Below are positions 1 through 64,000 of a stretch of 64,000 nt of DNA, one piece after another. Below the pieces are notes generated by a model, which was given only the letters and a program-made list of their open reading frames with translations, made no database searches and was not told the DNA's origin. Position 1 is the stretch's first letter. Each line of letters starts with the position of its first letter. A program made the position numbers and the translations under genes. Source of the DNA: Tubulanus polymorphus (taxonomy: Eukaryota; Animalia; Nemertea); assembly GCF_964204645.1 (NCBI RefSeq), contig NC_134028.1:23866345-23930344 (forward strand), read 5' to 3'.

Positions 1-686
1 CTGAAGTTAAAATTGAACGGTTTGACTGCGTGGAACAGAATAGTTACATGGCTGCCGAATTGGAATCACGAATCAAAGGTTTGGCTGAAAAATACAGCTT
101 TGATTACAAGATACATAACGCACGGTTTTCGACTGAAAGCGTCTCTTTCTTGCCGAATCATTTCTATGATTTGTTAATACTTTCGCATGTGCTATACTAC
201 TTCCAAGATCCGGCTCAGATTTTGAAGACGGCCTTGTATCAACTGACGAGCGATGATGGACGAGCATTCGTCTGCTTGGACCAACGTATGCCATTCATCA
301 CGATACGCGATGAGTTAGATAGAGTTATTCCACGAACCAGTGAAACATCGATCAACATCAAACACCAGAAGGGAACCTTTGATATAGAAATGGTTTTGAA
401 CAAAGCAGAAACTCAAACTATTAACCAATGGAGCGACAATACCGGTATCCTTCTTCATTTGGCGCTCAAACCAGCTCGACCCTGTTTCAGCACACGCGAC
501 GAGAACATGCGTAAAATAGGTGACGATGTTTTGTCGTTTATCGTGCAAAGAGATGTAGGTGCTATGTCAGATGAAGAGCGTGTAGTGGTACAAGATATCT
601 TCAGGAAATATTCGGTGGAAGTTGACGCTTTTCCTGTACTACCGATAACTACAATAATGTATGTTTTGACTAGAAATAGCAAGTAA
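1..686 (+). CDS. Class I SAM-dependent methyltransferase, paralog 1 (5'-truncated by window edge; histamine N-methyltransferase-like small-molecule methyltransferase)
   Basis: Open frame from base 3 (EVKIERFDCVEQNSYMA...YDLLILSHVLYYF...) to TAA at 686 with no introns. It aligns along its length with the complete paralog at 1453-2331. Confidence 0.85.
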   Translation, partial: EVKIERFDCVEQNSYMAAELESRIKGLAEKYSFDYKIHNARFSTESVSFLPNHFYDLLILSHVLYYFQDPAQILKTALYQLTSDDGRAFVCLDQRMPFITIRDELDRVIPRTSETSINIKHQKGTFDIEMVLNKAETQTINQWSDNTGILLHLALKPARPCFSTRDENMRKIGDDVLSFIVQRDVGAMSDEERVVVQDIFRKYSVEVDAFPVLPITTIMYVLTRNSK

Positions 687-1195
687 TGGTTTATGAAATA
701 CAGTATAAACCTTGCGCAAGTCGGATCTTTTGGGACCAAGAAGAATCCTCCGACTTGGGATAAGTTGGATAACCAGCCTTTTCCCGAAAGCTATGAATTG
801 AGGATTGATTTCTGTAAACGGAAAAACTGAATTAACATCTTTAAGAAATGATTTAAACACAGAAACATTCCGGCTTTATTTTTTCTATTCTAATACACTA
901 AACCACAACGACATAACGACTGTTGACACGCATCGTCGATTCCACGCCAGGAACAGGGGTCGGAACGGGAAAGAAATCAAACTGTAATTGGAAGAAGGTA
1001 GCCCTCCGACTTTCGGTGAGTGATCACTGATTTTTTATTTATAGGACCAAGAAAAGTATTACGAGAACATTCCGACTTACAAATCCGACTTTGGAATATA
1101 TATCGGGACCATCAATATAATCATCCGATATAACCGATTTATGCGACTGTCGCCGACTCGCGTTTACTGTACATATAAAAATAAATACTGTACAT

Positions 1196-1236
1196 AGGAA
1201 AATAAGGTCACCACATGTTACAACAATTATAAGCTA

Positions 1237-1326
<90 letters not shown>

Positions 1327-1367
1327 TAGCTTATAATTGTTGTAACATGTGGTGACCTTATTTTCCT
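1196..1367. repeat. Perfect 172-bp palindrome: about 43-bp inverted arms around an (AT)n tract
   Basis: aggaaaataaggtcaccacatgttacaacaattataagctagta-(TA)n-tactagcttataattgttgtaacatgtggtgaccttattttcct; the arms are exact reverse complements. Confidence 0.95.
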
Positions 1368-1452
1368 GTATTATCAAGTTGAATATGATAGATCATATCA
1401 AACCGAGTTTTGTCAAACACAGTTTCTTACAGGCAATATATAGTCACGAACA

Positions 1453-2331
1453 ATGGACGACGCACAGTACAGCGCTTCTTTCAAGTCGTTATTATTTCAT
1501 CTAAGTAGAACCCGGTCGGATCCAAAGCGATTGTCAGAAACATTGCTCGAATGCTACAGGATTATATCTGATCAAGGTCGAGGTTTACGGGTGCTCGAAA
1601 TCGGACCCGGTCATGGTCATCTAATAGAGGACGCATTAGCAGAGGCTGAAGTTAAAATTGAACGGTTTGACTGTGTGGAACAGAATAGTTACATGGCTGC
1701 CGAATTGGAATCACGAATCAAAGGTTTGGCCGAGAAATACGGCTTTGATTACAAAATATATAACAAGTGGTTTTCGATCGAAAATGTTTCTTTCTTTCTG
1801 CAAAAGTTCTATGATTTGTTAGTGCTGTCTAATGTTCTCTACAGTCGGTATTTCGACAATCCGGCGCAAGTTTTGAAAACGGCTTTGTATCAACTAACCA
1901 ACGACGATGGACGAGCGATTGTCTGTCTCGATCTCTCCGAAAACTTTCCGACTATCCGCAACGATCTTTATAGTATTCTACCACGGGACGACGAAACAAC
2001 AGCCATTGCCGAGCAATTCAAGAAACCATTCGATATAAATCGCTTTCTGATAGAAGCAGAAACCCGAACGATCGCACAATGGACCGATGTTCATGGCCTA
2101 GCTCTTCATTTAGCGCTGAAACCAGCTCGACCCTGCATCAGCGAAGAAGATAACAACATTCGTAGAATCGGTGACGAAATCTTGTCGTTTATAACGCGCA
2201 GAAATGTAGGCGCGATGTCCGATGAAAAAAGAGCCGTAATTCAAGACGTCGTAAAGAAATATGCAGTGGATAGTTACGGGTTTCCGATACTTCCGATAAC
2301 ATCGGGTTTCTTTGTTTTGGCTAGAAAATGA
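1453..2331 (+). CDS. Class I SAM-dependent methyltransferase, paralog 2 (292 aa, intronless CDS)
   Basis: Motif I VLEIGPGHG, post-I FDCVE, motif II/IV YDLLVLSNVLY. A likely 5' UTR splice acceptor (tttcttacAG, 1432) precedes the ATG. Confidence 0.88.
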   Translation: MDDAQYSASFKSLLFHLSRTRSDPKRLSETLLECYRIISDQGRGLRVLEIGPGHGHLIEDALAEAEVKIERFDCVEQNSYMAAELESRIKGLAEKYGFDYKIYNKWFSIENVSFFLQKFYDLLVLSNVLYSRYFDNPAQVLKTALYQLTNDDGRAIVCLDLSENFPTIRNDLYSILPRDDETTAIAEQFKKPFDINRFLIEAETRTIAQWTDVHGLALHLALKPARPCISEEDNNIRRIGDEILSFITRRNVGAMSDEKRAVIQDVVKKYAVDSYGFPILPITSGFFVLARK

Positions 2332-2839
2332 GGTAGGCCTACGGGGTCCGTTAAAAAAAAGAAACCACGATAAAGATAATGGAATTTTGATTAATTCTTT
2401 CTTATCTTAAAGTTAATAAGTTTTGTCCGTGAATTATATGATATCGGTGAAATGCCAAAAAATCCTTTTTATTCATTTGATAGTATTTGAAATAAGAAAC
2501 TAATAAAGATCAATAAAACAATTCACAAAAAGGTTTTTTTCTTCAACTGGCAAAATCAGGAATTTTTAATTTGGCACCCGCTATCGAACGGTATCACTGG
2601 AACATTAACGAGTCAAACCATATACGAAAGAACATGTGATGTAAAATGGGTACAAAAGCTCCGAGGCCGTCCCAACTTCGGCTCCGCCCAAAACCCGCAC
2701 AACTCCGAGATCTTTCCATACTTCAGCTCCATCCAAACCCTCACACTCGACGCATCAGGCAAAAGATACGTTGAAATAGATAGAATTTATGAGCAAGACA
2801 AGCAAACATAATTTGATCAGAAAAGCAAGTATTCCGGGC

Positions 2840-2893
2840 CCAATCGTGTGTATTTGTTGTATTTTTTAAAATGAAGTTTAATTTGAATTTGAA
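2840..2893 (+). promoter_or_regulatory. Putative CCAAT box and tandem CHR (TTTGAA) cell-cycle elements upstream of MAD2L1
   Basis: CCAAT at 2840-2844; TTTGAA at 2882-2887 and 2888-2893, 40-50 nt before the ATG. These are short motifs in AT-rich DNA. Confidence 0.4.
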
Positions 2894-2932
2894 TTGAACC
2901 ACCACGTGCTGCCATCTGCAAAATACAAAATC

Positions 2933-5285
2933 ATGGCGGCTACTCAACAACAAAGTGCGATCACTTTAAAAGGATCTACGGAAATTGTCACCGAGTTCTT
3001 TTGTGAGTACGACTTAAGTTGAATAATTCTAATGTTTAAAGTGTCACCATTCATGTGCAATAACTGTCATTTCATCATTAGTTATAGATTTCATTTTAAA
3101 CTACTTGGCAGGATTGAAAAAGTTCAGTTTCCGGGTTTAGGAGTAGCTAGGGTTATTATCCGTGTATCGCCAGCCATATCAATACAGATGGATGTAGTTA
3201 ATGCCTGATCCAGACCCAGCCAGCCAGCGAGGGCTGCCTGTGCCTGGTGTTCAAAAAAACAATTTATTAGAGCTCTACAAACCACAAGCGTTCTTCAAGG
3301 AACTCGCGTTTTTAGGGAAATTGAATTTATGTGGTTAGATTTCATCAATTTGTGAATATTCTATTGGTTGTAAATAGATTATGGTGTAAACAGTATATTG
3401 TACCAGCGAGCGATATATCCACCTGAAAGCTTCAAAAGAGAAAGTAAATACGGCTTGACTTTACTAGTTTCAACGGACAACACTTTAAACGACTATTTAC
3501 AACAAGTATTACAACAAGTGAAAGGTGAATTTAAAATGTCCCAATTTCACAAATAACTTTAAATCCTTTTTTCCTAGGGCGCTTTGCTTAGATTCAAGAC
3601 CAGTCTTTTCCCATTTTGCATCTATATCCAATATCTAACTATCTAAGACCAGTTTTTTTTAATTAAAGCTAATTTTTTTATAAATAGAGCTATGACCTAG
3701 CATCTTGACCAATTTCATCATTCAAAAAACACTTTCCGCGATTCCGAGCTCTCATTCTCAATCTGATTTCATTCTCAATCTTATTTCAGAGTGGTTGTTG
3801 AACATGTCCATACAGAAGCTGGTTCTAGTCATTAAAGATGTCGACACAGATGAAACTCATGAACGATGGCAATTCGATATTGAATGTGATAAAAGTTCTC
3901 TCAATGAAAAGAGGTAACATTCTATTTAAATACTATCAATCATGATCCCAATGCGTACTGCGTGCCACCAGCTATCCCGCTAGATGGTGTGCTTAAATCA
4001 ATTGGACAAGTCTTGTAATGTTTAAGACGATGAACTATATTTTATTTTTTCATAGCACTCTGTTCAATAATGAAATCTGAATTTGAACGCTTTTGGTAAC
4101 CTTGATATTTCCAAAAATCTAACAACCCAGTTTGCTTAATTCATCAAAAAAGTTAGCCTTAGATGTATATAGATCCCTCCAATAGTTAATATATTGTAAA
4201 AATAGTTAATGTATATCTTAATAACTTTGTTATATTTCATTAAAAGATGTCGATATTTTCTGTTGTTTTGTAAAAAATGTATTTTATAGCATTTTCCTCT
4301 ATGTACCCTGGAAATAAATTCCTAATTCCAACTCTAAATTTAGATTGATTTATGATTTAAATTTAATTCGTGATGGATTAATTGATAACAGATAAATCAT
4401 TAATCTAGGAAATGTTGTTTTTCGTGTAATTTTCAGCGAGCCGGTGACTAAATCCACGAAGGCGATTAACGAAGAAATCAAATCCGTAATTCGACAGATC
4501 GTTGCCAGTGTCACGTTTCTACCACTATTAGAAAACCCGTGTAGGTTCCCAATTATCCCCGAGTACTGTGTCACGACATTCTTCTAGACTAGGGACTTTC
4601 TGAGCTAAGCATTAAAGCCCACTTTATAGAAATTTAAGAGATTTAAAGCGAAATTTGTTTATTAGGAATTTTGAATGAAAAGTTAAAAGACACAACATTT
4701 CGGATTCTATCTCAAGACCATTGTTGTGTGTGAAGAATTAACTTTTAAAGGGGGTATACTGATGAACATGCCAATTGAGAAAATATTTGAGTAGGTAGTA
4801 ATATTAAGTGGTTTGTGAGACATATTAAATGACTCCTTGATTCCATAACACTCCTAAATGGAAATGCTTTTCTAGGTACTTGTAACACCCTTAATTGGAG
4901 CGAAATGCCAGAAACTCCTTAAAATGAATTTGATATGAAACCAAAAAAAATGGTTTACCAGGATAAACAGTATTGATTTAGGAGTCCACTGTAATTGGGA
5001 TTGTATGAAAGTGATGCAAGCGCTTCCTTGAAATAGGAAATTTTCTCCTTTAATCTTAAAAATCCTTGTACCCAGAAATAAGTGATCACAAATGAATGTA
5101 CTTCTGATATAATTACAGGTGTATTCGATATATTAGTGTACACAGATAAAGATCTGGAGGTTCCGACCACGTGGGGCGAGTCGAAGGCACATTTCATCAA
5201 TAACAGCGAGGAGGTTCGATTACGCTCGTTTTCCACTCAGATTCACAAAGTCGACGCGATGGTCGCGTACAAGAAAAGTGATTAA
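2933..5285 (+). CDS. MAD2L1: Mitotic spindle assembly checkpoint protein MAD2 (HORMA domain), 5 exons
   Basis: Exons 2933-3002, 3378-3524, 3790-3913, 4437-4540, 5119-5285 with consistent GT-AG phases. Peptides ITLKGSTEIVTEFF, YGVNSILYQRAIYPPESF, ERWQFDIECDK, IRQIVASVTFLPLLE, FDILVYTDKD, EEVRLRSFST. Confidence 0.97.
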
Positions 5286-5866
5286 ATTGTACTAGTAAAC
5301 CTGCTAGACGGACTGGACCTATTTTATCTAGATTTGGAGCAGCTTGCGCATTTATTGGTTAATATTGTCTATGAGATTAGAAGATCAGCTAATCGTGGAA
5401 TGAGCTTTGGATGAGTTAACTATTTAGTGTGGAACTAGAACTCACTAAAAATGTGATAAAAACCAAAATCTTAATATCTAGTTGAAGCGGGTTTTAATGC
5501 GAAGTAAAAGTTTTCCGTGGTGCTGCCATGTTCTCCATTTAACCCCGTGAACTGTATCTCTCATTGTATATTATAATGCATGTCTTTTGATTTATTTGTA
5601 CGATGATATTTCAAATACATTTTGATATTACGATTGTTTATTCAATATATAAGATTTATGTTAGTTTCGTGGCTTTTTCCTATTTTCCACTCAATACTAC
5701 ATGACCATGATGATGATGATGATGATATTTTTACCAAATACGTATGATCCCTGCTGTCCGCCTTCCTCAGCTGGGAATCGGATTCGAACCTGATGGTATC
5801 GTGGGACGGCCACGGCACGGTAGTCGGATCCTCACCTAGGAGAGAATGATGCCAAGACTCCGAGGA

Positions 5867-8800
5867 TCAAACCATTTTGCTGGTTACTTTTTGTTTGGTG
5901 TCGAATTTAAACGCGTAAACCGAGTCCAGAAATGAATCTGGTAAAAACGGTGTTATCGCCGCAACGATTCGATGCGCTGAGTTAGGTACGTATCGAGTAC
6001 TCGGATGGACCTCTAAGAGCGCTTCCACGATACTGTCGACCACCTCGCCTGTTTCATGTACCGCTTCGTTGTCTAATAAGCTGGCTAGTTTGCGTCTGAA
6101 CGAATGGTAGTAACGATTGCCGTATGAAAGCTGGACCGATTTGGGCGTCTGCGACCAATTACTTTCCATACTGGCCAATATAGCATCTGAGTTTGAAATT
6201 GGAGTCCTACAATTATAAGATAGATAGATGTCCATCAATAGATTTGCACTGTGATAGTTGACTAGGGTTAATTAGATATACATATATATAGCATATCAAA
6301 ATTCATAGACAATACTGTTCCGTATGACGAGTGCTCAGGACACATGATCTGATAGGTCAAAGTCCTGTGAACTGGTTGTATGGTCAGTACTGGCTATTGT
6401 TTTAGATTTTTCGATGACGTGGTCGTCTGGTTCTGCTGGGTATAAAACCCAGAGGGACACGACTCTCGCTCTCTCTTTTGTCTAGCTCTCTTTTGCTCAG
6501 ACTTTGGCAGCCATCGGTTCAGACGTTGGTTAGGTCCCATGAGATCGCCTAGTTTGTTAGATTTATTTTTGGAGAAGTTTCATCCGTATATAGAGGTGAT
6601 CGATCAACTGACACCCACAAAAGTAAAAACACGACAGTGTTACGTGACGATGTTTAAAGGAGATTTAACACCAAAGATATTAATTTAAAAAGATTGACAA
6701 TATTTTAATGTCCAATCTGGATGTATAAGCCTAGAGAATACATTATATTTTTCATCCTGTAACGTAATAATAGGATGTTCTGGGTTTTCTGACACTTGTT
6801 TTAGATTTTGGAGACTTCGCACATTCATGAAGTTGAGAGGGGGTGGTAGGCGCGATTTCTTGCTTCCACAAGTGCGGGCATCGAGACATCGCCGCGATAA
6901 GGACAGTCGATCCGTCAGAATCTACTAAAGGGATGGACGCAATTATGTTACCTGTACAAACCGGGCTCAATGGTATGCACGGAAATCTCGAATTTACGCA
7001 TTTCTCTTTTCAAACACTCCGAAAAACCGACCACCGCAAACTTCGACGCGGTGTACGCCGAAAAAGACTGGATCCCACTTCGACCTGAAAGAAATGAAGG
7101 AAATCATTTGACGATAAAATAAGTAACTAATTAAGACTTGCTTCGCACATCGCAAGAAATTTACCTGCTAAACTGGCTAAGTTTATGATCCGACCCTTAG
7201 TTATCCTCAGAAACGGTATGAAAGCTTTCGTAACGCGCACCAACCCCAAAAAATTGACATCGTACATTCTCGTGTATTCCTCTAACGACGTCCATTCAAC
7301 CTCCGAACAAGTCGTAACACCAGCATTATTTACAACGGCCCACAGACCTATACATCAAAACAGCCAAAAAAAATTTTCCTTCAAAATATTTTCTTATTTT
7401 CAATGACACAACTACACAGTGGAACCACTTCACAACGAACCTGTGGACCTGAAAATCTATCCGTTAAAACTGATAGTTCGAATCCGGTATGAAATTATTT
7501 GAATTGTCCTATTTGGGATGACATTTTACTTTTATAATAACCGATAAATCTATATCTGAAGTCGTTAGGTTGCACTGTATAGTTTTCCAGCAAAAAAAAT
7601 GAAAATATTTAGTTAGTTTTGATTTAAATGGCAAAACAGTAGATTTAAAGATCAATTATTTACCAGTCGGAGGTAATTTGCTTTCAATAAATTGGACGGC
7701 ATGAGTGACATCTTCGTCTTTGGTGACGTCTAACTTCAGAACATGGAGTCGCTTTGAGCCGACGTTCATCAACGAGTGAGCACCAGACTTGGTCGGGTAT
7801 AAACAACCGGCAAAAACCGTAAAACCAAGTCGATCTAATTTCCTGGCCAGTTCATGTCCAAATCCACTGTCGCAACCTGAATTATGAAAATCGAGATTCC
7901 GATCTAAGAAGAAGCGACCGTTCTAGAATTGAATTCAAGTCAACACAACTGGATCATAGTGTGTCAAAGTCTTCGGAGAGATTTTGAAACGTGTAATGGA
8001 TAAATGTTGTCTTCTCGTCAATGTTGTTAATGCACTTTCAACAATTATCCCATTATGATAACTGAAGTAGATTTTCAATAACACTTATAATACACGAATC
8101 CATTCTAAACACGTCTGACTACTGCAAGATTTATAATGGCTTCTTTGCATGCTAAAGAGGACTTCAATCTCAGTAGCACTTGCGGGTAACAAACATTCCG
8201 TATGAAATAAAACACCACGCACGAGTATGAGTGGAGATAGAGAGCGCCCATAATTCAAATATTAAACCATCAAAAGAGTTCAATCGTTTTTCAGATATCA
8301 TTTTAAAAGGAACCTATAATATGGCTGCAGCCAGCAAAATTAAGCCAAGTCAGTAGCTTGACGGTTCAGGCTAGTTGGAAGATTGTTTGAATAAACTGGA
8401 GCCGAAACTTCTGTGTACTTAGATTTAAAACGAAAAATTCAGTAAATTCGACCGCCGAACACACAACTATATATCTGTACTTCAATTTCCGATTTCAAAA
8501 TCAAACCCCATGTTTCGTGCTCGGCAGGTGTGGTGGGTCTGTAAGGGACACCCAATCAAGTCAAAACATATCAGACAAAATCGACGAATTGAATAAACAA
8601 CAGGGTCAATCTCTATTTCAAGATAAAAAATGAACCTAATTATTTTTTTCTTATTCATACAACGTTGACAATGTTCCAACTATTAATAGTCATGTTTTCG
8701 GAGATCCTACAGTCGTTTTGTTCCCATTCATTTGCTACAGAAAAGAATGATATGCTGCTGCATATAAAAGGAGAATGAAATAGGCTGATTAAAAATCCTT

Positions 8801-9429
8801 CTTTTCAGTCGGCATACTATCGAACTAGTAATAACCCAGGTGTTGCCTGAAGCCTGGATATGATTTTAAATTCATTTATATTGGCACAGTTACCTCCCGA
8901 TCTTGACGTGTACATAAAATATATACATCTAAAATACCGTACTTAACATTATTCGCAATTTGTTCAAACAAAAAACAGAGATGATTTTATACGATAAAAT
9001 TTATTGAAGCGAAACCACAAAGTTTCGGCTGATGACTAAATAGCCATCACCTGGTGGAATGACGTTTAGTAAATAGCCGAAATGATGTGGTTTCGTTTCA
9101 GTAAATTCTGTCATAGAAATTCTATTCTGGGACTTCTTCATTTATCTACAGTTTGCATGGATTATAGTGTCTTATTCCGGGCCACTGCTAGGAAACAGTG
9201 AATATATAGATAGGTTTTCGATTTACATACCAGTAATGATCACAGCTTTGGAATTCACGGTGTATTTGGCATAGGTATCCGGGTGTAGTAAATAGAGGAT
9301 GTTCAGTACTCCGACGAACAGGGCTGAGCCTGCAAGCAATGGGTGTCCTAGGCACCATAATAGCAAAAACACAACCGCTATACCCAGACACGATATGAAA
9401 GCCGCCTGCAACTGTCTCGTCACTGTCAT
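5867..9429 (-). CDS. Membrane-anchored short-chain dehydrogenase/reductase of the SDR9C group (BDH1/RDH/HSD17B6-like), 5 exons
   Basis: Exons 9231-9429, 7664-7876, 7165-7347, 6952-7084, 5867-6206. Hydrophobic N-terminus, AVIITGCDSGFG cofactor motif, LWAVVNNAG, catalytic YTASK, IEPG. Confidence 0.93.
6316..6636 (+). mobile_element. Possible solo LTR in the last SDR intron
   Basis: Starts TGTT and ends CA, with an internal GGGTATAAAA box followed by a CT-rich tract and AGTAAA near the end. No target-site duplication was found. Confidence 0.3.
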
Positions 9430-9704
9430 GACAGCTAGCACTGTTTCAGCATCGCGCTAGCCTACAGCTAATTTCTGAAAGTGTTTTACGTTACGTGACA
9501 AGCTCGCGCTGGCGCAGCAGATGGCGGCGTCTACTTGATGAAAAACGATTCGATATCATGTGAATGCGAATGTTATTACGTATACAACCATTCACTGATA
9601 TTTTTTATTGTCCCGAGGTGAAAAGTGAATCAAGTATTATATGGGTTAGAGGATCTATTTTAAGTCTGTGGGTCAGTCATTGGCTTTAAATAGTGGAACA
9701 GTCA

Positions 9705-9906
9705 GGGCCTCCGTCGGTTATCTGAGTTAGTCGACTATAGTCGAACCATGGACGTATAAACTAGATCTAGTTTATACGTCCATGGTCGAACTAAATGAAA
9801 CCGAATGTCCGTTAGTCGGAACTATATTCCGGACATAGTTCGAAAATCAAGCGCATTCGGTTATTCCGACCACTAGTCGACTAGATACGAAAACAGAATA
9901 TGGCCC
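9705..9906. mobile_element. MITE-like element (GGGCC...GGCCC ends) carrying a nested 39-bp palindromic insertion
   Basis: Terminal gggcc/ggccc and internal inverted tagtcgacta blocks. The insert catggacgtataaactagatctagtttatacgtccatgg (9747-9785) is flanked by direct tcgaac repeats. Confidence 0.6.
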
Positions 9907-10278
9907 AGTTAGAAAAGACGACAATGACACAGTAAGATTTCAGCCGGCTATAAACTGTGTTAGATACTATTGAAATGAAAATTACATATAGATTTTATTC
10001 ATGATATCATAATCAGACAGCATACAAATTCAAAGTGTACGGGATCCACACATTATTGTGGCAAAAAATCGACAAAATTCCGGATTTGTCAGATTTTGTC
10101 CTGATTTGTGAATTTTGTCACCCATTTGGTCGGATGGTCTACCACCCGATAATTTTGCATAAATCATTCACTCTATTTGACATTGATTGCTTTTACATCG
10201 ATATATTTACAACATCGATAGTTTTCAAACTAACACACGCGTGCAATTTTTTAAAGCAGGTTGAGTTTCGACTGTAGT

Positions 10279-13200
10279 TTACGGGACTTTCGGTTGAACA
10301 AATTGCACCGACACGCCTGGGTTCTTCATTGAATCCTTTTCTTTTTTTATCTGTGTAAAAAGATAAATGAAGACATCATAGTTTTCGCGAAATAACCTTC
10401 GTAGTTTCGACACTTACGACCAATACGAACATTGAATCTTTTACTAAAAATCGCCCCTATTGCTTACCATTATATAACTATCAATATTTGTTGGTCCCTT
10501 TGCTCTGAGAAGATGTGGAAGTTGATTCTGAAAATGTATACATACACGAAGCTTGTTCAAATTCATTACAACATCACGTCTCCGAAAAAAAAATTGCAAT
10601 TTTAAGTTTATTTCAAAATCATGTAGAATTTTTTACCGTTTTGATATATTCCCACACAGTGCCGGCGAATTTGAACTTGTAGATTCCTTTATCGTTTGGT
10701 ATGAGATAAATTGTCGGCACCGAATCGAAGTCACCAGTACCAACATCTAAAAGGTGACAACAACAAACGTAAGAAAAAATAAAAGATTTTGGTCACATTT
10801 CAGCGGCGATTACGTCTCGAATTTTCCAGAGATAATTACATTCAACTGATTATACATGGCTCGTAGCGCGCAGGGGGTTTTAGCGAGTTACGACGAGTCG
10901 ACCAAAAAGAAAGCGGTCCGCATTTGAAAACAGAATTTTCAAAAATTGAATTAAATCCTGGGCCGCGATACATGACTAGCATCATGAACTCCATATTATA
11001 GGAAATCTAGAATTGCGACCTTGCAGTCACAGCGCGATGTTTCTAACTTCGAGCGAGCAACGTTTCAAAAAGGTCCGCATTTTAACGAAAACCAACTACC
11101 AATATAATCAGTCACGCTACGGGCGTTTTAGTGACCGGTAAAATGTCAGAATCGTTAAGGAATCGATTTGAAAGAATATACGCACGAATGATGTTTCCTT
11201 TCGCTGAACTCAGTTGATCAACATCTAACCGAATCGTAATGAATTTGCTGCCGGTCGGAATCAATCGGATTTTCATGAAATTACCTACAAAAAAAGGATA
11301 GAAACCGTGTTATATCTTCGACAGGATACTGATTCTTCTCGGACTTGGAGTAAACGCACCGATCTTTTGCTGATTATAAACGAAGCTAACAGACTGACAG
11401 GTAGACCCGTCTCCACCGCATATACCGCACTTATCGAAACGTTTCTTCGACTCAAACGAATTATCGCAACCCAATTCCTTTAATAAATAACATTTCATAA
11501 GGATTTAGATTGGTTTATTAGTTCAATAAAAAAGCATTTGCTTCGAGCGCAGAAACGAAAATCAACAATCTATGTAAATGCAGGATAAACATGAATATCA
11601 ATTACCACGGTATATTTTTTTTTGGCGTGACATTACTAAGTCAAAGTGGGTTTTTTTTCTGTCTACTAAATTATCCAGATTCATTGGGGTTTTTCTATAC
11701 AATCTAAGAGGATTTATGTATATTTTGGAAACATAAACCTGTTGATTTGGATGCATAAAGTAAATTGTAAATGGTCACCGGGTCGATCGCGGGGAGGGAG
11801 TTATTACCGTACAAACACCGTCAACGCATACATCATTCTGTCGATCTGAACAGCTTTTTCCATTTCTCGCTTTGTGCGGCTTAAAGGATAGTTTAATCGC
11901 TGATGCTGTACATAACATTGTACATCGGGTAGAGCCTAAAACATGGTAAAATGAAGGTGAATTATCGCTGACATTTGAAATCTCGTTGATTATGGTTAAT
12001 CTGTTATTTACCGGTGCCGTACATCGCGGGATCATAAGCCGCGTATATTTTAGCCTGACCTAAAATACCGCATTCGGAACTCAAAAGTTCGTGTCTCGTC
12101 TTTGGAATCGTTGGACAAGCCTGTAAAATATGAGGATGTTAGATCCCGAATAACACGGCTAACGGGTCAGACGCAGGTTTACACGACTATAGTTTCACAT
12201 CGGCACCACGCGCGCGTACCTGCTCGTAACAGTATTTGACTCGAAATGACGCCCCGATGCATATTCTACCTCCAGGACCTGGTCTACAATTACAATCAGA
12301 ACAACGTCAATAGAAACAATTACTTACAGTAAAAATTTAAGAAAGGATGACTAAATAAGAATTTCATGTAGTATATATTGATATGTTTTGTACGTACGGT
12401 GGATTCGTGCACGATCTATTCGATATTTTGACACCTGCTCCGCACATTCTCGAACACGGACCGAAATCTGACCATTTCGACCAGCCGCCATCCGCCGGGC
12501 AGCGAATTACTTTTCTGATCGGCCAACTTAGCCTGATCAGGTTCGAAGATTTCTTGGGCTTCTTGGGCACCCGCGTATCGAGGCAGGTCGATTTCTCTGA
12601 TCTGGCGGAGAATGAGAATATAGATGCGGTTATAATGACACAGAACTCACGATGTAGGTTCGAACCAGCCGCGAGGTATTCACCCCACGAGACGGTAAGC
12701 AGAATGTTGAGGTTTGATGGTATTGTGGGTAGCATTAACTCCTAACTCTTAAAACCTATGGTTCAAACTTATGGTTCTAGCAACACTTTTATAATGTAAA
12801 TCTATTATGAAAATGTATTAACATAATTCACAATTACATATATGGAATAGGCCTGCAATGGCCCTTAATTCCAGAGAGAAAAAAACCCATGAAATTCGCA
12901 GATATAGTATGGCTGACACCGTATATACGACAAGCTTTAAAATTCTTTTCCCGCTGGAACAACGTTACTGATTCCTTTCTTTATGTACAACTACAAAATG
13001 TCACATTTTTTCTCCTCTATTCATTGACGGTGGTCGTTTTTTTACCTTAGAAATTCTTTCATCCCTTTGATGCTACATTTCGACCAAAACATCCCATCAA
13101 ATTGACTGAACATCAACCCGGCTGGGCATATATTCTTATATGGTTCATTGTAGTCATCAGGCATATTGAACCTAAAAATTATTACGTTCAACCTATTTCA

Positions 13201-15684
13201 AAGCTCGTGAAAATTTTACGTATATTCAAACAGAACATGAGCAGGTTTTTTGTTTCCTCGATTTTTCAACTTGAAATACAGGAACTAGACAGACAATAAC
13301 AATGAACTATACTTACAAATGTCCGGTTTCATGAGCTAAGAGTCGAGACATGTAATTATCATATCCAAGATGGTCGTTACCGCCAGAGCACATGCGCACT
13401 GGGTCACATGCTCCCGCTTGGAACGCCCGTCCCCAGATCACTTTACCTGTAGTACCATTCAAATAAAACCTTTAAACTAAAACTAAGAAATTTGAAATGT
13501 TTTTTTTCTTATGCTGAAAGTGGAAAATTACCTGTGGATCTAACTTTTCCAAAAAGGCCGTACACTCTAAAATAAAGAAAGAATCAGGAAAGAAATTTAA
13601 TTAGTTAAAGGTAAAAGGTTATAACGAGGTCAGGTTTGAATTTAAAAAAACTAAATGGAAATATTCACCCGGAGAAGTAAATGCTGATTCCCCAATCTCG
13701 GCCGGTTCCGTCGCTTCTTGTACCACCTGGTAAAAATGTCGATTGGAATCTACAGTAGCCGTGGAAGTCTGAATATCCTAACTGATAAAATACATCCAAA
13801 TTATCTCATTGATAACATCAGATAATTTCATTGACATCAGAAGAGCATGATTTGAAGATCTGAGATTGAACAGAAAGTGATTGATGACTACGATTACCTC
13901 TGTTGTTGTCTCGTTCAAAATAACTATTTTGGCTACAGTGAAATAAATTCTGTAGCCCAATGAAGGCAACAAATACCATCGCTGTACCTGTAAAAAATAA
14001 TTTGTATTCCCTACGTCTTTTCAAGAGATAAAAAAGAAATACCTTCTGAAAATTCCCCCAAAAATGCAATATGTGAATATAATTTGTATTGAGAGGGAAC
14101 CCACAGAAAATAATCATTTACGATATCATTCGTATAAATCATGACAATCAAAATTCGATACCGGTGGAAAAAACTTTTTATGAGAAAAATTGAATTGACC
14201 AAAAATTAATCGTAGAATTATTTACAATTTCCCCAAGGATATGTGAAAAAGATGTAAAAAATTAGCATAGATACCTTGTGGAGAATATCTAGGGCATGTT
14301 TCGTCAGATCTTCTCTACTCGAGGAAATATTCTTATAGAATTTGTCGGCGTATTCTTTATCGATGAACACCGCAGTAACGGCGTTCAGTTTTCTACGGGC
14401 CGATAATCTAGTGGATACTATCGAACGTTTCATACGACCGCTAGGGGGCGGTTCTGACTGGTAACTGATACAGTGGGTCGTCTGTCGTGCCGTTACTTTC
14501 GCGTCGATACGATAAAGGCCACTATCTTCTTCCTCCGTTATAATGGAACCGATCTAAATTCAAGATAAAATTCATCTACGAATACTTTATAAGAGAAACA
14601 AGAGGCCTTGATTCGTATCATGTGAGCTCAGGCACATATGAACCTGTGGGGGTTGAAAGTGAATATATTTACCATATTTTGACACCTGTTCAGTAAAGCT
14701 TCCCCGATATGTTCCCCATTGCGACTAACGTTACCCTTTATGTAACAATAATTGAAATGATCAACATTGTCTTCCCTCAAGTAACCGCTGGTTGACCACA
14801 CTGATAATAAAAGAAAAAATAATCAGCATTATAAATCTAAACAGTTTACTGGATGCCCTTAGTCGAAGGAAAGCTTGAGTTTTTTATGTTACCTTGAGCA
14901 AGAAGGCCTTCGGCGATGAACGTCCCGGATGACGCTTCGATGACGTACGAGTGGCCTGAACTAAGTGTGAATGCGACACGAACATCATCGCTATCAGTGA
15001 ACTGTGTTTGCATCAAAAAACATGATTCACCTATAGAAGATATGATAGAGTGGTAAATCCAATCGGTAATTTCAATGATTAGATAAAATATTAACCCATC
15101 ATCTTTTTCAGGTTTAAAGTCAAGGGTTTTGATTTTAAGATAGGGATTGTTCCTTTATTGATTTTATTTATTTGATTGATAGATATTTTTGCTATTTGGA
15201 GTCCCCTTTCAAACCCACCACACCGCACCTGCTGGGAGTGGAATAGGTAGTTTGATTTTTTAGTAAAAAACCGAAGAATATACAGATACGTATAGTCGTG
15301 TGATCGGCGGTCGAATTTACAGAATTTTTTGTTTAAATCGAAGTAGGCAATTGGTAATATCTGTTCCAGTTCATTCAAACAGTCGTCGAACCACCAGTCT
15401 GAACCGTCAAGCGACTGATTGGGGTCAATTTTGTTGGCTGCCAAAATTAATACATCGAGATTCTCGAAATAACTATACTACAAGATAATTATTTTACCCG
15501 TATCATTGGGGTCAAAAGCGGTCGTTGTTGTCAAACAAAAAGCGATCTACAAAATGAAAGAGAATGGTACAGAAACAATAATGAATATATTGCAAATATG
15601 ATCGACAATATTGTTTTAAGCTTAAAATTCTACGAATGTGTATAAAATCTACAAAAACAAACGAGCGAAAAATATTCGTGTCAT
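10279..15684 (-). CDS. Atypical ADAMTS-family secreted metalloprotease (signal, prodomain, furin site, M12B domain, TSP1, Cys-rich, spacer), about 19 exons
   Basis: Exons approx. 15663-15684 (uncertain), 15498-15546, 14893-15030, 14673-14800, 14275-14553, 13898-13987, 13669-13781, 13532-13566, 13317-13446, 13046-13171, 12398-12601, 12220-12283, 12012-12120, 11808-11936, 11360-11477, 11186-11285, 10637-10746, 10468-10527, 10279-10350. Motifs [12 protein letters not shown]|[79 protein letters not shown] at about 9994-9999 (-). Confidence 0.9.
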
Positions 15685-17774
15685 GTTGTTGTATTATCCG
15701 TGGGAATCTGTTACGGGTTTGATGAAGTGATCATAATTAGCGACGGTCGTCGTTGTAATTCGGTGGTAGATACTAATTGGCCTAAATGTTAATCAAACGA
15801 CAACTAAAAACTAGATTAGACAACAAAAGTTTGTGCTTGCTCATTTAGATCCACCACGATATTGACATATTCATATGTATGGCTATAGGTAGCTTTCAAT
15901 ATAATGAAAAAAAGAACAAATCGGTTATCGGTTGATTAATGATTTTTACATAGTAACTTGCATTATTTTCATTTTCGGGGATATATACTTTCTATGAACA
16001 AGTTGACACAGTCGATGTGTTTTTTAATGCTTTTTAATGAATCACAACTGACTTAAGAAACTTAAATAGTTGTGATAGTTGTAACCACGAAGAAGTATAC
16101 CCGTTAAATCTCAAACCGCTACTGCTATCACGACGAGTAAAATATTTTACTTACTAACGATACCGTTGCGATCAAATGATTTCTGTCCATTTTCGGTCTT
16201 CCATATAAACTGATATACATTTGATACTTTCACCAGATTTAGGATTATAACGACTATGAACAGATCACGTTTATACTGTCGTTAGTTCTATAAATTGTAT
16301 CCGCGTTCATATTGTAAAATTATGGGTCATAAACCGACAGTGCTATACCACGCAACCGAAACCGGTATCCGGTCACAAATAGAATCTAGTCAACACATCG
16401 AATTGGCCAATTAGCAACCGAAAATGAATCTTCTATGCGGGTATGATTTAAAAATTTGCGTCAAATCAACCGCAACATCAAGCAGTTTATCATCGAAATT
16501 TTTGTCTGTTTGTAAAATGTCATTCGTCAGGTCATACGAATATTTCGTCCCATCTTTTTCCTCTCATTTCTAAGAAACACTGTCGAGACGAAGTGTCTAC
16601 TGGATTTCTTGACGGGCTTCCCGTTTCACTAGAAAGATAAAATGACATTTCGTACGACCCTTCAAGTTCATACTGATCCCACAAACACGCGTGCGTCTCC
16701 CCCGCAATCAGGCAGGATTATCTTGGTGAAACGGTCCGTGTTGTGACGCTAATATAGAAAACCCACAGTATTCCTGAAAATGATTATCAGGATTCAGCAG
16801 AAACGCTGAATGAAAATAAATCGTCAACTGAAGGTAACCTTTTCGGACTCGCTTTTCTTTTCGAGTCTGGGATTCTCTGTTGCAATCACGCCCGCGCTTT
16901 AGATTTTTTACGTAAATGATAGAAACTAAGATGGCTGGCTGCGGGGGCTGTATTTTTGTATATCCTTTCCTTCTGCTATGTTGTCTTCAGGGGGAAAAGA
17001 TGCTTCCGGGGAAAGTAACCATCGATCGGGGTATCGGTGAACGAACCCCCTGAAATTTTCAAAATGCCCTTCAAAAGGTCGGTGTAAAGATTTTTCGAAA
17101 TTTTGATACAATTTTTTGATATAGTTTTTTTTGTAAAATGGAAAAGTATCCATTCTCAAATGATTTATTCAGGTACCAGGGCACTTCATATTTGAGATCT
17201 GTCCTTTTTCAGCAGGAAAGTGCCGCTTTTCGTGGTAAAGAGTCCCATTTTTCTTGAATAGAACTGCCCCTCAAAAAAGCTCGGCACGGGCCTGATGATT
17301 TCTCGATCGGTCGTTCCTTATTTGAATCAAAAGTTCCTGACGACGCGCAGTCCAAACCTGTGGCACTCAGGGCACGTATATTGCAGCAGTGAAAATCAAA
17401 TACTTTTGTTAGAAAAATAGATCTTTATTACGTCATACAAGCAAACTAAGTTCGTGAGATTTAACACCATAGAGATCCATCATACAAAATTGTATCTTAA
17501 AGAAGTTCGCAAATTAAGTAACAATAAGGTCCTATAAACGAAGCTGAACAAGCAAATAGATACTAGAATTTATAAGTGATCTCGGAATTAAAATTCTGCG
17601 TTGATATTAATCTAATTTTTCACTAGAACAACATATCATTCATCTATTCCTAATTCTAATGACATATCAAGGAGTGTTACCTACATATATTTTTGACAAA
17701 TTTGATTTTTGCAGAGCACTGAAATTTATACTTTAAAAAGTGCATATAACAATGCATCAGTGCATGATTGTGTT

Positions 17775-20098
17775 TTATGACTCGATCAAGTTTCCTTCGA
17801 GATTCAACAATTTCGACCCGTAAGTCTGTACGTAATCTAATAACCGATTGATTTTATCCAAAACGCGATAAATATCTTTGTCGACGTGTCTTAGACTGTT
17901 GGGTGGTTGATAACGAATTGAGCTGATTTCGGCAAGAATATCCTGTCGATGTGCGCCTTCGTCGGTCAGACCGAACGCGTGGGCGATGCCTCTGAAATGG
18001 CACAGAAAGTTCTTGACGTAGTTGACCATGATGTCTTCGATGTTCAGACGACTGATTCGATCGATTCGGCTTCGCTCGAATAAACTAACGTGATGTAGAA
18101 ATACGACATGGCGCAAAGCTAGTTTCTCCAGTCTCTTAATGCTGTCGACTCGATCGTCCTGAAATATTCAAAATATCATTTCGAAAATAACCCATTTATC
18201 GAACCATGCACGGCGTACAAATATGTTTTATGATTATTTTTTTTTGATTTACCAAAGTCTTCACGGAAAAATCCTTGTCGGCAAAATCGCGAGCGACTGC
18301 GAGAGCTGGGATTCGATCAGTTGTGTTGTACTTTAGCCTCCTCGTAAACTAAAAGAAAAAACAACAGAAAAACACATTCATAGAAAATCCGAATATTCCC
18401 GAGATAAGTGGATGAGAGAATTGTTGGTAAATAGAAAATGATCGACTACCAGTCACCAGAGTTTCTCTGGAGGTTACATTTAGATGAATCACAAAACTGT
18501 CAGATCATTAAATTTTGAAATATCATCAGTGCGGGATTTTTCGTTAGATTTCCAATCTATGAAGTTACGGCTCGGTGGTGTATAATGGTTAGCACACAGG
18601 GTCGTCCCAGGTTCAGATCCTGATAGCTGTCCTTGAAATGCCACGGGTCTGATTACTAAGCGCAGGGGTGGCTCGAATGGGAGAGTGTAGGGTGTCAACT
18701 TGCCCCATGATATTTCATGGGAAAATGACAAATATCAAACTGACACCTAAAAAGTTTTAATTCATATTATTAGCTTGTGTCCTCTGTATTTCCAAAAATG
18801 AGTTAATGTTTTCTAAAACGTTTTTTTTTCGGGTGCCCTTTTAATCATATGATGTGCCCTGTTTTGAGATCAGACCCTGGACCAATTTAAACATGATAAA
18901 ACAACATCTGGTTTTGAGTTAAATCATTTGGTTTTGATGCCCCTTAAGATTCTTACCGTAAAGTCTTTTAAATGGTTTATTTTATTTTGAAGCCGTGATG
19001 CGGCGAACATGAACGCCTCAATCTCAGCTCGTGTGATGGATGTGGGCCGGTAATCCTGCGGGCCGCACGGGTCAAAAATGTCAATCTCACTCGGTAAACT
19101 GAGAGCATGTGCCGACACCGCGCCGGACGAGCGCCGTGACCGTATCGGGTCAACCGGGAACGGTGCAGATAAATCTAACATAGCTCCTACACAGAACAAC
19201 ACTAAAAACGAATGTAGCAAACCTAAAATAACAAACGTATAAAACTCAAGAAAATTTTCAAATGGTCGCATAAAAACTGGGGGTACGAAGTAAAGAAAAT
19301 CCACGTTTTTTATGAAAATGTTTTTGAGCGTTTCTTTTTATTGATTTTCACCGTGGAACTCACAATTACCGGTAAGCAGGTAGTGGTTTGATCGAATTTG
19401 TTATAAAGACTTCGTTTGATAGATTCAAGTTTCGTCAATATTAAGCGCATTAAATTAAGTAGCTATTAAAGGTCGAGTTATTTTAGAAGAACCACCCAAT
19501 TATTTCTGCTGGGGACACCCCTGTTATAAGATAAAACAGCATTAAGCACGGAGATTACTCTGTAAATATTGCGCTATATCAAGAAGATAAATTATTATTA
19601 CTATTATCAGTATACTAAAGATTCTTGCCGGCAACTTCCAGGAAGCCAAAGCATTATTGAAACCAAATGGTTTTTCCTGAAACCATCTAAAGAAGTGGTC
19701 ATTTTTCGACTTGTAAAATAACGTTATTAACCTTAGAATTTTCAATGGTACCCACGGATTAGATAGAATTTTATACATAACTATCTAGTCATACATGCAT
19801 GCATTGTAATAGAAATGTTACCTTTAACAACGAGATACATTCAGCAATTTATCACTCAAAATTTCAAGTAATTGAAATTTTAAATTGATTTGATCTAATG
19901 ACACTTTCAACTAAACGATTACGTATATGAATAGGTTTTTCGAACGAATTTTATCAAGAGCATACAACAGTATAAAATTTTCCTTTACAGGAATAAGTGA
20001 GCCCCGAACACACATGGATACTCACATAGATACTGTAAAGGGGAGTTAAACTCGAGCCGAACGAAATCTAATCCTATTTTGCTTTTCGTAAAATACAT
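17775..20098 (-). CDS. Orphan secreted protein (about 272 aa), candidate long-chain four-helix cytokine precursor, 4 exons
   Basis: Exons 20026-20098, 18957-19222, 18253-18348, 17775-18158 join in frame (intron phases 1,0,0). Hydrophobic LCLLHSFLVLFCVGAML segment, RSRR furin site, FDPCG, amphipathic helical blocks, and AATAAA at about 17424 (-). The gene is well supported; the family call is inference. Confidence 0.75.
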
Positions 20099-21319
20099 TG
20101 TCTCAGAGATATTGATCAACAAACTCCGAACAAGAACGATATAATATTAATCAAGATGAGTTTTGAACTAGATTTCAAAGAGAACTGAAACAATGTTGAT
20201 TGATATTCTTCGTTTAAATAGAAACCACTTCTAATTACAGTAACGCTCATGAATATTCATGGAAGGTAACTTCTGCGAAGGTGGCATCGCGCTAAAATGT
20301 CAAACGCTATGTGGTATTTCAAAAACTTACGAATTTTCACCATCGTAAATGTCAATCTGATCTCTAAAATCAACCGCTAAATGTTAACGATTTCGAATAA
20401 TGACTTTCGCCCGATTCCGACGACAATCTCTTATATATGCATTTATGTAAGAGTTTCTCGCCCACTGACCGATAGCGATACGGGCCTGCCCAGTTCACCG
20501 GGGATTTTGTAGTCAGTTCAGAATCCATTGTCTTTGCAGTGAAACTAGTTTCCGCTCTATTCATGCCTCGGTCTAAAACAAGACGATGATCACAAATCAC
20601 AAAAATAACTGGCGACGTTTTGTACGCTGGGACGGGTTTTTCTCAGAGTGGTTTCGGTCACGTTTAAAGCTGCTCAATTTGTGTTTTGTGTTGATTTTAC
20701 GTGGGTTTTCGACTATTTTCGTCGCATTACTGTAACATTATACGTAAGTCATTATGTCATAAAACTCGGTTTCGCTTTTACGACAATATTGGGTCATGTT
20801 TTATGCTCAGATGAAAACAGATACACGATTATGTTCAATTATCCGTCGATCGATTCTAAATTTCAAAATCGAAAGCTTTGTACGGAAACACTCACGAGAA
20901 ATTGAATCGTACATAACAAAATGTGCCTTATTAACTCACGAAATGAAATTACCGCAAAATCACGTTTTTCCTCGGAAATATTCTGTTATTCAATTTAAAT
21001 AGAAAGCGTTGGATGTTTTGTGTACCTTCAATACACGCATGCATGCATGTATCTGCGCTTCCATATCCCACATTACTGGGGTTTTTCTGTCCAAACTTTG
21101 TGCTTTTTCTAAACTAAGGGGTTTAGGGATTGCACATCAGTATAATGCTGTGTATTCTATTCATATCCACCGTCGTCTGTTTTTCTTCCTGGCCCAAATT
21201 TCTGCTTAGTTAATTCTCAATAGTTCTTACTCGAAAAGTCAGATATTTTATGAATCTAGCGTTTTTAATCGCTGCTAATGATCATACACAGTGACAGCAA
21301 ATGAAACAAGAGTGAGCTA

Positions 21320-21541
21320 AGGCTAAAAAAAATTGATACCTTGTTTCTCAGCTCTGCTGAGCTTAAATGTTGACCCGGCCGGCTGCCCATCTACCCTATA
21401 CATTACTTTTTTTAAAATCGTGATCAATTTTACCATAACAGACCCGGTCGCTATAGAAATGAACTGTTCATAGATTTTATCATATTTTACAAAAATGACC
21501 CGGCCGCTGCGGAGAAACAAGGTATCATTTTTGTGTAGCCT
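21320..21541. mobile_element. MITE with about 30-bp TIRs (AGGCT...AGCCT); second degenerate copy at about 27935-28130
   Basis: aggctaaaaaaaattgataccttgtttctc / gagaaacaaggtatcatttttgtgtagcct; internal gacccgg motifs are shared with the copy in a SUZ12 intron. Confidence 0.75.
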
Positions 21542-22202
21542 AATAGACTGCTATCTGGAAGGCTATGAAGACTATAAATCCAAGAAAGATTATTGAGAGA
21601 GCCGTTAAGAAAGTAGCGGTGATATTTGTATCAAATAGCATTCGTTTATTTACAAAATACAGAAAATATAATGATAGAAATGATAATGTCATGACAATAG
21701 GTTTTTCTATACTGTACAACTGGCACTATGTTGTTGTTAGGAGGAGGCAAAATACTCTGCAAGACGAAGTACGAATTTAGCGTCAATCTGCTGCTTCTCG
21801 GACAGTCAGTATAAATCGATCTTACTTCAATAAACCCTTCAAAACAGCGTGTAAAGACGATACCTAAAGACTTAAAGACTAGAGCATTATTCGAATCAGT
21901 AAATTCCTGAAATGTTATTATTAACCAATCTATACGTGCTACGTGACTCAATGGCTTCTAAATTCGTACTCGGTCGGGTGAAAATCCAACTGATTTCACT
22001 TCTACGAAAAATCATCAACTATTCATCGGATTTCGGGTGAAATATAACCTTTTTTTCAAAACGTTGTCGTGTACTTGTGTATCTTATACTTACAATTGAT
22101 ATGTGACGAGAAGAACAGGGACCTAATAATAGTTATATTCGATACGATTTGTGATGAGTAAAAAATACTGACTGCATCAATTCTAAAACCAATGAGAGCT
22201 GC

Positions 22203-22516
22203 GAGGAACCACAGATGGAACTGTTTCCTGTCAACCACAGGTGGTACTGGTTCCTGTGAACCACAAGTGGAACTGTTTCCTGTGATCCATAGACGGAATT
22301 GGTTTCTGTGAACCACAGGTGGAACTAGTTCCTGTGATCCACAGGTGGAACTGGTTCCTCCAAACCACAGGTGGAACGGTTTCCTGTGAACCACAAGTGG
22401 AGCTGTTTCCTGTGAACCATAGACGGAAATGGTTTCTGTGAACCACAGATGGAACTGGTTTCTGTGAACCACAGGTGGAACTAGTTCCTGTGATCAACAG
22501 GTGGAACTGGTTCCTC
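22203..22516. repeat. Minisatellite, about 12 copies of a 26-bp unit (accacaggtggaactggttcctgtga)
   Basis: Directly visible head-to-tail units with no spacers; each unit is internally palindromic (ggaac-N2-gttcc). Confidence 0.95.
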
Positions 22517-23059
22517 ACCTCACATAAAATTGCTACCGACTTTTATCAAAAAGTGTACAACAAGGCCAGAGTGAAATTCGTATGAGCCCTGAGTTGTTTC
22601 TATCAAGCAATTCTCAGTGTACAACTTACTTCTAGTTGACTCGTAACACGCTGTAGAAAAGTCAGCTTCAAACCGTATAAAGATTTATCTATTAAATGTA
22701 GCGAATACAAAACTAATGCCGGCTGTTTAAGTATGCTGTCCTCACCCCTCAGACAATCTATCACCATCCTTACATAAACCGATCGTTCAGCCATCGCCTC
22801 GACCTCGGGCATTTTTATTTGAAAATGAACCACAATCTTTGCCCGAGCCCACAGACATACGATATCATCAGCACGAATGGAATAATATCAGATCGTCCAG
22901 ACCAACACGAGGTGTTTGTGTAAGGAGAATGCAGGGTACGGACACGTAGATAACCGCATGAAACACAATAGAGACAGTAATGAGTGGTTTCAAAGTTAAA
23001 AGTACTGTTTTCACATAGATATCACTCACATAAACTATAGGCTCTTGTCTCCAGATACA

Positions 23060-23227
23060 GGGAACCACACGGGGGGTTACATGATACAACAGGGGACCAC
23101 CGGCGCGGGGGTTACATGATACAACAAGGGACCACCGGGGCTGGGGATACATGATAAAAGGGGGTACCACCGGGGCGGGATACATGATGAAATGGGTAAC
23201 CATGGGGGCGGGGATACATGATAAAAC
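23060..23227. repeat. Degenerate G-rich minisatellite, about 5 copies of about 32 bp (ggggaccaccggggcggggatacatgata)
   Basis: Recurring tacatgat anchor with G-runs. Confidence 0.85.
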
Positions 23228-25832
23228 TGAGGTAAGTACTATCATTCATCGCTGCATAATGTGGAATACATAGCTGTCAATCTCGGTTTTACGTAAAATA
23301 AATTCGGCAAATAATCACAAGCAGGCACCGAAAACAGAGCGAAATATCATTCATATATCTGTCCGTTATTCCTTCGGTCGAAGAAACGTAGCGATTCATT
23401 TTGCATAATATTCAACATACAACAACATTTTTTCACTAGTGCCTAATAATAATAATAATAATAATAATAATACAATAATATATAACATTTCCAACATTTA
23501 CAGAATTTAACAGTTTTCAGTCAGTGATTTTGAAAAATTCGAAACGATTATTCTCAAACTGGAAAAAGTAAATTTATACAACAGACAATCGTCGAATGAA
23601 TAAATTCATGTTTCTCTCAAAATTGTTTACACCATTTTAAAAGAACGAAACAAAAATTCATGCGGTTTTATAAAGACCGTGGTTCAGGAGGAATCAACCG
23701 GAGTTGATTTTCTACCGCATTTTTTTCCGGTTTCACACTATTTTTTGGTCGTTCTAGAATTTGAGGAGTATTCAAGGAGAAAATGTCAAAATATGAAGTC
23801 GTTTACGAATGCCACTATCAAGCATTCTATAAGTCGGAGTCTATGGGTACTCTGCTAACTATGCCACGAACCATTGTCGCAGACAGAAGTACATTGAATT
23901 TCCGTTAAGACTTTCACCCAAAATTTCAGGAGTTTCAAAGAGTTTAGATCAATATCCCAAAATTAGAAGAGATTCAAGATCCTCGCAAATAATCAGAGGA
24001 GTCACCTAGGGTGAGATCGAAATGTTGTGGCTTTGAATATATTCTTTGATTCATCGGTTTTTAATACTTTTAATCTGTAAATAGTGGGTCTCTATTATAT
24101 TGTCCTCTACCGATCAGAGGAGTTTTCAAGGAATTGAGGAGTACATGTAGTATGGACCGTGACTATCAAGCCTGTACCTCATAAGTGTCTTGGAAACGAG
24201 TTGGACAGTTGTACCTTTAAAACCCAAGAAATGTCCAACAGCTATGTTGCTAGATTCTAGAGCAGTTACACTGGTCTTCGAATAACCTATAAAACCGGCT
24301 GTAGTTTTCATCCCCGCTGAATCATTTCGAATTTAAATATACACATTTCTTAAAAGTGAAAAAGCTCAACACATAATAACAACATTTACACGTAAATATG
24401 AGATGAAAAATGTACACAGAGAATAATGAATAAAATGAACACGCGTTCTCGACTGCCGAACAACTGAAACCAAACCGGGAATTCGTGCGAAATTACGAAC
24501 CCTCATCGAGTCGTCACCAACTCAACGACGAAAACATTAAATAATAAATACACAATTAAATACAACTAATTGCCGCAGAGTGACGACCGCGATCAAAAAT
24601 CCATTCATTATGATATAAACCTCGTTTTCTAACGAGTAAAGGGATCATCAGGTGAAACAGTCCCTATAGATCGATCGACTATTCCTGAATGTAAGGAGTT
24701 TCGGGGAAAATTTGTCCACATCACTTTCATATATTCCAATCAATGTAGGGTTTATTTTGGTAAACCGTTAATTCGGTGGTTTTATAAGTAAATTCTTGTC
24801 CTTTACACTATACCTTTTGAGTTTCTTATTTGTTAAACCACCTAATTGGGTAAAGAAGAAATCCTGGTCCCACTGTACCAATTTAGGTGTAAACTACTGT
24901 ACACCTTCAAACGTTTCTTATATTGCCTATTTCTCAAAATTGAAGGAGTTTCGGGTGTTTTGCTCGAATTAAAGAAGTTTCAAGCACCTGTTTTTCACCT
25001 GAAGAGACGATATGATCCCGAAAACGTCCGTGTCAATCAACTGATTTTTACTCATTAGAATCATATCGTATCTTATTTCATGGATATTCGGTCACCTGTA
25101 CTCTCTACCTACGTTTTACATGCAGTAGATCATTATAAACACCTCATAGTCGCTGAATTCGATGGAAAATACACGCGATAAACGCTTCACACAAGATCTA
25201 TATCTCAAACAAGCTTTACAAACGAACGAACAACACGTGCTGGAATACTGTGCGAGGTTTCAATGATATAATTATAAATAAGCAGCTTATCTCGTTTAAA
25301 CTTGTTCGTTTATCACATTTGTTGTTGTTGTTGTTTCTCAATCAACGACTATCAAAACATTGAGCTTGATATATGTAGATGTATAACACTGGCCCCTTAT
25401 TATTGTTATTAGTTAAAACCTGATGTTAGTGTTTTTCCCTGACTGTTTCATCGACTGTTCTTATGACAATGTTCAGCCGATGCATTTGGTTATTATTATC
25501 ATTATCATTTATTATTGGTAGTTGCGTAAGAATTGCTGCCCGAAGAAATGTCGCGCTAAAAAATCTATATATATAACGCCGAGTGTCTTTATTTTTGTAA
25601 GTCTCGATATCGTAATCCCTGAAGCTCGATAAATAAGTCGACGCGGTGACCGCCACTTCATGTGCGAAAAAAAACTGAACTTTCATTCCGTGTTGACCTC
25701 ATCTAAAGCGGTGACCTTGACAGTGACTTCAACATCAAACGTCTAGCCCCACCCGACGTCGTCCGTTTAGCTTCGCTCAATAGACGTACGTCTGCTTTAC
25801 AGCTTCACCCTTTCCGCTAATTTCACTTCACT

Positions 25833-33246
<7,414 letters not shown>

Positions 33247-33571
33247 TTCGTAAATTCCTAGAATTCGCGGGACAAAGCGAAAACCGGAACACCGCAAATT
33301 GCCCGAAACCACCAACGACCGTCCCGTGCTGCCATCTCACGTCAAACCGGGTCACCATCTTGTGCTGCCGTCTCGCGTGTATCATGAAAATTAACCTGGG
33401 GGAAAAAGGGGTAGCTCCGAGAATACCATAATTCGCCTTTGACCACCGTCCTGTGCTGCCCTCTCACGTCGCTTAGAGACACTAACCCGGAAGCGAAATG
33501 ATTTGACAAGTTACAACGAACGACAGAATAATTTAGAAGCAATTGATGAGATTTTTCACTGGAAATTGACG
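33247..33571. promoter_or_regulatory. Bidirectional promoter region shared by SUZ12 and CLEC16A
   Basis: Divergent ATGs are only 325 bp apart. The region is GC-richer, with an ETS-type CCGGAAG at about 33487 and three copies of a 26-bp motif. Confidence 0.8.
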
Positions 33572-36500
33572 ATGTTTTCACGATCAAAAACGTGGCTTCC
33601 TGGTGGGATATGGAGGCCAAAAAATCCACATTCTCTCGAACATCTGAAGTGAGTATATGTCGATAGAATCGTTGAAAGAGAGTGGATTTTAAAAGATTGG
33701 GAGGGTGGTGGTGTGACGTGAGGAAGGGATATGGTGAATACCACCGCAGCATACGTTATTTAAACAGGGGCCTATGTGAAGAATTTCATATACCTTTAGT
33801 TTAGTTGCTAGGCCTATGTATTAAAAATGTACTACGCCTACGGGATGGGCTTGTCATAAAGTGAATGGATGAAATTGAAACTTCTTCAGATTATACAGGG
33901 AAATTGGGGTTGGGCATTGGTACTAGTTTTATCCATTCACTATCAATCGTGACGAGACTTGTGGTAAAAATATGGGGGTGAAAACTTTGCGTCCGGTCCT
34001 TACACGGCAAGGTCACTAATATAGTGGACACACTTATTGATTTCTGTATTTCAGATATTTATACAGTTTTTTCTGTATATCAGATATTTATAAAGTCAGT
34101 TTTTTCTGTATTTCAGATATTTATACACAGTATTGTGTAAGAATCAAACAGTTACCGATACAAATCGTAATCTACTCGTCGAAACTTTACGCGCCATTTC
34201 CGAAATTCTAATTTGGGGCGATCAAAATGATAGTTCAGTATTTGAGTAAGTATCAGTGAGAAGAAAGAGGAAGAGAGAGTTCATCTCGTACTCAAGTCAA
34301 ATCAACTTTTCAAGTCTTAATATACCTCGACTATGCTTGGACTGTTAAGATTTCTCGACATTTCATATTGCATCTTGCTGATAGATAGAAAATAGAGCGT
34401 AAAACCTTTTAGCAGAAAAATTGTTTTTTCACAGAAAGCAAAAATATATTCTATAGCCTGTATATCGGAAGAGTTATTTTTTGCGCCGATGTCAAACAGG
34501 AATCATAGCTTTCATTCAAAAACTAAATAGGAAAAATAGGTTATTCAAGTAGGTGAGGTGAACAGCCTGTCAAAATGCAGGGATAAGTTGTCCACAGGGT
34601 ACGAGTTGACCTGCGACCGAAAGAGAGGTTGGTCGGGTCGTTTGACTAATTTTCTGAAAATTATTATTCAATAGTTTTTTCTTGGAGAAGAACATGCTGT
34701 CGTTTTTTATCAAGTACCTGCGTCAGAAATCCGGTCGATTCATCTGCGTTCAATTGTTACAAACGTTGAATATCCTATTCGAAAATATCAGCAACGAAAC
34801 GTCCGTCTGTAAGTAAACTGTCAATTTAAACATGTCGATCGGTTGACTCCGCCCTTTGTTCAGGGTGGAAATCAGGGGGAAATCAGCAAAATTTCTTTTC
34901 TTTAAAAAGTTGGGTAATGTTGAGGAATTCTGTAAAAAAAGCCAAAAGTCAGGCAACTTTGTTGAGATTGCGTGTAAAATCAAACAGTTTCCGTCTATGT
35001 CTTACGTATTTGACTGTGTTAATTGATTGGATTCTTAGCTCACTATGTCAGGGAAATCAACGTACATGTCGGGGAAAAGTGAAATAAAAGTGGCCACCGT
35101 GTTGTTTTTCATGATTTGCCTAAATATAATGATTTTATTACGATACTTTTAGATTATTTGCTGTCGAACAATCACATAAACGCTATAATCGTGCATAAGT
35201 TTGATTTCTCGGATGAAGAGGTGAGCGTAAAGACTGAATTTGAGAGAATCAATCGTTTTCTGTTCCTGGATTCTGATTCAGTTGTTGTTTCTGTTTTCAG
35301 GTGATGGCTTACTACATTTCGTTTTTGAAAACTTTGTCGCTGAAGTTAAACAAACACACAATTCATTTCTTCTATAACGAGGTAATTATGATAAAATTGA
35401 TACAGAATTATTTTGTTGCTGGTACCCTGCATCCCATCAGTCCGGTCCCTGAAATCTCTCAGCCTGGACCATGCATCCCTTGTCATTTGATACTTAATCA
35501 CAATTATTTATCCACACTTCACATACATTCGGAACACAAAATATTAGACATTTTATCAGCACACGTTCAAAAACTGATCGTCCACATTTCACTTGTGTTG
35601 AGAACTTCACCTGAGACATTTTCAATTGAAAGTGAACTACAAACACCAGACATTTCAGCTCACTTTCTAAAAGTGATAGTCTGAAAGGGATGGTTCCAAA
35701 ATGTATATCGATACCTGCATTAACTCTTATTGTTGATTTGTGTTTTATATTTTCAGCACACGAATGACTTCGCTCTGTACACGGAAGCGATTAAGTTTTT
35801 CAACCATTCAGAAAGTATGGTTCGTATTGCCGTTCGCACAATCACTCTGAACGTCTATAAGGGTAAGTAGATTAACAGAAATCACATACGAGAGGGCTTT
35901 CTAATATATAAACACTACATCATAGAAACTCCATATTTTAAACATAATATGATATAATAATCATCTGAATATATATGTATATATTTAAGTTCTCCCCTCG
36001 GCTTTCTCCTCAAATTTGGAATAAGGGAAGTTGCTCTTATTTATTTTGTCAATAAAAATCGACCAGTCCTTATATATGATTATAATACCTAGATTTGATG
36101 ATACCAGTGGAAAATTCATTTTTAAGACAAATAGAATATTTTCACGGTCTAAGCATGTTTCCTATGAATATTTAATCACCACAGTTTTAGTTTATTTCCC
36201 TATTTAAGGTTTCAATCAAATCCGTATTTGTTTGGTATTTGCTTCTGTCAAGAATTTGTTGTTATCTTCGGTATTTATTATTTACCGTTATATGAATTGA
36301 TTTGTTTCAATATTTCACTTTTACCTCGACTCTACAGAAAGTCTGTTGCATTACAATCGAAGCAAAGGTAACTAGAAAAAAACTTGATGGTATTTCGTGG
36401 ACACCACGTATGATGAAGAAGGGTCCATGAAGACTGGCTCTTGACTTCTATACAAATCTTCTTTCATTACAACCCTAAAATTCCACTCCTTTTTCTGATG

Positions 36501-39500
36501 CAAATTTGGGGTTTTTCTATTTTCGAAATTCGTTATTCTTTAATTCTTAAATTTGCAAATTTCTACTAAAAAGAATGTTTCTTTTCGCATTCAATTCATT
36601 TCTTTGTTTGGATTTGTTTTTAGAGGCATTCGGTTCTTTTTTTAAAATTTTTTCTGAGCAGATTTTTGATTTTGTGAAGAAAAAGAATCGATGATATTTT
36701 CGTCGAGTTGTCAGTACTGTGACGTGCTACTATAAACCTGTCTGAAGTCGGTGGTAAAGAACTGGCCAATACCTAATATTCTTGATATATTGCACGCCCC
36801 CTTTCCCCGAAGTCCAATGTATGCAGATGTTTTGTCTCAAGTTATAAACTATATGATCCCACCAATGAATAAAACACAGTGATATGTACAATGTTGAATG
36901 TTGTATGGTTTTTCTGTAATTTATCCTGTTGTATAGCAGTTTATTTGAAAAATTGTACACGATCCCAAATTGTTTCGGTTTACCCTTGTAAGAAATTCAT
37001 ATCGACAGGATCCCTACGACTCCTTGATTCCTTACAAACTTCTTCTAAACAGAAAGTGCTTTTAAAAACTCCTTGCCAAATCGGTACAGTTGGAAGCAGG
37101 ATTCTTTTTACCTAATTAGGCAGTTACCGAATTAGAAACTGAGTTTAGCTAAATTAATGATATATGGTATATGAAATTTTCTCCAGATGCTTGACTGATT
37201 TTATCAGATGCTTAACTTCCTCAAAATTTGAAATTTTCTGTCTAAGAATTCTTAGAAAACTCCTTATATCCAGGAATGACTGATTTGTAGGGACTCTAAT
37301 CTTTCATGTTTTCGAGACCATAACTTATCAGGGTGATAGGAGACCCAGCCCTGGCCGTGCCCGCTATTGTTTTCATCATCCAAATCCTCGAAACTATAGC
37401 GCGTTGCTAGGTTACCGATTGTTAATTGATTGCGTATGATCTGCTATAGTGTTGGAGAATGCTAGTTGCCTGGATACCAGTATTGACGTTGTTCTCGGGC
37501 AGCCGGACTCACGTAAGACACAAAACAATATCAACATCCTCCTCTATTTTTCGCTTGCTATTTCTTCAACACACTCATCTTTATATACTACATGTTTGAT
37601 CATCTGAATTCAATTAATCATCGACGAAATTGCGCAATGATTTTTAAATAACGTAACCTTCCGATCCTACCGTGAATTAACCAGCAGTTAACAGAGCTGT
37701 AGAACTAACGTCTTGACTTGAGCAAACATTGCAAAAACACCCTGAAATCAAACTAGATTTTTCAAAAAACGTAACGCTTCCATTTTCATCAAATTTATCG
37801 GCTTTGTATCGACGATCTCTAAGATAACTGCTGGTTAAAGCTTAGCTAACCACAACCGGCCTAAGCAACCAGTGTTTTCGTATAGCCTATGTATGTACAT
37901 TATATCGGAAGACTCGACTCATGAGGTCATCGGTAACGTTGGAAACATTCGAAGGTCTCGGCAAATTTGGCTTGAAAATCTTATTGATTGTCTTGAATTT
38001 GACCCTATTTTGGTCAAGTGATATTTGCTTAAAGTGCTGGGGGGCCAGTTGCTCAAAAGTTGGTTAAAGATAACCGGTCGTTAAATACCATAGTAACAAT
38101 GAAATTTCAATTGTCACCATATCAACTATCTACTGGATGATCTTCCGCTGGTTCTTTTCATGACATCATGTGCGAGTCCTCGACGCGTCGATGTGTTTCA
38201 TAGATATAATGAAAATATGAATTGTCAATTTTCAGTGTAAATTGTGGAATTAATTAATTAGAGTAGCGATTACTAATGAAACTATGTAATGAATATAGAA
38301 ACTGTTTAACTGTAGTAACACAGACTGATTACCGAGCGTTCTAACGAAAATAACTCGCTATCAGAAAACTTGGATTTACAATATCAAATAAAACCCTGCT
38401 ATATACAAATTTACAAGATAGAAATTATTGAGAATGAATCTTGTTTTCAATCTTATCATTTTGTATATAGTGTGTTTATTTTCACAAACGCTCATATGAC
38501 ATGTAATATACATGTGATTTCATCATACACCGGAGTATTGCAATGTGGAGACAGGACGAACGCAGCATGCGGCACCAGATTTCGGTGGTACCAGTGCTCA
38601 ATTCGGTGCTTGGTTATTTTCACTCAATCGTAAAAACTCGCGTCACTTACTAAAATTTCATAAATTGTGTATCAGCCTGTATCGATTAATAGAATTTAAC
38701 TGTTTCGATGGAAATCGATCGTGAACTGATGATTTTAAACGGGCGAAAGAAGAGAATATTTTGTAAGACAGCACTATCATTTTCTAGCTACCATGCAACT
38801 GTTATCTATGAATGTACACCCATGAAATTTATATATTTTTGGAATGGCTTCGGTGGCAGTGTGTGTAATATCATATCGAGTAATTCTGTATGTTTCATTC
38901 CTCATGTGACATCATGTTGAGATTATTATGGTAGTTTTTGTTTCCAGAGATGTGTATTTATGGAGGCGGCCATGTATTCCGGAAGTGTTTATTAGTGTTG
39001 ACTAACTCGGTGTGCAGTTATTAATTTGTATGAAAAAATTAAGGAAAAAAGACTTTAAATGCAATATCAGAAATCCTGATAGACTAGAACCCAGTTACGC
39101 AGTTGAATTTGAGTTTAATATCGATCAATTTCTGTGTGTTTGATTCTATCAGGCGTTAGATTGATGTGAAAAATAATGAAAAATACACGTCTGTAACTCA
39201 TCCGATAATAGATTTTGATCCCTTTTCATACCATATACCGTGGAGCTCAGATGCACATTGATGTGTTGGAGTTCAAAAAAAAAGATTTTCAATTCAGATT
39301 CATGTGATCAGTAACTGCTTTATGTTATCGTACCTTGAAAATATTAAAAATCTGGAAAAATTATTTATGAAAATGATAAAGATTCTGATAGCCTATTTAG
39401 GTTGTGAAAAAATGTGAAAAAATTCCAATCAATCAGATTCCTGCTCTACTTTCATTGACAACTATTGGAACTGGATTCTGTAAATGTTTTATACGGAGTT

Positions 39501-42500
39501 GTTCTCGATGTTGATTAATTAATTTTCGTTTGAACGTTTCATGTTTTTCAGTCGATGACAAATCGATGTTACGATATATACGCGATCGAACGGCCGCCCC
39601 GTATTTCTCAAATCTCGTCTGGTTTATCGGTAATCATATCATTGAACTGGACGCGTGCGTTCGAAACGACGCCGAGTAAGTATTAGTTTATGGTGGCTGC
39701 CGTTTCTGCACTCGCGGAACTGGATCCTTCCATAACTGTAGCACACTTGACTACGACTATGATTTGAGAGTAGTTTGGGATCATTCATTTATTACGTACG
39801 CATTCGGCGAGGGGGGAGGGGTAAGTGCAATTGCGTACTGTAATGCTTGATGTATATGAAAAAATGGCCGATTTTGCGTACAGGGAGGAGGGGGAGTTGA
39901 AGAAGTCAAATTTCATGCGTACGTAATAAATGAATGATCCCTTTCTAGCTCAACTTCTCTCAAAATGTCAAAAATACTTTCGAAATCCGAATTATTTCTA
40001 GTTCATTTTCAATTAAATCACTATTTTGATGTCAAACTACTCACATTTTTTGGTAAAAACTACTACAATTAGAGATATTCAGGTTTTCTGGTCTGTTGTA
40101 TACAGCTAGCTCCAGAACTACGAACCTTCGTAAATAGTTGAGACTATTTCCATGAATATCATTGAGAGAAAACGGGTGGAACGATTCCACCCGAAACCTG
40201 AAAAGAAGAAAACAAATTACAGTTGCTCGAATTGATATTGTGGGTTTCTCTCAATGATGCTGCGAACCTTGGTCCAGATCTGTAGAATTTGGCCTCTTAG
40301 GTTAAACTGACTGTCTAGTGAATGATTGTTTGTTTGTTTATTGTAGTCATCAGAGTCGCGATCGTCTGGCCGATCTAGTCGCCGAACACCTCGATCATCT
40401 TCACTATTTAAACGATATTCTATGTTTGAATATCGATTGTTTGAATGACGTTTTAACCGATCATCTGTTGAATCGACTTCTCATTCCTTTATACGTTTAT
40501 TCGTTAACGAAGCGTAGGAAACACAGATCGGTCGTCATTGTTGTAAGTATGAAATTTCGACATTGATGATGAAACGTTTCGTCGTAACACAGGGTGGCGC
40601 TTCTGAAACTGGAACACTCGGGGAATTAGAAAAATTCGATTTAAAAAAAATCAGGGAATTTGACCGATTTTGGAAAACCTGGGAAACTCGGGGAATTTGG
40701 ATAATGCTATTGACCACATTTATCAGTATGTGATTCACTGAAAAATGAATGAATTGTAACATTTTAAACCTAGAAATTTCTCTGATTCACTCAGGGAATT
40801 TTGTGTAATCACATGGAAAAATCAGGGGAAGCTGTAAATTTGATTGTAAATGGGCGGAAAGTGGCCACACTGAATGATCATATAGAATCCCAGACTCGAA
40901 AAGAAAAAAGTCAGTGTTCCTGAAGGTGACTAATAGGATAAAGTCGAAAATAAATCATTACCGAAACTCAAGGAAACCTTTTCCTCTTTCTTTCCGAGTG
41001 TGGGATTTCTATATCATTCCCCGTGTGTAAGATTAATCTCTGAAACCATTTTGCTCGATTAATGAATTCGAATGTGACTGTATTTCAGGATTCCCGTCCG
41101 CACGTCAGTTCTGTTGTTTCGCTGTTTCTTCTGTCTCAAGTATTCCTCATACTGTCGCACGCGCCGCTCGTCAGGCAATTAGCCGATATTATATTCCACG
41201 GAGACATCAGCGTCACATCCGAGGAACCGCATTTACAACAGGTAAACAACTCGTTCACGACTTAGTTCCGGCCACGAGTTTGAGTTAGTCTAAAATAAGA
41301 ATAGGACACAAAGTAAATATCAGATATACCTGGTAGTCGCCTAAATTTGTCTCAATTAATTCCAAACGATAACCGTTGATGAAATGGTCTGTCCATGTTG
41401 TAATGAGCAATGTAGGAGCAAATTCCTCGATGCAAAAGGAAAACCGAGTCTGAAATTTTTCCTTAGTGCTTTTAGTTTATTTGATGTTTCTACTATATGC
41501 TAGTAGTCATCTTAAGGAATACTAATGTTATATAACGAAATAATTAGGTACATATAAGTGTACAATTCAGAACGAAATGACTACGACCAACATGATGCAA
41601 ATTATAGGTAAATACAACATAAAAACATTGACAAACTAAACAAACTGAAATACTTTTGGCGTTATATTTTGACCGATTTAATTCCTTTGAAAATGAACTA
41701 CTGTACATGTAATTTATATATAGAACTCAATCAGTGTAGTCGCTAAAATGCCAACATATCGGTCCAGCAGTGAGGCGCTATTCTTGTGGTTTTCACTTGT
41801 GTTTGTTTTGACTATTTCTCAGGGCCAGTGGAGCGGAGTACGTGGGTTCATCGCGCCTGATGAACCGCTCGCAATGCTGTTAGAACGAACAAGTCAAGAG
41901 CCGCGACCTCAGATCATGCCGCGTGGTCTCGAAGGATCCACGGCGAGTCTTTACACTGAAGTTTCAGGGCAACCGATCTCCGACCAGGCAACAGGTACCT
42001 GTATACAATAACAGGCAGATGCTATCTTTCTATAGTTACTCCTACAGGCTGGCCACTGACCAGGGAATCAGAATAATCTAGAAAAAATCAGGGAAAATTT
42101 GGATATGTAATTGACCTCACGTTTCTTTATCTCTTTATGATTCATAAAGAATTAATAAATATTAACATTTTGAATCTAGAAAATCCTCAGATTTTCTCAG
42201 GGAATTTTGTGTTATATAACATGGAAAAATCAAGGAATTAATAAATTGGTGGAAAGTTCCCGCCCTGTCCTATGACTATGGTATTTCTAAATTGTTTTAC
42301 CATATTTCATTCTGTTATAGCTGTTGCTACTACTGCCGCTGCTGCTGCTGATGATGATGAAAGTTCAGTGAATATAACGGATGAAGAAAAACTACAAGCT
42401 TCAAACAAACAACCGCCTACAGAACAAGAGTTTACACTTACTAACAGGTAATATTATAGAATTAACAGCTATATGTGATGAAAGCTGTTGAATTCAGTTT

Positions 42501-45500
42501 CTTAGGTCATTTATGTAGAGCTCCAAATGATCACGGATGATATTCTATATCTCGATGTTTTCAGGCCATATTTAGAAGCGATTTTCAACGCTCTAGAATG
42601 CACCGAAAATGACTACGAAGCCCTGTTCGCCTTGTGTTTACTTTACGCAATGGGACATAACGAAGGTGAGAGTGATTCGTGGTAAAATATAGCATCGAGT
42701 TAAAACAAATCTTGAAATTTAAAAGAAAAGAGATTAAGTTTCGCTGAAGCCTTCTGTTCGAATTTTCAGTGCTTCGATGTTTAAATTTTTTACGTAAAAA
42801 TTTCCTTCCTCGTGAAAAATATACAGGGCCTGCAGTTGCTCAAAAGTTGGTTTATATGGATAATGGGGGGTGAATAGTATAGAAACAATGAATTTTTAAT
42901 TCAACTTTCGCGCAACTGGCCCCTGAAAGTTTGATATTGAATTCTATATTGTATCGACTGTTGATTATTGTGCGTTTGAGTATAATTTGTTATGTATTAT
43001 TTTATCCTACGTTCTTCTCTTCTGGTTACGGAATTCTGCAGACGGTATTCAAACAACGCTATAATTGTGTATATATTTGTGTGTGTGTGTGGATAGTGTG
43101 GAATTGTATAACGATGCACACGAGTGAAAGTTGTTTATATTTGTTGTGTATTAATGTGTAGAAATGCTGGGTCAGGCTTAATTACCGTATATGCCGAATA
43201 AGTCGTTATAGTTGTGACGATCATTGCTATGTCGAAGACTCGTCCAAGTGATGTACAAGTAGCAGTCAAACACGGAAACAGGAGACGGTAACACGTTGTC
43301 GAGCATTTCCCCGTGTCCTGTGCGTTTACGAGAAACATGGTTTCGGGAAACGATTATTCCGAGATCAAACATGTTTGATTATGTGTTTTCATGTTTCCGT
43401 GCGTTGCGTGCATTTTTAGTAAATTTAATCGGAAATACAAATTGATACTCAAAAATAGAGATGACGCATTTTTGATTCCAAATCAGTTCAATTTTGATAT
43501 TTCGAATCCGGGAGTTAGATTTTGATTAATCCGTTCTGCAACTGGGACCCAGTATTTTAGATTATGAACGTTGTGTAGTTGATATATAGTGATTATGCAC
43601 TGGTTTTAGGCATTAATGGTTCATACTGTTGTATTTACACATGTATTTCAAATGTATTTATTAGATCCAAAAAAAAAGAATTTAAGATTCTCTTCAAATT
43701 GTCCGAATGCATGCTACTACTGTATGCGGTTTCATTTCATAGTATTGTACTGCATGAAAAAAATTCTTTAATCCGATCGCGACGTCACTTTGACAAGTTT
43801 CTTGGATGAATTTATTTCAGGAATCAATCAAGAGTTGTTAGATTCAGTGTTGATGCCGACTGATAAGTCTCAGGTAATCACTGGTATACAGTTATGCCAT
43901 GTTAGTTGCAATGCATTACTTCTATTCCTGTTGGTATTTCATTTGCATAAATATCTCGCATCCAATTCCAGGGTAAAAGCCATTATAATGTATTACTGGT
44001 TGAAAAGCTCATCAAGATTATAAGTTTAAGTTGTCAGAATGGTATGTAATAAATAAACGCCATATTGGATGTTATTATGAACTAACTCAGTGTGTCAGCT
44101 TGCAGCTGTATTATTATAAAGCAACGTGGCAGAATAAAGTTTAAAATTGATGTCATGATTTACAGCTTAAACTGCATCTGCCAGTGGCCTAGAAATGGCA
44201 TGATATCCATGTTTTATTATGGAAAAAGCATCTATTAAACATATGCCTCATAGAAGAGATCGATATTTCGAATACCTTGAAGTTCTTATCCAGTCTTAGC
44301 AATTATAACTTATTTCGTTGTTTTCAGGCAGTAAAGTTCGTTTGGCCACGCTGGAAATGAGCATTCTCCTGCTGAAACAGTTAGTGCATAAGAAAGGCAT
44401 TACGTTTCTACAAGATCGACACCTGGCGTGTATAGAGGGCGCTAAAGAGGAGAGCGTCTTATTACTTCGAAATTTCTACAAGGTGAATAAGAAGAGAGAT
44501 GATCTATTTTATGTCGTAATCTGATTGCAGAAATCCAGTAACCATAACCCTTTCACTACCACCAGTTTTCCACCCGATATTCCTGCTGAGAACTTGGAAA
44601 ATTTTTGAGTATTCCACCATAGTGCAGACGTACTGTTACAATATCTCAACCCCACACTGCGGTATCTTTAGTTACTAATGTTTCACAGCGTTTGGTAGAT
44701 TAAATATAGTGTTCTGGGTGAACTGTACACTGTACATAGCGGGGTACAGGAGGTTGAATTATTGCTCTATTGAAATTGGGTCTTCTATTATTGTTAAATA
44801 ATTGAATTTCTGTAATTTCGCTCGATACTTTTCTTCAGAGCGAAGAAATATTTCTGGATATGTTCGAAGATGAATGTCGTGATATGCAGCTACGGCCGTT
44901 GAATGTGGAATATCTAACGATGGATGCGTCGATATTACTACCACCGACCGGGACGCCTTTAACCGGCATCGATTTCAATAAACGTCTGCCATGTGGCGAA
45001 GTCGAGCGAGCCAGACGAGTGAGTAATTATTGCGTCTCTAGTTACTAGATCTAAAGCAAAACTATCTTCCAACTTGCAAATTACGCTTAGGTCTTTTACC
45101 TTGTGTCTATTCTGTAGATATTAAATCTAAACACATTTGCTACCAGTATGAGATATCTCACAGTTCATGGGCCAGTTTCTCAAAATTTAGTTAAAGATAA
45201 CTGCTGGATATAAATACCATCGTTACTACTATGAACTTATAATTGTCACTATATCAACTATCCACAGTTAAACTCTTACCAACTTTTGAGCAACTGCAGC
45301 CCCTGGTTCTGGTATCATCGCCACAAAAATTAACTTGTATCTGATCCTTCTTATTCGCTGTTTGATATTTGCACCAGGGGCGGACCCAGAGGCTAATTTG
45401 GAAGGACTTGTCACAACTCAAAAGGGCCCTTGATGTCCAAAAAGGCAATATGAGGTTCACTCCCGCATTGTAATGCGCCGATTACCTTTATTGACAAAAT

Positions 45501-48500
45501 GAGAAAAGGGCAATCAAAAATATCTCACAAGTCCCCCCGCGAATCCGACCATTACACTTCAGCACATCGGAATCACACAGTTCCCTGATTGGCTGGCAGT
45601 GTGAACAAACTGTGTTTCTCTTTTCCATACCTCATATCGCTGCCTTTGAGTCTGAAATTGGTTAGACTTTCTGACCAATTTTATGGTCGGCAGTTGGTGA
45701 GACTTTTCTGCTCAGCTCATCGTGTTATTCGTCGGCAACTCTGTTCTATTCTATTTCAGGCAATTCGTGTGTTTCTATATTTACGCGGTATTTCATTCGC
45801 TTTACAACAAGAGAACGACATCGAACTACCTCTCACGAAACAGGACGAATGTATCAAAAATGGTGAAGTTCTTGATCTCAGTAAGTCATCTTTAAGTCTT
45901 ATGAAATGTATATTGTGCACCGTGTACATGTACAGTAAAAAGTATACTCTGTTATCGATATATTTACAGATAACAGTGACCTTATTGCTTGTACCGTACT
46001 AACAAGAGATAAGTAAGTTGATTTTTGTTTCAATGCTTCATTGGAAATACTCTCGCATTTCGTATGGACATTTATACCCTAATTCATATTTGAAAAAATC
46101 TTTTAAGTAAAACGTAGAAGTGTACAAGAACAAACTTTCTAGAAATTGCCCATAGTTTCTATATCACTCTTTGTTCAACTAGAATCAATCCGACGATACA
46201 ATTTTCATTTGTCCCCCCTTTTATTTGGGTAGAAATTACCATGTTTTCTCTCCACATCTACGGCTTCGATTCAATGTTGTTATAGTATCGATATTATTAT
46301 TATTATTATTATTATTGATGATGATTGTGATTTGTAGAATATTCGCTGGGAGTAACCAGGGAAGTGGTACTCCCACTAAACGTCGTGTACAGATGTAAGT
46401 CCAGTGATGCGTGCGTGCATGGGTGTCTTGACACGTCCGTGCTGCAATTCACACAGCTTTTCGTGTTCCTTTCTCATTTTCCCGACTTAAAAATCCCTCG
46501 ATTACAGCTTCCCATTTCGACCTATTAGATCAAGAATATTTCTGCACTTACAGTGAAATAATCGCGTAAATTATTCTGAATAATTTTCTCTACGAATTTT
46601 AAAACCAGCGCAATGATTACTCTAAGTACGAATCATAGTGGAAAGAATTTCAGAATTGATTTTCCCGATGATCGGGTATGGGAGAAAAAATACCTTTTAG
46701 CCCAATCAGTAGATGTTAGATTAGTTGTAGTGTAGTACGGCTGTTTTAGTGGTTTCAATGTATTCAGTTTATTTCGACGCCTCGTTGCTTCGCGAGTCAT
46801 CGAAGCATCGTCTTATTTCCATTTACGTAGCTTACCGTACATATATCACACGTTGCATTCGGATGTTTTGAAATATCGTTTTTCGAAATGTCGAATGAAT
46901 GAGTTGTTCGAATGTTTTTCAGTAAACGCGAAAGAAGATTTCTAGTCATCGACGTGCTTCAGTTGATACTAGTTGAACCGGATAATAAGCGACTAGGCTG
47001 GGGAGTCGTCAAATTCGTCGGTTTTTTACAAGTAAGAAAACTTTTTGCCACTGTCAACTTCTCTTTATCTTACTATGTATATCACTATGTGGTATTGACT
47101 CTGTCAGCATTCAAAGGACACTAATGGCATTTCTGTTCAAGTCATCACCTGTTTCTCTGGAGGGGTCTTTGATAAAAGTTCTGCTTACATGGCGCTAAAC
47201 AAATTCATATCTTATCCTTTATCAAAAGTATTTTACTGTGATAGTTTTTAACCTTTGAGCTACGTACATTACTTCGCTCAGGACCCGGCCAGGTTCCCAT
47301 ATGTTCCTGGGCGGAGAGAGGGAAGTGGCATCTTCAGTTTAGTTGTCGGCCTGCGACCTCATAACTTCAAACACTCACATTATCACTCTCATAGATGAAT
47401 ATTTCGAAGGGTATAAGAATAAACCCTTTAATGTATTCTCCGTTTCTGTGTAGGATGTGGAAGTTTCCGGCGATAAAGAGGACAGTCGATCTCTGCACGT
47501 AACGATTCATAAACCGGCTAGTTCGATCCACGCGAGACCGATTCCGCTTCTCGCCGCCAGATTCGTATTCGACGATCACATTCGATGCATGGCCGCGAAA
47601 CAACGTCTGACGAAAGGTCGACTGAAAGCGCGACAGAAGAAAATGAACCAGATCGCGCGTTTGTTAGAGATGCCTACGCACCTGATGGATTCGATGTATA
47701 GCGGGGCGTACGGTGGCAGCACTAGTAGCGTATTCTCTACCGGATCAGCTTCACAGATCACAGCTATACCAGGTACGTTTTACTAACCAACATAAGACTC
47801 CTCCTCTGAAACTCACTACTGATTATAACAGCGAAGCGCTCGATGTTTCGGGTCAATATTTGCTCAAGAATCTTTTGCAAGGGAACTCGCTATGTGATGA
47901 TCATGTAAAATCCACCACTAAGAAAAAAGGTCTGCTTGAGGTTCTCAAAGATGGCTATTAAGATATCGAAGAAACGTTGAAATAAATCATAAAACCTTTT
48001 CTTTATAATTGTGGGATATTATATCATCGTTACAACACAATGTTTCATCAATCGTTATCTGGATGCTAAACCTTACTGAGTAACATGGAGTCTATACTAT
48101 GCGTAGATTTTAGGACCTCATATTGGATATTTTTTCTTAAATCTAAATTTCCTGATAAACGTATTGATGGCCAGTGTTTTTTGCCTAGATGGGCAATAAC
48201 TTAGCTATCAAACTTCTGAAGCTTTATGTTCACACAATCGCCAAGTGCAAAATTAGTCTATCTTTTCGTGCACTTTCATAGCACCAGTCACTCAGAAGAA
48301 ATTATTATTAGGTGTACACAATCCTAGATATCAGCGGTAATCCTTAATGGTTTGCCATCCCTAATCGCTACAATGGAAGTGAAATGAATCAGTTTTCCTG
48401 AAACTATTCTGAACTTATTTCTAATCTTAAACGCCGACAATAGGAAAGAAAATTCACATACAAGGTATACGTTGTGTATTTCATGTAATGATTATAAATC

Positions 48501-50515
48501 ACTGCCTCCACAGCATTCCTCATTCTTTCAGCCTACAAAATACCTGTTGGTCGTGGATCTTATTTATGTTATTATTCATTTATATTATTTATTTGCTGCT
48601 ATATGTAACTTTATTTTCTCAGCATGTACTGTCTTGTATCTCCGTATGATACCTGTGTATTAAAATATAACCTTCGAGCGACTGATTCTAAAAAAGCTCC
48701 TTCCTTTCTGCGCAAAATGTGGTGAAATATTGCTTGTAATTGAAAGTTTTTTTGTTCTGCATCGCAGGAATAGCCGTCAAACAACAGAAATCATCAACTT
48801 CTCAATAAATATTATCCCTCCTTCACTGTTCATTGTAAGTTCATCAATCTATAACAGACTTCGGCATGGATCCAGTAATCTGCACCATCTATACACATTC
48901 AGCTAGCTCAGAGTCACTTTCACACACACATAGTTTTATACAGACCAAGGCATTTCAATTCAAGAAAACAGCATTGCTCCGAGTCTATGCGGTTCAACGT
49001 AGTGTTTCTGAGCTAGCTTTCGCTACATCAATCATAATCTTGGTTTGCACTCATAATCCAGTTTTGTATCACATGGCGGCATCAGCAAAAATTACCTCAA
49101 ATGTATATACGTGGATCCAACGAGAAGAACTTATGTTGTGCAATCATTCTATGATGGAAAATGATCTATAGTACCAGTAGATTCTTATTTCCAAAACCCT
49201 TAAACATTTTACCCGTATTTTATGACATTCTGTACCCGTTTTGATCTCAATATTTTCTACCTTCTGATTCTTTTAAACTTTTGTTTTGTTTTGCTTGAAC
49301 TTTTTATCCTTCCCGAACTCAATGTCTGTCGATCTGTTTGCGTTTTGTCCTGCCGTGAACTCTGTTTCTGCTGGAAATGTTTAACAAATTTGGCTGCAAA
49401 TTTCACAGTATTTTCCGTTTTGACTCTTAGGTCGCAGTCAACCGATATCGACGAGTCATCCGGGCGGAGCTCGACCGAAACAGCGTACCTCGTCGAACTC
49501 CTCGTCTCGATCTCACAGTAAAACGAAACCGACCCCGATTTCCGACGCGAGTCGAGCATTGAACGATCTTTCGCCGGATATAGAAATCGCGCAGGAAGCG
49601 ACGTCCCCGTCGGCCTTCGCGTTTCACAGTTTAAACTCACACGTCGTAGAAACGAAGGGTCACACGAGAACCGGTTCGAACGGCAACGTGCCCGACGCGT
49701 CGCAGGAAATACCGATGGAAGATCTGTCGAAAAAATCCAAAGAGAAATCGTCGCTGCATTCGGATTTGAAAAAGCTTCGTCAGCGACGGGACAGCGGTCC
49801 GAACGTCGAGATGGGTCGCAGTCGTAAAGTGACTCCGCCCGCGGGCGCGCCGGCCGCATTGAAGAAACGAAGCAGTTCGTATAGCCCGCGTCGAGGAGGC
49901 GTCGCCGCGACGACCGGTAATAAGTCGGGCAGCAGTCAGAATCTGTCGAACGTCGCGCGACGTGGAAGCGGGTCGGCGGGGATTCAGGATACGAGTTTAT
50001 CGACTCCGGAGATCGTGAAGAAACGAGAGAGAAGCGCTTCGAGTCCTGTCGCCGTGAGTAAATCGACGTCTGCTAAGAGCGAAATCAAGAAATCAATACG
50101 CGGCGCGTCGAAACAACCAAAAACTTTAACCCCGGTCCCGACCGTTTCGCTCGTGCCCGATTCCGAAAAACATCTACCGCAACCGAGCTCCGATTCGCCG
50201 AAACTACTGCCTCCGAGCGACGCCGCAGCGGTCGTCCTAAAATTAGAATCGTCGAGTGAATCCGAAAGTTCGTCTGCTGCGAAACCTCCCGAATCAACAA
50301 AAGACAATGCGCGTGCTACACCGACGCCCTCTACCGGCGGTGAGAAGGCACCGGTTGGTTCCGCGGCCGTCGAGCAGTTGACGAAATTAGCTCAAATCGT
50401 GCACAAACATTACAACTTCGGAAAGGACGACGATGGAAACAACTCAACGGCTGAAAGCTCCTCAGCGCCCGATCATCGCGAAGCAGCGCAAGAATCCGAC
50501 GATAATCGAATATGA
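33572..50515 (+). CDS. CLEC16A: CLEC16A / TT9 / ema homolog (FPL domain, endolysosomal and autophagy regulator), about 21 core exons plus candidate cassette exons
   Basis: Exon 1 from 33572 ([26 protein letters not shown]); [17 protein letters not shown] (34117-34245), [115 protein letters not shown]. The last exon (about 49431-50515) encodes a Ser/Pro-rich disordered tail. Confidence 0.96.
39777..39941. mobile_element. PIF/Harbinger-type MITE with perfect 27-bp TIRs
   Basis: gggatcattcatttattacgtacgcat ... atgcgtacgtaataaatgaatgatccc, 3-bp ttt flanks and internal ggggagggg motifs. Confidence 0.85.
45168..45302. mobile_element. Harbinger-like MITE family (GGGGCCAGTTGCTCAAAAGTT TIRs); other copies about 38040-38150, 42826-42922, 54148-54264, 61487-61610
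   Basis: Shared TIRs, CWG-like flanks and shared internal aattgtcactat..caactatc sequence. Confidence 0.8.
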
Positions 50516-50559
50516 AAGTTTTACGAAGTTTAAAACAATACAAAAAACGTTGAAATTGT

Positions 50560-50872
50560 GCATCCTCCGTCGGCAGGGATTCGAACCCGATGACATTGAG
50601 ACTTGCCATGGCACGAAACCCAAGGTTACCTACATACGCAGCTCAGATGATGTCATTATTAGCCTATCAGAAATCCTGTTGTATTTTAGCCTGGGTTTTT
50701 CCAGTTTTAGGCTATCTGAGGAATTTGCCTCAGCATTTATACTACGGGCAATCTGATTGGTGCCGCAGTTTTCCTACGGTCAACCCGCGCACCCAGGCTA
50801 GTGTTGCAGGGTTTTGTATTGTGGCTGAGTTCAGCGATGCTTTCAGGTTCGAATCCCTGTCAGGATAGGATG
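50560..50872. repeat. Two oppositely oriented tRNA-derived SINE-like fragments in the CLEC16A 3' UTR (related fragment at about 5760-5830)
   Basis: Pol III B-box GGTTCGAATCCC at about 50575-50588 (-) and about 50847-50858 (+), with mutually similar flanks and no complete cloverleaf. Confidence 0.45.
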
Positions 50873-52828
50873 AAAATAGTGATATTAAAACTGTTCAGAA
50901 TCGGTCTCTTTTTCATCGATCATCAGATCGATGTATTGTATATAGATTCTCCGCCTTGTGTCGAACTAGTCTCCTCCGAGGTCATAATCTACCGAGCTTC
51001 GAACATCAATTCTCGAAGCATTTTCAGTGTAGAAATGATGATTCCTGTTTTTCTAGAACTGTACATATCTGCTGATCTACAAGAGCTGATCTTCATTTCA
51101 GCTTTTTGGGGCTCATAGCACGTTTTTAACCGGATATTTCGTGTACGAAAGGTTTGGATTGAAAATAATGTTTACTTTGAAAGTATCTTAAAATATTGCG
51201 GGACCACAATATCAATTCGATGGTATACTGTATTTCATTTCTTGCTCGCTGCATAGACGTTGTTGTACTAAGATGTTGCGGGCACAGCTCAGGCCAGTAT
51301 CGCTTCTGATATTTCTGTAAATTTGTTGAAAGTTGATATATTTTTATTATGTGTCTGTATCGTAGGGAATATGTATATCACATGTACGTGTATGCTAATA
51401 ATACTTTACTACTTCGGTAGATTTGTTGCCAATGCATTTCATATGTTTACTTTGTTGCCAGCCATGGAAATATACCTCAATGGGAAGTTTTGGTACTATG
51501 CTTTGTTACATGGCAACTTGAAAGTTATGGGACCTCACAGACCGGAACTTTATCATGATGATTTAGGTTTATTGGTATAAGAGCTTTTCCGTCAGTAATA
51601 TACAATGTGTATGGAAATCGTTTATTTATTTCGCTTAACCAAGATTTTTCAAATTTGAGATTTTTTTGTAGTTCGTGATTGATCACAATTCGGTATCTTT
51701 ATGCCAAACCATTTTTGATAGGTCTAGCTATTGGGTATATGATTGGGACTACAAAAAAAAATAACTTTCAAATATTTCTAGTCACTGTTTGTAGATATCC
51801 ATTTTTTAGAGCAAACTATGATATATTGCACCATCTTCAATCAAATTGTAAAAGCACAAATTCATATATTTGTTTTATCAGGAATTCGGTTGAAATCTAA
51901 CATCACGATGAATGTAATATTACTCGTCATCCTTTTAGAAAATTCATTTCCAGGTTTGTTTTTCAAGAAATGTATTTTAACGCAATTTCCCGAAAAAAGG
52001 CTGGTTTTATAGACCAACTGAGTTCAGGCTAAAAATGATCGGTAAAACTGGCACTGGCGGTTGATTTCGAATTTGGAGTTGAGAAGGATGAAAGCAATAC
52101 GGTAATCAATTTCTTTGGCAGTTTGCATAAAATATCAAATAATGAAGTTATATTATTTGTGCACCCAAATGCTTGAATTTGCGAGATACAGCCACAGTAG
52201 GTCAAGACAGCTCCTAAATTTGCTCACTTTTAACTGGTATATTTTATCCAATCATAATAAGGCATTGTTACATAAATTATTTATATCGTGGGATACAAGT
52301 TACATGTGTATAAACTTAGAAATAAAGGAAATTGTTGATTTATATTAAAATCAATTTCATGATTCGATTTTTCTTTTTGATCGTTATTATAATTAGTGAA
52401 TTAAATTCTTAATCAAATGGAGTTTGCTGCAAAACCTGCTTCAGTGGAGCGCCTTGTTTGAATGTTCAGCACATAGCTCACTTAAGTTAATGGCTCAATT
52501 TCTTAATGTTCAAATTTGTCAGTAACACTATATCCATTGGCCTGAAATTCCGTAACCGATCACTACATTCAGATTATCATCCAAATATCCACCAGAAGGG
52601 AACAGAGGAAACCATTGGAGAGGAACGGAGGAAACCATTGGACTGGAAAGGAGGAAACCATCGCAGGGGAACAATCTAATATCAGAAAGGAGGATCGATC
52701 CAATAGGTCAACATTTCAACAAATTTAGACACAACCACAGTTATAGTAAGTAATCATACGTTAACATTTTAATGGCACTTGATTAGTATAATCATCATTG
52801 ATCGCAATAAAGGTTCTGTCATACATGA

Positions 52829-55800
52829 TCACAAATTCAATTCAGCGATTCCTTCGAACCCGTGCGCGTAAGAAGTCAAAGCTGGCTTCACGTCTTCTTC
52901 CAGGAATTTCGTAACCTTAAAAATAAAAGGCAAAATTTGTTGAATTGATGATTTCCAACTAACTACTACGGTATCCAGTTTTTTTGCGGCGAATTACCTG
53001 CTGTGGACATCGGCCGATGAATCCTTTAGGGTTCACGATCTCGTCCAACTGATCGTGCACCGGTCGAAAGTAATGAGAAGCTCTGATCAATTCTATCAAA
53101 TTATTTTCTCCACCTTGTTCTTTGACTATCGCGGCCGCTTGCTGAGACAACTTTCGAATTTCTTCGTGACAAACCTTTTGAAACGAATACGCATAATGAT
53201 TTGAGACGCATATGACAAAATCAGACACGATAAGGAAAAGTGAAGAATTAGAACAATTTCTAGAGGGACAGAGCGGAAAATTATATCTCACACAGAATGG
53301 ATTTTCTACAGCATCAAAACCACCATTAGGGACAGTTTAGGCATTTTCAGGGACTGTCCCTGACAATCAGGAAAATGTACATCAAAGACCCAAAATATTG
53401 AAATGATTTCACACTTACCTGTCGGTTTCCACCGGCCTTCACAACAGCCATCAGAATATTTTCGGTTGCCATGAACGGTAATTCTTGGCGTATGTGTTTC
53501 TCAATGACTTTTGGATACACGACGAGTCCTTCGGAAATATTCTGTAGAGTATTCAACACGATATCAGCCGTTAAATAAGCCTCTGCTATACATATACGCC
53601 TGTGAAAAAAAATCAACAACAGATTCAAAAAGTTGATGAAAACTGCACTAGCTCAAAACTGTGGAACCGGGTCTAAGGTTCTTACAGGTCAGGGAATCGA
53701 ATATACCGATATTTCCTTGACCCTTGAACAAAAATTCCCCAATTGGATAATAAGATATCATCTATCATATCATCAAGTAGGGTTGTTTCTTTTCAAGAGT
53801 TTCTTTGCACCACACAAAAGATTGCTCCCACGTCAAATCTGGAATTCTCTGATATCCTTGATCTGTAAGAACTATGTACGATGCTTATAGTGATTTACCT
53901 GTTAGCGCTGTCATCTAACGTGCGTTCCATCCACTGAACTGAAGCAGTCATCAGAGGATCTTGAATCAAACACATTAAATGTCTCGCTAAAGAGCAGCAA
54001 CGTTCACTTCTCATCGGATTGCGTTTATACGGCATAGCACTCGAACCTAAAATCAGAATCAAACAGACATTCATGAATTACAGCTCCATGTTCCACTCAG
54101 AGAACTAACAGAAAATTAAATCTCATATTATTCAACAAACTTTCTTCAGGGGCTGCAGTTGCTCAAAAGTTTGTTAAAGATAACCGGCGGATAAATACCA
54201 CAGCAACAATGAACTTTTAAATGTCACTATGTCAACTATCCACTAACTTTTGAGCAACTGACCCCTAAAGTTTGTAATCGGAAATAGAACACTTTACCAA
54301 TTTGATCTTTTTCAAATGGTTCTTCAATTTCTTTCATACTCGCCAATAATCTTATATCCGAACAAATCTGCCAAAAATAAATCCATCATCAATCAATGAC
54401 AGAGTGCATAAGATAATAATCCAATCCAAGTTTAGGATAACAAACCTTGTGAATAGTAGCACCAAGATTTGATAGCACCATTAAACATTCTACATCTACT
54501 TTCCGTGAGTACGTCTGTCCAGTTACTGGATACGTTCTACAAAACGGCGAAAACGAAATGAACTAAAATCTGTAAACGTTGGTTTACATTTCAGTAGAAT
54601 AGATGAATGAACTCACTTTTTAAACCCTGCCATTTCTGCTACAAGTTTATCCAGCGTTTCAACCTAGAAATTAACGAAACCATATTTAACGAGTAACAAT
54701 TGACTCCACTCTGTATACCCTGGATTGCCTCAGATTATTGTGTGCCCCGGAAAGTATATTACAAATTTCTTACCCCAATTCACTATGATAACAACCTGTC
54801 CCTGCTCCGAGTGCCCGGGAATTCGAATTCCTCTGAGAGATTTTATTGTCCCCCTAGATGTTAGACGAACAGAGTCTACGGTAGTAAGAATCAAGAATTT
54901 TGATTACCTTTTCATGATTGCCCTCAAACAGCGCCAGGAAGCTCGCCTGCGTACCCGTCGTACCTTTTGCTCCACGGAATTTTATATTTTCCAGCGCATG
55001 TTCGATATTATGTAAGTCCATGAGCAGATCATGTATCCATAAACTAGTTCGTTTTCCCACCGTTGTTAATTGTGCTGGCCTACAAACAACAATGTGGCAA
55101 TAATTATAAACAAGCAATAGGCGACAACAGGCTCAGGCTCAAACTCCGAAATTACCACGCATTATTTCCCATGCATTTTGGAAATGTTTTATCTAGGGCC
55201 GATAGCTTAGTTTTTGTCAACTTTTTGAATTTCGACCCTGTTCTTCTTGAATTATGAGGTCATGTTGCTGACAGTGCCTAGTTCTGACGCCAGGGGGCGC
55301 ACTAGGCCCATTCTTTGTACTCCACAACTAAACCCCCTTACTAACATTGTACCCAAGTTTCATAAAGATCGACCCCCTATTTATGAAGCTACGTCATTAA
55401 AAGACAGAGAGACAATACGAGAATAAGGGTCACATGGAAGCCCGAAAACCAATAATACATGTGTATGACTGATTGAATGATTTGTCCGAAAAATATTATT
55501 CAGATGAGATACTTTTTCAATATTGTTGCCTTTGTTATTTCATTTCAGGTTTTTTTGTTCACTTTGACCCAGTTTTTTTGTTGTTTCTTTCAGAAAACAG
55601 GAATTCAAGCAAAACACCATTGATCAATAGCAACTCAATACTTACTGCATATGGGTGAACCCTAGCGTGGGTAAATCTTTGTGTTTTTCAGCGAACAGCG
55701 ATAATCTTTGAATAACTCGCGCTAACTACAAAACAAAAACACATCAGTGAGGAGGGTACAGCAGGGATTTTGTATGAAACACGTTTGAACGACGTAACTT

Positions 55801-58700
55801 ACTTTCGGAAGGAGGATCCCGTAACCATCTTTCATCATCATTAAATCCTGAAATTTGAGAATAAATTCTTTTTTCATGAACTAAACATATCACGCTGCTT
55901 ACAGATCAGGGAATCCTAAATTCTTAAGGGATTAGCAAATCCGAAATTCCCTTAGCGGTGGCTGTTTCTTCTTAAGGGGTTTGTTGTGCCTCTCATCATC
56001 AGCAAGAACAAGACACCAGTATTAATTCGGATTCCATGACTTTTCTCTGATTTTCAAGAATTCCTAGATTTTCCCTGCAGGGAAAAAAAAATATAACCAG
56101 AATCCCTGATCTGAGAAATTATTCCTTCATTTGGGTTGAGATAAGGGAAATTGGTGTATATTTGCTAGTATTATTTCTATGCATATATTTGGATCTTTCA
56201 TTTGTTGTGATAAATGAATAATAACTGATTATAAATTCTATTGAAATATTATTCTTAAACCGTCCCTCTTGCCAGTAGGTATAGGGCTTCATCTTGTCTA
56301 TTATTAGAGATATTCCAAATACAATGATTTCTTTAACCCCTTCTGTGTGTCTACACCGCAGTGCGGTGTATATATAGGTGATGGACTTTGCTAGTACCCT
56401 GCATTGTGGTGTATTGATGTAATTAGTAATCAGTCTTTATCTCTATTGAAAGATGGCAGCACCTGTCAAACACAGTTGAATATTAGTTACTAATGATACA
56501 CCGCGCCGCGGTGTAGAGGCAATATAGCTGTATTCAACACACTGGAGTCGAATTTCTAAACAATTTTCAAATTACCTCTAGCACTTTAGGGTATTAGTTA
56601 GTCAGCACTGAAAGGGTTAAGTCAATATCAGTAAACTTTACGAGCCAGTGCGTCAATAATTCTTACCGTGTTGTCTCCGACGTACGCCGACGTCGCTCCG
56701 AGGTGAATTATCGGAGCCGCTTTCGTACAAATCGCTCCGAACGTATGAACGTGAGCCATCACGTCGTGTCGAAACTTGCGTTCCTCGACAGCGGCTCGAT
56801 CAAAATCGATATTATCAACGTTCTCTTCCATTTCTGTTAACTGATCATCGGATATGTCGAGTCCTAAAGTCTGAAATATAAAAATCCAAACAGTCTACAC
56901 AGCCACACAGAGTTAATAAGGAAATGTGTACATCTTTCCTTCCTTGCTCCAGGGCACAGGGACTTGTCACGACTGATAATGGATGAGACCAATGATGGGG
57001 GTACCAGTATCCCTGCAACTGTATAATAAAATAACAAGGGTGGCAACAAATTTTCAATCTGACAATGACTTCTCCACTTCAATCGACTGTAATTCCAAAA
57101 ATTCTCAACCGATTCACATGAAATAAGCTTTAATACAACCTAGTTGACTTTCTGCTTCGAACGAGCCTACAACCACTACTCTCCGACAATTATCTCACAA
57201 CGAAATCACCTTTTTTTGACGAGAGATAGCTCAAAATGGAGGTGTACCGATTCTATGGTGGACAGCAAAATGGTCGTTTTTTTCAATTCAAACGATGATT
57301 TCTATGTGAGATCTTAGAGAAAACCCCAACAAACCATACATTTTTAAAAACTACGCGGTCATACCTGTACGCTAATCTCATTTATTTGTATAATCCACGC
57401 GATGGGTGAGCTCACAAGCTCAAAATCGAAAATGAGGACGAACACGGCGTTCAACTTGTCATCAACTGGGCGGCCATTAATCACGTGATATCGTAGTAAC
57501 GGGCTAAATATTTCACGCGCATTGATTGGCTTAGAGATTTCGAAAAACATTACAAAATTTATTAAAAGTTCTGTTAATTAATAAAATATCCGTATTATGA
57601 AAATGTAGTGCAACATTCGTCTGAGGGGTGGTATTATTAGCAAATATTTCCTTTTTTCAAGTCTACAGACGTAGACTTGTCGCGGTTCTATTAACATAGC
57701 CCGAACCTGCACGTCACGTGATTAATGGCCGCCAGCGCGATAGTGCGAGGTGACTTTTTCGTATATTTGTTCGATTTTGAGCTTGCGAGCTCACCCATCG
57801 CGTGGATTATACAAATAAATGAGATAAGCGTACAGGTATGACCGCGTAGTTTTAAAAAATGTATGGTTTGTTGGGGTTATCTCTAAGATTTCACATAGAA
57901 ATCATCGTTTGAAGTGAAAAATACGACCATTTTGCTGTCCACCATAGAATCGGTACACCTCCAATTTGAGCTATCTCTCGTCAAAAAACGGTGATTTCGT
58001 TGTGAGATAATTGTCCTAGAGTGGTGGTTAAAGGCTCGTTGGAAGCAGAAAGTCTTCTAGGTTGTATTAAAGCTTATTTCATGTGAATCGGTTGAGAATT
58101 TTTGGAATTACAGTCGATTGAAGTGGAGAAGTCATTGTCAGATTGAAAATTTGTTGCCACCCTTGTTTTTTATATTATACAGGGATAGTGGACCTGGTCA
58201 TTGATATTGGTTTTATTCATTCACTATCAATTGTGACAAGTCCCTGTGCTCCAGGGCCCATTTTCTAACCTTATTGAAAAAAATAATTTATCTATTATAA
58301 GAATTGGCGAAGTAGCTATGTTGGTACAAGAATGATGCAAAATATCCACCGATGTATAAGTTAACAGAAAATACACAGACTACTCGAAGTGACTTACCTG
58401 CTGCGCTTTAGCTAAATATAACCACAGTTTGCGCCATGTGGAAAACTTCTTCTGGTCGCTGAAGTTGAATGACATTTCCTGACTGGCGTATCGAGCCACC
58501 AGCGGTGATCTGTACTTGTTGTGATCGGCATTACTGGTATTATCACTGGATGCTGCCGCGTGGACGCTAACTGTACTCACACCCGCCATTGCTGCTGCAC
58601 CACCATCCATGTTGCGCCGGTGTTTGGATGCTTCTTTCTGGCTCAGATAGTTATACACTTTTCTGTCACCCATTTTTGTAGCAGTTGTTATATCCGACAT
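52829..58700 (-). CDS. ADSL: Adenylosuccinate lyase, 12 coding exons
   Basis: [11 protein letters not shown]...[12 protein letters not shown] (58398-58700), [11 protein letters not shown]...[65 protein letters not shown]; stop TGA at 52829-52831. Confidence 0.98.
56337..56616. mobile_element. piggyBac-like MITE, copy 2, in an ADSL intron
   Basis: TTAA|ccccttc ... gaaaggg|TTAA. Confidence 0.85.
56955..58248. mobile_element. 1.3-kb fold-back composite element in ADSL intron 1: about 470-bp inverted arms (57019-57488 / 57714-58182) inside a short CAC...GTG element with an 8-bp TSD
   Basis: ctccaggg|cacagggacttgtcac ... gtgacaagtccctgtg|ctccaggg; long arms near-identical by eye. Confidence 0.9.
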
Positions 58701-60933
58701 ACTTTACAAAAAGTGACACAGAACAAAGCCTTCTACAAGTAGAATATATTTCAATCTTTATTCCGAATACATTCTATGTTACATATCCCCGCGGAGCTCG
58801 GATTCGAACCCCAGATCACCAACTCTCCCAGATATGCACCTATAGCTCATGTATTGTAGTTTTTAAGACCAGATATATTTTGAAAGTGTGAGAAATATTC
58901 ATGAATAATCATTTTCTCAAACACTAAGGGCTACGGCCTCGTTAAAGTGAGCGTGGGAATTGTTCACGGTCGGGTGAACAGTTTTATCATTTGCAGGCCG
59001 TCATGTGCTGCCCCTATGCATATCGCTGACGGTGAATGTGTGAACTAACTGGTTACTAACCTGCCACAGTAAGACTATAAATTGTATCAGATCAATCGTT
59101 CCATTACGATATCAATATCGGATCGGGCTCAACCTTTACAAATTTCGTTTTGGCTATCTCCAGTTCACAATTTATATTGAACCGCAGTCCCCACATTAAC
59201 AAGGCGGTCGAGATTTGCCGCGTTGACGTAGGGCCCTACGGTTGATTTAGCCTGAAGTAATCCTCGACCGGTAGTAGTTAGTATCCAGTCGCATTCTACC
59301 TTTGAGAGATTGCCGGTTTATTTCTACGAATTTCATTAATGAATCAATTGCCGTTACGGACCACCGACGTGAAGACTTGTCTTCGAATAAGACACGCATG
59401 TCGTAAAGAATTTTCGTAAAGAACCCGGGAAATTTGAATAGATAATCAACATGCCGATATAGCTACGATCCTAATACATCCACTTTTCGAGGATCTATTA
59501 AGATCTTTATCGCTACTAAAACAACAGAATTGCTTTATGGTGACAGCTATCCGGGAGCTAGTCAGCAGCCATAATATATCAAAAAAGCACTGGTCATTAT
59601 AAATTGCGCGGGGTGTGACAAGTTGGCCAAGTCCACTGGGATCGCTGTTCTATTCAAACCACACATTTCTTAAATAAGTTCATAAATTGGCCATCAGTGA
59701 CCACCACTGACCAATTCAAACTTCTCGAACATGAGAACGATATTCCGCGTTAGTGTCAGACTAAAAAGGATTCACCGTTGTAAATTCATAAATCGACCAC
59801 ACTGACCAATTCAAACTTCTCGAATATGAGAAAGAGTCACCACTGACAAGTGATAAAAGTCAATATTATCTATTCGAAGAAAACTCATGGTAGAAACAAC
59901 GATGAAATAAACAAAGCAGCTAGGTCAAGCCCAAAGGGCTTCATTTGAGTCAACCTTTGATCTCTCGTGGTGACCGTGTTCTCGGCGTCTTGCGGCCGCA
60001 TCATAGTGAGAATGCATGAAATTGCATGAATAGACGATGGACTGACGCCTCGACTGACCGTTAATTGATTTTTGTCATAATATGATCGACGTAATAGATT
60101 CATGATATTATTGGACATGAACGTGGGAAATGTTACTTAATTTGTTTGTTTTGTAGACTTTTTATGTAGTTTCTATATATGATTTTTAGACATCTAACAC
60201 GTGATTGCAACCCTGTATTATTGACTTAGTCATGGAATGACAGGCGCGTCACGTGTCGCGGTTGCAACATACGTAGTCGCAATTATGTTAGTTTTCATCA
60301 AGTGAATGGCTGTCCTTTCTGCAAAACAGGAATGAGGGTTTGAGACAGACCATGAAGACGCCGAATGGCAAGCGCAGAGTTCTGAGGCCCCGACCCCAGG
60401 GGCAGGCCGAGTACGTATCCCTTGGTAGGACTGAACGTGGACCAACATTTTCTTCAGTTTTAGCAATGAAAAGCTTGAAACGAGCCCACGTGTGACTGCT
60501 GATGTGGTTCATCTGGAAGAACCTAGGAACCTTAATCATTTTTATTTTCACGGGTAGGCACAAGGCCGTATCGTCGGTCGGGTGGCACTATTTTGCCGCA
60601 CTTTCAGGACATTATTTGCTCGGGCGAAATCAACGATCCCGGCCGTACGAATTATCCAATCGGGTATTTCCAGTACTGGGTCCAATTATTTCAGATCGTA
60701 TTTTGGGTTCTCCGCCAATGATATGTTTTGGGGCAGGGGGCAGCAAGCTAAGCGCCGCGCGCCGCGAGAAATCCGACACAGGGCCACTTTTCTACTGTGG
60801 CATGCGAGTAATAGAGTCAAATTGATGCATTTCAAGGTCGTTGACCAGTTGTTACATCATTCAGTGCCCACGTATCTTAGTCCTTATGTTGTCCCGTGCA
60901 TTGCATCATTCCCGTGTGATAAACAGAAGACTG

Positions 60934-61689
60934 ATGTCGTATTGTAGCTGGTCTTACGGTGAAAAATACAAGGACCATTTTGAAAATGGTAAAATTCATG
61001 CGTTTTAATCTAAATCGATGTATTCTTCTCATTTTCTCTAGTCTGTCAAAATAACGTTCATTATTGACAACTTGTTTTTGTAGGTGTCTATGTATGCGTT
61101 AAATGCGATCATCCTCTGTTCTCGAGCCAGGTGAAGTATGCACATGATTCAGCGTGGCCGGCATTCACAGAAACTATTCGTGAAGACAGCGTATCAAAAT
61201 ATCCGGAACCTGATCAACCCAAAGCGCTCAAGGTAAGATGTGATCATTCGCACATGATTTGAACTGAACACTGTCTCTGGTTCCACATAAACTCCGATCT
61301 TCTATTAATTGTTGTTTCTCAGTTATCGTGCGGTAAATGTTTTGCTGAATTGGGACATGAATTTCTCTGCGATGGACCGAAGGAAGGTCAGTCGCGTTTC
61401 TGAATATTCAGCGAATCGATGAAATTCCTACCTCATAATAAACCCGGTAAGAAATGATAATATTCTAATTCAATCAACATAAATCAGGGGCCAGTTCCAC
61501 AGTTAACATGTAAGTTAACATGTAACAGTAAGTGGACATGTAACAATAGAATTCCAATTGTCACTATACCTATGTGAACTATGTATAACCAACTTTGAGC
61601 AACTGGTCCCTGGTATCTTGACTATGTTTTCCAATTGAATGATTAACTTATTTAAATTCTTTTTTTGTATTACAGAGAAAAGCAAGTAA
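60934..61689 (+). CDS. MSRB1: Methionine-R-sulfoxide reductase B1 (selenoprotein R/X), 113 aa, Sec encoded by TGA 61401-61403
   Basis: Exons 60934-60988, 61084-61232, 61323-61446, 61676-61689: [26 protein letters not shown]...WPAF...[27 protein letters not shown]. Two CxxC zinc pairs and the N-terminal Cys4 are present. Confidence 0.96.
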
Positions 61690-62053
61690 ATTGTCGCTAA
61701 TTGCCTGTCCAAACTTCACAGCAAGATGCACCTCATTGTAGAGTGTTTTGGAATTTTAATCAGTTTTAACAGTGGTGCATCCAGAACATCGAAGTTCCCC
61801 CATGGGATAAGCAAGCCCTTCAAAATTGGACTCTGGATCCGCCCCTGTTAAGCTTCCAATTGTCTGAATAAAAAGACAGATTTACTATATTCTAATAATT
61901 ATGCATTAATAGGTCCATCTCTGAGATCGATTTAACTTCTGATTTATTCAGTTGATTGATTTAGGGCTCAGAGTGGATCCTTGTAAAGAAGTGTAATAAT
62001 CTTGTATTGTTGAAGGATGATGGAAGATTTTTGTTGATTTTACCGAATTGTTG

Positions 62054-62151
62054 TGGACAAAAGTTCAGCAGTGTGTATGAAAGCTTGCAGCTCAAATCCC
62101 TCAACGGGATCGCTGTATAATGGATGATTAACTGGCTGAACTTATTGTCCA
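62054..62151 (+). promoter_or_regulatory. SECIS element (type II) in the MSRB1 3' UTR
   Basis: Long lower stem tggacaa-aagttcagc / gctgaactt-a-ttgtcca; AUGA at 62077-62080; 13 nt to AAA at 62094-62096; apical ministem tccc/ggga; upper stem tgcagc/gctgta; 3' GA at 62123-62124. Confidence 0.82.
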
Positions 62152-63420
62152 TTTTACAAACGGTGTCGACATCAATGTGAAGATACACAGACGATCTTAA
62201 ATGTAGGTCGGTATCAGAAATTGTTTGTAGTTCATAACGTGAAAATTTTCGTTTTGACATCAGTTTGAATTGTGTATAAAAACTTTGGTTTTTATATTAA
62301 CTCAAACAAAAATCTGAAAATGGAAATATGTTGAATATTTTTTGTCAGGTTTTGAGCGAATATTTTTACAATACTAACGTCCTTACAGATTCTGTAAGTA
62401 GATATTTGTAAGATATATATGTGTAAATATTTTTGGGTTATACTGGTATTTTTACTGATCTCAATCGGAGTAGTTTTAGCTGTGTGTTCAGGGTATAATA
62501 TACAGTTGTTTTTGACACAAATAAGCTTTTTACACAACAGATACATGTACCTGTACATTAGACATTAGTTCTTAGTGATAGCTTTATATTCGTTTGATAC
62601 AGTATAATTGTCAGATCTATGTAATACGCGTTTGCTTAGATTTGTCATACAAAAAGAATTATCTAAGGATATTTACATCTTAGTAACATTCATATATAAA
62701 AGGATTATACGATTAACTGTGCACCTAGTCACTGGATGTTTGGTGATAAATCGATAGATAAATGATATTGATGTATTTTACTCGTGTATCAGGGTAAATT
62801 GTATTGTATTGTATTGTTAATAATGAATTCATTAAACTAACTAACGGGCCTGGGTGATGCAGTTCTTTGATCGAATTTAACCTTACAGTCTTCATTCAAA
62901 TGGAACTTGGAGTTAAATGTGAGATTGGGTACCAGCATTTCCATTGAGGAATGGGGTTTTGGGAATTATCGAGTTTAAAGGACTCTATAGTTTCCACTGA
63001 TAAGAAATAAAATCTAGGAACACCATCCTTGCATCCGTGTAACAGCTGCGGTCCCGGTGTTGCATTTGTTATTTGTAGTGTATATATGTATATATATATA
63101 TATATATGTTATAGAATTTCTTGTGTGGATTAAATAAAATCATAGATTATAGAAAATGCAGTAAATCATCTTTTTTTCTCATCCATCTTTGTCGAGGATT
63201 TGTTTCAGCGAATGAGGCAGGCCGTGGGATAATTAACTATAGGATTGCCTAAAAGCCACCTGATAAAGTAAAATTGACAGTACCGCAATTCCATTATTAA
63301 AGAAATCGATCTGATTTACGTGATTAGAGTTCAGCCAATAGGATTTTATCGCATTCCCAGATAAACTTCTCGTATCTCAAATGATCGAAGTTGATCTGCT
63401 GGATTCATCGCGTCAGCGTC

Positions 63421-64000
63421 ATGAACCGAACTACACAGAGCGTTTTCTGGCTTTGCTCGGCTGCGACAAATCGCAATCTGGCAATAAAGTGGGATTATAA
63501 ATTCAGCGTTTTAATGTACCTTTGTTTTTATTTCCCCGCTTGTTTACTCGGATTGTTTTGTAATATATTCACGTTGTTTATTTTACGACTGATGAAAGGT
63601 GCCGCGTATTATTTGTTAAAGGTTCTCGCTATCGGCGACCTATCGTTCATGCTAGCCGCCTTCGTTATGTACCCGTTAAGAACCGCCTTCATCTACGTTT
63701 ATTTGGGGGACGTTGTTTTTCGCATAGACGATTGGCATTTTGGAAAGGTGTTCATCGCTATCGCCTTGCCTCTTTTTTACACATTTCAAATGACCAGGAA
63801 TTGGCTTGTTGTTTTGTTAAGCTTCGAACGAGTGATCGTCACGACGTTCCCACTCAAGTCCAGATTATTCTGGACGCGAAAGACTGTAAATCTAAGCATA
63901 AAGTTTATCCTTTTGGTTTCGATTTCTGGGTATGCTTTGCACTTCGTCCCGTCCGCCATTCCAAAACCATTTTTATGCCGCGAAGAATGGCGGGATGTTC
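63421..64000 (+). CDS. Rhodopsin-class GPCR (FMRFamide-receptor-like / invertebrate expanded type), intronless here and 3'-truncated by the window
   Basis: Open frame from ATG 63421 to the window end: N-glycan site NRT, TM1 LLGLFCN, TM2 LAIGD, TM3 WLVVLLSFERV followed by FPLK. It is absent from the ORF track, probably because no stop is reached. Confidence 0.88.
   Translation, partial: MNRTTQSVFWLCSAATNRNLAIKWDYKFSVLMYLCFYFPACLLGLFCNIFTLFILRLMKGAAYYLLKVLAIGDLSFMLAAFVMYPLRTAFIYVYLGDVVFRIDDWHFGKVFIAIALPLFYTFQMTRNWLVVLLSFERVIVTTFPLKSRLFWTRKTVNLSIKFILLVSISGYALHFVPSAIPKPFLCREEWRDV

Follow-up and report, generated by a model that had tools for sequence, protein, structure and literature searches.

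Does a nemertean encode a ligand for a receptor of the Domeless/gp130 type? A signal that activates JAK/STAT has so far not been found in most invertebrates, and molluscs are described as having the receptor, JAK and STAT, with no ligand reported there (PMC13203501). We analysed a 64,000-nucleotide stretch of the Tubulanus polymorphus genome (the window), in which a preliminary description had proposed an orphan, cytokine-like secreted precursor. The gene is a candidate for such a signal: its product is likely a long-chain four-helix cytokine that would activate JAK/STAT via a Domeless/gp130-type receptor. On balance, we judge it probable that this receptor ligand works like IL-6, LIF and Unpaired while being filed in none of these families. 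What appears to be new here is a cytokine-layout orphan gene in a phylum with no such ligand in the literature searched, together with putative tandem STAT-type sites about 160-180 bp upstream. As the gene comes with coordinates, predictions of a processing site and a disulfide, and a candidate feedback element, the missing-ligand question becomes testable in one more phylum. The gene also bears on the question of whether Unpaired and IL-6/LIF have a common ancestor, and it suggests that such genes can escape public protein sets even where the species is otherwise covered.

A four-exon gene model on the minus strand

The locus very probably holds a real gene, for which we propose an intact four-exon model on the minus strand, spanning 20098-17775 and apparently unannotated. 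Its parts are as follows.

Exon 1, 20026..20098, minus strand: 73 nt, covering residues 1-24 and one further base, the N-terminal stretch of the leader; the ATG has A at -3; donor GTGAGT, phase 1.
Intron 1, 19223..20025, minus strand: 803 nt, within the leader; contains a TTCCAGGAA site (19636), a kB-like site (19512) and an alternative in-frame ATG (19271).
Exon 2, 18957..19222, minus strand: 266 nt, residues 25-113; hydrophobic leader core, RSRR at 52-55, FDPCG with Cys77, predicted helix A at 89-112.
Intron 2, 18349..18956, minus strand: 608 nt, phase 0; placed where predicted helix A ends; high-copy repeat near 18705-18830.
Exon 3, 18253..18348, minus strand: 96 nt, residues 114-145; presumptive long AB loop; NTT sequon at 121.
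Intron 3, 18159..18252, minus strand: 94 nt, phase 0; placed where predicted helix B begins; 7 allelic SNPs, 0 of them in the GT or AG.
Exon 4, 17775..18158, minus strand: 384 nt including the stop, residues 146-272; predicted helices B (147-174), C (179-206, with Cys198), 212-224 and D (235-271).
Candidate poly(A) signals AATAAA, 17164..17429, minus strand: starts at 17429 and 17169, read from the sequence only.

When the exons are spliced at the DNA level, one open frame runs through all four, giving a CDS of 819 nt (272 codons and a stop), as had been claimed. All three introns (803, 608 and 94 nt; phases 1, 0, 0) are GT-AG, with donors GTGAGT, GTAAGA and GTAAAT and pyrimidine-rich acceptors. 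The preliminary description was also right that the ORF track splits the gene, as the stop-to-stop list of open reading frames holds separate pieces only.

The gene is located between an ADAMTS-like gene and SUZ12, and the window contains several further genes, three of which (SUZ12, CLEC16A and adenylosuccinate lyase) are useful synteny anchors.

1444-2331, plus strand: SAM-dependent methyltransferase, a single-ORF gene of 295 aa.
5867-7922, minus strand: short-chain dehydrogenase gene.
11775-16190, minus strand: ADAMTS-like gene for a secreted product, with a TSP1 domain; its leader exon is at 16190 and the following one at 15546.
25833-30975, minus strand: SUZ12 (VEFS box, zinc domain).
About 35300-50500, plus strand: CLEC16A.
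52832-58703, minus strand: adenylosuccinate lyase.

We considered nesting of the cytokine-like gene inside the downstream ADAMTS-like gene and rejected it, as the latter has its own leader exon starting at 16190. Within the span of CLEC16A, an open reading frame at 41727-42011 (plus strand) has an ATG and a signal-peptide-like hydrophobic stretch with no Pfam match, and could represent either a gene nested there or an alternative exon. Another, at 49424-50515 (plus strand), encodes 363 aa of low-complexity sequence rich in Ser, Lys and Pro, also lacks a Pfam match, is probably a late CLEC16A exon and is overlapped by a minus-strand frame of 271 aa.

Coding signals and allelic variation

Codon bias and allelic variation support the coding status of the exons. 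Exons 2-4 have a GC content of 0.50, 0.48 and 0.45, against 0.27-0.38 in the introns, and base composition depends on codon position in the CDS (p=0.001) but not in the three introns (p=0.24-0.73). Three sequencing runs were read as DNA because they cover the introns and contain no splice joints. Over 17421-18573, one of them (X1) has two haplotypes with a single SNP (synonymous) in 480 coding positions and 17 SNPs in 673 non-coding ones; the Fisher p of 0.001 is too favorable, since the variants cluster in blocks, and the count leaves out indels and three variants present only in runs X2/X3, among them Thr257Asn. Locally, the contrast is cleanest between the 94-nt intron 3, with 7 SNPs, and the 96-nt exon 3, with a single synonymous one. 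Thr257Asn, found in sample S2, is a non-synonymous variant and counts against our preferred reading.

Could the gene model be partly wrong, with exon 1 unused, a silent locus, or a different translation start, for instance the ATG at 19271? The junctions were predicted from DNA alone, the protein's own record is missing from sets that include a neighboring gene of the same species, and exon 1, the least supported of the four, has an intron-like GC content of 0.34. Against this stand the canonical splice sites, the frame that stays open over four exons, the codon bias and the scarcity of SNPs specifically in exons, and we regard such an error as highly unlikely. Moreover, a start at the alternative in-frame ATG at 19271, inside intron 1, would retain a hydrophobic leader and yield an identical mature protein, affecting only the argument from the phase-1 intron.

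By the searches made here, the modeled gene is single copy: no paralog was found within the 64-kb window, nor at 80% likeness over 17740-18420 (exons 3-4) in the DNA runs.

High-copy interspersed repeats lie 3' of the gene (17054-17307) and in intron 2 (18705-18830), where summed contig depth reaches about 1600 and 640, respectively, compared to about 30. In one haplotype, intron 2 also has additional sequence with a short tandem unit at 18384, some 35 nt from its acceptor.

Features of a probably secreted precursor

The encoded protein is probably secreted. The hydrophobic leader that had been proposed is present, though its core is late (residues 24-41, Kyte-Doolittle 11-mer up to 2.84) and is accompanied by a V-G-A cleavage-like motif. 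The n-region ahead of the core is long (23 residues), which counts against our preferred reading. The furin-type RSRR site is found at residues 52-55 and the NTT sequon at 121, as described previously. Four cysteines are present: 25 and 35 in the leader and, in agreement with the earlier count of exactly two in the mature region, 77 (FDPCG) and 198 (NFLCHF). Trp is absent from the whole 272-residue protein. After a cut at RSRR, the predicted mature chain would have 217 residues, a mass of about 25 kDa and a pI of 8.5.

Helical layout and predicted structure

The preliminary description had picked out four amphipathic segments with long loops after the first and third. The same four segments are the best non-overlapping amphipathic windows of the mature chain; their summed moment is reached by 11 of 2000 shuffles, and the weakest alone by 156 of 2000. 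The hydrophobic moment of exon 3 is low, and helix D is strongly amphipathic (moment 0.85).

We modeled the exons separately with AlphaFold from single sequences, covering the mature part of exon 2 and exon 4, with exon 3 outside the models. The mature part of exon 2 is predicted as coil over residues 56-88 and one confident helix at 89-112 (pLDDT of the last three blocks 93, 97 and 88). The exon-4 model, which is of low confidence (mean pLDDT 60, pTM 0.44), has helices at 147-174, 179-206, 212-224 and 235-271. Combined, the fragments give helices A, B, C and D of 24, 28, 28 and more than 25 residues and AB, BC and CD linkers of 34, 4 and 28 residues, which agrees with the long loops proposed after the first and third segments. 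Class I long-chain cytokines have four amphipathic helices of about 20-30 residues, which the fragment models contain (exon 4 at pLDDT 60), as well as long AB and CD links, a short BC link and often a short helix in the CD link, here 212-224. Helix A ends at intron 2 and helix B begins at intron 3, so that exon 3 would correspond to the AB link. In the fragment models, Cys77 lies 12 residues ahead of helix A and Cys198 lies 8 residues before the end of helix C, and the two would be neighbors in an up-up-down-down bundle. The predicted layout of helices, loops, cysteines and introns thus resembles that of long-chain IL-6/LIF-type cytokines, a likeness that the fragment models support.

Fold searches could use the exon-4 model, in which helix A is missing and the chain closes into a plain bundle that matches generic up-down bundles only. 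Foldseek returned 0 matches at E<=0.001 with this model in PDB and in BFVD. With VIA, the best Z scores were 11.9 (rmsd 2.6, 117 aligned) and 12.0 (rmsd 2.7, 126 aligned), a range that is usual for helical bundles, and no natural cytokine was among the 50 matches listed for this model without helix A. The top VIA match is a designed G-CSF mimic; it has an up-down topology, and we did not take it as support.

Nemerteans secrete helical cytolysins. One alternative is a secreted helical protein that is specific to the lineage and has no relation to cytokines: it might serve in mucus or defence, or be a precursor from which cuts at RSRR, RR and KR release amphipathic peptides. Besides the cytolysins among nemertean secretions, the absence of a homolog or family in our searches, the plain up-down bundle into which exon 4 folds alone and the amphipathic moment of helix D would fit such a protein. 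However, it would not be expected to combine long-short-long linkers, introns at the helix A/B boundaries, the placement of the cysteines and tandem STAT-type sites. Moreover, we saw neither repeated peptides nor amidation signals in the sequence, and the single copy over exons 3-4 also speaks against this explanation, which we consider unlikely.

Search for relatives

We compared the cytokine candidate with known proteins. A word-based search over 5.8 billion proteins with exon 4 left 0 of 219 candidates at E<=1 among proteins of 224-2000 aa, and one with residues 38-88 of exon 2 left 0 of 28 at E<=10 among proteins of 155-2000 aa. With phmmer, exon 4 had a single match (P0121) in 1.84 billion representatives. 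We rejected it as a homolog, as it is a bacterial Ig-repeat adhesin whose score sums 11 copies of a 25-bit match. None of 329 pattern matches in metagenome contigs was confirmed, and PDB sequences gave one chance match at E=0.36 in one search and zero in another. The four exon pieces, scanned apart, matched no Pfam family at cut-off; TYW3 (E 0.07) and DUF5560 (E 0.11) both fell far below it and were set aside. The Pfam profile of Unpaired likewise had no match at E<=10 in any of the four exon pieces, a result to be read with the pieces having been scanned apart and with HMMER filters that drop weak matches. The proposed orphan status is therefore borne out across protein, Pfam, PDB and metagenome searches.

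The protein's own record was absent from the protein sets searched. The collection does contain a record of the neighboring adenylosuccinate lyase from the palaeonemertean T. polymorphus, which is the top match of an exon of that gene by a wide margin over other animals and is 97-100% identical in alignments free of intron read-through, compared to up to about 90% for Lineus longissimus. Because that gene of the same species is present, the public sets searched apparently lack the cytokine candidate.

Among the literature matches listed, titles and the starts of abstracts named no nemertean or other lophotrochozoan ligand of the Unpaired/IL-6 type. An IL-12p35-like protein of oyster has reportedly been published. 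The orphan behavior of the gene fits the cytokine reading, since BLAST over 54 invertebrate genomes missed such ligands (PMC5385356). Further comparison literature comprises PMC4690019, PMC13524488, 10.64898/2026.05.30.728932 and 10.64898/2026.10.23.761461.

Comparison with known cytokines

How does the protein compare with IL-6 and with LIF/oncostatin M? It resembles them in its putatively secreted precursor and, as predicted from the fragments, in having four long amphipathic helices, a short BC link between long AB and CD links, and a short helix in the CD link. It differs from them in its longer leader, its furin-type site and the absence of detectable sequence similarity. In LIF and oncostatin M, a disulfide connects the N-terminal arm with the end of helix C. 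The nemertean protein likewise has one N-terminal cysteine and one in predicted helix C, between which such a bond would form.

Human IL-6 has introns where helix A ends, where helix B begins and after helix C. Introns 2 and 3 of the nemertean gene similarly bracket the AB loop. Long loops and a short CD-loop helix are described as features of the IL-6 fold (PMC7378365). A second source gives IL-6 genes one intron in the leader and three in the domain, for five exons, and IL-6 proteins usually four conserved cysteines, with two in hagfish and some fish (10.64898/2026.04.02.716188). As in those genes, intron 1 here sits in the leader, but the gene has four exons rather than five and one domain intron fewer. 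The preliminary description had matched the 1, 0, 0 phases to IL-6/G-CSF-type genes; the phases are correct and an intron does lie in the leader, but phases alone are common and therefore weak evidence, and IL-6 has the further domain intron, as set out in the same source (10.64898/2026.04.02.716188). The mature cysteines are two and far apart, unlike the usual four of IL-6, and the Trp of site III, for which IL-6 uses Trp157, is missing. We therefore do not file the protein as an IL-6, since its four exons, two mature cysteines and absent Trp depart from the five-exon, four-cysteine and site-III features of that family.

Insect Unpaired-family ligands carry an N-terminal W-x-N-P-C-G-like motif, and the PCG of F-D-P-C-G in the nemertean protein may be comparable to the P-C-G of that motif. 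A literature search for the Unpaired W-x-N-P-C-G motif found nothing. The nemertean protein differs in having F-D-P-C-G rather than W-x-N-P-C-G, in belonging to another phylum and in the lack of a Pfam match in its exon pieces. The Unpaired ligands of insects are portrayed as secreted, glycosylated and fast-evolving four-helix candidates that act on Domeless (PMC3772116; 10.1101/2025.09.21.677592). By inference, the nemertean protein would be alike to Drosophila Upd1-3 and Aedes Upd-like in each of these structural and evolutionary respects.

The receptor could also be of another kind. CSF-1, SCF and Flt3L are short-chain four-helix ligands of receptor tyrosine kinases, and a cytokine fold might act here through such a kinase or a CRLF3-like receptor rather than one of the Domeless/gp130 type. 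The existence of these kinase ligands and the missing site-III Trp would be compatible with this, whereas the predicted helices of 24-28 residues are those of a long-chain protein and not of short-chain kinase ligands. The Unpaired-like PCG motif and the STAT-type sites point instead to JAK/STAT. CRLF3, a class 1 receptor found across eumetazoans, is an orphan (PMC8063046), which would fit a ligand of this type; overall, we find another receptor class quite unlikely.

Upstream STAT-type sites and a proposed mode of action

The gene is preceded by a putative feedback element.

20256..20279, no strand assigned: tandem STAT-type sites, two TTC-N3-GAA with a 6-nt spacer, 158-181 bp upstream of the ATG.

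The 64 kb contain 40 TTC-N3-GAA sites and only 2 close pairs, the other of which is inside a tandem repeat. When the upstream 500 bp were shuffled 5000 times, 20 of the shuffles gave such a close pair; this test was post hoc. Class I cytokines act through WSXWS-type receptors on JAK/STAT, and the promoter sites would point to such signaling only indirectly.

We propose that a long-chain cytokine of the Domeless/gp130-binding type would be made and act as follows. The leader would be cleaved near Ala38, and furin would trim the chain at RSRR to yield a 217-residue glycoprotein of about 25 kDa. Helices A-D would pack up-up-down-down, and a bond from Cys77 to Cys198, close to where helix C ends, would anchor the N-terminal arm in the manner of LIF and oncostatin M. 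The ligand would join two receptor chains of the Domeless/gp130 type and so activate JAK/STAT. STAT would then feed back on the gene's own promoter, and expression would probably be low until injury or infection. Such low expression would explain the absence of the protein from protein sets.

The idea of a JAK/STAT receptor ligand with a long-chain four-helix fold, raised in the preliminary description as a possibility, thus gains from the secreted long-chain layout (fragment models, introns at helix boundaries), the orphan status and the upstream tandem STAT-type sites. The exon-4 fold searches with Foldseek and VIA, which returned generic bundles only, speak neither for this fold nor against it, and the exon pieces reached no Pfam cut-off. 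A bolder reading is that the protein is a long-chain cytokine homologous to both insect Unpaired and the vertebrate gp130 cytokines, with a LIF/OSM-type disulfide, an IL-6-type intron pair and STAT feedback. The cytokine, its exon layout and the loop would then date from the last common bilaterian ancestor and would have been hidden in lophotrochozoans by fast divergence and missed annotation. We hold this reading tentatively, at rather less than an even chance.

Farther upstream, tandem repeat arrays at 22056-22542 and about 23050-23200 contain long spurious open reading frames as well as the only other close STAT-type pair.
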